Part shown: piece by piece, positions 1 through 64,000 of the stretch
Layout: the number at the start of each line of letters is the position of its first letter
Position numbering within the stretch: the first letter of the stretch is position 1
DNA from: Octopus sinensis
Taxonomy: Eukaryota
Reading direction: 5' to 3'
Assembly: GCF_006345805.1 (NCBI RefSeq)
Contig: NC_043014.1
Location: 31,248,001-31,312,000, forward strand
DNA: 64,000 nt
The notes under the pieces: model-generated
Seen by the model: the letters and a program-made list of their open reading frames with translations, nothing else
Told to the model about the DNA's origin: nothing
Database searches by the model: none
Made by a program: the position numbers and the translations under genes

Positions 1-552
1 ATTTTTATGATCTCGCATGGATGTAAGGCAAAATCAGCCTTAGCAGAATTTGAACTAAAACCAGAAGAAATGACACAAAGCATTTTGTCTGACATGTTAA
101 CAATTCTGCCATGACTCCACTTTTAATATTGATCTCAAATTGTAGCACAAGGCCAGTAGGTTTGGGGGAGGAGCTAGGTTGATTAAATCAACTCCAGTGC
201 TCAACGGGTACTTATTTTACTGACTCCAAAAAAATGAAAGGCAAAGCCAACCTTGGCAGAATTTGAATTCAGAATGTAAAGATGGACAAAATGCCATTCT
301 GTCAGGTTTACTAATGATTCTTATTTCTTTATTGCCCACAAGGGGCTAAACATAGAGGGGACAAACAAGGACAGACAAAGGGATTGAGTTAATTACATCG
401 ACCCCAGTGTGTAACTGGTACTTAATTTATCAACCCCGAAAGGATGAAAGGCAAAGTCGACTTCGGCGGAATTTGAACTCAGAACGTAACGGGAGACGAA
501 ATGCTGCCAAGCATTTCGCCCGGCATGCTAACGTTTCTGCCAGCTTGCCACT

Positions 553-553
553 A

Positions 554-592
<39 letters not shown>

Positions 593-603
593 CAGTAGTA
601 GTA
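553..603. repeat. (TAG)n microsatellite
   Basis: Direct reading. Confidence 0.95.
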
Positions 604-1904
604 GATGATGATAACAGTTGCATTAAGACAAACCTTGAAATCTTCATTGTGAGATGAGGATCGTCCCACCAAAACCTCAATAAAAGCAGAGCCATCATTT
701 CCGATATCAATTGAGTGGATTTTTGAGGCTTTTTCAAACTGAAGATAGACAAAATATAAGAAATGAATTTTTAAAAATAACCAAGTTAATATTTCATTTT
801 TTCAAAAAAAACAAAAAAACAATAATAATTGGGAGAGAGAGATAGGAAAGAGAAAGAAAGAGATAGAATATATATATATGCATATTTGAAAAAAAGAGTA
901 TGTGTGAGAGGAAGGATGAAGGCAAAGTAAATAACAACAGCAGAATTTGTTAAAAGCAACTCAGAACATAAAGTAGCATAACTAAATACTGCAAATATAT
1001 TCTTTAGCACACTAATGATTTAACTATACACTTGTAGTAATAATGGTTTCAAATTTTGGCACAACTTTGGGGGCAGAGGCTAGTCGATTACATCAACCCC
1101 AGTGTTCAATTGATACTTAATTTATCAACCCTGAAAGGATGGAAAGCCAAAGCTGACCTTGGCGAAATTTGAACTGAGAACAAAAGTATAAAAGAAATGT
1201 TGTGAAGCATTTCTTCCATACTTCTGTTAAGGATTTTGCCAGTTTGCTGCCTTCCCACTTACAGTAATGAAAATAATAAAGATAATAGCTATCTTTTACA
1301 GAAATCCATTTATTTGGTGGGAAAGCATAGATTATATCAACACCCAAACATTTGACGGAAAGACCCCACCCCATTTTCTCCCAAATTTGTTTATTTTTGT
1401 AATTTTTTTTTTGCCAAAAATTGCCATTTTCAGATATGGAGGTTCTGGAAAATTGCCAAAAATCAGCATTGTGAAAATTTCCCCCCGTTTCTACCCCTCC
1501 ATCCAACTACTTCAATTTTGACTTTTTTCCTCAACACTAACCCTAAAACCGTAAGTACAGAAATGATTTAAAATTATTGTCCGAATCATGATTTTTCCGC
1601 ATATTTAGAAAAAAAAAATTTTACAAAGATTTTTGGAAATTTTTTTTCAGAATCATAATCTCTGTATTTTTCCGCATATTTTGAGAAAAAAATTGTGCAA
1701 AAAGTTAAAAATGAAGGAAATGGGGGTGGGGGTGTAATTTAGAAATGTCGATTTTTGCCAATTTTTTTTGCAGATTCGTATTCTCCGTAGCTGAAAAGTG
1801 GGGGGAGTGGGGGTTTTTTATGGGGGGGGGGGGGCAGAAGTCTTGCCCATTTGACTGTTATTTATATAAACTAATACAAATATGGAATAGCTTTCTTTTG
1901 AAAA

Positions 1905-2170
1905 CACTCATCATTATCATTCATTTTTCTATGCTCGCATGGGTAAGATGGTTTGACTAGGGCTGATAGGCCAGAGAGCTGCATTAGGCTCCAGTTTGTC
2001 TTGGCTTGGTTTCTACAACTGAATGCTCTTCCTAATGCTAACCACTCCACAGAGTGTACTGGGTGCCTTTCAATGTCACTGGCCACATTTATGATTTCAG
2101 CCTGACATGTCTTCTCGAGCACAATTAAATCACTAAAAATCTCAGTTACTTGTCATCGGCTCCATGAGAC
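1905..2170 (-). mobile_element. RTE-tail-type SINE / LINE 3-prime end; other copies at about 12598-12920, 15681-16030 and 36209-36700
   Basis: Shared GGATGCCCTTCCTAACGCCAAC core and (GAT)n tail. Confidence 0.7.
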
Positions 2171-2969
2171 TTAACATCTAAAGATCATAGTTCACCACCT
2201 CATCCCACATCTTCCTACATCTACCTCTTCCAGATTCCCTCCACAATTAGAGACTGGCACTTCTTTATGCAGCAGTCCTTGTCCATATACATTACCTTTG
2301 ACACTAATTTAAGGACTGGCTCAACAAGGATTAATTTTGTGGCCTAAGTAATGGAATATATAATAAGATGTTTTCTACAGTCTAAGAGCTGATGTTTAAC
2401 TCTAATTTTATGATGTTAAGGAGGAGAATCAAATCTTCTTTGAGATAGGATACTGTCTATCATAGTAGCCACATTTCTGTTTTGAAAAAGGAAGGCATCT
2501 ATTTGATAATATAATCCCAGATACACTAAGTCTGGAAAAAAACTTTGGATCATAGGTGTTTAATCAAGGCCAACTTATGGGTTAAACAACAAAATATCAA
2601 TATCAAATTTTGACAGAAGGCCAACAATTTCGGGGGAGGAGCTGAGTTGATTACATCAACCCCCAGTGCTCAACTGGTACTTATTTTATCGACCTCAAAA
2701 AGATGGAAGGTAATGTCAACCCCAGTGGAATCTGAACTCAGAATGTAAGGACAGATTAAATGCTGCTAAGCATTTTGCCCAGTGTGGTAACAATTCTGCC
2801 ATCTCACCGCCTTAATCAACAACAAAATATTACAAGGACTATCATTCCAAGTTTTACAAGTACTATTAAAAGAGACTGTGGCAGCACCAGCATCACTGCA
2901 CAACTACCCACCTACTAGAACAGATTGTCGCAAAAAATATTTTCAAGTGATAGGATAAAGACAAATTAC

Positions 2970-3062
2970 CTGTAATATGGCAGATAATGATTTTTCCCCA
3001 GCACTTGCTGATTTCCATTTGTGGACACCATCAGGTTTGAGGAGATTCTCTGCTGGATGATT
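2970..3062 (-). CDS. XRCC1: XRCC1 coding exon 2 (NHPAENLLKPDGVHKWKSASAGEKSLSAILQ)
   Basis: Matches human HCAENLLKADTYRKWRAAKAGEKTISVVLQ. 93 nt, pyrimidine tract plus TTTTCCAG acceptor, GTAATT donor, in frame with exon 1. No later exons found in the window. Confidence 0.93.
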
Positions 3063-4074
3063 CTGGAAAATAACAACAAAAAACATTAGTTTCAAATTTT
3101 GGTACAAGGCCAGCAATTTCGGGGTAGGAGCTGAGTCAATTACATCAACCTCCATGATGAAAGGCAATGTTGATCCCGGCAGAATTTGAATTCAGAATGT
3201 AAGTACAGATGAAATGCTGCAAAGCATTTTGTCTAGTGTGCTAACAATTCTTTTCTACTCTAGGCACAAGGCCCAAAATTTTGGGGGAGGAGGCCAGTCG
3301 ATTAGATCGACTCCAGCACACAACTGGTACTTAATTTATGAACCCTGAAAGGATGAAAGGCAAAGTTGACCTTGGCAGAATTTGAACTCAGAATGTAAAG
3401 ACAGGCGAAATACCTATTTCTTTACTACCCACAAGGGGTTAAACACAGAGAGGACAAACAAGGACAGACACATAGATTAAGTCGATTACATCGACCCCAG
3501 TGCATAACTGATACTTACTTAATCAACCCTGAAAGGATGAAAGGCAAAGTCGACCTCGACAGAATTAGAACTCAAAACGAAGCGGCAGATGAAATACCGC
3601 TAAGCATTTCGCCTGGCATGCTAACGCTTCTGCCAGCTCACTGCCTTAAACAACAGCAAAATATTACAAAGACTGTCATTTCAAGTTTTACAAGCGCTAT
3701 TAAAAGATACTGTGACAGTATGTGCATGTTTGAATTTTCAAATGGAGAAAAGTACACAATACATATTCACTTATTCAAAGCCTCTTCTAATGTTTTCTCT
3801 CTTCCTCTTTTGCATGATCCTTCCACTTGAATTGCTTGCTACTTTTGCACCCAACTGGCATCCTCCACATGCATCATGTGTCATATCAGGACAGTTTTCT
3901 CTCTTGCATGCTACATCAAACTTCTCTGATTCTAATCTTTCTCAACTCATTCGCACTGTCATTCATGCACTCAACATTACACCTTCATTGAAGTATGCTT
4001 GTTTATTTGTTTCCAGTTCAACATATCCTTCACATTAACTGCCTTTTGGATTAAGGATTTTTAGCATACTTAAA

Positions 4075-4455
4075 GGTGCAGGCATAGCTGTGTGGTAAGA
4101 AGCTTGTTTCACAACTACATGGTTGCGGGTTCAGTCCTACTGTATGGCAGCTTGGGCAATTGTCTTCTGCTGTAGTCTCGAGTTGACCAAAGCCTTGTGA
4201 GTGGATTTGGTAGACAGAAACTGAAAGAAGCTCATTGTATATATGTGTGTGTGTGAATCTTTGTCTCCTATGACTGCTTGACAACTAGTGTCAGTGTGTT
4301 TATGTCCCCCATAACTTAGCAGTTTGGCAAAAGAGACCAACAGAATAAGTACCAGGCTTAAAAAAATGTACTGGGATTGATTCATTTTACTAAAAATTCT
4401 TCAAGGCAGAGCCCCAGCATGGCCACAGTCCAATGACTGAAACAAGTAAAAGATA
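4075..4455 (+). mobile_element. Family-2 tRNA-derived SINE; other copies at about 9925-10290, 32370-32735 and 37040-37460 on the minus strand
   Basis: GGCTGTGTGGTAAG A box, GGTTCAGTCC B box, TTGGGCAAG core, internal (TA)/(TG) tract. Confidence 0.85.
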
Positions 4456-5329
4456 CTGCACAAGTATATCACACTCCATTTATCCACATTTCAGTTAGTC
4501 CCCTCAGGTCATTTTATTATTTTTTATAATGCAGGAAATTATACCAGTCAACAATTATTTTCAATTGTTTTCTAAATAAAAATCTTTGTTGACTAACCAA
4601 GCAGTCTTGTGAAGGCTATATTACACTGATGAAGTCTAATAAACTGAAATATACCCATAGCTGTCCCTTTAACTACCCTTCATTATTTATCCAAATGTAT
4701 GGCATTGGCCCATTTGAGTTGCTTCCATTCATTCATATAGTTTTTACATCTGCTACACTGTAGACAGTTACCTTATCTCTTGCACTTTGTATGTCTTCTA
4801 GAGAAACAGAGCAAGAGCACTATTTTAGAACCCACATCCAGATTGATGCAGGGTTATTCAGATAAGAAAGTGGAAGAATGAGAAACAGTTTGGAATTTAG
4901 CTAGGTACCACAGCCCTTTCAGTTAAAATCTTTCTGTCTGTCTGTCTGTCTCTCTCACACACACACTCTTAAAGTTGGATGCCATTATAAAGTGTCAGGT
5001 GTATGACAATTTTACAACACACCAAGAATGTATCCTGGGAAAATTAACAAGAATAGAAATCCTACTCCAAATTTTATGATCTCATGGAAAATTAATAACT
5101 CTAAAGCATAAGTGTCCTTATTAAAAAAATATATATAAGCCACTATAAACCAAAAGTTTGCTTCTAACCCACAAACTGTATACTAGAGGATGAAAGGAAA
5201 AATATTGTTATAAAAAGAGCCCCATTTCAGGAAGATCTAAAATTATTCTGGTCTAAGCTCTAGAATGAAAGTAAAAATTTTAATCAAAACACAGTACAGC
5301 TAGATACAGTATAGCAAAAAAAAACAAAA

Positions 5330-7400
5330 CCACCATCAATAGTAAAACCTATGCAAATGATGTTGAAACAGCTGTAGGAAAGCTGTACAATGGAAAGGTA
5401 CTTGAGAGACTCATAGACAGTCATTTAATTATACATATATTTCAAAGCATTATGGAAAACCAGATACTGAACTGGCTTGCCATAGCATGAAAAGCCTTTA
5501 ACCAAGAGTGACTTGGAAGAGAAAGATAACCCCAGAGCCAACCATACAAACTGTACACGTGTTAGCTTGAACTCATTCCTTCAAGACTATTGCAAGTCAA
5601 TAATACAGACACTAACGAGCAAGCAAATGCAAAGGAAGGAATGCGGAAATGCACTGAACTAGTAAATAAAGCTGCTTTTTCCCAAGAATACACAATGAAA
5701 ACCTTATAACAGCATGATCTAGTTATAGAAAGTTGTTTGATTCTATTCACCATCCATGGCTACTTAGGTCAAAACAGTTTGGTAAAAGTATCTGCTGTCT
5801 TAGTTCATGAACACCTGTTCTAGCATCCTCATACTTGTAAATGAAACTGGAAAGATTGTCTCTGCTGTTATAAATATTTCAAAAGGAGTATTTGAAGGGG
5901 ACTCTCGGTTCATGTTTCTATTTATTTTGGTTCTAGATCCACCATCACTTAATGAAATTCCACTGGCTATGTCAGCAAGAAACACTAATATAACCCATAA
6001 TTTCTTTGTGGATAATATATACTCAAAATTTTACAATGCTGACAAACAATCAGGGGCGTATATTCTGGGTGTGCCAGGTATACACTGCACACCCATCGAA
6101 AATAGCAAATTCATTATAACCCTTACTCATTAATTTAAGCACAAATCTTAATGGAAAATTTTTGTTATACCCTGCTTGAAATTTGGTGGCATTGAGTGTG
6201 ACAAAACACTCACTACAACTACTATACGCCACTGCAAACAACTAGATTTTGTCAAATTTTCTGTTGATATAAGGATGAAATTTAGTGAAAAGAAATGCTT
6301 ATATTTAACAAACCGAATGCAGAAATACTGTTCCTTCAAACTCCAAACCTATACATCAATGGTCTCTTTACCTCCCCTGAGTGTTACAAATACCTAGGTA
6401 TTTTGAAAAAATATGATACAAACACACTGTACACAACGATCGAGTACTTAAAGAATATTACAGCAGACTTAAAAAGATACAGTAGTCAGAACATTCCACT
6501 TACATCAAGACAATATCTCACAATGCATTTGCAGAACCAGTACTGGTATCAACATTTAGGAAACTAGACTGGTCTGTAGAGGAAATCCACTCCACAGACA
6601 TTAAAGCCTGCATGATCCTGACATCCACTGCAAACTTCCATAAACAGTGATATTGAAAAATCCTACCACAGAAGAAAAGTAGGAGGAAGAGTTAAGATCA
6701 GTGCAGGCGGTCGTCTTTGAGTGATGTTTGATATCACTTAGACAGCACCTGCCAAACAATAGCAGCGAAAATAAACACACCAGCCAACTGTTCAAAATTG
6801 AAGTAAATAACATTCTGCAGGCTGGTTGTGAACAACTCAATAAACACTCACTTCCTGATGACACTTTCCTCCCACACACACTTGAATCTCGAAGTGTAGG
6901 TCTAGTATACTTCAGCAAAAACTTCGAGAAACATTCCGAATATCACAAAAAGGCTATGCACGATTGTTTCCTATAAACTTGAGGGAGATCATGGAATGTA
7001 GTCTCTCTTGGACTCGTGACTGTTACAACATGTCACACCTCAAAGGTTACGATTTTGCACTCCAAGAGAAGAAGGCAGCTATGAAATATCTAATGAACAA
7101 ATGAGACCATGAAGTTCTTAAGCGATCATGATGCAACTCCAAGTATCGATTATGTCATCCTTCTGCGGAGTACATAATGCAGGTTATCAGCAGATACCTG
7201 AAAATGTCAAGGTACAACTCTCAGTGCGACATGATATTGTTGCTAAAATATATACAATGCCATTCGCAGAAAGGGCTTCACTGGAAAAATTTAAACATCC
7301 TTCAAAACTTCCTTGCATACAGAAATTCGCCAACAGTACACCTGATGTTCCCACCCACCACTTCTTTTAACGACTCTTTACACTGTTCACTTCCTGTGTA
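5330..7400 (+). mobile_element. Degenerate R4/Dong-like (RLE-type) non-LTR retrotransposon: RT plus zinc knuckle
   Basis: Relic motifs YRKLFDSIHHPWL, KGVFEGDS, THNFFVDN, YKYLGI, KVGGR, YRLC...RHDIVAK across frameshifts. Confidence 0.8.
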
Positions 7401-8599
7401 TTACTCTATGCACAGTTTCTGCACTTCTGGCTACTTTTTCTGATGAATTGTAATGCACATGAGCACTGTATACAATAATTTCATTATCTTTGCTATTGAA
7501 TACATACATATCAACACGAGGAGTACTGGTGGAGCATTCCAATCAAAACTTTTACCAGGGGCAAACTTAATGTATCTAATATTAATATAGTTATTTAAGA
7601 CAAAAAAGCAAAACCCCGTGTACTGTTACAGAGGTTAGCTGTCCTGCAGATGTACACAACTCTTCCAAAATCGGCGAAAAGGAGAATATTTATGGACAAA
7701 CGTCTTGAAACCTGCAACTCCTCTACTCTGATTATAAATTCACATTTATACAAATAATTACTAGTGAACATTAACGTGAAAAGGCTAGAATTTTGAGGTA
7801 AAGAAAGAGAGCCACTAAAGACGCACTTTACAAGAAAATTTGAAAGTGCAACAGTAAAAATACCCGATACTTTTAAAATTCAACTTGTAGTAATTATTAT
7901 TGTTGTTATCTTAACTCTAGATACTTCCTTCTCGGACGGATTCTAACTAATAAGAAAATTACATACATATATTCATCAGCTCGAAGCTGCTACCTGACAA
8001 TTTTTGGTAGTATTTAAGGTATATCGCCTGAACTTATTAATGGGAACACGAGAAGGATAACAAATGCACGCACTACATACGCGATGAATTGATATATTAA
8101 TTGGTAGAGAACATGTACGTGCATGTATATGAATCTGCAGTATCAGAGTGTATATGGTCAGCTAGATTGCCTAAACACTGTCAAAAGGTCCTTAACGAAT
8201 TACCATTAAAGATAGAAATACCTATATATATATACACACACACACGCAAACATCCCAAGTCAGTCTCACAGCAACGAATGCACATGGCCATTAGTTGCTA
8301 TATATACAAATGATGAAAATGGTCCACTTCGGTTATTTAGCCATCGATCGTAACAACAGTAGTTAGTATCTCGACATTTAGTAAATAAATAAACGATTTA
8401 ATTCAAACATATACATCCAATTTGATTTAGATAAAAGATATTTCCAGATATTTCCATTGATAAACTCGTAACTGGTCCTTAAGACACAATTAGTGAACGT
8501 AAACGAAAATAGAGATTTCCATGATATTTACTTCATAGATAAATGTATGCATGTAGTATACGTATATACATTATATATAAATATATATATAATACTTAC

Positions 8600-8650
8600 T
8601 GTGTCCTGGCTGCTGTATGATACTATATGTTGGAGTTTAATTTCTGGCAT
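8600..8650 (-). CDS. XRCC1: XRCC1 coding exon 1 (MPEIKLQHIVSYSSQDT)
   Basis: Hand translation matches the vertebrate XRCC1 N-terminus MPEIRLRHVVSCSSQDS. 51 nt, ATG at 8650, phase-0 donor GTAAGT at 8599-8594. Confidence 0.93.
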
Positions 8651-8750
8651 TTTGTCACTTTCTACTTAGATTGTTTTTAGTAAGGCAAAAATTTACTATT
8701 ATTGCTGGAAATCAGTGTTATGATTATTATTATTTTTTTTTTTTACATAT

Positions 8751-8902
8751 CAAATTGGCGCACTATCATGTATGTATATGTGCGCGTGTATATGTATGTG
8801 TGTGTTTATGTGAATGTGTTATAAATAATAACAGCCTCGTTTTCGAAAAAAAAAAAAAAGGAGATTCTATCGCCAAGTTATGTCTTTCCCTTTGGCGGAA
8901 GT
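8751..8902. promoter_or_regulatory. Putative XRCC1 proximal promoter with E2F-like (TTTGGCGG 8891-8898, ATTGGCGC 8754-8761) and ETS-like (CGGAAGT 8896-8902) motifs
   Basis: Motif matches 100-250 bp upstream of the XRCC1 ATG; TSS not known. Confidence 0.3.
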
Positions 8903-11814
8903 ATTGAAAATAAATACAGTTGCATCTTTTGCTAACTTTCTGCAAAGTAAAGTTGGCATTTCTAGTAAAGTAATAGAAGGTACTGACTTAAAATATCAAT
9001 GTTTCGTCAGGAGCTCACTGATGTTGAGATACTTAACATTTGCTGGTGAAATTTGGGAATAGCTGTTCCTCATGGTAAAATTTTTTTTTGGTGGGTGCCA
9101 GGGAAAACTTTTTTTTCATTTTTGTGTTACAAATAACGAGAGATGGCCATTCAAATTAGTACATACTTATTAGAATGGCCAGCTCGGTTGTTTGTAACGT
9201 ATATATGTAAATATATGCATGCACACACACACATCACAGGTTTGTTTTGCCCAGTCAGCTGCCTAACCAAATAAAAATAGCTGCTTGCCTAAAACGTAAA
9301 GTGGGTACATAAACTCAAGGATTACCAGGAGTAGAAGAATAGCTGAGTAATAGATAAAGGAACTGATTAATTAGAAAAACTATATAGAATGCCGAAGAGA
9401 AAACAATGCATTTTCAGTTCATTGCACATTTACCATTAAACGGAGATAAAAGGTTGTATGAGCGAATGTGTCAAAACAAAAAAATTCCTTTTCCTTAAGG
9501 GTAATTTTTATGCGTATTTTCACTTTAAATAAGTACAAAAGCTATAATTGTCTCGCACAATAAAATTTATAACCCCGTTATCAAAAAGTACCGTAACATA
9601 TTCGCTTTACATTCATTATGGCCGTATCCATGTAAAGTGTTTAAATCACCAATTTATGTTCGCCGTTCAACTGTTTAAGAGAGCTGACCGACCTTTGATT
9701 CTTATGAGCGACTTTCACATTATCAACTTGTAGCTCAAGAATATCAGACCTGTTTACTGTCGGAGAACAAATGCAATGTGAGTTCACTAGATACTGGTCA
9801 GATAATGTAACATTTGCCACGAGCAATTACATAGGTGATTAATATAAAAATTTCGAAATGTGTATTTATTCTGTTCTTATACTCACATGAAGCTCTTAAA
9901 AGCAAATAAAATCAAGTGTATCTTTTACTTGTTTCAGCCATGAGACTGCAGACATGCTAGGGCACCGCATTGAAGAGTTTTTAGTCGAATGAATCAACCT
10001 TAGTATTTTTTTTAAAGCCTGGTACTTATTCTATCGACCTTTTTTTGCAGAACCTCTAAAGTACGGGGAAGAAAACACACCAACACCAGTTGTCCAGCGG
10101 TGGTGGGAGACAAACACATACACACACGTATGATGAGCTTCTTTCAGTTTCCGTCTGCTGAATCTACTAATAAAGCTCTTGATCAGCCCGAGGCTATTGT
10201 AGAAGAGACCTGTCCAAGGTGCCATGCAGTGGGACAACCTGGAACCATGTGGGTAGGAAGCAAGCTTCTTATCACACAGCCATCTAATTTTGGCACCAAA
10301 TGCTGAGTTGCAACCACTTTCAGTGGTTGGGAAGCAAACTTCTTAACCATACAGTCATGCCTGTATTTATGTTAATTGGAAATTAACATAAATGCAATTA
10401 ACATAGGTGCAGGCATGGCTGATGATGGATTTGTAGTAGTACTGTAGAAGCCAGTTTTGTTGTTATAGACCAAATTTGTAGTTTTGGCAAAGTTCTCAGT
10501 GGGAGGAGGGGTTGGCTGGGACAATTTTGTGAAACCAGGATCTAATCTAAGGACAAGCAAAATCTTACAGGTATGTACTTTGTGAAGGGTGGCAGTGTTT
10601 TCACCTTTCTTCCAAACACTACCTAGAAGAAATACTCAAAATATCTAAGAGAAAATCTCTTGATTGAACAAAGTAAGGCTTATGGGTATGGTTGAAGTGT
10701 TTAAAAGGCTAAGTACTTAGTTCAAACATAAGACCTCCTTTGGTTATGAATGATCATAGGATTGCACCTAGAAAGTTGCCCCCTGATGCACAAGTCTGGG
10801 CAAGGTTGTTTTATGGAAGACCAGCAATCATCCATGCATACCAATCTCCCCTCTCCATGCCACTGATGTTATCCAAGGGAAAAGCAAAGGCCAATACACT
10901 TGGTACCAGTGATGTTGAAACTCATTTCTACAGATGAACATGGAAAAAAATGTTTTGCTGAAGTACACAAACACACAACCTGGTCCAGGAACTGAACTCA
11001 CTACCTCATGATTGTGAACCCGATGCTCTAACCCTTGAGTCATAAGCTTAAATGAACACTTGCCCATACACTTGTGGTTCTTGTATCCCAGTATTTAGGA
11101 CTGAGAAATACAATTAGGATTGTGTACAAAAAAGATAATTTGTGATTGCTGTCATCCTTTGTATTACAGTATGGACTGGTAATTAGAGCTGGGATGAGAA
11201 GAGGTGGTCAGGAAGGACCAGTGTGGATTTGGTGGAACTAATGAATCCTGAAAACTATAAGGTCATACTCAACTGAAGGTACTGAGACAAAGGACATAAA
11301 ACTGATGTAAAGGGCTTAGTTATGGGAGTAAATCCTTTTGGCTTGAAGAACTAAAAAAAAACAAAATAGAAAAAACAGGAGAAAGGAAAGCTGTGGAAAG
11401 TATCTGAGGCAGCACCAAGACCAGTAGGTCCCAGTTTCCAGTCATAGCTTGGAAATGGTGAAGAGCATCACTTTGTATTGAGTTCAGTAACCAGATGAAC
11501 AAACATCTTTTGACTCTAGCAATCCACAGCACAATCCTATTGTCTGCCAATGAGCAGGAGAACCAAGAACAAACCATCACTGAAAATATAAGAGGTTAAA
11601 AAAGAAGGAGCATCTTCAAAAGGAACAATGAAACCCAACAAAGTGTTTTAAAATGAGTGAGGTGGCACTGACTCCTCTGGAATATGTCATGTGGTTCACA
11701 ATAATGCAACAAAATAATGAAGATGCTATTGTTGATAAAGTGTCAGTTAAGTACTGGAATTGATAGTATTAACTATTTCTTCTCAAATTTGCTGGCTTTG
11801 TTTCTTAATCAGAA

Positions 11815-12110
11815 ACCAGGGGCAGTGAGCTGGCAGGGGTATTAGGTCATCAGAATACATGACTTGCAGTATTTCTACTAATTCTTTACATTCTGAGTTC
11901 AAATCCCACTGTAGTCAGCTTTGCCTTTCATCCTTTCAAAATTGATAACATAGAGCACCAGTCAAATACTGGGATTAATAATATCAGTTAAACTCCTCGT
12001 TTTAAAAATTACTGACCTTGTGCCTAAATTAGAAACAGTTATTATTTAACTTTGTCTTTTTCCTTTCAGAGTTGTTGAAATATGTACCAGTTACATACTG
12101 GAGTCGATTT
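11815..12110 (+). mobile_element. Family-1 SINE remnants
   Basis: GAGCTGGCAG...GAGTTCAAATCCC...TTTCATCCTTTC. Confidence 0.75.
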
Positions 12111-13134
12111 CTATTTGATCATGCCACCATACACATGCAAGAGAACAATGATTGCTGAAATAGGGGCTAAAATTACTCGCTAAGAGCCATCATGCCAAAT
12201 ATGAGATAATATGTTGTGACTACTTTCTCGTTACAGAACTGACAAGGTGTTGAATGTTAAGCACTGCTACTGTAATATGTAGTTTGAGCATGTAGTGTAA
12301 ACATTCAAACACTATCTTCCTGAATCCTGCAGCATTTCACTTAGAGATTTTAGTCCTTCAAAGTTGCCAGCAGTATAAATTGACCTATGTTTTTTGGCTG
12401 TAAATTTTGCTCTGAAAAATTCAGAAAATATAGTCTCTGTGGGAATAATGAAAAGTTAATTAATCTCTGTTGCTGGTGAGAAGTACTTCATAATAGTTCT
12501 TATTTATATAGTTAGGAAGACTGCAATACTGATTACATAATTATGCATCTGTTAACATTATTGAGTAAAACAGGAGTTAAATGTATATGGCAGGTACATC
12601 ATCATCATCAATGTTTAATGTCTGTTTTTCATGCTGGCATGGGCTGGATGGCTTGACAAGAGCAGGTGAGGCCAGGGGCTGCACCAGGCTCCATAGGCTG
12701 TTTTGGTTTTGTTTCTGCAGCTGGATGCCCTTCCTAATGCCAACTATTTTACAGAGCCTAGTGGGTGCTTTTTATGTGGCACCATCACCAGTGCTTTTTA
12801 CATGACACCAGCATCCACACCAGTGCTTTTTATGTGGCACCTTGGTTTTCGGATCTCAGTTCTGTTGTGGTGGGTGGGCCTTCTTGAGTACAGCAATGTG
12901 CTACATATCTCAGTCCTCTGACAAAAATGCATATGTTGTTCAAGTCCTTTAAGTTAGCTGATTTCTCTTTTCTGCCTAAAAGTTGCTGCATTTGTCTACT
13001 ATGATTTAATTTGTTCTTTTTACATATATTTATTCAAAAATTTACAAAGAAAAAGCAACAAAAACGAAGGAAAAACTCATTGTTTATTAATTTTTATTAA
13101 TGATTAATAGATTTTTATCACTGATTAACAGATT

Positions 13135-13140
13135 TTTATT
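13135..13140 (-). terminator. Putative AATAAA polyA signal of copy A
   Basis: GATTTTTATT context at homologous positions 120-170 nt past the stop in copies A, C and D. Confidence 0.5.
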
Positions 13141-13261
13141 GATGTTATCATTGCCAGTGTTGCCTTCTTTTTGTTGTTGATACTCTCCTCCTCTTCCTTC
13201 TTTACTGATTTAAAAACCATCATTATGCAGGTGTTCCTAGCGGATGGAAATGTCTCTCATT

Positions 13262-13515
13262 CTAGTCTAGAATCACTTCAGATAACATAGGTTCATCATG
13301 AAGACCTAACTCCATATTTCTGAAGGCTGTCTCGCGAATTTCTTTCCTCATGGCAACTGTGTTTGTGGCACAGTGTGGTGTAATGATAACATTTGGGAAG
13401 TTGTAAAGCTTGTGATCTACTGGCAAGGGTTCGGGTGTAGTGACGTCCAGGGCAGCTCCTGCAATCCTTCTTGATTCCAGTGCATCAACAAGAGCACTTT
13501 GGTCAATGATATCTC
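13262..13515 (-). CDS. 2-hydroxyacid dehydrogenase copy A, coding exon 4 (DVTTPEP, TPH, stop)
   Basis: 254 nt, TTTAG acceptor, TAG stop; spliced product is 326 aa with an intact Arg/Glu/His triad. Confidence 0.93.
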
Positions 13516-14535
13516 CTAAATTGAAAGAATAAAAAGGAAAGAGGCAGTGATAGAGCGACAGAAATAGAAAAATCAATGATAGATGGGTGTCCACTATGCT
13601 CAAGATCGTCAAGGCTCAGGTCTCCACAGTGAAATCATTTAAACTATTTTCGAGCTGACCACTCACTGGTCATTTCCTCACCAAATGTTTTGTTGATATC
13701 GTGAGCAGTTTCAGCTGCTTTACATCCTTTTTAGAAGTTGAATAGCAAAATTGCTCAAATATCAGGCTTTGATGGTTCCATTTCAGATGATTGGAACAAC
13801 GGTAAAAAAATACCAATGTTAACTTATTGATGCATTTGGGCAAGTCTAAATGTGTATTATCAGACAATTGCAAAAATCCAGTACAAATTCTTTTTACTCA
13901 ACCTGGTATATATGTATATATGCACATATATGTACGCACACATAAGGTTTGTTCAAAAAGAAACTGAACATTTAAAACAGACTAACTGGTGCAATGTACT
14001 TGTTCCTGCAGTTCTGCATATGAATAACTTTGAGCTTCAGTGTAATAGTCACTTTGTGTTGTTGGAGAGAAGGATAGGTTGATAGATGTGGTAGAAGTAG
14101 GAATTAAGTTCTGACAGGGTGCAACTACTCATATGGAATGATTCAGTGAATAAGAGAGAGGGTATTGAAGAGATGAGAGGATCATGTGGATCTAATACTA
14201 TGCCTAGTTACAAAAGTAGTAAGGGACAGTAAAACATTAGTATTAAGGCAGGTCAATATTTCTCATTAGGTCATTTCATTCTGTGTTCTCTAATTCAGTG
14301 TTAAAGAAACCAAGAAATGAAATCCTTGAGACTTCCTATAACTATATACCAGTAATTAACCCTTTAACTGCCTGTCCAATATCATTAAATTCTTCACAAT
14401 CCTACCATTCCTTCTCTTCAAAGATCGTCACCTCATATCTTCAAGTTCCAATATCAAATCAGACGTTTTATTACTTGTCTATTTTCGTTTGTCATACATC
14501 CATAACTATTAGTGACAAGAAATTAAAGTACCTAC

Positions 14536-14714
14536 CTCTGGCAATATTGATTAACGTTGCTGTCTTTTTCATTGCCTCCAGTTCCTTGTGACTAATAAAA
14601 TGATACGTTTGTGGTGTCAAAGTACAGGTAATCACAACATAATCACACAATGGTAACATGTCCATCAAGCTACTATAAAACTGCGCATCCACTTTTGCTT
14701 CTTCTTCTTCGGAC
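14536..14714 (-). CDS. 2-hydroxyacid dehydrogenase copy A, coding exon 3 (catalytic Arg, INIARG)
   Basis: 179 nt, TTTTACAG acceptor, GTAGGT donor. Confidence 0.93.
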
Positions 14715-16351
14715 CTGTAAAAGAAACTGAGTCTCTGGAATGTGTGTTTGAAGTATAATATTTTGTTCTTATCATTTTGCATCTAATTTTGATATTATAA
14801 TTGATGATGGATTTACTGCTGGAATAAGAGTGGTGTTTGCAGTTAGGAGCACTTTCCAGTGCAAAGACTCAGGTAACATTCAGATATGGAACATGTGTTG
14901 TCAAGTAGGCAGACAGTTCAATCAAAGATACAATTCTTGCATAAGCACATACTTCAATAATGTGAAACAATGCGACCAAGAGATCCTGTGTTGTTGTTGT
15001 TGTTAATCAACAAGACGGGTAAGGGTGATTAGGTGATGGTCTAGGGCTTAGGGACAGGAGACCCCAGACCTTGGAAAAAAAAAACTTTGGTCGTCGTCTT
15101 GTAGTCGAAGGCTCTTCGTTGACGTCCGACACCACTGGGAGGTGGCCCTCGAAGTCACTGGAAATGGAGATCTCCAGGTCCAAATTCTTGAACGGCAGAG
15201 AGCTTATGTGTAATTGCTTGGTCTGTTATGAACTACAGCCAAATTTCTGTCATTGTAGTATCTTAAAAAAGGAAAGGACAGATTAAATAATGTAGTTGTC
15301 AACACACTCTCTGAATAAGAGATGGACTATTTTAGTTCTGATGTCTACAGAACTAGAGCTGACCTGAGATTAAACAATTGCTTAATAACTGAGTAGTTTG
15401 AACTCAGTCATGTAGTCACTAGTTCATGATCTTAACCTTATATTCATCGAGGCTGATACAGAAGAAACTATTTTAATTTTATATTTGTTGTTTTTTATAA
15501 CAGACTGAAAGAATGACAAGCATCGTTTGGGTGTTTTTACCCATAAATTTCTATAATTGTTGTTGTTCAGCTTCCGGTTATTCTGAACACCCTCATGTTC
15601 AAACGTTTTCTGTCTGTGACCGTTCTGGCTAGTAAGGTCCAATATTGGACCGTGAAACCAAATAACTAACTCATCATCATCATCATCGTTTAACGTCCGC
15701 TTTCTATGCTAGCATGGGTTGGACGATTTTGACTGAGGGCTGGCAAACCAGATGGCTGCACCAGGCTCCAATCTTGATCTGGAACAGTTTCTACAGCTGG
15801 ATGCCCTTCCTAACGCCAACCGCTACTAGAGTGTAGTGGGTGCTTTTTACGTGCCACCGGTACGGGGGCCAGTCAGGTGGTACTGGCAACGACCTCGCTC
15901 GAATTTTTTTACACATACCACCGGCACAGGTGCCAGTAAGGCGACGCTGGTAACGATCATGCTCGAATGGTGTCTTTTACATGTCACCGGTACGGAAGGC
16001 AGTTAGCCGTTCTGGCAACAATAACGCTCGGATGTGGCTCTAAAACATTTAATTTGTGTTTTTATAAAGCAAAAAGTGCTAATGAACTAAAAAATAATTT
16101 AAAGCTTCCTACTTAGGAGAAAATCGCGATAAGCGCAAGTATATGTTATTAGTTCCTATGTATGTTTCCTTGTGGTCGGTTAGAGCTCAGCATTGGCTGC
16201 TCAAAGCGCAGTTAAATGCAATGGATCAAGAGGGAAACGCTTTATTGCATTTTACTACAGTACTTATAAAGTTTATAAGAATGAAAAAAGAAAACAAGCA
16301 ATTCGAATTTTATTTCTGTTAAATCATTTTGTTGGTAATCTTTTGAAAACT

Positions 16352-16572
16352 TATTTCTTTATTACCCACAAGGAGCTTAACAAACAAGGACAGACAAAGG
16401 GCTTAAGTCAATTACATCGATCCCAGTGCGTAACTGGTACTTAATTTATCGACCCCGAAAGGATGAAAGGCAAAGTCGACCTCGGCTGAATTTGAACTCA
16501 GAACGTAACGGCAGACGAAATACGGCTACGCATTTCGCTCGGCGTGTTAACGTTTCTGCCAGCTCGTCGCCT
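16352..16572 (-). mobile_element. Family-1 SINE with a perfect 16-bp TSD (TAATCTTTTGAAAACT)
   Basis: TSD at 16336-16351 and 16573-16588. Confidence 0.93.
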
Positions 16573-16991
16573 TAATCTTTTGAAAACTGTTTAAAAAGAG
16601 TTTACCTCAATCAAAATTTATTGTTGAAGGGAAGTAACTTCCAGCCAACTTCATCCAAGGGAAATAACTGTATTCTAATTTTTATTATTATTTTTTTCGA
16701 TTATATCCATACAGAAATACCTCTCAAACATTTTATTAGTATGTGTTCCTGGATGGCTAACATGTGCCTTCAACGCTCTAATCGTTTCAGATCAAAACAC
16801 TCGCCTTGCAAATACATCTCTGTAATTATCTTTTTCGTTTCGTGTTGATATTTGCAGGTCTAATAAAAATAAACCACTGCGCTTTTGCCATAAAAGAAGA
16901 AATTATTTTAAAAATCTGCCGGTCAAAGCGAAAAGATCCAAATGCTGCTAATATAGAACTCGCCGTTGCAAGTCCGAAACATCAGGTTAGC

Positions 16992-17225
16992 TGTATGTGA
17001 CCACACATGTCGAGCGGTCAGGCGAAGAGCTAATGTGCCAGAGAAAGCCAGGCAAGAAGAAGAAGAGAGAGAACTTCGCGGTACTTCGCTTTTTATATCA
17101 ACCGACGGTAATGCCACCTGTAGGCATTCCTACTGGAAGTTGCAACATCTTTCAGAACATGTTGTAGCGAAGTAGGAAATGTAACTCTCGTTCATTTCCC
17201 TTTCTCTCCAGTAGGGTTCTTTACA
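16992..17225 (-). mobile_element. Gypsy 3-prime LTR (TGTA...TACA), preceded by a polypurine tract
   Basis: AAAGGGGGAGTA PPT immediately before TGT, downstream of the integrase; TATA-like GATATAAAAAG inside. Confidence 0.65.
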
Positions 17226-17417
17226 GATACTCCCCCTTTCGACGACCAGTCGAAAAAGTTAACACTCTGTGGTGGAGGACTGGAAAGAAAGGCGAGCTAA
17301 GGTACAAGTGTTTGCTACTAAGCAGAAAATATAGCAACATAATTTCAAAGAATAAAATGAATGCACTTGCGAAGTGGGACAACAAGACAATTCAAAAGTT
17401 GATGCATGAAAAGAAGC

Positions 17418-18325
17418 TTAAATACACACAATCTTGCACAGTTTTTTTGGCCAGTGTACACGACGACAACTACGAGTCCTCGTGACGAGTGTTGATGAAG
17501 GGAAAGGTGTATGCGCTTTTGAAGGTGGTGATTGCATGGGTGCAGTACTTGTAGTTTGTTGCGGTTTGTATTGGAGGGGAATGTTTGGCTCTAGAGTGAG
17601 GGCCTCAGAGAAAGCGCGCTTCATTCTGTCGATAGACACTGTTTCTTTTCTACCATGAATGTCTATGGTGAGGAGTTTGTGTGTTTGTGCAAGGACACGA
17701 TAGGGCCCTATATATGGTTTTGTGAGAGGACCACTCACAGTTATCCCTAAGGAACACATGAGTCTAAGTAGCAATGTCTGCTATAACTGCAGCAAGAACA
17801 GTCTGATGTCAAGAAGACATCGGTGGAAGATCCGCGGAGTAAGTTTGCAGTCTATGTACCTAAGACGCAGGATCTTGAACTGATAAGTCCACAGATGCCA
17901 ACATCTGACCTGGTCGAGATAATGGTGAAGCGTAGAGAAGCTCAGCAGGGGAGTATCCTAAATCCTCTTTCACTGATGAGCGACAACCCAATAGAACAAC
18001 AGGCAGGTATTCGCTCCATCGATGAAGATCAGAATCGGCACGCAATGACGCCTTTAATTGACGGTGGAGCCGTTCCACCATGCCATTCGGGACTGGATGA
18101 TAACTAGTCGTCCGGATATGGCAAACTTCTAAGATGCTTGAAAGTTGTTGGAAAAGCTGGTATTCGAATTGCCTCCCGCATTCAGTAGCAATCTTTAATT
18201 GAACACCAAAACGTGAAATCCAACCTGATATGAGGGCATGCGTCACTGATATCGACTAGAGGGATGACTTCAGGCCAACGTGAAAAGCGGTCGATACATG
18301 TAAGTATGTAAGTGAATCCTCGACT
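17418..18325 (-). mobile_element. Gypsy integrase fragment (pseudogenic)
   Basis: TCIDRFSRWPE, GRQFE, TTSYHP.NGMVERLHR, GPY motif. Confidence 0.92.
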
Positions 18326-18489
18326 TCGTCCGTTAAACAGTACAGTGAACAAAATGAAAACATTGTCTGGATAATTCAGCTCTGATCGTCGATCCAATCA
18401 CGTTACGCGTAATACATTCACAAACAATAATCTGAATGTGCGCTGGAGCACATCCTCCTTCTATAAATGGATCTAACAAACCATCTATG

Positions 18490-18960
18490 AGGAGAGGGGT
18501 GAGCGAATTTCAAGAAGGCAAGTCATGATATCTTCCTACCGTTATTCATCAGTACAACATTAATATAATGGAGCACAAGTAACCAACGACGATCAGAGCT
18601 GAATTATCCAGACAATGAATAAACCATATTACTATCAGAATTCGTGATGTTTTTATTTCGTTCACTGTACTGTTTAACGGACGAATAGAGTCTCGCTGTT
18701 ATTTTTAAAGTTTGTTTCTTGCATTATACCCACGAGTGAACACGCAACATATATTATATAATGGTATACTAGATTCCATAGTTAAAGTCGGAGAAATTTT
18801 ATACAACGCCATTAAAACCCGAATGTCGCGATTTGTTGGAATGTTGCCTTCCCCAACTACAATTTATCAGCGGTACATTAAAAATATGCAAAACACTTCA
18901 GAAATTGGATCTTTACCTTTTGACCGGCAGATTTAGAAAATAATTTTTTTGTAACTAAAC
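18490..18960 (+). repeat. Unclassified interspersed repeat; second copy at about 23930-24260; related termini at about 16900-16950 and 63410-63470
   Basis: About 330 bp alignable by eye between the two loci. Confidence 0.65.
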
Positions 18961-19029
18961 ACTTTCAAACTTCGTATACTGGTAGAATGTGTCATATGAA
19001 ACATATTTTACTCTTAGCGTTTTTGCGAA

Positions 19030-19579
19030 GTTTATATTTACGAAGTTATTTCGTGTTAAAGTTGTCGTATTTTGATAATTTCAACCATTCAATGACGTGT
19101 ATTTAGCTGAATAAAATTACTGCTGTTGTTTGTCAACAACAACTTCCAGCAGTGTATATTTCGTTTGTCACTGTTATTTATGACATATTTCATCTCAGTT
19201 ACATTTGTATGAATAAACGAGTGTATCTGAAGCATGTTTACTTCATGGCACCATCACAATCGTTCGTGCATTTCTACTGCTTTTAGTTATTTTTCTCTGT
19301 TTTTCATCTACTAATTTCGGAAAGACTTTTTTGCCCCCCTCTCCAATTTCTTCATTTTTCATTTTTTTCCGTAACTCTAACACTAAAACATTAAAGCTAA
19401 AACCAGTACAAACGTACGCACGATGTCATAAATAACAGCGACAAACGAAATATACACCGCTGGAAGTTGTTGTTGACAAACAACAACAGTAATTTTATTC
19501 AGCTGAATACACGTCATTGATTGGTTGAAATTACCGAAATTCGACAACTTTAACACGAAATAACTTCGTAAATATAAAC
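19030..19579. repeat. Long inverted repeat with 157-bp arms (19030-19186 and 19423-19579); fold-back/MITE-like
   Basis: Arms are reverse-complementary with only scattered mismatches. Confidence 0.9.
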
Positions 19580-19589
19580 ATGCGTCGAT

Positions 19590-19925
19590 TAAGTTAGACT
19601 GGACACCTTGTTCAGATGAATGATTAGAGGATCCCTAAACAGATGCTGAGACTACGGTTCAAGGATTGTATAAAATCCTTGTTGAAGGCTTGTAATATAT
19701 GGAAAGTCAACAGGCAAAGCAATGCTTGTCATCGCCACCAGTGAAAGAAACTAGAAAAGGAAGGAATGAAAATTTTTGAAGAAACACACATCTTGAATGC
19801 TGAACTTAAGCAAACTGCTAGAAAACACACTACCAGTGGAGTGAATGGGTAAAGTTTCGTCTGCAGTGTCTGCAGACGTGTACGTCTATCAAGAGCTGGT
19901 CTCATTAGTCCCAAGCGGATCAGCA
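19590..19925 (+). mobile_element. RTE-clade LINE 3-prime ORF relic
   Basis: TGHLVQMND*RIPKQML...FKDCIK...CSVCRRVRLSRAGLIS. Confidence 0.7.
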
Positions 19926-20149
19926 AGTGTAAAGTACAATTTTGTTAGACTGTACATTTTCTTAGTGGTCAGTGACGGTCTTCCTGGGTCACGAGTGGAC
20001 AGCCACCGTATATAGTATATGTGATTGATTTTCCCATGCCATCCAAGTTTATCTTGTCTGAAAGATTTTAGAGGTCCTTTCATCAAGAAGTTATGTGGAG
20101 CAGAGAGGGCCATCTATAAGAGAGCCTTTACAAAACTATGCGATCTGCT

Positions 20150-20400
20150 AAAAAATGACAAATCTCACTTGAAATACCTCCTACCATCATAGGTCTGCTT
20201 GATCAGGAATTGGCTAGACTCCCACAGATAAAAGAATAACATTATGATGTACCTTGTATTACACTCAAACAATGCGTCCCAAAACTTTCTCTTGCTTTCA
20301 CCAAACTCTTTAATATCTCACTCTCATTTGCAGGCATGCTTCAGTGTTATCCATTCAAAGAAAGGGACCCTAAGGATCGGCCAGCTTTTGTTGTCTCATT
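20150..20400 (+). mobile_element. CR1/Jockey-like RT relic
   Basis: LKQCVPKLSLAFTKLFNISL. Confidence 0.5.
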
Positions 20401-20479
20401 GCTACCAATTCTAACATTTCTAAGATTGTAGAGACATCCGTTAACAATGACGTTGACCGTCATATTTAATCCCTCTCTC

Positions 20480-20700
20480 GTTTCTATCGCCCCTATAATA
20501 GCCCCTGATTTTCGGAGCTGGCTGGTCTCGTAGCCCCATCCACACTGCCCATCCCTGTACCATTTGTATCCCCACCTATTGTCACCTTTATTAAATCCCT
20601 TCTCTTTCCCTGCACTAACCAGGATTTCCACGTCTTCATCCACAGAATATTGGCTATCTGGAATCTCCTCTCCATTCATATCTTTCCCACAACAGTTTGA
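20480..20700. repeat. Intron-2 segment shared by all three paralogs (also about 38590-38830 and 59980-60180); predates the duplications
   Basis: CTGGTCTCGTAGCCCCATCCACACTGCCCA-like sequence at the same offset from exon 2 in each copy. Confidence 0.7.
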
Positions 20701-20874
20701 ACAGAACACAAACAGCATCTACCTAACCAGTCTTCGAGAGCCTACAAAGGTGAGTCATGGGCTCCTCTTGTTCCGCCACACTCAGAAAGTATAAAAAAAT
20801 CCATGCATTATCCTTCAATTCACTTATTTCACTTGTCATAATGTCCCATACACAAATATACTTGAAACACTCAC

Positions 20875-21049
20875 CTTTGCCTTCTTTGATGATACAACAC
20901 CTTCATTTCAAAAGCATGAGCTCTGATTGCCAGCTTGTAGCCAATGGTTCCCATTCCAATTATTCCAATCGAATTTCCTGTGATGTCATGTGCCAAAAGT
21001 TCTGGTGGATACAAACTTGTTTTCAATGTCTTCGGAAAATATTCGGCAC
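20875..21049 (-). CDS. 2-hydroxyacid dehydrogenase copy A, coding exon 2 (GxGxxG Rossmann fold)
   Basis: 175 nt, ATACAG acceptor, GTGAGT donor; GIIGMGTIG...VLYHQRRQ; phases 1/2 fit the neighbouring exons. Confidence 0.93.
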
Positions 21050-21097
21050 CTGTATAAAGATATAAATACGTAGATACTTATATATAAGATGTTCTAG

Positions 21098-21530
21098 ATA
21101 TGGAAGCAAGGTCTAGAATCAAAGGGCCTTTGAGTTAACCTAGCAAAAACCAAAGTCTTAGTAAGTAGGAAGGTAGACAAATCAAAAATCTCTTCAGGTA
21201 GATGACCCTGCTCAATCTGTAGAAAAGGTGTAGGTAAAAACTGCATAAGATGCACCCAGTGTAAGCTTTGGACGCTTAAAAGATGCAGCAACACCAGGAT
21301 GGTTAACAGGGAAACTGTATAGGTACAACAATCACTGAAAATGTGCAGAAAATAGACTCCATCAACTGCCAGAGGTAGTAGATATCTAGGTGACCAAGTT
21401 TGTAGTGGAGGTGGATGCTCGGAGATCGTAGTTGTGAGAATAAGATTAGGCGTAAGCTTGAAAGAAATGAAGCCAGTATGCTTCGCTGGATGTGTAACGT
21501 CAGTGTGCATGTTCAACAGAGGGCGTAGGA
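21098..21530 (+). mobile_element. RTE-clade LINE fragment with Cys-rich insert in the RT thumb
   Basis: WKQGLESKGL*VNLAKTKVL...PCSICRKGVG..CIRCTQCKLW...YLGDQV...EASMLRWMC. Confidence 0.85.
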
Positions 21531-21619
21531 GGAATCAAATGTGGTGTACAGGCATGGCCCGAATATCTCCGTCCTGTAGTTCAGGATGCTCCCGGCACGA
21601 CCGAGTCTTTTAGGATTCT

Positions 21620-21900
21620 CGTGTGTTCGGCAATGCATAACTTGCAACCTTTTCGTCCCCTTAATGTAGGGGTCTGGGTTCTCGTGGGATGCACTGGGTA
21701 TTCTATTAAACAGCGTCTTTCCAATCATTTGTCCTCCTTCACAGTCCCGGAAAGGAGATACGTGACATCGCTGGCCAAACATATCTTGCAAATAAGAGAC
21801 GAAGGGATACCATATTCGATTGCATGGAAAATACTCGAGAACCCAGGTTCCTACATCAAAGGGACGAAACGTTGTGCAAAAAATCCGAGTTTTTTTCTTA
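21620..21900 (+). mobile_element. Penelope-like GIY-YIG endonuclease fragment
   Basis: VGCTGYSIKQRLSNH...TSLAKHI...IAWKILE..GSY.KGTKRC. Confidence 0.85.
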
Positions 21901-22134
21901 GTGAAAATCGTGCGAGTGAATGAATCAAATAATACCAAATAATTACATGAAGGTACATTTTGATGAGACTTAAAGATGGGAAAATGATTGTGTATGCGCG
22001 TGCGCGCGTGTCTGCGTGTATGTGTGTGTATGCGCACGTGAGAGAGAGTGGGGAGAAGAAATAATGATGTAAGTCTGTGAGAATAAGGAAAGAGAAAATT
22101 AAGTTAAAAGGATAAAAATAAATAAATGCGCCTA

Positions 22135-22350
22135 TTTTTTAAAGCCTAGCCAGGTTCATGGGCCCGGTTTCCCAGTTTCAATGGTGTGTGTGTTCCCCAG
22201 CTGGACTCCTTTATGCCAGCTGAGTGGACTGGAGCAATGTGAAATGAAGTGTTTTGCTCAAGAACACAACGCGTTGCACGGTCCAGGAATCGAAACCACA
22301 ATCTTACGATCATGATGCTGACACCCTAATCACTAAACCACGCGCCTCCA
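22135..22350 (-). mobile_element. Family-3 (Meta/V-like) tRNA-derived SINE; other copies at about 10880-11045, 27124-27345, 58168-58510, 61120-61400 and 61650-61790
   Basis: GGAGGCGCGTGGTTTAGTG head, GTTCTTGAGCAAAACACT...CACTCAGCTG core. Confidence 0.8.
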
Positions 22351-22513
22351 CAAGCTAAAAAAGGATAAGAATAACTAAAAGACAAAATAGAACTCAAGAA
22401 ATTATAGAGCAAGACTTTGAACAAAAAAAAAAAAAGAAATTCCTGAAAGGAGGTGAAATAAATCCCACCGTTTTTTATGTGTTCTAAAAAGTAAAAGGAA
22501 TAATTTTACTTAC

Positions 22514-22886
22514 ACTGAACTATTTTCCTTGACATTGCCAATAATAGTGCCATACCAAAATTTGCGGCAGCTCTTCCATCTTGGATGCTATGACCAATCC
22601 TAATGCCACGCGATTTAGCCCATTTAATGTCAACGTCATCAAAACCTATACCGAAAAAGCAAATAATTCTAAGATTTACTAACTTCTCAAGTAATCCACG
22701 GAATTTTTGGTTATTATTTAGGCCCGATTGTACATACAAGCCAACAACCTTCTCACAGAGTGAAGGATTTTGTTCCAGTTCTTTGAGAGTCACCATATTT
22801 TGTTTACGGAATACAACATTGGAGAAAAATCTCTTAAAATCAGGCATATCATAAAAATGTTCACTAAAATTCACTACCAAAGCCAT
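22514..22886 (-). CDS. D-2-hydroxyacid dehydrogenase (GRHPR/2KGR-like) copy A, coding exon 1
   Basis: ATG at 22886 (the longer ORF start is a TTG). 124 codons + 1 nt, GTAAGT donor; GIGFDDVD..KSRGIRIGHS motif. Confidence 0.92.
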
Positions 22887-23275
22887 GATATTACTGTTAT
22901 TTCGCAAGCTACTGAAATGTTAATATGAATAAGAAACTGCGAGTAATAAAGAACTAATTATTTTCTATATTAATCTTTTCTGTCACAAAAAATTAATAGA
23001 CATTCCATAAAGGAGAGCCCCGTAGAGTGTTAATAGCTTCTTTTGAAAGAGAATATTTTAAAGTTTGTTGAAATATACACCTTTATCTTTGGAATTCGAA
23101 TCGTGATGTTACATATTAACGATGTTTTATATTCTATCATCTTTCCCTAGTATATCCATGCCTCATCAGTTAATATATTTTAACACAGGTGACATGTAAC
23201 ACGAACTTTTATCGTGTCTATTAGATAAAAATATATCTCTTTGCTGACTGGAAATTTACACATCCCTTACAAAAG

Positions 23276-23546
23276 TTTCATGCTTAGGAAACGCGGCGTA
23301 CGTACCCTCTGTATAGGCCTCCCTCAAGCGCTGCTCGATCTTCGCCGCGCTCAGTTGGTCTTCCTCGTCCATTTCTAGGTACAGCGCCAACGCGCTTCCT
23401 TCCCGGTACAGAGCCACGAGACCTACTACATCATCGATGCCTTGTAGCCTGGCTACCACCTTGATCTTACGGATCCAGGCGACTACATCTCCTTCACCAT
23501 AGAAAGGTGTGATGGCATCACTGCCGATTCTTATCTTCACTGTCAT
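23276..23546 (-). mobile_element. Gypsy gag N-terminal half
   Basis: FYGEGDVVAWIRKIKVVARLQ...EGSALALYLEM...LREAYTEG. Confidence 0.85.
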
Positions 23547-23550
23547 CTCG

Positions 23551-23905
23551 TGGAAGGAGACAACAGCAATGGGAAAATGTATTTATACACGAGAGCCGAA
23601 ATAGCTTGTAGGATGAGAGAATTGTGATGCAGGGAAATAAGATACGGTTCACCTACCTCTCGTTGTTGGCTGTCCAGCTGTGCTAAGTCCAAACGTGCCC
23701 TATCCGTATCACCTAACGTTAGCAGCTGCTACTACCAATCCCGCTGGCTCGCTCCACTGACGTCCGTTCACGGCGACTGCAGCAGGCCGAAAGAGGACGA
23801 TCCTGGTCTTGCTTCCCTCACTTCCTCTTCCCGCTTCATTTTTCGGTCAGGCCCCTTGACCGTTGATGTCATTGCCTTTTCCTTCCAGCTCATCTCATCC
23901 CTACA
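23551..23905 (-). mobile_element. Putative 5-prime LTR of the Gypsy element (TGTAGG...TTCCA)
   Basis: TG...CA termini; directly upstream of the gag ATG; GC-richer than the flanks. Confidence 0.55.
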
Positions 23906-24419
23906 ATATAAGTCTAACAAATCATCTATATGCAGAGGGGTGACCGATTTTCAAGAAGGCGAGGCATGTTACTTTCTTGCCGTTATTCACCTGAACAACA
24001 TTAATATAACGGAACACGTGTAACCAACTACGATCACAGCTGAATTATCTAAACGATGGCTGAACTATACAACCACCAGAATTCGCGATATCTTTATTTT
24101 GTCCCCTGTACTATTTAATGGAGGAATAAAGTCTCGCTGTTGTTTTTAAAGTTCGTTTCTTGCATTATTTCCACGAGTGAACGCGCAACATACATTATAT
24201 AATGGTATGCAAAATCCCGTAGTAAAACCAAGGGAGACTTTATACAACACCGTCAAAATGGCTTTTTTTAAATTAACACCACGAACCAGAAGTCACATTA
24301 TCTTATATGTATTCTTTCATTTTTGAATATGATAGAGGATAGTTTCAGGGAAATTTGTCTGTCGTTTCTAGCAGATCGAATAACCATATAAACGATCCTT
24401 CGGTTGCAAAAAAGAAGTG

Positions 24420-25340
24420 GTTTAGAATGCGTGAAAATGACGGTGTCGAGTCGTCGGGTGATCTTGTGAAGGAACCCGGACTGGAATACAAGTGCGATTA
24501 GAGAGAAGGCTGGCTGCAGCGTTTTAAGGAGCGACATGGGTTAAAATTTCGTGCGTATGTGGTGAAAAGCGATCAAATGAAAACGCAGCCGTTGTTTATT
24601 ATTATTCTGACCAAGAAATTGTGCAGACGGTTGTAAATCCACAATAGCAAGACAGTGAAGGAGAAAGCAGTGATGAAAATGAGGAAGATGTAAGCGAAAG
24701 AGTTTCTATTGATCGGTTAATTCAGATAACAGGTGAACTGCTAAAAGGTCTAGATCGATGCAGTTTTATAAGTGAGCAAGAAATATTGAACATTTATATG
24801 CTGCAAGATAAACTGATCAAAGAAACGCCAAAATATACGAAACAGCTTAGCTTGCAAGATATGTTTAAAAAATAGCTAGAAAGCGTATAACAGAGGAGTC
24901 ATCATTTGAAAATCTAGTGTCTTCAACATCATCTTGCCTAGATGTGCTGTCACTGTCATCACCAGTTCTTGATATTTCACTCACCTTACAAGATAATGAA
25001 GATGGGGGTCCTGACAGCCCTTCACCTCAAGAGGATGCCAATCTTGATATCCCCTCACCTCAGTGACGATCTTTGTGTACGTCAACAGAATTAGTGTACC
25101 AGTACTTTATCACTCATTTTACCTGAGTTTTATTAAAATTTCATTCAACTTCATTTGATTTCATTAAAATTTCACTAAAATTGATGTTATCCTTTCCCTT
25201 ATTAACCAACTTGTACTGATTTACAGGGTATTTTACCTAACATAGCCTACCATACTTAATCAATCGATAATCAGGCGAAATGACTAATTCGGTATTCTCC
25301 CGGTTTCAACGATACCGGATTAGTGATTGGGTCAGTATTA
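24420..25340 (+). mobile_element. Tigger/pogo-like transposon, internally deleted
   Basis: CENP-B-type EGWLQRFKERHGL motif and acidic C-terminus DQEIVQTV...QLSLQDMFKK*. Confidence 0.75.
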
Positions 25341-25935
25341 TTTTTTTCTTTAAAGTTGACTGACGATAATTTTGTAAGGGTTGCGTAAAAATTATATCAG
25401 ACAATGTGTGTGTGTGTGTGATTCTAGCATTTGCAGATATTGCATGACAAATTATACGATTACTTTCCAGTCAGTAAAGAGATATATTTTATCTAATACA
25501 GATTGTGTAAATCTTGGTGTCATATTTCACTTGTGTCAAAATATGTTAACTGGTGAGGCATGGATATACTAGAGTAATTATAAAAGGGAAGGATGACAAT
25601 ATAAAACATTGTTAATATGTAACGTCACGTCTGCATTCCTGAAAGATAAAAAAAAAGTATATTTCAAAAATTAATATACATCGTAGATAATTTTTTATTT
25701 CTGTCTTTATGGTTTAAACAAAATAAGAAATGGTGAAATTATATTCTATTTCAAAGGAAGCTATGAGGAAAGTCAGGCAGCGTAGATTACTTCCCAATAG
25801 AACGTCTATTAATTTTGTATGACAGAAAATATTTAATATGGAAAATAATTGGTCCTATATTATATGTAGTTTCTTATTCGTTCAACCGTTTCAACTGTCT
25901 GTGAAATATTTTTCATTCTCAATAACAGCAATACC

Positions 25936-26298
25936 ATGGCTTTGGTAGTGAATTTTTGTGGACATCTTTATGAAAAATTGCCTGATTTTAAGAGCTTCTT
26001 CTTCAATGTTGTATTCCGTAAACAAAATGTGGTGACTCTCAAAGAACTGGAACAAAATCCTTCATTCTGTGAGAAGGTTGTTGGCTTGTATGTACATTCG
26101 GACCTAAACAGTAACCATGAATTCCTTGAATTACTTGAGAAGTTAGTAAACCTTAAAATTATTTCCTTCTTTGGCATTGGTTTCGATAGTGTTGACACTG
26201 AATGGGCATTAGGATTGGTCATAGCATCCAAGATGGAGGAGCTGCTGCAAATTTTGGTATGGCACTCTTATTGGCAATGTCAAGGAAAATAATTCAGT
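25936..26298 (+). pseudogene. Inverted orphan exon 1 of the dehydrogenase family (copy B)
   Basis: Closely similar to copy D exon 1. A 13-nt deletion (TAAATCACGTGGC, GGC microhomology) at 26207/26208 shifts the frame. Acceptor, ATG and GTAAGT donor are retained; no exons 2-4 on the plus strand. Confidence 0.88.
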
Positions 26299-26380
26299 GT
26301 AAGTAAATGATTCCTTTTAATTTTTAGAACACATAAAAAACAATGGGATTTATTTCACCTCCTTTCAATAATTCTTAATA

Positions 26381-26888
26381 CCGTAAATCCTCGAGTATAG
26401 TCCGCCCTTGAGTATAATACGTAGGGGATTTTTAGGGGGCTGTACCTCTGAAAAACCTAAACCTTGTGTATAATACGCACCCCTTCTCTAACTTGAGTCG
26501 TGTGTAAATAAGCCAGCAGCACCTAGTCAAACAAACACTTCCGCGCATGCGTAATACAATAATGGTGATGTTCTTAACTGTTATATGGGAATGTAAATAT
26601 GTTTGCAAATTGTTTTTGTTACATGTTATTCTGTGTTCTGAATACTTTTATTTTAATAATGTTGCTTACTGCAAGTTATGGATGATTCTTTTATGACTTC
26701 GTTGCTTTCAGGTACTTTCGCGCCCGACATCACAAAATGCATCTGAATAAACATTGCCGGACAGCAAATAGAGACTCGGACATTGCTTAGAAAATATTTT
26801 TCATTTTTAACCTCGTATATAGTACGCACTGGAGATTTTGAGTATTAAAATTTGGGAAAAAATGCGGATTATACTCGAGGATTTACGG
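26381..26888. mobile_element. Tc2/Tigger-type MITE, 508 bp, 25-bp TIRs, TA TSD
   Basis: CCGTAAATCCTCGAGTATAGTCCGC left TIR; right TIR matches 24/25; TA at 26379-80 and 26889-90. Confidence 0.93.
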
Positions 26889-27364
26889 TACTTTATTGCT
26901 CAAGTTTTGCTCTATATTCTTCTTGAGTTTTATATTGTGCTTTAGTTACTTTTCCCTTTTACTCTCATTCACTGGCCTATATGCTGAGAAATAGACGCTA
27001 AATCGTCTCACCACTTAGATAAGTCAATTTCAGGATTTTCGTATCTCCAAATAGAGTCATAAATGGTTGTCAGAGAATTTCTATGACTTCACCAACCTCA
27101 ATTTCTGGCCTCCCCCCACTAGTGGAGGCACATGGCCTAGTGGTTAGAGCGGCGGACTCGCGGTCGAGGGATTGCGGGTTTTAATCTCAGACCGGGCGAT
27201 GTGTGTGTTTATGCTTCGGCAGAAGGGAATGACGAAATTCTGCTGACTCTTTCGCCACAACTTTCTCTCACTCTTAACGCCTGCATCTTGCAGCTCCCCT
27301 GCGACGGACCGGCGTCCCGTCCAGTTGGGGAACCTATACGCCAAGGAAACCGGGAAACCAGGGA

Positions 27365-27721
27365 TGACTCGAGAAGGAACTTCCAATCCCCCGATTGTAA
27401 TCCCATGGTTTAGCATGTGTGGGGAACAGTTCAGAAAGACACCAACCGTTTTTCTTGCAACACCAAGGCCGAGCTGGTGGCCAAGATCAAGAAGGTGTTC
27501 GAAGAACTTCTCAGGGACGCAATGAGGAACGGATGCACCATGTTTCGGAGCCATCTTGAAGCCGTAGCAGGAGCTGAAGGCAGCTACTTGCGCTAAACTG
27601 TTATCTTCTAGTCGTAATATAGTTGATATTTTATGATTCTTCAAAAATACTTCAGTTTTTGGATGAGATATCATGATTTGTTTTCCTTCTATGCAATTGT
27701 CAAAATTTACCCTGGACACCA

Positions 27722-27724
<3 letters not shown>
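27365..27724 (+). mobile_element. Tc1/mariner (maT-like) transposase C-terminus plus 3-prime end
   Basis: SPDCNPMV*HVWGTVQKDTNR..CNTKAELVAKIKKVF...FRSHLEAVAGAEGSY. Confidence 0.8.
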
Positions 27725-28247
<523 letters not shown>

Positions 28248-28335
28248 CAAAACTTTGAACAATAAGGTAGTAAGAATTATTGAAGGAGACAGAAATTAAC
28301 CCCATTAAAAAAACATTAAAGTATCATTTACTTAC

Positions 28336-28433
28336 TTTTTTTTTTACATTGGCAATAGTGCCATATGAAAATTTGCAGCAGTTACTCCACCCTTGAAGCT
28401 ATGACGAACCCCAATGCTACGCGACAGTTAGCC
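28336..28433 (-). pseudogene. Decayed 3-prime relic of dehydrogenase exon 1 (copy E); intron-1 homology continues to about 28246
   Basis: Translates as ANCRSIGVRHSFKGGVTAANFHMALLPM* versus AKSRGIRIGHSIQDGVAAANFGMALLLAM; GTAAGT donor kept; truncated on the 5-prime side by the Penelope element. Confidence 0.75.
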
Positions 28434-28439
28434 AGCAGT

Positions 28440-30330
28440 CTAGGTAGAAGTATTAGCTAAAAGGAATGCCCCTATCAGCATCAAGGATCATAAACCAAAC
28501 TTTGCCTCTAACTCCAAGTGCAGCTTGATCAACCCAGCCAAATCGTAGTTCGGTTCTGGCGAGTAAACATATGCTAATGAAAATCATTGACAATACAGGG
28601 GTGGGGGGCTTCCAATCTCTCCTTATGGCATAGTATCAATGAAGTCATTTCATGATTTTAAACCAACCACGTAAAGGCAGGACAAGGTTCACCCAATTCG
28701 ACATGGTCGATTTTTACCTGTCTATCTTGAAAGGGTAGCTGGTCAAGGCACTTACTTTCGCTAGGTGCTTTACTGACATTAGCAATGCAGACATTAACGC
28801 AGTTATACATGCCAGAAAAAACGCCGTTGTTTAATAAAAGTTCAATCTGTGTCAAGCATACTGACCCACTGGGCTCTTTTTGATGTAGTGATGGGAGCCA
28901 ACGACAGCGCTGACATCTGCGACCTTATATGACTGTATATATTAAATATATTAAAGGGTTTCTCATCAGTTCTTTTTCGTCTCTACAGAGATGACGCTCT
29001 GGCCATCACTTGAGGAGCTAACGAGCATACTCTCGATAGGCTTGGAAAGGACCTAATTAGCACCCTTAGCTCTATGGGCTCAAGATAACAAACGCAATCA
29101 ACTTCACCAGTGTAAACTTTTAAGACGTTACGTTAGATCTGAACTTCTGTTCTTATAGACCTAACCGTAAATTAACGAGCTGACCTACATCAACACAGCT
29201 TCCAGCCATCCGTCTATTGTGTTCAGGAACCTAGTGAAGCGTGTCAGCAAGAGAATCTCGAACCTGACATCAAGTTAAGAAATTTTCAACGCTGCGGCCC
29301 CTTATTACAACGAGGCTCTGGCATCCAGGGAGTTTAAGGAAAGCATCTCCTATATGCCCTGACACCCCAAAAAGGAAGCAACCACCGTAATGTCGTTTGG
29401 TTTTCCCCACCCTTCTTTGTTAATGTTAAAACTTGCGGGGGAAGAATTTCCTTTAGATTGGTGGACAAACACTGCACACAGTCACACAGATACGGACGTT
29501 TGTTTAATAGGCACAACTTAAGGGCTTCTTTCAGTTCCGCGCCGAACATTAAGAAAATTTTATGAGCACCTCTAAGCCGCAAGCAGAGGCAGGATGTTCA
29601 TGTAGGGTATACAATGACTGGCCAGTGACAGTGTGTGTGTGTGTGTGTATGGGGGGGGGTTCGATATGAAACCGAGGGGGTTGTGTATAAGGCTAAGGTG
29701 GTAGCCAGCACTAACAGTCAGAGTAACAGTCTAAGCAGCAACGACACATCCACCGACAACAACAGCAACGAATCCAATGATAGCAGTAGTAGAGCATCAA
29801 GCAGCAGGGACAACAATACCAACAGTTACGGTGGCAGCAGTAACACTAACATTACAGCTGGAAATGGTTGCTACACCAGTAGCGACGGAATCATCAGAAT
29901 CACGTCCAGAAATATCACCGGCAGCAACAACAGCAATGACATCAGACCCGGAGTTAACGAAAGAAACGTCAGCGGTGGTAGCACATCCAGTACACAGACA
30001 CGAAAATATGTCGGTTCAACCGTGCTCCTGATTAAGCAACGTCTGAACAACTACAAGTCCTATTTTAGGATATCAGAAAGGTGCAACATTATGTCTCTGG
30101 CGTACCACGTATGGCACTTAAAAGAGGAAGGAACTAGCTACATAGATAATTAAATGGAAGCTCCTTGAACAACTGGGGTCTTATATAAATGGGAGCAAAC
30201 GATGTAAGATGTTCTTGAATGAGGGAGCAAGAATCCTATAATACTCACTCGATCCGAGGACCGTTTTAAACTCCAGGAAAGAAATATTTAGTCAATGCCC
30301 ACATCTACAACGTTTCCAACTACGAACGTG
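28440..30330 (+). mobile_element. Degenerate Penelope-like element (RT plus GIY-YIG)
   Basis: IKDHKPNF..N.KC.LINPAKS, FDMVDFY, FDVVMGA, LYRDD, VNFLDVTLD, VVWF.PPF, GVVYKA...KYVGST, GSKRC...LNSRKEIFSQCPH. Confidence 0.92.
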
Positions 30331-30490
30331 AAATTCCACACCGCCGCAACTCCTTCGAATATCACCACGGCTGAAGGCGATGTCAGGAAGATAACCCAGT
30401 CCATCCTGACAAATATTTTTGGTTTATAAAACTAACTGGCCTTGACATATTTATTTCTCCAATTGTAGAGAGGTTATGTGTTTTTTGCCA

Positions 30491-30556
30491 CATAATTCTG
30501 ATGAATTACTATACAGCTAAGCGCTTTATAGGTGCGAAACCGATGGTCACTCTATG
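30491..30556 (+). ncRNA. Decayed type I hammerhead-ribozyme-like motif 3-prime of the Penelope ORF
   Basis: CTGATGA (30498-30504), partial stem II, GAAAC-CGAT-GGTC (30536-30548), partial stem I (CATA/TATG); stems are imperfect. Confidence 0.5.
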
Positions 30557-30669
30557 ATCGTCCATAACATTAAACTTCCTAAAATATGTATCACTTCTCT
30601 AATGCTTTAGAGTGTGCTTCTTTTTCGGATATGTGAACTACTGATGATATATATATATATATATATATC

Positions 30670-30726
<57 letters not shown>

Positions 30727-30934
30727 AAGAAAGAAAGAGAGAGAGAGAGAATGAAAGATTCACACACACACGTATATATATTTATCGCCACAAATCCTGT
30801 GTTTGCAGTATTGTGGCTGGATTTTTACGTTTTGATGCACAGGGCCCAGTTTTATGGAAAATTTTGACGCCGATGTACTATACAAGTTTGTTGCAAAACT
30901 CCACAGCATTTTTATAGACATGCATAATCCTTTC

Positions 30935-32040
30935 TACCATAGGCACAAGGCCTGAAATTTTGGGGGAGGGACAAATCAATTACATCGACCCCAGTTCGAC
31001 TGTTACATTATCTCGAAAGGATGAAATGCAAAGTTGACCTCGGTAGAATTTGAATCCAGAAGGTAAAAACGAACGAAATGCCGCTAACCATTTTTCCTGG
31101 CATGCTACCGATTCTACCAGCTCGCCGCCTTTATAGACATAAATGATAAAAGAAATTAAGAATCTTTAAAAGATAGAAAAATTTTATCATATAATAGGCA
31201 CTTACGCATGCACTTCAGACATTACCATTCTGATAAAGCGGCGAGCTGGCAAAACCGTTAGTACGTCGGGCGAAATGCTTAGCGGTATTTCGTCTGCCGT
31301 TACGTTGTGAGTTCAAATTCCGCCGAGGTCGACTTTACCTTTCATCCTTTCGGGGTCGATAAATTAAGTACCAGTTACGCACTGGGGTCCATGTAATCGA
31401 CTTAATACCTATGTCTGTCCTTGTTTGTCCCTTCTATGTTTAGCCCCTTGTGGGTAATAAAGAAATAGGTATTTCGTCGGGCGAAATGCTTAGTGGTACG
31501 TTCTGAGTTCAAATTCCACCGAGGTCGACTTTGCCTTTCATCCTTTCGGGGTCGATAAATTAAGTACCAGTTAAGCACTGGGGTTGATATAATCGATTTA
31601 ATCCGTTTGTCTGTCCTTGTTTGTCCCTTCTGTGTTTAGCCCCTTGTGGGTAGTAAAGAAATAGGTATTTCGTCTGCTGTTACGTTCTGAGTTCAAATTC
31701 CACCGAGGTCGACTTTGCCTTTCATCCTTTCGATAAATTAAGTACCAGTTACGCACTGGTGTCGATGTAATTGACTGAATCCCTTTGACTGTCCTTGTTT
31801 GTCCCCTCTATGTTTAGCCCTTGTGGGCAATAAAGAAATAAGAAACGTTAGCATGCCAAGCAAAATGCCTAGCGGTGATTCGTCTGTCTTTATATTCTGA
31901 GTTCAAATTCCGTCGAGGTCAACTTTGCCTTTCATCCTTTCGGGGTCGATAAATTAAGTCACCAGTTGCAAACTGGGGTTGATCTAATCGACTGCCCACC
32001 CCACCAAAAAAAATTTCGGGCCTTGTGCCTAGAGTAGAGA
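30935..32040. mobile_element. Family-1 SINE array: one minus-strand copy (30935-31132) and a 4-unit plus-strand concatemer (31236-32040)
   Basis: Repeated GAGTTCAAATTCC...TAAAGAAATA units. Confidence 0.92.
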
Positions 32041-32836
32041 AGGTTATCATTTTACGAGAGAAAAGTTGATTTAAAATAAAAGTTTGGGAACAACTATTTT
32101 CCCGAGATTTAGCCGTTATTCAAGCAAACTATATTGAGCCATACCCTCCTTTCGTCTTCTGATTCAACCAGCATCTACACAATGAGAAAACGAGCAGTTG
32201 AGTTAAAAGAAAAAACAACAACATTGAAATGTTATTATGGAGCCGAGGTGAGTATTCCAAAATGTGGGAAGGAAATTTGGAGAAAATTGAAATAAATTAA
32301 TAAATAAAATAGAAAAAAATACAAATCTTGAAAATAATTTAATTTTCAGACTCTTTTACTCTTTTACTTGTTTCAGTCATTTAACTGTGGCCATGCTGAA
32401 GCACCGCCTTTAGTCAAGTAAATTGACCCCATGACTTATTCTTTGTAAGCCTGGTACTTATTCTATCGGTCTCTTTTGCTGAACCACTAAGTTACGGGGA
32501 CGTAAACACACCAGCATCGGTTGTCAAGACACACAAAAACATACATATATATATATATATACATATATACGACGGGCTTCTTTCAGTTTCCGTCTACCAA
32601 ATCCACTCACAAGGCTTTAGTCGGCTCGAGACTATTGTAGAAGACACTTGCCCAAGGTGCCATGCAGTGGGACTGAACCCGGAACCATGTAGTTCTTAAG
32701 CAAGCTACTTACCACACAGCTACTCTTACGCCTAGACTCGTAATTTCTGAATTATTCCAGGCGGAATTCATAAGAAAAAAGTGAATTAAAAAATAATATC
32801 ATTCATTATTAACTTTATTTCAGTGATTAATTGATT

Positions 32837-32842
32837 TTTATT
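32837..32842 (-). terminator. Putative AATAAA polyA signal of copy C
   Basis: Homologous position to copies A and D. Confidence 0.5.
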
Positions 32843-32961
32843 GATGTTGTCGATGTTGTCATTGGCTACGTTGCCGTCTTTGTTGTTGTTATTCGTCTTC
32901 TTTATTGTATTTAAAACCATCATTATGTAGGTGTTCCTAGTTGATCAAGATTTTTCTGATT

Positions 32962-33215
32962 CTAATCTAGCTTCACCTCAGACAACATTGGCTCTCCACG
33001 GAGACCTAGCTCCATGTTTTTGAAAGCTGTCTCGCGTAATTCTTTCATCGCCTCAGTTGTGTTTGTGGCACAGTGTGGTGTAATGATAACATTTGGGAAG
33101 TTGTAAAGCTTGTGGTCTACTGGCAAGGGTTCGGGTGTAGTGACGTCCAGGGCGGCTCCTGCAATCCTTCCTGATTCCAATGCATCAACAAGAGCACTTT
33201 GGTCAATGATGTCTC
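32962..33215 (-). CDS. 2-hydroxyacid dehydrogenase copy C, coding exon 4
   Basis: 254 nt, TTTAG acceptor, TAG stop; 327-aa product. Confidence 0.92.
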
Positions 33216-34319
33216 CTAAATAAAAAAATAAAAAACAAAGAAAAAAAAAACAAAGTTAGTAAAAGAAATATATGACCCTCCGCAAAATCCCAGATCGTAT
33301 TTAATTGGCTTTGCGGGAGCCACTCTTTTATCGAAGGCGTATCTTGTTGTGAATTGCTCGAAATACGGATTAGAAAAACAGTCGACAACTGACGAAGAGT
33401 CGTTCTTTGTGTTTTTTGTTTTGTTTTCCATTTGTTTGTTTCGTTGTTCGCAAAAAAAGTTCATATTCCATGTCCTCGTACTTCGTATATTTTGTTGCTT
33501 ACGTTTTGTGATGTCCTGTGCCCACATACGCATATATATATACGTATACATGTAAGTATGTACGTATATATATGTATGTATATATGCATATATATACATA
33601 TTATTTATATTATTATATATACACACACTCTGTTTTCTTTATTGTAAAAAATATTCCTTGAATATTTATTGTGCGACTCTTACTCTATCTCTTTCTATCT
33701 CTACTCTTACTCTTATCTCTCTTTGTCCTTGCTTGCTTCCATTGTACCTTTCTTTTCGTTCTCTCCCCATCTCTCTCTGCCTCTCTCTTTTTCCTTAGTC
33801 CCTCCGACCTCTCCAACACTTCCTTTCTCCAACCACGTGATTGGTGTCCAGCCAAAGCGGTGCTGTTTTTTTCGGCCTGCCTCTGATCATACTAGTCATG
33901 CTTGTCTGGGCTCCTGCTATGTCCCCTACGACTTTCTCCATTTCATCTTTGCGCCATCCCACTACCTCTGTTCGGTAGATGAAAGGCTCATGTTGTATTT
34001 GTGGTATATGTATTATTATTCTTTTTCTTCTGTTGTATAACCGAAAGGCTTCGTTCTGTTATATCTGCATAATTCTTTTTCTGTTGTATTCATATTTTTT
34101 GTTGTATATGTACTATCATTTTAGTTTGTCGTATTTGTGTCTGTCCTTATATACACTCGCCAATGGGCTTATTAAAAAATAAATAGAGTGAGAAAAGAAG
34201 TATTAATAGCAGAAGGTAAAACATTCGCCACAAAAGCAGTATTATTTACCAGAAGGTAAAATATTTGCTACTTAAAAGTGCAATATTGTCTGCCGCTAAT
34301 GATAGCTATGATGAGATTT

Positions 34320-35911
34320 TATGCACCAAAACCATTTGAGAGATACCTTACTAGCATATATTTCCACAGTCTCTCAGCCACATGCAGCTGCAGGTATGCT
34401 GACTTCAAATCGACGATTGTGGAGGCCTCCATCATTTGCCACCACTCCTTCAAGGTTTCGCTGCAAATGTCTGTAGGTTCGTCGCCTGTATGGCACAATA
34501 TATGGTTGTTCAGCTCTCGGAAATCCAATTCTGGTCTGACTTTATGCTTCGTCGGCTGCACCACTGCCATCAGTGGTAGCACTCTATTCTCCACTTCCTC
34601 CTTCCAAGAGATCATAATGCCTTCCTTGATCCACCGTTCCACCTCTCCCTCGAACTCACTTCTGGCATCCCCTTTCAGGGTATGCTGATAGCAGCCTACT
34701 GCGTTTTCAATGCTGGAGGATCTCCCTTCCAGTACCATTCCACTGTCCACTGCCAGCCGTCGAACACTGCCCGAAAATCCTTGTAAGCAATGGTGTGTGC
34801 AGCATATCTTTCTTCGCAACTTTCACCACTCTCCTGTCGCGGACTCACGGTGCATAATGCCTCTGCATCACTGAACACTACACTGGCTTCATTGACCGTG
34901 ACACCTCCCAAACGGACAATGGCGTCCAACTCCATCACCACATCAACTCTGTCCACCACGCGGTCGATCGTGATCGCGCACAACCTCAATCTCGTTTCGC
35001 GTACCACCATCTCCACATCACTACTCCCTCTGCATTCAACTTCCGTACCGTCAACAGCTCTTACACGACTCACTCCACTCCATTTTTCCACCACCTCCGG
35101 AGTCATTAGGGTTGTTGAGCAGCCTGTGTCCACGAGGGCTCGTGAGACCTTTCTGTTCACCACGACATCTATTACTGACAACGACTGTATATGCGCCTCT
35201 ATTCTTTCTTCGGGACGACTACCTATTTCTTTACTACCCACAAGGGGCTAAACACAGAGAGGACAAACATGGACAAACGGTTTAAGTCGATTACATCGAT
35301 CCCAGTGCGTAACTGGTACTTAATTTATCGACCCCGAAAGGATGAAAGGCCAAGTCGGCCTTGGCGGAATTTGAACTCAGAACCTAACGGCAGACGAAAT
35401 ACGGCTACGCATTTCGCCCGGCGTGCTAACGTTTCTGCCAGCTCACCGCCTAGTCTCCTCTAGACCGTTTTCCTAGATGCTTTCAATAGCGATGTGGCGT
35501 GTTTGTCTGCATCGATAGCAAATTACTCCAGGCCTGGGTTCCTTGCAGTTTCTCACCATGTGCGAACCCTGACACCGAAAACACTGCCTTTTGAAGGGTC
35601 ACACACGTTCCATGTTCGATCCCTCTCCACCGCTTTGTTTGAACCCTTCTCGTTGTTGCAGTCGCTGCTAAAGGTGTCGTCCTGCAACACGAGACGATGC
35701 CTCTGGCCTTAGATATTACCTCTTCCATCGCCATGGAGTGAATATTCGGCAGCTTTTGCAGTTCGACCGAACCGTGGTCAGGAAATCCTGTCACAAATGC
35801 TAATTTAACTGTTTGTTCCAACGCGTCATTCCTGTATCCGACAAGTCTGGCCAATCTCCTGATTTCGTTGGCAAATACATCGATCGGTTCACCCGTTCAC
35901 TTCGCTTTCAT
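34320..35911 (-). mobile_element. Gypsy gag C-terminal half, protease and RT fragment, interrupted by a SINE at 35223-35450
   Basis: GEPIDVFANEIRRLA, VKLAFVTGFP, ALVDTGCS, LPLMAVVQ..K.KVRP.LDFRELN, VDLKSAYLQ. Confidence 0.92.
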
Positions 35912-36117
35912 ATTTTACTGTTCAATTTATACATTCCCAACCAGCTCGACCATTAGTGAATACAAATACCATTTATGTTTTCAAAATAACTTACCCAATC
36001 ATATTAAAACAGGCTTATTCATCAAATTAGATTATATCAAATCATATATCAGACGTACCAAAGGTATTCGAGTACTATTTTTTCCGCCTTGTTTTGCATT
36101 TATGTGCATACTCGTGT

Positions 36118-36122
36118 ATATA

Positions 36123-36208
<86 letters not shown>
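36118..36208. repeat. (TA)n microsatellite
   Basis: Direct reading. Confidence 0.95.
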
Positions 36209-36211
<3 letters not shown>

Positions 36212-36700
36212 ACCTGTTGAGGCAAGTGAAATCGAAATCAAAATCAAATTCGATGACATCCGTGCTAGTGGAGCGCTAAGAGTACCATATGAGCATGATC
36301 GTTGCCAGAGCAACAAACTGGTCCCTGTGCCGGTGGCACGTAAAAAGCACCATTTGAGCGTGATTGTTACCTGTGTCGCCTTACTGGCACTTGTGCTGGT
36401 GTTATGTGCAAAAATATTCGAGCGAGATCGTTGCCAGTGCCGCTGGGCTGGCTCCTGTGCAGGTGGCACATAAAAAGCACCATTTAAGCGTGGCTGTTGC
36501 CAGTACTGCCTGACTGGCCCTCGTGTGGGTGGCACGTAAAAGCACCCACAACACTCTTGGAGTGGTTGGCATTGTAGAAACTCTGCCAGATCAGATTGGA
36601 GTCTGGTGCAGCCATCTGGTTTGCCAGACCTCAGTCAAATCGTCCAACCAATGTTAGCATGGAAAGCGGACGTTAAACGATGATGGTGATGATGATGATG

Positions 36701-36732
<32 letters not shown>

Positions 36733-37775
36733 CAACAATAGTATATGACAAGTACTACAACTCCATTGCTGTCAAATCTTAAAAAGTAAGTAAATTTCCA
36801 TTCAACTATGGAGTCCAACACATACAAAAGACAGGCAAAGAATATGGGATGATCACAACTGGTCGGTCGACTCTTCCAGGTCTACTCAACCAGCGCTGAC
36901 TTGGAGATAAAACAATAACTACAGATTAAATACATTACCTACAATAATACCAACAACAATTATTATTAACAAAACTACTATGCCGCCACCACCAACGCCG
37001 CCGCCGCCGCCACCACCACCACTTCTACTACTCTTTACTCTCTCTTTTACTCTTTTACTTGTTTCAGTTATTTGACTGTAGTCATGCTGGAGCACCGCCT
37101 TTAGTCGAGCTATTTCAACACCAGGACTTATTCTTTGTAAGCCTAGTACTTATTCTATCGGTCTCTTTTGCCGATCCGCTAAGTTACGGTGATGTAAACA
37201 CACCTGCATTGTTTGTCAAGCGATGTTGGGGGGACAAACACAGACACACAAACATATACACACACACACACACATATATATATACATATATATGACGGGC
37301 TTCTTTCAGTTTCCGTCTACCAAATCCACTCACAAGGCTTTGGTTGGCCCAAGGCTATAGTAGAAGACACTTGCCCAAGGTGTCATGCAGTGGGACTGAA
37401 CCCGGAACCATGTAGTTGGTAAACAAGCTACTTACCACACAGCCACTCCTATGCCTAACTACTACTAATAATAATGATGATCATCATACTCATTAGTATT
37501 AAGGCAGGCCAATGTCACTCATTAGGTCATTTCATTTTGTGTTCTTTAATTCAATGTTAAAGAAACCAAGACATAAAAAACTTTCTATAACTATATACCA
37601 GTAATTAACTGCCAGTCCAATACCATTAAATTCTTCACCACTCACCATTCCTTCTTTTTAAAGATCATCACTTCGTATCTTCAAGTTCCAATGTCAAATC
37701 AGACATTTTATTACTTGTCTATTTTTGTTTGTCATACATCCATAACTATTAGTGACAGGAAATTAAAGTACCTAC

Positions 37776-37954
37776 CTCTGGCAATATTGATTAAAGTTGC
37801 AGTCTTCTTCATTACGTCCAGTTCCTTGTGATCAATCAAATGATATGTTTGTGGTGTCAAAGCACAGGTAATCACAACATAGTCACACAATGGTAACATG
37901 TCCATCAAGCTACTATAAAACTGAGCGTCTACTTTTGCTTCCTCTTCTTCGGAC
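37776..37954 (-). CDS. 2-hydroxyacid dehydrogenase copy C, coding exon 3
   Basis: 179 nt, open by hand translation (SEEEEAKVDAQFY...INIAR); absent from the ORF track; canonical splice sites. Confidence 0.92.
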
Positions 37955-38986
37955 CTGTTGAAGAAATTGATTAATTCATTAATTGTGTATTAACTAGTTT
38001 CTGGAATGTGTTTGAAGAATAGTATTTTGTTCTTACAGTTTTGCATCTATTTTTAGTATTGTAAAGGATGAATTTACAGCTGGAATAAAAGTGGTGTTTG
38101 CAGTAGAAATACTTTGTACTGCAAAGACTCAGGTAAGAAGCTGGTGTGGAACTTCTGTTGTCATGCAGGTAGACAGTTCAATCAAGGATAGAATTATGAC
38201 ATAAGCACACACCTCAATAATGTGAGACAATAAAACCAAGATATCTTGTGTGTTATTGCTTGCTTTGTTAGAAATTGCAGCCAAATTTATTTCATATCAC
38301 AATGCACTATCAAAGAAAGAAATGGATAGATGAAATAGTGTAGTCTTCAATAAACTGTTCGAATAATACAGGGGTTGCTTTTGTTCTGAAGTCTGCAGGG
38401 CCACGGCTGATCTGAGACTAAGCAACAACTGTTTAATAACTGTATAGTTTGAACTTAAAACTATGTGGTTAGTAGTTCTAGTGTAGCATCTCATTCAATA
38501 TTACTCTGTTAATTAACAAGACATCAGTTACATGACTAATTAAGTCATCTTTTGGGAAACTGATCAAGAGATCTTGTTATTGCTCACAAACCTCTGGTCT
38601 TCTCTCTCTCTCTTTTCTATTGTTGCTATAATGGACCCTGTATTTTGAAGCTTGTTGGTCTCCTAACCCCATCTACACTTCCCACTACCATACCATTTGT
38701 CCCCCCAACCTCTCATCACCCCTATTGGACAAACCATGATGCCTAATTCTTCATCTAAGAGTATTGGCTCTCTGGAATCTCCTCCCTCATATCTTTCCAA
38801 AGTTTCTGACCTGCAATAGTTTAAACAGAACACAAACAGCATCTATCTAACCAGTCTTCGAAAGCCTACAAGTGTTATGGGTTTGTTCCTCTTCTTCAAA
38901 ACTCAGAAAGTACTAAAAATCCATGCATCTATCCTTCAATTTACTTGTCTTAATGTCCTATACACAAATCTAATTAAAGCACTCAC

Positions 38987-39161
38987 CTTTGCCTCCTTTG
39001 ATGATACAACACCTTCATTTCAAAAGCATGAGCTCTGATTGCCAGCTTGTAGCCAATGGTTCCCATTCCAATTATTCCAATCGAATTTCCTGTGACGTCA
39101 TGTGCCAGAAGTTCTGGTGGATACAAACTTGTTTTCAATGTCTTTGGAAAATATTCAGCAC
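38987..39161 (-). CDS. 2-hydroxyacid dehydrogenase copy C, coding exon 2
   Basis: 175 nt, CTTCAG acceptor, GTGAGT donor, GMGTIG motif. Confidence 0.93.
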
Positions 39162-39189
39162 CTGAAGATATATAATAATAATATAAAAG

Positions 39190-39646
39190 ATGGGCTACAG
39201 CAAATATTCTGCTCAATACCACAGATTTGCTTGTCACTTGTTTGACCGTAACCAGTTGAGCATGTCCCTTAGTGGCTGACGATATGTGCATCTCTGATCA
39301 TGAGCAGAAGTAGCGGGGGAGCATCATAGCCATGTGTTGAGAGGGATTCTTTGGGGTTTGAATAATTCACCTTTGGAAACATGGGTGGTTCTTTCAACAT
39401 CCTTAAAAAACCTTTTTCAGGGACCTTTTGAGCAGGATGGGCTACTCAATCTGAAGAAAATTCTAACTGAGCCCCACCTGTAAGGTCATGTGCTGTTTAT
39501 CTTGATATGAGATCACCATGTCGCGCACATATGGTTGATGCATGTGCCTAGTGTACCCTTATCAGACGGGTAGTCATGATGGGTATATTGGGCTTCGTAT
39601 ATTTTACCCCAGTGTCACTTTGATGGCATGAACTGCTCTCTCACTC

Positions 39647-39701
<55 letters not shown>

Positions 39702-39703
39702 TT
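39190..39703 (+). mobile_element. Unclassified retroposon 3-prime end with (TAA)n tail
   Basis: GC-richer block ending CTCTCTCACTC(AAT)n. Confidence 0.5.
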
Positions 39704-40210
39704 ATAAAAGATAAGACGATAAAAGCTAATAAACCAGATATTATTATAAAAGATTAGACAAAAAAGGTGTATTTATTAATTGACATGAGTATTCTTTGCG
39801 ATCACAATATAGCGGCGAAAAAATTTGACAAGGTCAGTAAATATAAAGACTTACTAATAGAAATTGGAAACATGTGGCATCTCAACGCGACTACAGTACC
39901 AGTGATTGTAGGATCTCTTGGAATGATAAAAAAAAAAGGAACTGAAGCCAATTTGAAAATGATACCAGGTTTACCATCCCTACAGGAAGTGCAAAAAATC
40001 GTGTTAACTGGAACGGTTCATGTACTGAGAAGAGCATTATCGCCGTGAAAACAATATCCATTCATGAATTTATTTATTCATTAATTTTTTAAATACATAT
40101 TTTATCTGTGAATTGCGTGTGTAATCTGGGAATGCATACAATGAGCTTCTCCGCCCTAAGTGTACGGAAAACACTCGGCGAGAAACGGAAGAAAATTTGA
40201 AGAAAGTAAA
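39704..40210 (+). mobile_element. 5-prime-truncated R4/Dong-like element: restriction-like endonuclease domain plus 3-prime UTR
   Basis: NKPDIIIKD...LIDMS...K.SKYKDL.IEI..MW...VPVIVGSLG...QKIVLTGT.HVLRRAL; (TAA)n on both sides. Confidence 0.88.
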
Positions 40211-40231
40211 ATAATAATAATAATAATAATG

Positions 40232-40295
<64 letters not shown>

Positions 40296-40716
40296 GATAA
40301 GTAAAGCAGCTGTTTAGCAATGTATGACCAAAAAGGAAAACTATAATTGTTATTAAATATGTCAGAAGGTGTTAGAACACTGACAATGCTAGAAATAAGA
40401 GTTAAAGTGCTCTGATGCTGCAATCAACGCACATAATTGTATACATGCATACTGACAGCAACCGTAAACAGCTGAAAGTGACAGTCTTAATATTCGTCGA
40501 TGGTTTGGGCTTTAAGACCAAAGCACTCATCAGCAGGGTCGGCACAACTCACTAGTTTCCGGACAAGATCGCCAGCAGTATATATGTCTACAACATAGAA
40601 ATCTATGGATGATTTAGCGAATCGCTATTGTGTATGCAAACAATTAAATTAGACAATGTATCACCGAAAAGGAAAACTATAATTAGCACTAAATATGACA
40701 GAGGGTGTTAGAACAT

Positions 40717-40920
40717 TGTTATGTACGACCAGTAATTCCTGGTTCAAAGAAACTAATTTTCAGTCATAGTCTAAAACAGCAATACGTCATATAGTGTTAT
40801 CCACAATATTCTCTATTGAACGTATGTTATTCAAAATGGCCACTCTCTCTCTGAGCATCAAATGCGCATGCCCTTTATATCAAGGGATGTCACTCAAATC
40901 TTAGCACAATTTGCCTAACA
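40717..40920 (-). mobile_element. Gypsy 3-prime LTR (TGTTA...TAACA)
   Basis: PPT AGGTGGGAGTGAA immediately upstream; follows the pol end RIRKAPERLDL*. Confidence 0.7.
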
Positions 40921-40947
40921 TTCACTCCCACCTAAAAAAAGAAAATA

Positions 40948-42062
40948 TTATAGATCTAGCCTTTCCGGGGCTTTCCGAATTCTTTGAGATCAACGCAGTT
41001 GAGAGAATTCTTCTTTTTGTTTTAGAGGGTCATCTCTAGGAGGCGAAGACATTTCAGTTAGATCTCTGTCTGGCTCTTGAGGGACCACAAACATCTGGGT
41101 TAAGTCATCAGTTAGGTTAATTTTTCTTGGTGATGCCAATTGTTTCGTAGATACTGTGGTTTCGCGACCGTCTGGGTAACGAACGTTGGCGTATTTGGGG
41201 TTGGTTTCAATTAAATCAGTTTGGTCAACGATAGGGTCATACTTGCTCGTGCGATTGTTCCTTTGCAGAAGCACAGGTTCTGGGTTGAGAAGCCATGATG
41301 GCATAGATGATCCTGTTGCTGAACGTCTTTGATAGTTAAAGAGACGTTCATGAGGAGTGGCATTGGTAGATGCACAAAGTAGAGATCTGATTGAATGCAG
41401 CGCATCTGGAAGAACATTTTCCCATGATGATACTGGAAGGACACGAGTTTTCAAAGAGAGTAGTACTCATTTCCAAATAGTACCATTATATCTCTCAAGG
41501 GGTTGTCCTCTTTGTTGCAATGTCCTTACTGAGGAGCCATTCTCTCAATTTTGTTGACATAAAGGCAGTTCCACGATCGGAATGTACATAACTGAGCATA
41601 CCAAAAACTGAAAACAAGTCTGTAAAACATCTTATTACAGTCTGAGCTGATGTGTCAGATACTGGATAACCAAACGGAAACCGAAAGTATTCGTCAATAA
41701 TTGTTAGAAGATGAAGATGGTTCGTGGAGGGAATCGGGGCTTTGAAATCAATTGAAATTCACTTGAATGGCTGTGTGACCTTAATTAAGTTAACTAAGTT
41801 TGGTCTATAATATTGTGATTTCACTTCTTGACATATAGAGCAATTCCTACAAATTTATTTCACGTTCCCCAACGAATATGGAAGATTTCTACTGCGGACG
41901 GAATGATGCAGGCGTACTACACCGGGATGGCACAGTGCTGCATGCAACCCATGAAGTGAATGTGAACTGATTGCTGAACAGCGTACCCTTGTGAATGCAT
42001 CCGGTGCGATGTTATTGGATCCTGGGCGATGTGAATATCATACGAGTATGGAGATAACGCAA
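40948..42062 (-). mobile_element. Gypsy RNase H end plus integrase (pseudogenic)
   Basis: YSYDIHHRPG.NN..PDA, LCHPG, C..CQE, SIDFK, IDEY.RFPF, HSDRGTAFMS, TNATPHERLF. Confidence 0.9.
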
Positions 42063-42289
42063 TGCGCCATCACATAATTTTATCATTTTTAATTTTGCTC
42101 GTCGCTTTATAACTTGACATCTGCATTTTATCCAAGCACCCGAAGGACCCAACCCTCAGAAATATACATGAGTACGTCCTCATAAATGAAACATTCCCTG
42201 TACTAAATAGGAAATATATGTAGCAGGTAATCATGCCCCATACCCACAGTTTATATTTATATACAGGTAGAATAGCTAGTGGGCTGTTA

Positions 42290-42299
42290 TGTAGATGTA

Positions 42300-42330
<31 letters not shown>

Positions 42331-43006
42331 ATACGTATATGTATATGCACATGTATGTAGGCAAATGGATTTGAATGTAAACAGATAGACATACAGACAT
42401 ACACACACACGCATACGCAAATGAAAGCTGCAACACGTGACTATATACACACACTTCACTTCACACAAGGACACATATGGAAACACACATCCACACATAT
42501 GGAAATACACGTCCGTGCATACAGACACAGTACATAGTCACAAAAACCCATACACATCCACACATCCACACACACACACACACAGTCAAGAGACAGAGGT
42601 ACACACACATGCAAGCACACACACACACGTAACACACAAACACGAACGCACAAATACACAAACTCATGAATATGCAGAATACATACAAACGTACATATAT
42701 ATATATATATATACAAATATACATACGCACACACACATGCACACACACTTACATGCATACATACATACATAATACATGCATACATACATACATGTGTATG
42801 CGCACACACACTGAACCATACACATGCGCACAAACAAACAAAAAGAACGCAGCTTGGATAATGGACAGAGTCAATGACTATTGAAAATGTTGCAAGACGC
42901 AACGAAAATTTTAGGAAAAATAAATAAGTAAATGAATGGATACTTTACTGGTGAGTGTGTTAAATAATAAGGCACTAAAAGAGAATGCCTCTCCCCAGGC
43001 ACAACA

Positions 43007-43039
<33 letters not shown>

Positions 43040-43122
43040 TGTATGTATGTATGTATGTATGTATGTATGTATGTATGTTTGTATGTATGTATGTATGTAT
43101 GTATGTTTGTATGTATGTATGT
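42290..43122. repeat. CA/TA/ATGT microsatellite-rich block
   Basis: Direct reading; the ORFs here are low-complexity artefacts. Confidence 0.9.
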
Positions 43123-43509
43123 CATTATTCAGTTTATTTCAAGATTTCTTGCCAATAGAGAAAGAACCGGTTTCTAACTTAGACCCAAGGCTCCTTCATT
43201 GGAATTCCAACATCAACAGCAGGGCATTTTTGTTTGTATGTATGTATGTGCAGATTTGTATATTTTAAGTATGGATTCTCATGCATATAGTTGCATATCT
43301 AGACATGCTCATATATATTTAAATGATAAAATTCTGGAAGTTTTACAGATTTTTACAGTTTCAGTGATGGATTGGATCTATGGATGTATGTATATGTATC
43401 TTTTAAATTTGTTTATGAGAATATGAATATTTGCAACTAAAGCTCCTATTCCATTATGCCGGCCATAGTTTAATGATGCTGACCAGTGAACCAGTTTTTT
43501 GGATTGCAT

Positions 43510-43689
43510 CGAGCTATATATATATATATCCTATATTATATTCATACTACACACACACACACACGTGTATATATATATGCATATATATATGTGTGTGTGT
43601 GTGTGTGTGTATGTGTGTGTGTGCGTGTGTGTGTGTGTGTGTGTGTATGTATATATACGCACACATACATATGACTGAATATGTATACA

Positions 43690-43752
<63 letters not shown>

Positions 43753-43760
43753 GTATATGT
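43510..43760. repeat. (TA)n/(TG)n microsatellites
   Basis: Direct reading. Confidence 0.9.
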
Positions 43761-44247
43761 ATATACCTTATAAGCAGATTACAACCGTTGAATCATCCAT
43801 CAATTATTTGTAACCTCTATAACTTTATACTGGACTGCACTGTTATGTCAACAATGATAATAAGTACTTTACTGAGTTATGGTCATTGATACTATAACAC
43901 TGTCTGCAGTCCAGTACAAATCTTAAAGGTTACTAATCAGCGTTACGTGATTTCTGAAGATCTGACAATGCAGTCTGCTTATACTCTATCCCTTATATGA
44001 CAGATTTTTTCCCACTGTTAATGTAAGATGACGTAACTAAATAATTACGTTTTGGTAGAATTTGATTAGAGTAAATATGATAAATGAGTGAATGGATGTA
44101 GAAAATATAAAAATAACCCAAAATGAAACTCAAGAAAATTATAGAGCAAGACTGAACTATAAGATGCTAAAAATTATTGAAAAGAGGCAGAAATAAACAC
44201 CATCGTTTTTGATGTGTTCTAAAAAATAAATGGAAACTTTTACTTAC

Positions 44248-44623
44248 ACTGAACTATTTTTCTTGACATTGCCAATAATAGTGCCATTCCAAAATTTGCG
44301 GCAGCTACTCCATCTTGGATGCTATGACCAATCCTAATGCCACGCGATTTAGCCCATTTAGTGTCAACACAATCAATACCAATGCCAAGGAAGGAAATAA
44401 TTTTAAGATTTACCAATTTCTCAAGTAATTCAAGGATTCCTTGGCTTTTTTTTAGGCCCGAATTTATATACAAGCCAACGATTTTCTTACAGATTGAGGG
44501 ATTTTGTTCCAGTTCTTTCAGAGCCACCAAATTTTGATTACGGACTACAACATTTATGAAAAAACTCTTGAAATCAGGCAATTCTTCACAAAGATTTTCA
44601 CAAAGACTTACTACCGAAGCCAT
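44248..44623 (-). CDS. 2-hydroxyacid dehydrogenase copy C, coding exon 1
   Basis: 376 nt, ATG at 44623, acceptor AG 7 nt upstream, GTAAGT donor. Confidence 0.92.
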
Positions 44624-46438
44624 AATATTGCTGTTATTCAGATAAAAAAAAATATTTCACAACGAACTGAAAAGATTGAATAAATTAAAATCTACATGTA
44701 ATAAAGGACCAATTATTTTCTATATTAACTTTTTCTGTGATAAAAATTGATAGACCTTCTATAATGCAGAACTCTGTACTGTCTGACTACCCTAAAGGCT
44801 TCTTTTGAAATAAAATAAAACTTCACGAGTTTTCGTTTCGTTAACACCATAAAAAACAGAAATAAAAAAATGTCTACGATATGTATTAGTTTATAATATA
44901 TATATTTTTTATCTTTCGGTTGATTGTACTTCACAATTAACACAACATTTTGGGATTGCAAACGTGATGTTAAATATTCACGATGTTTTATATTCTATCA
45001 TCTTTCCTTATTATAATTATTCTAGTATATCCATGCCTCACCAGTTAACATATATTAACACAGGTGACATATGACACGAACCTTTACATAGTCTGTATTA
45101 GATAAAATATATCTCTTTACTGACTGGAAAGTAATCGTACAATTTGTTATGCAGAATTTAATATGCGCATATCTGTAAAAGCTGGAATCACACATATGTG
45201 CGCACGCACATCATCTGATATAATTTTTTACTCAACCCTTCACAATTCTTTTAACAACCAAATTTCTCTTAAATATTATATTAAAAAAAGAACGGAGAAG
45301 ACAATAGATAATGTGGTGACTGATAGATAATAGAATGATATATATTTTAGTTGTGAGTGGTAGATTGAGATAAGAATTTAATATAGATTTGTGGTAATTA
45401 GACATATATATTTCGTAGATGCTTTCGTTTTATCAGAAGTTAAAAAATGTTTTTATTATAAATTCTTCTTAGTTTACATTTTAACCGTATATGATATGAA
45501 TACAGAAGTGTATAAAAGATTGCTAATGATTTAAAAGACCGAAGAAGACTGGCAAAATTGTTACCACGCTGGCCGAAACGCTTAGCGGTATTTCTCCCGT
45601 CGCTACGTTCTGAGTTCAAATTCTGCCAGGGTCGACTTTGCCTGTCAGGGTCGATAATTTTAGTACCAGTGAAAAACTGGGGTCAATGTAATCGACTAGT
45701 CCTCTCCCCCAAATTTCAGGTCTTGTGCTTTTGTGGAAAGGATTTAAAAGACCGAAGGCAGAGTTGAGTCAGTAGCTTTAGAAAATACATATACCACATT
45801 TAAAGACCACAAATCCAATTTCGTTAACAAATCTTTAGCTGAACTCATTCATTCAACATTTAGCAAACATATTTTATGTAAGATACTACTAAAAATTAAA
45901 CTAGAATTACCTTTATCTCTATGGAAATTTAGTGAGAGTGGTCACAAATTTTGAAGTATGCAAGTGTTATGAATGTCAGAAGGCAGTTTAAACAAAACAT
46001 AATTGTTTTAAAGTAGGAACGAGTGCTGACAAGTAGTAAAAGTGTATAACCTGTATGTGAGTCAAGTAACGTCTTATAACTTACACTTACACAAATGATT
46101 CTGTGGAAGTCGTTAGAAAAACATGCAAAGTGTTGTTTTTATACTTCGTTACTTTAAAGCAATACTGAGCATTCTAGCAGGCATTTCTGAACAATTTTAT
46201 AAAACATTGCGTATTGTTTATCACCTTTCAGATGAACTGCAGCAGTTTCTATGGTAAAAAGAAAATACTGACTTATCCACTATTTTGAACTATGCAGTTG
46301 CAACCTGCCCAAATCAGCCATACTTAAAAGCGCCTGGAAATATTGTGATGATTTAATTGCAAAATGTACCAAGAAAAAATGGTGCAAACTGTATTAGGTA
46401 ATTGGTATATATACAAGTGTTTTTCTTGTAAGGACCCT

Positions 46439-46990
46439 ACATGAACAGGGTATGGCATGTGTTGGTACAGTGCATGAACAGGGTGTGGCATGTGTTGGCG
46501 GCGAGCTGGCAGAAACGTTAGTACGCCGGGCGAAATGCGTAGCCGTATTTCGTCTGACGTTATGTTCTTGAGTTCAAATTCCGCCGAGGTCGACTTTGCC
46601 TTTCATCCTTTCGGGGTCGATAAATTAAGTACCAGTTACGCATTGGGGTCGATGTAATCGACTTAATACCTATGTCTGTCCTTGTTTGTCCACTCTATGT
46701 TTAGCCCCTTGTGGGTAATAAAGAAATAGGTATTTCGTCTGCTGCTACGTTCTGAGTTCAAATTCCACCGAGGTCGACTTTGCCTTTCATCCTTTCGGGG
46801 TCGATAAATTAAGTACCAGTTACGCACTGGGGTCGATGTAATCGACTGAATCCCTTTGTCTGTCCTTGTTTGTCCCCTCTATGTTTAGCCCCTTGTGGGT
46901 AGTAAAGAAATAGGTACAGTACATGAACAGGATATGGCATGTGTTGGTACAGTACATGAACAGGGTAAGACATGTATTGGTACAGTGCAT
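46439..46990 (+). repeat. 33-bp minisatellite (GTACAGTGCATGAACAGGGTATGGCATGTGTTG) split by a family-1 SINE dimer (46499-46913)
   Basis: About 2 units left and about 2.5 units right of the SINE dimer. Confidence 0.85.
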
Positions 46991-47139
46991 GGTTATAAGA
47001 TGTCATTAGATGCAGCATTAAAGAGAAAAGGCAGGGACGTCTGTCGAAGTACGGACGACCAGTTTTTATGGTGTGGAGTTACGTGTGTTGAAATAATTTG
47101 GTAACCGTGGTGTTATTCAGTTGTCAACATACGAAGAAG

Positions 47140-47975
47140 TCAATCTAACCCTTGAAATTTCCAGATTTTACAGAAACTTGTCGGTTAACCATCCCATGCC
47201 CTTCAATTGTTAACACATACAATAAATTTATAGGCAGAGGTAGATTTACTGGATGGGTTATCGAACCGTTACAAAACCCATATTCGCTCAAAAAAGTGGT
47301 ACCACCAACGTATTTTCCACATTCTCGATATAATTGTGGTACAATAACCACTTTTAATCTGACATAACGAACCTGAGAATGTATCAAACATAAAGCTTAG
47401 AAATTTCTAGATGGACATTTCTGACTCACTCGGGAGATCAGGAAAATTCAAGTTAACCAAAAGATGACGCCCATCACTAAGCGAAATGGAAAGGCAAATA
47501 CTAGCCAAAAATTCCAGAGGGCCGACAGCTCCCATGCCAAATAGGTCTATCTGCATAGATGGTATAGAATACTGGTCCCAGTACATGGTAGGCAGCAAGA
47601 TGGGGAGATGCAAGAATCTAGGCTGTAAGCCCATTACAAGGGTTATCTGTAATGTTAATTTTTGCTTTACCTCAAAAATCAAACTGTTCCAAGCACATTA
47701 CACTGAATAAAAAGAGTTTTTATTTTTCTATATCAAAAAGACACTTTTTATTGTTATTCTTGTGTTTTTAGATAACCTTGAGGTGATAATAAATTACATG
47801 GCAAATATTTATTTAAACGTTTTTATTGACTTTCTTTGCATACTGTTGCTTTAAATTAACGAAGCTCCAAATATTCACACTTACGTGACAATTTGCAATG
47901 TCATGAATTTTGATTGTCTTTCAATAAGAATAACATTTTTGTGTCAGTCCTTAATAGTCCATGCACTATAAGGTA
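47140..47975 (+). mobile_element. piggyBac-like transposase C-terminal relic
   Basis: IPCPSIVNTYNKF..G, IRSKKWYH, Cys-rich GRCKNLGC...CNVNFCFT. Confidence 0.75.
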
Positions 47976-48639
47976 ACTTTGAACTTTCCTGGCGCCAACC
48001 ATATCAGTCTAATAGATAATCAGTAAAATTTTAGTAAAAACTGTTACTGAAATTCAGACAGTTATCATCAGACATATTCTACTATGCTAAATATATATAT
48101 TAAGTTCCCACCCATTATCAGAGGTTTCTCCAGGGATGATGGTCAATTAATTGTTGAAAATTGTCCCCTGAAAACCCCTAAAAGAATTTCTGTAACTGTT
48201 TGAAGCAATTTAAATTGAAAGGAAGATTGATTCTAACCTTACGGTAGTTAACTGACTTGATGTTTCATTCAACCTTAACAACTCACAGCTTTCATATTTT
48301 AAGAAATCTAACGGATCATTGCACTATATTAGCAAACTTTCTAACGACTCTATGAACTATGTAAATAGTCATTCCACAATATATCATTGTGTATTTCTAA
48401 CCTCTTTTTTTATTGAAGCTACTTTCAATATCACTTTTGAAATGTGATCGTTTCGTTGATTTAGTTAGATATATAAGAGATAATCTAACATGTAACCTAA
48501 TAGAAAAATATAGCTTTTCCCATCCATTTATCAAACAACAAAAATTTTCAATAGAACTATTGAATAAACATTTTTCTCTCCCAAATAAAATGAGGGTGAC
48601 TTTCTTTTGGAAGATGATTGAGTACGTTAAATCTCCCTA

Positions 48640-49079
48640 TATTAAAAGTGAAATGGCCGAAAGTTGTATGTTTGCGTGTCTCATTTAGTGGTTATGAAGG
48701 GTTCAATGGTAGTAGGCGTGCTCGGATAGCGGTGAAAATTTACAGGGACATGGAAAATGAGGCGAGAAAGCGACTGGACTAGGTTAGAAATGTCCATCTC
48801 AAAAGCTGTGGTTATGAGGGCAACAAAACCCATTTTCGATCGATTCTGCAAGCTGTGGAGGTCGTGTTTTGTGGGCGATTTTAATAAAAAGCACACTTGC
48901 ATAATCTACAGGCTCTTCTGTTTAATAGTTCGTCGATTTTTTGTGAAAATTGTTGTTTAACAGAAAAGATTTTATGAAGTGAAAAAATGTTACATTTTTA
49001 GTTGTTTTACCGTTTGATTTTTTTTCTTTTGCTGTTTGCATCTTTGATTTATTCTGCATAAAAATTATACCACCCTGTA
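48640..49079 (+). mobile_element. Tc1/mariner 3-prime relic ending CACCCTGTA
   Basis: FRSILQAV-like C-terminus; CAGGGTG-type TIR end. Confidence 0.45.
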
Positions 49080-50752
49080 GGATTTGATGAGAAATATTTT
49101 TTTGGATTTTGATTCGTTCAAAAATTCCGCCGATAAGTATAAAAATAATCAAGTTTACGGTTATTTTTCATTTTACTTTCTCGATTTAGTGGCACGAGAC
49201 GATAGGTGTGATTTTTTCGCGTTTCACCGAGAAGGCTTATCGATTTTTAAAATTAATGACGCGTCAATAGTTTCACACAATACAATGCTATTATGTTTTT
49301 ACTTTATCCTTACTTGCATGGATAGATAGGTCCGTTATTAAAGCTGAATTACTTTTATTCCATGGCTACTTAGGCATCTTAATTCAAGGGTCATAGAAAT
49401 AAATGCCTCTCGATTTCTTCAAAAAATTACAATGGTTTCCTACTTCTTTGAACATTAATTTTCCAATGAGCTATATTTATATTTCTATATTTTATATTTT
49501 ATCTAGTTTCAGCTCACGAGCAGTGGCCATGCTGGGGCACCGCCATTCGGTGTTGCTACATGATTTTACTTCACGAATGCTTTTTAGCGATTGCCATTTG
49601 GTGCATGAGAGAGTTCGATGCAGCTGCCCTCATCTGCACCTCCTATTTCTTCACTTTATTATCTTTTTCACTTTTTGGTGAACACTTCATCCAATGTAAA
49701 CCAATATGATTTTGTTAGTTGTTAAGTTTATTAACCTAAGGCCTTATTTTTCATGTTTTTTTAGTACCCATGCCATCTATATCGCTTTTTGGATGGTTGC
49801 GTCATTTCAAATGCAACTGTAAGCTACGTGTTTTATTTTCATGAAGACTGTTCACCCGTATTTAACAATTTTTTTTCTTTTTCGGCCACAGTCACCTTAA
49901 AATCCCACGCCGTCCTCTCAACGCTGCACAATTCTCTCTTCTTATTGAACATCAGTTGCATATGTGCCAACCTCCCGTTAGCCCGAGTAAGCCTTCCATT
50001 AAATTTTTCCTTTCTCATTTTCCCCAACCATTCAGTTTGCATTTTGTCTTTTAGGATTGGAAAACACAGGTGGGGTGGGGTGTCAAAAGGACTGGCATGT
50101 GCAACCTGATCACTTCTGCCAGTCAAATTCCTGACTCATGCGTTCACTTCGTGACACTGATTCTACGAAATTGAGTTGGGTTTGAGTAATTGCTTTTTGA
50201 GAGACTGTATTATTCATTTGCATACTTGCTTTTTCAATCAGTTTTTTTTAAATAAACTTTCCATTATTTTTAAAGACTTTTAATTTTTTTTAATGTGGCA
50301 GTTCGAGAATAGACCCGAATGAAATCCAGTCAAAAACTAGTTCTTAAATATTCCTAATTCTGTTAACAGAAAATTCACCTTTCCTCACTTGAATATAATA
50401 ACAATACCCGATATAATAACTGTCCAATTACAGTTATAAAACTTAGTATTCTGATGACTGATTATTCACGATCTCCTACTCTTAGCAGACATATTGAACG
50501 CTAAGAAGAGTTCAAGAACGAGATTCTATTAAAATGTGTTGTATTTCTAAACTTCCAAATCATTCGCTAATATTGTATGTCTAACATTTCTGTCTCCACT
50601 CTTTACCTTCCTATGCGTCAACAAATCCTGTATATGCAATATTGTGACAAGATCTTTTCAGTTTGATTCACAGGGTCTAATTTTACAGAAAATTTTTGCG
50701 CAGATGTAGTTTACTGTTTGTACACCAGTTACGAAAGATAGAAAAGAAATTA

Positions 50753-50753
50753 C

Positions 50754-50792
<39 letters not shown>

Positions 50793-50812
50793 CATTATCA
50801 TTGTCATTGTCA

Positions 50813-50861
<49 letters not shown>

Positions 50862-50880
50862 TATTATTATTATCATTATC

Positions 50881-50940
<60 letters not shown>

Positions 50941-50955
50941 GTAATTATTATTATT
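50753..50955. repeat. (TTA/TCA)n microsatellite
   Basis: Direct reading. Confidence 0.95.
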
Positions 50956-51768
50956 AATGAACAATAAAAACAGATATGGACCTTTAAAGACTAAAAATTT
51001 ATCATACATGGCGTCCATAAAATACTTTTACAATTTGAAAAATTCAGACAAAAAAAACATAAGAATAACTCAGCAGAATTTATTGGAAAACAACGGCAAA
51101 CAAATATTATAAACATCAGAACACTTTCACGTGGATTCTATTGATTACACATAACCTGATGAGTTATCCATATATTTCTTTCTAAATTTTTCGAATTTGT
51201 AAAGATAATTTATGGACACTGTGTATTAATAAGGCCTCACTCATGCCCTCATTTCATCTGTTGGTTAAAAGACGCCTACACATGCGTCTCGGATATTATC
51301 ATACCTATAACCGAAGGAAAAGGTGATTTAAAATAGTAAAAGTTTGGAAACAATTATTTAGGAATGATTATTCATGATCTCCTGCTTATGATTTAGCCGT
51401 TATTTCAAGCAAACCTTATTGAGGCCCCTCGCTCTTTTTTGTCTGCTGATTCAACCAGCATCTACACGATGAGAAAATGATCAGTTGTGTCAAAAAACAT
51501 TCGAAATGTTAGTTTGGGGCCAACGCGCGTGTTCCAAAACATGGGAGGAAAATTGGGAGAAGATTTTTAAAAAAAGCAAAACTTGAAAATAATTTTTTTT
51601 TCATACTCGTAATTTCTGAATTATTCCACGCAGAATTCATAACAAAAAAGTGAATTTTGTTTTTACTCATTTCGAAATTTACAAATAAAAATAACCCCCA
51701 GCAGAAAAAAAAAAAAAAACTCAAAAAAAAACTATCATTACTGATTTAATTTCAATGATTAATTGATT

Positions 51769-51774
51769 TTTATT
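51769..51774 (-). terminator. Putative AATAAA polyA signal of copy D
   Basis: Homologous position to copies A and C. Confidence 0.5.
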
Positions 51775-51940
51775 AATATTTTTACCGATGTTGTCATTGC
51801 CGGCGTTGCCTTTGTTGTCATCGTCGCCATCGTTTTTGTTGTTGTTGTTGTTGTTCTTGTTGTTGTTGTTGTTCTTGTTCTTGTTCTTCTTCTTCTTACT
51901 GTATTTAAAACCACCAATAAGGCAGATGAAAATGTCTCTC

Positions 51941-52194
51941 CTAGTCTAGTATCACTTCAGACAACATTGGTTCACCACGGAGACCAAGCTCCATGTTTTT
52001 GAAGGCTGTGTCACACAATTCATATGCTACCTCTTTTGTGTTTGAGGCACAGTGTGGTGTAATGATAACATTTGGGAAGTTGTAAAGTTTGTGGTCTACT
52101 GGCAAGGGTTCAGGTGTAGTGACGTCCAGGGCAGCTCCTGCAATCCTTCCTGATTCCAATGCATCAACAAGAGCACTATGGTCAATGATATCTC
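51941..52194 (-). CDS. 2-hydroxyacid dehydrogenase copy D, coding exon 4
   Basis: 254 nt, TTTAG acceptor, TAG stop; 327-aa product. Confidence 0.93.
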
Positions 52195-52255
52195 CTAAAT
52201 TGAAAAAACAAAAAAAAAATCACAGAAAGCAAAGAAAGAGTTGGTAATTTCAATA

Positions 52256-52291
<36 letters not shown>

Positions 52292-52507
52292 TATGAAATT
52301 TTGTGTAATGAGATAAGAAAAAAACCAAGGCCGTATAGATATTAGAGCATAAATTTTTATCTCATTACGCAACGTTGAACCCTTTATTCGCAATATTACC
52401 AAATCTGGAACTTAACTATGGTCTGTCTATAGCACTTATTCAGCATTACCTGACACCTTTGGGTCTCAATGACACCATTATCTCATATATGTATATATAT
52501 GTATATA

Positions 52508-53781
52508 TTGGGTCATCCCATAAATAATGCGGTTTTTTCCATTTGCGTGAACTAAAAGACGGAGGGGGACGGGATGGACTACCTGCATCAACTTGCTATA
52601 AAGCAGGTAGTAATTTTACCTTGAACTTATTCTTAGTGTAAATTTTGAATAGTGCAGTTCGATTTTAAGTTATTTTTTCAAATCTATAATAGAAGTGACA
52701 AAGGAGCATATTCGGCATATTTTGCTTTGAGCTCAATAAAGGCAAAAATGCAACGGAAAGTACGAGGAATATTAATGCAGTATATTGGGATCGGACAATA
52801 AGCGTAAGCCAGTGTCAACGGTAGTTCTAGAAATTATGAACCGGAAACTACAGCCTAGAAAACGAGTCACATCTTGGAAAATTTGTAGAGCTCGACGAGG
52901 ACGTCCTGCAAACCCTGGTGGAACAAAATCCCATCGTAACTGTCGAGGAACTAGCAGAGAGGCTTGGATTTGGTCATTCAACCATTTATCGACACCTGCG
53001 TGCCATTGGAAAAGTGAGCAAATTGGGTCAACAGGCTCCTCACAAACTTTCCGAGTCTAATCACGCGCGTCGCGAGTGCATGTGTGCTCTTCTTTACTAT
53101 TACATCTCACAAATGAACCTTTTTTGAACCGAATAGTGACTGGTGACGAGAAATGGTTTCTTTATAAAAATGTCAAACACCGAAGACTGGGTAGGGAAAG
53201 GAGAAACACCGGTACCCCAGGCTAAGGAAGGTGTTGCTATATTTTTGGTGGGATATGAAAGGTTTAGTCCACTTTGAACATTTAAACCCAAACCAAACGA
53301 TAACAAAGGAGATCTACTGCGAGCAGCTTGAGTGGATTAAGTCAGCACTAGAAGAAAAACAACTATCTTTGGTTTTAAGACGAAAGGTGTTCTTCCATGA
53401 GGATAATGCTCGGCCACATACAGCGAGGATGACATTCCAAAGGCTGGAGCAGTTTGAATGGGAAACGATGCCCTACCCACCATATTTGCCGGACATTGCC
53501 CCATTTGATTATCATTTATTCCACAGTCTTCAAAGTCATTTGGACAGAAAATGTATGAATTCTGTAGATGTTACTCCAGTAACAGTATTGTTACTGGAAG
53601 AGTATCTTTTGTCACGGACAAGTGAATTTTTGAAGTGGGGCCTTGCAAGACTACTAGATAGATGGGAAAGCATTGTAGAAAAAGGAGAGTATATTTTAGA
53701 TTAAAAAAGAACTTAGTTTATCTTAATTTTGAAAAATTAAAGAAGTATTTAAAAAATCGCATTATTTATGGGATGACCCAA
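52508..53781 (+). mobile_element. Full-length (1274 bp) defective mariner, DD34D, in intron 3 of copy D
   Basis: TIRs TTGGGTCATCCCATAAATAATGCG, TA TSDs; TGDEKW, HEDNARPH, PDIAPFDYHLF; start codon mutated, with stops and frameshifts. Confidence 0.95.
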
Positions 53782-53792
53782 TATATATAAAA

Positions 53793-54210
53793 TTACTAGC
53801 TGAGTATCCTGTCGTTGCTGGGTAATTTTCAGAGTAGAAAGCCTTGGTGTATTTTCGGAGTAGTACACTCTCCTAAGTTGGATATTCTCCGTTTTGAGGA
53901 GGATGTTTCAAATTTCTTATACACCACACCCCTGCAATTGATATGGGGGAAAGTTTTTATGAAAAAAAATGATTATGAATCTCCCCCACCTTCCAGAATA
54001 ATTTTGTCCAATATTTTTTTGCCCTACACATTTAAAAACAAAAGGAGACGCCTTTTCAGTAGAAAAAAAAAATTGAAAATATATGAAGTTTTTTCAAACC
54101 TTGCTCCGTCACTCAGTGTCGATTTTGGCCATTTTTGTTTTGCACTACACACTTGAAAACGATAGGAGAAGCATTACAGGTCCTATATAGTTACCTCGGT
54201 CCTATATAGT
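53793..54210 (+). mobile_element. Helentron/HINE-like non-autonomous element
   Basis: TACTAGCTGAGTATCCTGTCGTTG-type start, short terminal repeats GGTCCTATATAGT; followed by (TAA)n at 54214-54318. Confidence 0.35.
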
Positions 54211-54211
54211 C

Positions 54212-54318
<107 letters not shown>

Positions 54319-54609
54319 CATACTCATTAGTATTAAGGCAGGCCAATGCCTCTCATTAGGTCATTTCATTCTGTGTTCTTTAATTCAATGTTAAAGAAAC
54401 CAAGACATAAAAAACTTCCTATAACTATATACCAGTAATTAACTGCCAGTCCAATACCATTAAATTCTTCACCACTCACCATTCCTTCTTTTTAAAGATC
54501 ATCACTTCATATCATCAAGTTCCAATGTCAAATCAAACATTTTATTACTTGTCTATTTTTGTTTGTCATACATTCATAACTATTAGTGACAGGAAATTAA
54601 AGTACCTAC

Positions 54610-54788
54610 CTCTGGCAATATTGATTAAAGTTGCAGTCTTCTTCATTACGTCCAGTTCCTTGTGACCAATCAAATGATATGTTTGTGGTGTCAAAGCACA
54701 GGTAATCATAACATAGTCACACAATGGTAACATGTCCATCAAGCTACTATAAAACTGAGCATCCACATTTGCTTCTTCTTCTTCGGAC
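54610..54788 (-). CDS. 2-hydroxyacid dehydrogenase copy D, coding exon 3
   Basis: 179 nt, canonical splice sites, INIARG. Confidence 0.93.
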
Positions 54789-55365
54789 CTGTTGAAGAAA
54801 TTGATTAATTCATTAATTGTGTATTCTAACCAAAATATTAACTAGTTTCTGGAATGTGTGTATGAGGAATAATATTTTGTTCTTACTTTTTTGCATCTAT
54901 TTTTAGTATTGTAACGGATGGGTTTACTTCTGGAATAAGAGCGGTGTTTGCAGTTAGAAGCACTTCCTACTACAAACACTCAGATAAGAAGCAGGTGTGG
55001 CTGTTGTGTTGTCAAGCAGACAGACAGTTCAAAGACAGAACTGTTGCATAAGTATCGTAAATACTAGTAAACTAGTAAAAGTTTATGCTGAATCTGAAAT
55101 TATAGTAGAAGGGAGGTAAATTCCGGTATTTTTTTTCCGTGTTGATATTGGCTGGTCTAATATGGCAGGAAGCAGGTAGAATCATTAACACGCAGGACAA
55201 AATGCTTCACGCTATTTCTTCCGGCTTCACATTCCAAGATTAAATTCTGTCGAGGTCTACTTCGCTTTTCATCCTTTCGGGGTTGATGAAATGCATACCG
55301 GTTGAGTGCTGGGCTCGATGTAATAGACTAGCCCTTCTCCACGAATTTCAGGCTTTGTGTCGATA

Positions 55366-55663
55366 CAGTGAAACCTCGCTTTACAAATTCATTCCTGAAG
55401 ACCGTTCGACACTCGTAATGTTTGTCAACCGAAACTGTTCTCCCCATAAGGAATTCAAAAGAGGCGCAGGGGATTCAAGCAGAGATGTGCACTGACCGAA
55501 AGCTAGACAGTAACTGACACTCTCCCGCTGAAATTCTCAACTTGCTGCCAACCGTTGTTGTCGGCTTGCGGGTTCGTTATTTGAGACATTCTATGGTCAA
55601 AACATTGTTCGTAAACTGGTTTGTTTGTGATGAGAAGTGTTTGTAAACCGAGCCTTCACTCTG
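55366..55663. mobile_element. Tigger-like MITE with degenerate TIRs
   Basis: CAGTGAAACCTCGCTTTACAAA ... TTTGTAAACCGAGCCTTCACT. Confidence 0.6.
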
Positions 55664-55989
55664 GCAGAAAGGACATTGGCTGGTCTAACAAAAATAAACA
55701 AGTGTGCTCCAGAACAAATTGCTTTAATATTTTATTGAGGTTAGCAGCCTTTCGTCCGTTTTTATGTTTTGGGTTCAAACACTGCACTTGGGCTCCATGA
55801 TCTGCATTCTCGAGAGTACTGCTTCATCTATGAGAAGGGGCCAAGCAATACAGAGATATAAGCAAAACCACAAATACCAGATCTTGTATTTGCCTGCTAG
55901 TTTTAATCTATCTATTCTTTTAGCCCATCCTCGGTTCGTGTTAACATCTCAACGCCTCTCTTCTTATCAGAGAAGTTAACATATCGTCG

Positions 55990-58022
55990 TCTTAAGCTTA
56001 TCATAGGATTGCCCTTAACTGTTGGCATGGTTTCTCATGCTTATTTGTACTTTTTTTTTTGCTTCTGCTGACTTTTGAGAAAAGTCAGATTACAAATGCC
56101 TTAAACCGCATTCTTGACCAACTAAGTAGAACGTCCAGTCTTTCCAGAAATATTTGGATTGGCTTTTGGCCTAATAAGATAAGGAAATAAAAGTAAAATT
56201 AGTCAGTGACCAGGTTAGAGAATAATGAGAGAAAAATATAAAAACAGAAAAGAAAAGTAGTATGTAAAGATTAGTAGAGATAATGGTGTATAAAATTATA
56301 AATAAATCTAGGCCACAATTGAAACTTATCAAAGAAATTAATCCGAGGCAGACTGAAAGCTAGACATGAGCCTGTCAATTGGGAATGCTATGTCAGCAGG
56401 AAAACAAACCTCTTTCTTGTCTGTCACAAACAACAATATCTGGTCTTGTGTTGATGTTTGAGCGTGTATTTGATAGCAGGGCGCTTTTCTATATCTATTC
56501 CAGGACAGTAATTTTTTTCAAAGTTCATTGTGTACTGTTTTAGCGTCAACGCTGTGTTGCATAGGTAAGTAGCACCTTGATGAGATTTTTGGGCAACTGC
56601 TAATCACATGAAACGTGATATAATCTACATTTTCGGTTGCATCTTCAGGCTTTAAGGGCTTCATTGTTTCTTATGCTCACTAGGTGTTTCATAGCAATCT
56701 CCTGTTCTTGGATTGCAAATGCAAAGCATTCGAAGTGCGTTGTGATGCAGCAGTCAGGAGTCTAAGGTAAGTCGTATTTCTTGTCAATATCATTGTCTTC
56801 ATGTCTTTGTGTCTGTATGCATGTGTAGTGACGCCGTTTTGGAAATCTTCAGCACGCATGCGCAGAGTTGGATTCTTCCAGGAGGCCTGCCGGAAGTTCC
56901 CTCATGCGCATACGCAGAAAACTAACAACAGCAAAATTTCCCGCGTATCGGTCTCTCGAACGCTGACAGTCGAACAGGACGGTCGTGTTGTAGCAGCTCT
57001 CTCAAACTGCTACCTCGTGGCGTTGCTACACTATGCTTGAACGGATAGGATTTGGTTCACTCCACTTGACTACTGCGACGAGCTCCTAGGCTACCGATTC
57101 GTCCTGAAAGAAGAATGTATATATTGCAAATCCAGAAATAAAATATTTATGCTGTTGAAGTTAATCAGAAGTCTTGACTCTCCTTCGATTAATATTTTTA
57201 TGTAAAGGATGAGAGCTGCACCCATCCAGTGTAACAGACCGTTCATCCTGTTACATATGTATGCAAGATAATGCATAGTCTTCTTTGTTTGTAAGCTGAG
57301 CGTTTCACATTCAGGTCATCTTTGCTTCTCCATCTTGTTTTGGGGTTGTATGGGAGGCCATCAGGAAGAGAAGCTCTCTAAGGAGCTTGTTGCTGATGAG
57401 TAGGATGTTGTTCTCTTCGTTTTTCATTACTAAGTTTATGTATATATTTTAACAGTTGCTATTTAGCAGATGTTATCTGAGAGAGGCTATACAATATTCA
57501 AAGGCCATCAGCACTGATCTCAAGTCTCATCTTCCTTCATCTCTTCTTAGTAAGAGCTTGTCGGTATCACTATTTCTGTGTGAGCTTCAAGTTGAAGCCA
57601 AACTCTTGCAGGTTCTAATGACTATGGAGTGGATTTCTTCTACAATCCAGTGAAATATTCCAAAAGTCTGAATCAGTTCTAGTACCACAAATGCATTGTG
57701 AGATTTTGTCTTCTATAAAGAGAAGTCTGGTTAATATTTTCGGATTACTCTATCTTTATTCACAGTGCCTTCATATGATATGTTTTCATCAATATTTTCG
57801 TATTTGTAGCATTCTTTGTGTGGGACAGGAGAGATGGAGGCCGTTGATGCTCAGATTTTGGGCTTGAGGGAATGCTTTTCTCCATTCAGCAATCGAATGC
57901 GAGCATTTCTTTTGGCCAAATTCCATTCCTATTTCAGCTGTTTTTTGCATTAGTAACATTTATCACTTAAGTCATCAGGTCATCCACAAACAAATTATGG
58001 GTTACATCGATACCTCTAATAG
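55990..58022 (-). mobile_element. Degenerate R4/Dong-like LINE (RT, zinc knuckle, RLE), same family as 5330-7400
   Basis: VTHNLFVDDL, EIGMEFGQKKC, HRNSDTDKL, FAIQEQEIA.KHL, SSCPKIS, TRPDIVV. Confidence 0.8.
56824..57255 (+). mobile_element. Putative solo LTR nested in the LINE
   Basis: TGTA...TACA termini, AATAAA near 57137, imperfect CATG/TATG flanks. Confidence 0.5.
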
Positions 58023-58025
58023 TTG

Positions 58026-58163
58026 TATGTATGTATGTATGTATGTATGTATGTATGTATGTATGTATGTATGTATGTATGTATGTATGTATGTATGTAT
58101 GCATGTATGTATGTATGTATGTATGTATGTATGTATGTATGTATGTATGTATGTATGTATGCA
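58026..58163. repeat. (GTAT)n microsatellite
   Basis: Direct reading. Confidence 0.95.
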
Positions 58164-58965
58164 TGTAGTGAAGGCGCGTGGCTCAGTGGTTAGAGCGTCG
58201 AGCTTACGATCGTGAGGTTGTGAGCTCGAATCCCGGACCGGGCTGCGTGTTGTGTTCTTGAACAAGACACTTTATTTCACGTTGCTCCAGTTCACTCAGC
58301 TGTAGACATGAGTTGCGACGTCACAGGTGCCAAGCTGTATCGGCCCTTGCCTTTCCCTTGGACAACATCGGTGACGTGGAGAGGGGAGGCCGGTATGCAT
58401 GGGCGACTGCTGGTCTTCCATAAAACAACCTTGCCCAGACTTGTGCCTCAGAGGGTAACTCTCTAGGTGCAAACCCATGGTCAGTGTCTGACCGAAGGGG
58501 GTCACCAACACCAACATGTATGCATGAATGTATAGTAAATGTAACTGATTTTCACCTTCAGCAGGCCTCTCCTCATAGAAAATGTTATAATGGAACAGAG
58601 AGGACAACCTTTGCGACCTAGAAAAAAATCCAAAAAAAACGCAGAACAGTCAGATATCAGTTGAAATCCCTCTTACCATCGTTGGTTTGCTCGATCCAGA
58701 AGTGGTCAGTGTTTCACAGCAAATATAATAAGGTTTATGAAGTTGCTTCCCTACATGTACCCGAGATCTTTCACTTGTTCAATCAAACTCTTTTATCTCT
58801 CACTCTCCATGGAGATATATGCTGACATTTGAACGTATGTTTCAATGTATCCAATTTCAGAGAGAGAGAGGGAAACCCTCGGACCCAGCCAAATTTTTAT
58901 AAGATTATAGAGATATCCATTAACAATGATGTTGTCGGTCATATTCAATCTCTCTTTCTCAGTCT

Positions 58966-58999
<34 letters not shown>

Positions 59000-59044
59000 A
59001 ATCTATCTATCTATCTATCTGTCTACCTTCCATGATTTCAACTT

Positions 59045-59620
59045 TTGAGCAAATCTATTAGAGACCTTTTATGCCACTCACCAGTGGGATCTGGCTTCAG
59101 CGAAGTTAGTGAAAACAATGTAGTTGCTCCGAACATCAGCAAAACCTTCATCTGTGTTTGGCATCCAACAACATCGATCCTTCATTCCTTCATAACCCTC
59201 TCGATCCATGCATCATCTTCATGCAACCTAGTCACTGGATGATTAACTTGTATTGATCTTATAAACTGAGATCTTGAGAGTATCCCATAGTAGGGACATG
59301 TCAACCTTGTCTCTTTTAAAAGAACTCCCACCAAAAAGACTCAAGCATTACTCATACCACTGCATCTCACACTCTCGAAACATGAATGGCACTTAGAATG
59401 AGCCTTCACAGTTGCCCCAAATGGTGGGCCTCATTATCACCAAGGTTCTCTCCTGGCAAAAGCACATCATTAGTACAGCTAGGATTACATCTCAATGACT
59501 AGCCCTTCTCTTTAACCCAAAAGATATATCAGTCTCTAACAGTTCCTAACACTCTACAAAATCCCATAGTAGGGGTACCCACATCTCGGTTTCTACAACT
59601 GTTACGCACACTGACATATT
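59045..59620 (+). mobile_element. Old LINE (CR1/Jockey-like) RT relic
   Basis: Weak motif resemblance only. Confidence 0.3.
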
Positions 59621-59714
59621 GCCTCCACTGAAGGGCCACTTGGCTGATTAGCATTCTGTCATTAATGGACGCACTCAAACCTCTGGCCCTACAGGATTAC
59701 TATTTCCACTTTCT

Positions 59715-59739
59715 TTCTCTCTCTCTCTCCTTCCCCCCT

Positions 59740-59798
<59 letters not shown>

Positions 59799-59861
59799 CA
59801 TCTATCTATCTGTCTGTCTGTCTGTCTGCCTTCCTACCTACCTACCTACCTACCTACCTAC

Positions 59862-59925
<64 letters not shown>

Positions 59926-59930
59926 ATATC
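59715..59930. repeat. (CT)n/(TCTA)n/(CCTA)n microsatellite
   Basis: Direct reading. Confidence 0.95.
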
Positions 59931-60339
59931 TCCCTCACTCACTCACTCATTCACTCACTTTTCTATTGCTGCTATAATGGTCTCTGCACTTTGGAGCAGG
60001 CTGGTCTCGTAGCCCCATCCACACTGCCCAGCCCTGTACCATTTGTCCATCCACCACTCATCACCCTTATTGCCCTCCTCTCTTTCCCTGCACAAACGAC
60101 AACACCCATTTCTTCATCCCTAGAAATTTCTTCTCTCTGGAATCTCCTCCACACTCATGTCTTTCCTGCAACAGTTTAAACAGAACGTAAACAGCATCTA
60201 TCTAACCAGTCTTTGAGAGCCTACAAGGATCATAGGTCATCCTCTTCCTTCAGACTCAAAAAGTATTTAAAATCCATGCATCTATCCTTCAATTCACTTG
60301 TTGTAATGTCCCAAACACAAATCTAATTAAAGCACTCAC

Positions 60340-60514
60340 CTTTGCCTTCTTTGATGATACAACACCTTCATTTCAAAAGCATGAGCTCTGATTGCCAGCT
60401 TGTAGCCAATGGTTCCCATTCCAATTATTCCAATTGCATTTCCTGTGACGTCATGTGCCAAAAGTTCTGGTGGATACAAACTTTTTTTCAATGTCTTCGG
60501 AAAATATTCAGCAC
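60340..60514 (-). CDS. 2-hydroxyacid dehydrogenase copy D, coding exon 2
   Basis: 175 nt, canonical splice sites, GMGTIG motif. Confidence 0.93.
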
Positions 60515-60739
60515 CTGAAGATATATATATATACACATCTAATGTAGGATAAAAAATTTTTTCGAAAAAATTTTATCAATGGCCAGCATATTAAAAAATA
60601 CCTTTAAAGGTTAAATTTATAAACAACTTATAAATAAGGGCAAACGAAAAAAATTTCTAATGCCAAACATGCCGAAATTAGACACATAGTCCATAACCAT
60701 ATATTTTATCACAATACACACGCTACTCGAAAAAGGTCG

Positions 60740-60995
60740 AGAGAAATTTCTAAAAAATTCCGAGACACTACAATGTTCATCCTGATGCTGGATATGTTCT
60801 TGCACCTCTCTTGCCCTTCTTGCTGAGAATCACCCATAAAATATATTTGAAGGAATTTTGGTGATTCATTTGAGAGAAGTAGTAGAGAGTCAATCCGATG
60901 ATAAATCTGACCGTGGACCTTGAAAGTTTGCATGAATCCTGGCTCAGTTATATCTCTTGTCGCTCCAAATCATATCGTTTTTTCCCCACTTCTTC
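60740..60995 (-). mobile_element. Helitron Rep N-terminal fragment
   Basis: FGATRDITEPGFMQTFKVHGQIYHRIDSLL...PKFLQIYF. Confidence 0.85.
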
Positions 60996-62109
60996 ATAGT
61001 TAAAAGCAAAGAAGCCAGAAAAGATCGATCGCATTACAGTCTAATTGTCGATTCAAATGACTGAGGCTTTCCTTTCTCTGGCTCCATCGCTTCACTCCTT
61101 TTCTCTATGGTTAAGAGAGTGAAGGTACGTAGCTCAATGGCTAGAGGTATTCGGCCAACGATCGTAAAATCATGAGTACAATTCCCGGTGGTGCGCTGTG
61201 TTCTTGAGCAAGATACTCTAATTCACCTTGCTGCAGTCCACTCAGCTGGCAAAAATTAGTTGTAGCTGTAATTCAAATGGGCCAGCCTTGTCACATTCTG
61301 TGTGAGGCTGAATCTCCCTGAGAACTACATTATAGAATGTATGTCTGTGGAGTACTCAGCCATTTGTGCGTTAATTTTACGAGTAGACTGTTCCGTTGAT
61401 CAGATAAACAGGAACCACGTCGTCGTAAGCGATGGAGTGTCATTTTTTAAAAAGAGTGAAAGGAAAGGAAATGTTCCATATCGTAAGGCAAAAAATATCA
61501 AGTGTTTAGTATAAACAGTGAAGGCTAAGACGAAATAATTGCGTTTCCGTTGTGTAGTGACTTCGCCTGGGACTCACTCTCAGTTTGATAACAACAGCCA
61601 GCACATCAGTGTTTATCTGGGGGCTTGGCCTCCAGATCTGTGAGACCCATAAATGCCAAAATGAGTTGTAGCTGTAATTAAAAGGGGCCAGCCTTGTCAT
61701 ATACTGTGTGAGGCTGAATCTCCCTGAGAACTATGCTAATGGTATGCATGTTTGTGGAGTACTCAGCCACTTGCGAGTTAATTTTATCCTCGTGTGGTAA
61801 TGAAAAGTGAAAGTGACTTCCAATATTTGCTGTAGTTATTTGTCTTTGATTTAACAATGTGTCTGTGTATCTATGTATCAACTTTTCTTTCGATCTATGT
61901 ATCTACTGTCCCTCTCACTTTCTCTCTTTCTCTCTCACTTCCTCTGTATCCCATCCCTCCTTTCTCCCGCTTTTAATTTAACAATGTGTGTATGTATCTA
62001 TGTATTTACTTTTCTTTCGATGTGTGCATTAGTCTACTCCGAAAATACTGATAAACATTTTACCTCTCCCTTCAACGGTAGAAAAGTAACAGTAACATCC
62101 ACAGCTATT

Positions 62110-62116
62110 TGCTGAG

Positions 62117-62170
<54 letters not shown>

Positions 62171-62253
62171 ATGTGTGTGTGTGTGTGTGTTAGAGAGAGA
62201 GAGAGAGAATATGTGTGTGCGTGTGTTAGAGAGAGAGAATGTGTGTGTGTGTG

Positions 62254-62314
<61 letters not shown>

Positions 62315-62360
62315 CAGACAGACAGAATTACTGTCAAACAGACAGACAGACAGATAGATA
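62110..62360. repeat. (GA)n/(TG)n/(GACA)n microsatellite
   Basis: Direct reading. Confidence 0.95.
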
Positions 62361-62630
62361 GGCAACATATCTCTCTTCAACCTTTTCTTCCGTCAACCTG
62401 TGAAGTGTAACACATACCACAGATACGTACAAAAATAAAAACAAAAAAAACTAAGCGTATTAATATCATTGATAATAATAATTATGACGAAGGAGCATTA
62501 GCATTACCTTTAATTCACACACACACACATAATGAAGGAAGACTTTAATCAATTAGGTATTAAAAAAGGAGACAAACAAATCCCATCGTTTTCTTTGTGT
62601 CTTAAAAATTAAAAGGAATCATTTACTTAC

Positions 62631-63006
62631 ACTGAATGATTTTCCTTGATATTGCTAATAACAGAGCCATTCCAAAATTGGCTGTAGTAACTCCATCCTG
62701 GGTGCTATGACCAATCCTAATGCCACGTGATTTAGCCCATTTAGTATCAACACTATTGAAACCAATGCCAATGAAGGAAATAACTTTAAGGTTTACTAAC
62801 TTCTCAAGTAATTCAAGGAATTCTTGGTTTCTATTTAGGTCCGACTGTACATACAAGCCAACAACCTTCTCACAGAGTGAAGGATTTTGTTCCAGTTCTT
62901 TGAGACTCACCACATTTTGTTTACGGAATACAACATTGAAGAAGAAGCTCTTAAAATCAGGCAATTTTTCATAAAGATGTTCACAAAAATTCACTACCAA
63001 AGCCAT
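62631..63006 (-). CDS. 2-hydroxyacid dehydrogenase copy D, coding exon 1
   Basis: 376 nt, ATG at 63006, pyrimidine tract plus AG 7 nt upstream, GTAAGT donor. Confidence 0.92.
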
Positions 63007-63467
63007 GATATTGCTGTAATTGAGAATAAAAAGTATTTCACAAACAACTGAAACGGCTGAACGAATAAGGAACTACATATAATAAAGGACCAATTTTTTT
63101 CTATATTAATATTTTCTGTCATACAAAATTAATAGACGTTCTATTTGGGAAATAACCTACGCTGCCTGACTGTCTTTTGAACTGAAATACAATATCTAAG
63201 GATGTTTTGTGTTTTTTAAACCATAAAAATAAAGAAAATTGTCAACGATGTGAACTAGTTTTTAATATACTTCTTTACTTTTGAGTTGATTATACTTTAT
63301 CACGAATAATATATTTTGGGACTGCAGACGTGATGGTACATATTCACGATGTTTTATATTCCATCATCTTTCATTTTATTTATTTTAGGATCTTTTCGAT
63401 TTGAACGGCAGTTTTTAACATAATTTCTAGGTAACTAAAAAATTTTAAACTTCGTATACTGGTAGAA

Positions 63468-63700
63468 TCTCTCTCTATATAAACGGCAGTTTGTCTGTCT
63501 GTGTGTCTGTCAGGTTGTACTCTCACCCTGACCACGGCTTTCAACCGATTCTGATGAAACTTGACACACACATAGCCCAATGTCATAATTCAAAACTAAC
63601 GCAGCGAAAATTTTGAAAAGTTCGCCCAGTTCTGAAAAAAGTCAATAAATTCGACATGGGGTCGAGAATCTAAGTTTTTTATATGCAACACATTTTCTGT
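63468..63700 (+). mobile_element. Non-autonomous Helitron-like element 5-prime end
   Basis: TCTCTCTATATAAA start followed by a (GTCT)n tract. Confidence 0.4.
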
Positions 63701-64000
63701 TGTAGTTTTCGCAACTTGCAATCGATTTTCACCAAACTCATGGTGAAGCTTAATGTTACCCTGAGAAACTTAATTCTGACGTTAGTTTTCCATGCAATAC
63801 CTTACCATCACAAAAAATCGATAAAATCATGCCATTTTGGGAAATCGCGTTCAAATTCAAGATGACATATTTTCGTCAATATCTTTCACAAATTGGCAGG
63901 ATTTTTTTTTTAAATTCACAGCGACCATCATGTCTGCTACAAGGAGCTATATGGCCCTTTTTATTCCAATAGGATACTTTATTACTGGAAAAAATCGGTT

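What the first reader, a model, noticed from the sequence alone, without database searches (positions are those of the whole stretch)
13320..13375. Paralog-specific switch just after the catalytic His (human GRHPR Ser296/Arg302 equivalents)
Seen: A = HCATNTVAMRKEIRE, C (about 33020-33075) = HCATNTTEAMKELRE, D (about 52000-52055) = HCASNTKEVAYELCD, while the preceding 49 residues of exon 4 differ at only 1-2 sites. Known: human GRHPR reads H293-I-G-S296-A-T-H-R-T-R302, with Ser296 and Arg302 at the active site. Only copy A keeps Arg at His+9; C has Met and D has Ala. Inference: A is the most likely to retain glyoxylate/hydroxypyruvate reductase activity, and C and D may accept other, more hydrophobic substrates.
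Basis: partly seen in the sequence, partly recalled or inferred. Interest (0 to 1): 0.7.

Follow-up and report, generated by a model that had tools for sequence, protein, structure and literature searches.

The report
Octopus GRHPR-like paralogs: specificity-helix divergence
Three neighbouring octopus genes for GRHPR-like 2-oxoacid reductases share a nearly identical cofactor-binding core but differ sharply from six residues after the catalytic histidine, at a known substrate-specificity hot spot; this is real and probably functional, but an expected kind of divergence for this enzyme family.

Summary
Three intact four-exon genes (A, C, D) lie on the minus strand of an Octopus sinensis window and read HCATNTVAMRKEIRE, HCATNTTEAMKELRE and HCASNTKEVAYELCD after the catalytic His. 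The 47 residues before it differ at 1-2 sites. His+3 and His+9 align without gaps to human GRHPR Ser296 and Arg302.

This segment is the known GHRB specificity hot spot (Gly-Ser and Arg-X-X-Met motifs). The His+9 states R, M and A are kept in the O. bimaculoides relatives, and A keeps the ancestral AGG codon.

The sharp contrast is largely a mosaic history. The cofactor-domain exons were homogenised between paralogs within each species. Exon 1 and the block from His+6 to the stop escaped, and together they form the substrate-binding domain. The breakpoint is at His+6, where helix alpha5 starts.

No copy has Gly-Ser or the Trp141 equivalent. A is the least GRHPR-like overall. The cluster groups with "2-ketogluconate reductase/GhrB-like" proteins, and a canonical GRHPR peptide from O. 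vulgaris is not encoded here. "A retains GRHPR activity" is therefore not supported, and the substrates remain untested.

The parts
13262..22886 (-). Gene A (326 aa). Exons 22514-22886, 20875-21049, 14536-14714 and 13262-13515. GhrB-like D-2-hydroxyacid dehydrogenase; 100% identical to the shared part of an O. sinensis RefSeq isoform (P0022).
   Evidence: Intact ORF with GT-AG introns. Pfam PF02826 at 4e-56 and PF00389. Identity to P0022.
32962..44623 (-). Gene C (327 aa). Exons 44248-44623, 38987-39161, 37776-37954 and 32962-33215. Identical to P0020 (O. sinensis).
51941..63006 (-). Gene D (327 aa). Exons 62631-63006, 60340-60514, 54610-54788 and 51941-52194. Identical to P0019 (O. sinensis).
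13331..13375 (-). Copy A, catalytic His290 to His+14: HCATNTVAMRKEIRE. His+3 Thr is at 13366-13364, His+9 Arg (AGG) at 13348-13346 and His+12 Ile at 13339-13337.
33031..33075 (-). Copy C, His291 to His+14: HCATNTTEAMKELRE. His+9 Met (ATG) is at 33048-33046, one G>T step from AGG.
52010..52054 (-). Copy D, His291 to His+14: HCASNTKEVAYELCD. His+3 Ser is at 52045-52043 and His+9 Ala (GCA) at 52027-52025.
13262..13357 (-). Copy A, old unhomogenised 3' block running from His+6 to the stop (helix alpha5 and the C-terminus, part of the substrate-binding domain). The equivalent blocks are C 32962-33057 and D 51941-52036.
   Evidence: Breakpoint at column 158. Over the 111 nt after the His codon, paralogs differ at 18-28 sites and orthologs at 5-11. 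The helix spans 296-314 in the model.
13358..13515 (-). Copy A, exon 4 up to His+5. This is the last part of the homogenised NAD(P)-domain core, which also includes exons 2 and 3.
   Evidence: Within O. sinensis the paralogs differ at 5-6 of 143 nt, against 7-9 of 143 between orthologs. Species-fixed sites. dS values.
25936..26315 (+). Copy B: an inverted exon-1-only pseudogene fragment with a frameshift. It is the positional counterpart of the inverted O. bimaculoides copy P0024.

Best explanation
The finding lies at the start of helix alpha5 in three tandem paralogs of a GhrB-like, probably NADPH-dependent, D-2-hydroxyacid dehydrogenase in Octopus sinensis. The helix begins right after the loop that carries the catalytic His.

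Shown here. The array (D, C, an inverted remnant B, then A) predates the O. sinensis / O. bimaculoides split. Exons 2, 3 and exon 4 up to His+5 encode the Rossmann cofactor domain. They have been homogenised between paralogs within each species, so paralogs are no more diverged there than orthologs. Exon 1 and the last 96 nt (His+6 to stop) kept their old, paralog-specific sequences. Together these two parts make up the substrate-binding domain. Inside the old 3' block, amino-acid replacements pile up in His+6..+14, while the rest of the block changes mainly at synonymous sites.

Inferred. Gene conversion limited to the exons is the homogenising mechanism. Its edge at His+5/+6 is kept there either by selection against converting the specificity helix or by lack of homology. 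The paralog-specific residues at His+3 (T/T/S), His+9 (R/M/A), His+10 (K/K/Y) and His+12 (I/L/L), together with residue 78 next to the substrate-carboxylate-binding Ile-Gly (F/L/I), give the three enzymes different 2-oxoacid preferences. A keeps the ancestral Arg. C lost it through a single AGG>ATG change. D carries Ala-Tyr. None of them is the canonical GRHPR.
For: Gene models and the family. The AF2 model has pLDDT 89.9 and its top Foldseek hits are 2h1s/2gcg at TM 0.80-0.83.

Orthology of the array.

Mosaic history. Quartet site patterns for A and C in the two species are 0 concerted / 23 orthologous in exon 1 and 0/17 after the His, against 6/2 in the core (Fisher p = 2e-6). Across seven copies the core has 4 species-fixed and 5 near-fixed sites against 2 ortholog-shared sites. 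Exon 1 has 0 against 29 and the post-His block 0 against 17 (p = 6e-5). Core paralog dS is 0.11-0.17, about the same as ortholog dS of 0.12-0.17. Paralog dS from His+15 to the end is 0.6-1.6.

Breakpoint at the His+6 codon. Helix 296-314 begins at His+6. Pfam NAD-domain limits of 112-292.

Concentration of replacements. Paralog dN at His+6..+14 is 0.37-1.28, against 0.03-0.13 at His+15..end. N/S heterogeneity gives p = 0.03 to 0.23.

Conserved His+9 states and codons.

Role of the positions. The Arg-Ser-Trp water network and the tunnel lined by Arg297 and Met300 are described in PMC4749974. The Gly-Ser and Arg-X-X-Met motifs, and their replacement in a mandelate dehydrogenase, are described in PMC6303947. 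Vertebrate paralogs of the same clade differ in the same segment.
Against: The intron flanks of the core exons keep the orthology signal (for example 2/29, 1/23 and 2/48). Any conversion tracts would therefore have to stop at or near the exon edges, and the number of directly 'concerted' sites is small (4-9).

The O. bimaculoides assembly is gapped, and the post-His part of its D-like copy is missing.

Evidence for selection on His+6..+14 is weak. Omega is 0.4-2.3 on very few sites, and N/S heterogeneity is only marginally significant. The segment also changes between orthologs, with 2 to 3.5 replacements in 9 codons.

No distances to the substrate could be measured, because the tools do not expose model coordinates. 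No enzymology exists for any member of this animal clade.
Confidence: 0.65

Rival explanations
1. A is the copy that still works as a glyoxylate/hydroxypyruvate reductase because it keeps Arg at His+9. C and D have moved to more hydrophobic substrates.
For: A alone keeps Arg at His+9, with the same AGG codon as the distant homolog P0026. Arg302/Arg297 belongs to the specificity network (PMC4749974). Replacement of Arg-X-X-Met by Phe-His-Glu-Phe goes with mandelate activity in Rhodotorula graminis (PMC6303947).
Against: All three copies lack Gly at His+2 and lack any Trp141 equivalent. A has Ile rather than Met at His+12 and has lost the widely conserved Glu at His+7. A is the least similar of the three to human GRHPR and to the GhrB profile. 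All three score about 200 bits on the glyoxylate reductase model, whose cut-off is 455. The clade is 2-ketogluconate-reductase/GhrB-like. A separate canonical GRHPR peptide exists in O. vulgaris (PMC10142993).
Confidence: 0.2
2. Neutral drift. The first turns of helix alpha5 are simply weakly constrained in this clade. The residues differ between paralogs because this block escaped homogenisation and is old, with no change in substrate preference.
For: Omega in His+6..+14 is near 1 between paralogs and 0.4-0.5 between orthologs, and the segment keeps changing between species. Confidence in the model dips here, with pLDDT 83 for residues 291-300. N/S heterogeneity is only marginal. His+9 is variable across the wider clade, with T in 48 and R in 43 of 113 relatives.
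Against: The His+9 state is identical within each ortholog pair, and Ala is shared by D and the D-like copy B'. The varying positions are those shown structurally to line the substrate site (PMC4749974, PMC6303947). Residue 78, next to the carboxylate-binding Ile-Gly, co-varies by paralog type and is conserved for the A and C pairs (F/F and L/L; D has Ile where its ortholog has Leu). The flanking His+15..end is strongly constrained, with omega 0.04-0.13.
Confidence: 0.25
3. No gene conversion. The near-identity of the 49 preceding residues reflects only strong purifying selection on the cofactor domain.
For: The core is the conserved Rossmann domain. The intron flanks are not homogenised.
Against: Synonymous divergence of paralogs in the core (0.11-0.17) equals that of orthologs and is 4-10 times lower than in the adjacent post-His block. 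Four sites are fixed for one base in all O. sinensis copies and for another in all O. bimaculoides copies. These include the PELL/PELM and SEEEE/SKEEE replacements, which would need three or four parallel changes each.
Confidence: 0.07

Closest known systems
Human GRHPR (PDB 2GCG/2H1S) and archaeal glyoxylate/hydroxypyruvate reductases (2DBQ, 5AOV, 6BII)
   Same: These are the best sequence and fold matches. They share the Arg-Glu-His catalytic triad, the GxGxxG motif and the domain layout, and they align without gaps through the His..C-terminus region. Arg at His+9 is kept in copy A.
   Different: Identity is only 36-38%. At His+2/+3 the octopus copies have Ala-Thr or Ala-Ser instead of Gly-Ser. 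They have no Trp in the dimer loop. Arg-X-X-Met is incomplete in A (RKEI) and absent in C and D (MKEL, AYEL). NCBIfam equivalog cut-offs are not reached.
Vertebrate 'probable 2-ketogluconate reductase / glyoxylate-hydroxypyruvate reductase B-like' paralogs (birds, reptiles, coelacanth, amphioxus)
   Same: These are the nearest non-cephalopod relatives, at 41-44% identity and 211-238 bits. They also occur as several paralog types that differ in the same His+2..+12 segment: HIGSATKKTRRLMM, HLGIKTDKATYMIT and HIGTATVQATRMMT. D's Ala-Tyr at His+9/+10 resembles the Thr/Ala-Tyr type.
   Different: The vertebrate proteins keep Gly at His+2. As far as I could find, no member of this clade has been characterised biochemically. 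The octopus array is an independent, lineage-specific amplification; Argonauta has a single local copy.
GHRB-subfamily specificity determinants (2HADH knowledgebase, PMC6303947), including Rhodotorula graminis D-mandelate dehydrogenase
   Same: The same hot spot: the betaG-alpha5 loop and the start of alpha5. Replacing Arg-X-X-Met changes the substrate class accepted.
   Different: The octopus replacements (M-K-E-L and A-Y-E-L) are not the Phe-His-Glu-Phe of the mandelate enzyme, and their effect is unknown.
Concerted evolution of tandem paralogs in which specificity-determining segments escape conversion (general phenomenon; my own background knowledge, not tested here)
   Same: A homogenised core with old, orthology-preserving ends. 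The boundary coincides with a functional and domain boundary.
   Different: Here the homogenisation is confined to exons, and the flanking introns keep their orthology. Whether selection or lack of homology sets the boundary is unknown.

Membership tests
D-isomer-specific 2-hydroxyacid dehydrogenase (2HADH) superfamily | Catalytic and NAD(P)-binding domains (Pfam PF00389 and PF02826) above the curated cut-offs | tested here: met
   PF02826 scores 188-191 bits (cut-off 25.1) and PF00389 scores 44-47 bits (cut-off 24.6) in A, C and D.
D-isomer-specific 2-hydroxyacid dehydrogenase (2HADH) superfamily | Arg-Glu-His catalytic triad and the GxGxxG dinucleotide-binding motif | tested here: met
   R242, E271, H290 and G156/G158/G161 are invariant columns in a 30-sequence alignment. 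They align to human R245, E274 and H293.
D-isomer-specific 2-hydroxyacid dehydrogenase (2HADH) superfamily | Two-domain Rossmann fold | tested here: met
   The AF2 model has pLDDT 89.9 and pTM 0.83. Foldseek against 2h1s/2gcg gives TM 0.80-0.83 and E = 5e-31.
GHRB subfamily, GRHPR-type enzymes | Gly-Ser motif at His+2/+3 (Ser296 contacts the hydroxypyruvate hydroxyl) | tested here: not met
   A and C have Ala-Thr and D has Ala-Ser. Gly is at His+2 in 105 of 113 non-octopod relatives.
GHRB subfamily, GRHPR-type enzymes | Arg-X-X-Met motif at His+9..+12 | tested here: not met
   A has R-K-E-I (Arg only), C has M-K-E-L and D has A-Y-E-L.
GHRB subfamily, GRHPR-type enzymes | Trp from the partner subunit reaching into the active site (human Trp141) | tested here: not met
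   HMMER aligns Trp141 to Leu in the sequence TSLYPP. Each copy has a single Trp, at residue 89/90, far from that loop.
GHRB subfamily, GRHPR-type enzymes | Curated equivalog scores for glyoxylate reductase or GhrB (NCBIfam; prokaryote-trained models) | tested here: not met
   PRK13243 scores 200-201 bits against a cut-off of 455. GhrB scores 168 (A), 174 (C) and 187 (D) bits against a cut-off of 492.
GHRB subfamily, GRHPR-type enzymes | NAD(P)H-dependent reduction of glyoxylate and hydroxypyruvate | not testable with these tools
   This needs enzyme assays.
Ortholog of canonical animal GRHPR | Closer to GRHPR than to any other animal 2HADH clade, and the only such gene in the genome | tested here: not met
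   A scores 165 bits against human GRHPR, against 211-238 bits for the vertebrate 2-ketogluconate-reductase-like proteins. An O. vulgaris GRHPR peptide, NGNWGLWKPMWILGSSFANR (PMC10142993), is not encoded in the window. My attempt to fetch the full protein failed, so this rests on BLAST scores and one published peptide, not on a tree.
Interparalog gene conversion (concerted evolution) | Paralogs within a species as close as, or closer than, orthologs between species in the tract, including at synonymous sites | tested here: met
   Exon 2 shows 5-6 differences between paralogs within O. sinensis against 9-11 between orthologs. Exon 4 before the His shows 5-6 against 7-9. Core dS is 0.11-0.17 for paralogs and 0.14-0.17 for orthologs.
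Interparalog gene conversion (concerted evolution) | Species-specific states shared by all paralogs | tested here: met
   The core has 4 fixed and 5 near-fixed sites. Exon 1 and the post-His block have none.
Interparalog gene conversion (concerted evolution) | Tracts extend into the flanking non-coding DNA | tested here: not met
   Intron flanks show orthology patterns (2/29, 1/23, 1/30 and 2/48). The exception is the 3' flank of exon 3, where C and D are 7.6% apart. Homogenisation is therefore exon-limited.

The most novel reading that the evidence does not exclude
An Octopus-specific tandem array of GhrB-like reductases is kept as three enzymes with different 2-oxoacid specificities. Selection blocks gene conversion exactly at the boundary of the substrate-binding domain, which starts at His+6. 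Copy D has converged on the Ala/Thr-Tyr alpha5 motif of an uncharacterised sauropsid paralog. This would point to an unrecognised substrate class for this animal clade.
Probability: 0.3. Interest if true: 0.5.

Novelty: new member of a known kind. Interest (0 to 1): 0.3.

Why it matters
If the three copies do differ in substrate preference, they form a compact natural experiment. Their cofactor domains are almost identical, and their differences are confined to exon 1 and roughly nine residues of helix alpha5. That would make it easy to map specificity determinants in an animal 2HADH clade (2-ketogluconate-reductase/GhrB-like) that has no characterised member. It is also a clean example of a homogenisation boundary coinciding with a protein-domain boundary. 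It does not change what is known about GRHPR itself, and the hot spot is already described in the 2HADH literature.

Tried and rejected
(1) The first homolog search, using exon 4 alone, returned only short prokaryotic fragments.

(2) I considered an indel-shifted alignment of A against C (…AM-R against …AM…) in which A's Arg would be an insertion. I rejected it. The ungapped alignment matches the outgroup codons GAG-ACG-AGG. It gives single-step paths at His+7 (GAG>GAC>GCC>ACC across Argonauta, O. sinensis A and O. bimaculoides A) and AGG>ATG at His+9.

(3) I first read P0024 (O. bimaculoides) as the ortholog of D. Its position and orientation show that it corresponds to the inverted remnant B. 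A separate D-like copy lies upstream, but its post-His part falls in an assembly gap.

(4) I expected conversion tracts to extend into the introns. They do not, so I weakened the claim to exon-limited homogenisation.

(5) My last homolog search, with a chimeric probe carrying the O. vulgaris GRHPR peptide, did not retrieve the octopus canonical GRHPR.

(6) The primary structural paper on human GRHPR (Booth et al. 2006) is not held. I used its content as relayed by PMC4749974 and PMC6303947.

(8) I considered pseudogenisation of C or D and rejected it: both have intact ORFs and canonical splice sites, and overall omega is 0.28-0.47.

Full report
WHAT IS THERE

The window is eukaryotic (37.5% G+C). 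It carries three intact, tandem four-exon genes on the minus strand, each with canonical GT-AG introns:
- A: exons 22514-22886, 20875-21049, 14536-14714 and 13262-13515 (326 aa).
- C: exons 44248-44623, 38987-39161, 37776-37954 and 32962-33215 (327 aa).
- D: exons 62631-63006, 60340-60514, 54610-54788 and 51941-52194 (327 aa).

A fourth copy, B, is an inverted exon-1 fragment with a frameshift at 25936-26315 on the plus strand. C and D are identical to Octopus sinensis RefSeq proteins P0020 and P0019. A is identical to an O. sinensis isoform over the shared part. The window is therefore from O. sinensis.

THE OBSERVATION

His to His+14 occupies 13375-13331 in A, 33075-33031 in C and 52054-52010 in D. 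The 47 full codons of exon 4 up to the His differ at 1-2 residues between copies. His+1..+14 differs at 5-9 residues (p from 0.0017 to 5e-6). HMMER aligns A to human GRHPR without gaps in this region, so His290, Thr293 and Arg299 of A correspond to H293, S296 and R302.

FAMILY

All three copies have the 2-Hacid_dh_C and 2-Hacid_dh Pfam domains, the Arg-Glu-His triad and the GxGxxG motif. An AlphaFold2 model of A is confident (pLDDT 89.9, pTM 0.83). Its best structural matches are human GRHPR entries 2h1s and 2gcg (TM 0.80-0.83). The proteins are GHRB-type 2HADHs.

They are not canonical GRHPR:
- Identity to human GRHPR is 36-38%, with A the lowest. Identity to the vertebrate 'probable 2-ketogluconate reductase / GhrB-like' proteins is 41-44% with clearly higher scores.
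- NCBIfam equivalog cut-offs for glyoxylate reductase and GhrB are missed by a wide margin. A scores lowest on GhrB.
- An O. vulgaris ink-proteome study lists a GRHPR peptide, NGNWGLWKPMWILGSSFANR (PMC10142993). It carries the Trp-rich dimer loop of canonical GRHPR and is not encoded in the window.
- Each of A, C and D has a single Trp, at residue 89/90.

WHAT THE POSITIONS DO (LITERATURE)

In human and archaeal GRHPR, Arg302/Arg297, Ser296/Ser291 and Trp141'/Trp138' hold a conserved water that contacts the substrate hydroxymethyl group. Arg297 and Met300 (His+9 and His+12) line the substrate tunnel (PMC4749974, relaying Booth et al. 2006). The 2HADH knowledgebase paper names four GHRB specificity determinants: the Gly-Ser motif (His+2/+3), the Arg-X-X-Met motif (His+9..+12), Trp141 and Leu59. 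It also notes that a mandelate dehydrogenase has Phe-His-Glu-Phe in place of Arg-X-X-Met (PMC6303947).

In the octopus copies, His+2/+3 is Ala-Thr (A, C) or Ala-Ser (D). His+9..+12 is RKEI, MKEL and AYEL. Trp141 has no equivalent. Across 113 non-octopod relatives, His+2 is Gly in 105. His+3, +9, +10 and +12 vary by paralog type, for example HIGSATKKTRRLMM, HLGIKTDKATYMIT and HIGTATVQATRMMT in sauropsids. Divergence of paralogs in this segment is thus a recurring feature of the clade.

WHY THE CONTRAST IS SO SHARP

O. bimaculoides has the same array in the same order and orientation: a D-like copy, the C ortholog P0021, an inverted copy P0024, the A ortholog P0018, then an XRCC1-like gene. Argonauta hians has one compact copy and no array within 10 kb on either side.

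Nucleotide comparisons split the gene into two histories.
- The ends keep orthology. In the 111 nt after the His, orthologs differ at 5-11 sites and paralogs at 18-28. Exon 1 shows 24-31 differences between orthologs against 33-58 between paralogs.
- The core does not. In exon 2 and in exon 4 before the His, paralogs within a species (5-6 differences) are no further apart than orthologs (7-11). Exon 3 shows no orthology signal either.
- Quartet site patterns for A and C in the two species are 0 concerted / 23 orthologous in exon 1 and 0/17 after the His, but 6/2 in the core (p = 2e-6).
- Across seven copies the 512-nt core has 4 sites fixed for one base in all O. sinensis copies and another in all O. 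bimaculoides copies, plus 5 that are nearly so, against 2 ortholog-shared sites. Exon 1 has 0 against 29 and the post-His block 0 against 17 (p = 6e-5). At protein level these include PELL/PELM and SEEEE/SKEEE.
- Ortholog dS is 0.12-0.17 and core paralog dS is 0.11-0.17. Paralog dS from His+15 to the end is 0.6-1.6.
- Non-coding DNA downstream of A is about 90% identical between the species.

The core was therefore homogenised at about the time of, or after, speciation, while the ends are several times older. The breakpoint in exon 4 is the first base of the His+6 codon in all four paralog pairs tested. In the model, helix alpha5 (residues 296-314) starts at His+6, and the Pfam NAD-domain ends at 292. 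The homogenised part thus corresponds to the cofactor domain. The two escaped parts, exon 1 and the final helix, together form the substrate-binding domain.

One caveat applies. The intron flanks of the core exons mostly keep the orthology signal. The homogenisation is therefore exon-limited, and gene conversion as its mechanism is inferred, not shown.

WITHIN THE OLD 3' BLOCK

Amino-acid change is concentrated in His+6..+14, where paralog dN is 0.37-1.28 and omega is about 0.4-2.3. His+15 to the end is strongly constrained, with omega 0.04-0.13. The N/S contrast between the two sub-blocks is only marginal (p = 0.03-0.23). Between orthologs the nine codons still take 2 to 3.5 replacements. Positive selection is therefore not demonstrated.

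The His+9 state, however, is shared within each type. It is AGG (Arg) in A and its ortholog, ATG (Met) in C and its ortholog, and GCA (Ala) in D and the D-like copy B'. A distant homolog (P0026, from a transcript in SRR27666061) has GAG-ACG-AGG at His+7..+9, and Argonauta has ATA (Ile) at His+9. Arg is therefore ancestral and A retains it. C lost it by a single G>T change.

Residue 78, two positions before the invariant Gly81 that aligns with the carboxylate-binding Val83-Gly84 of GRHPR, also varies by paralog type. It is Phe in A and Leu in C, each matching its ortholog, and Ile in D, whose D-like ortholog has Leu.

VERDICT

The sequence observation and the residue mapping are correct. The idea that the paralogs differ in substrate preference through this segment is reasonable and gains support from cross-species conservation of the His+9 states.

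The specific claim that A retains GRHPR activity is not supported. All three copies lack two of the three network partners or motifs. A is overall the least GRHPR-like. The cluster belongs to a different, uncharacterised animal clade, and a canonical GRHPR appears to exist elsewhere in the genome.

The striking 'switch' is mainly the edge of an exon-limited homogenised core that coincides with the domain boundary. The divergence follows a pattern already described for this family, so this counts as a new member of a known kind. Interest is modest.

Noticed in passing
window 25936-26315 (+) and 28353-28424 (-): Copy B is an inverted exon-1-only remnant with a frameshift. It is closest to D (89% over 91 aa) and sits where O. 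bimaculoides has the inverted copy P0024. A second, very degenerate exon-1 scrap (SRSIGVRHSFKGGVTAANFHMALL) lies about 2 kb away on the other strand.
   Followed up: partly
L001 1-8257 and L002 10001-48685 (O. bimaculoides CM046620.1): The public gene models look faulty. The gene span given for P0021 (L002 10001-38685) covers two separate copies, a D-like one at 10001-22941 and the C ortholog at 29195-38682. P0024 (357 aa) contains a 60-residue foreign insert and lacks about 32 residues of exon 4. The assembly has many N gaps, one of which removes the post-His part of the D-like copy.
   Followed up: partly
window 23304-23372 (-): This is the alternative first exon of the RefSeq isoform X2 of gene A (MDEEDQLSAAKIEQRLREAYTE). 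It joins inside exon 1 near 22646 and would remove about 80 N-terminal residues of the substrate-binding domain. Such a product is unlikely to be a working enzyme.
   Followed up: no
window 14536-14714 (-), exon 3 of A: Exon 3 of O. sinensis A is an outlier. It differs at 12-15 sites from every other copy in both species, while the others differ by 3-9 among themselves. It carries A-specific replacements (TYHFISHKELEA against TYHLI[GD]HKELDV). This could reflect lineage-specific acceleration or escape from homogenisation.
   Followed up: no
window 1-13261: This stretch is colinear with the region downstream of the A ortholog in O. bimaculoides at about 90% identity. There it holds the 5' part of an XRCC1-like gene (XRCC1_N and BRCT domains). 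The same gene is therefore expected on the minus strand of roughly window 1-9500.
   Followed up: partly
window 181-555, 3264-3648, 16349-16575, 31234-31996, 35220-35451, 46497-46916: A short interspersed repeat family of about 190-400 bp occurs in both orientations at 80-94% identity within the introns and spacers of the array.
   Followed up: no
window 27723-28220, 43007-43126, 58021-58172; 19030-19186 with 19423-19579: Tetranucleotide microsatellite arrays are shared between spacers and introns. A 157-bp inverted repeat pair (95% identical) lies inside intron 2 of gene A.
   Followed up: no
L003 10001-13062 (Argonauta hians): Argonauta hians has the same four-exon gene packed into 3 kb, against 10-12 kb in Octopus. 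It has different neighbours (a TMEM170-like gene downstream) and no second copy within 10 kb. Its His+9 residue is Ile.
   Followed up: partly
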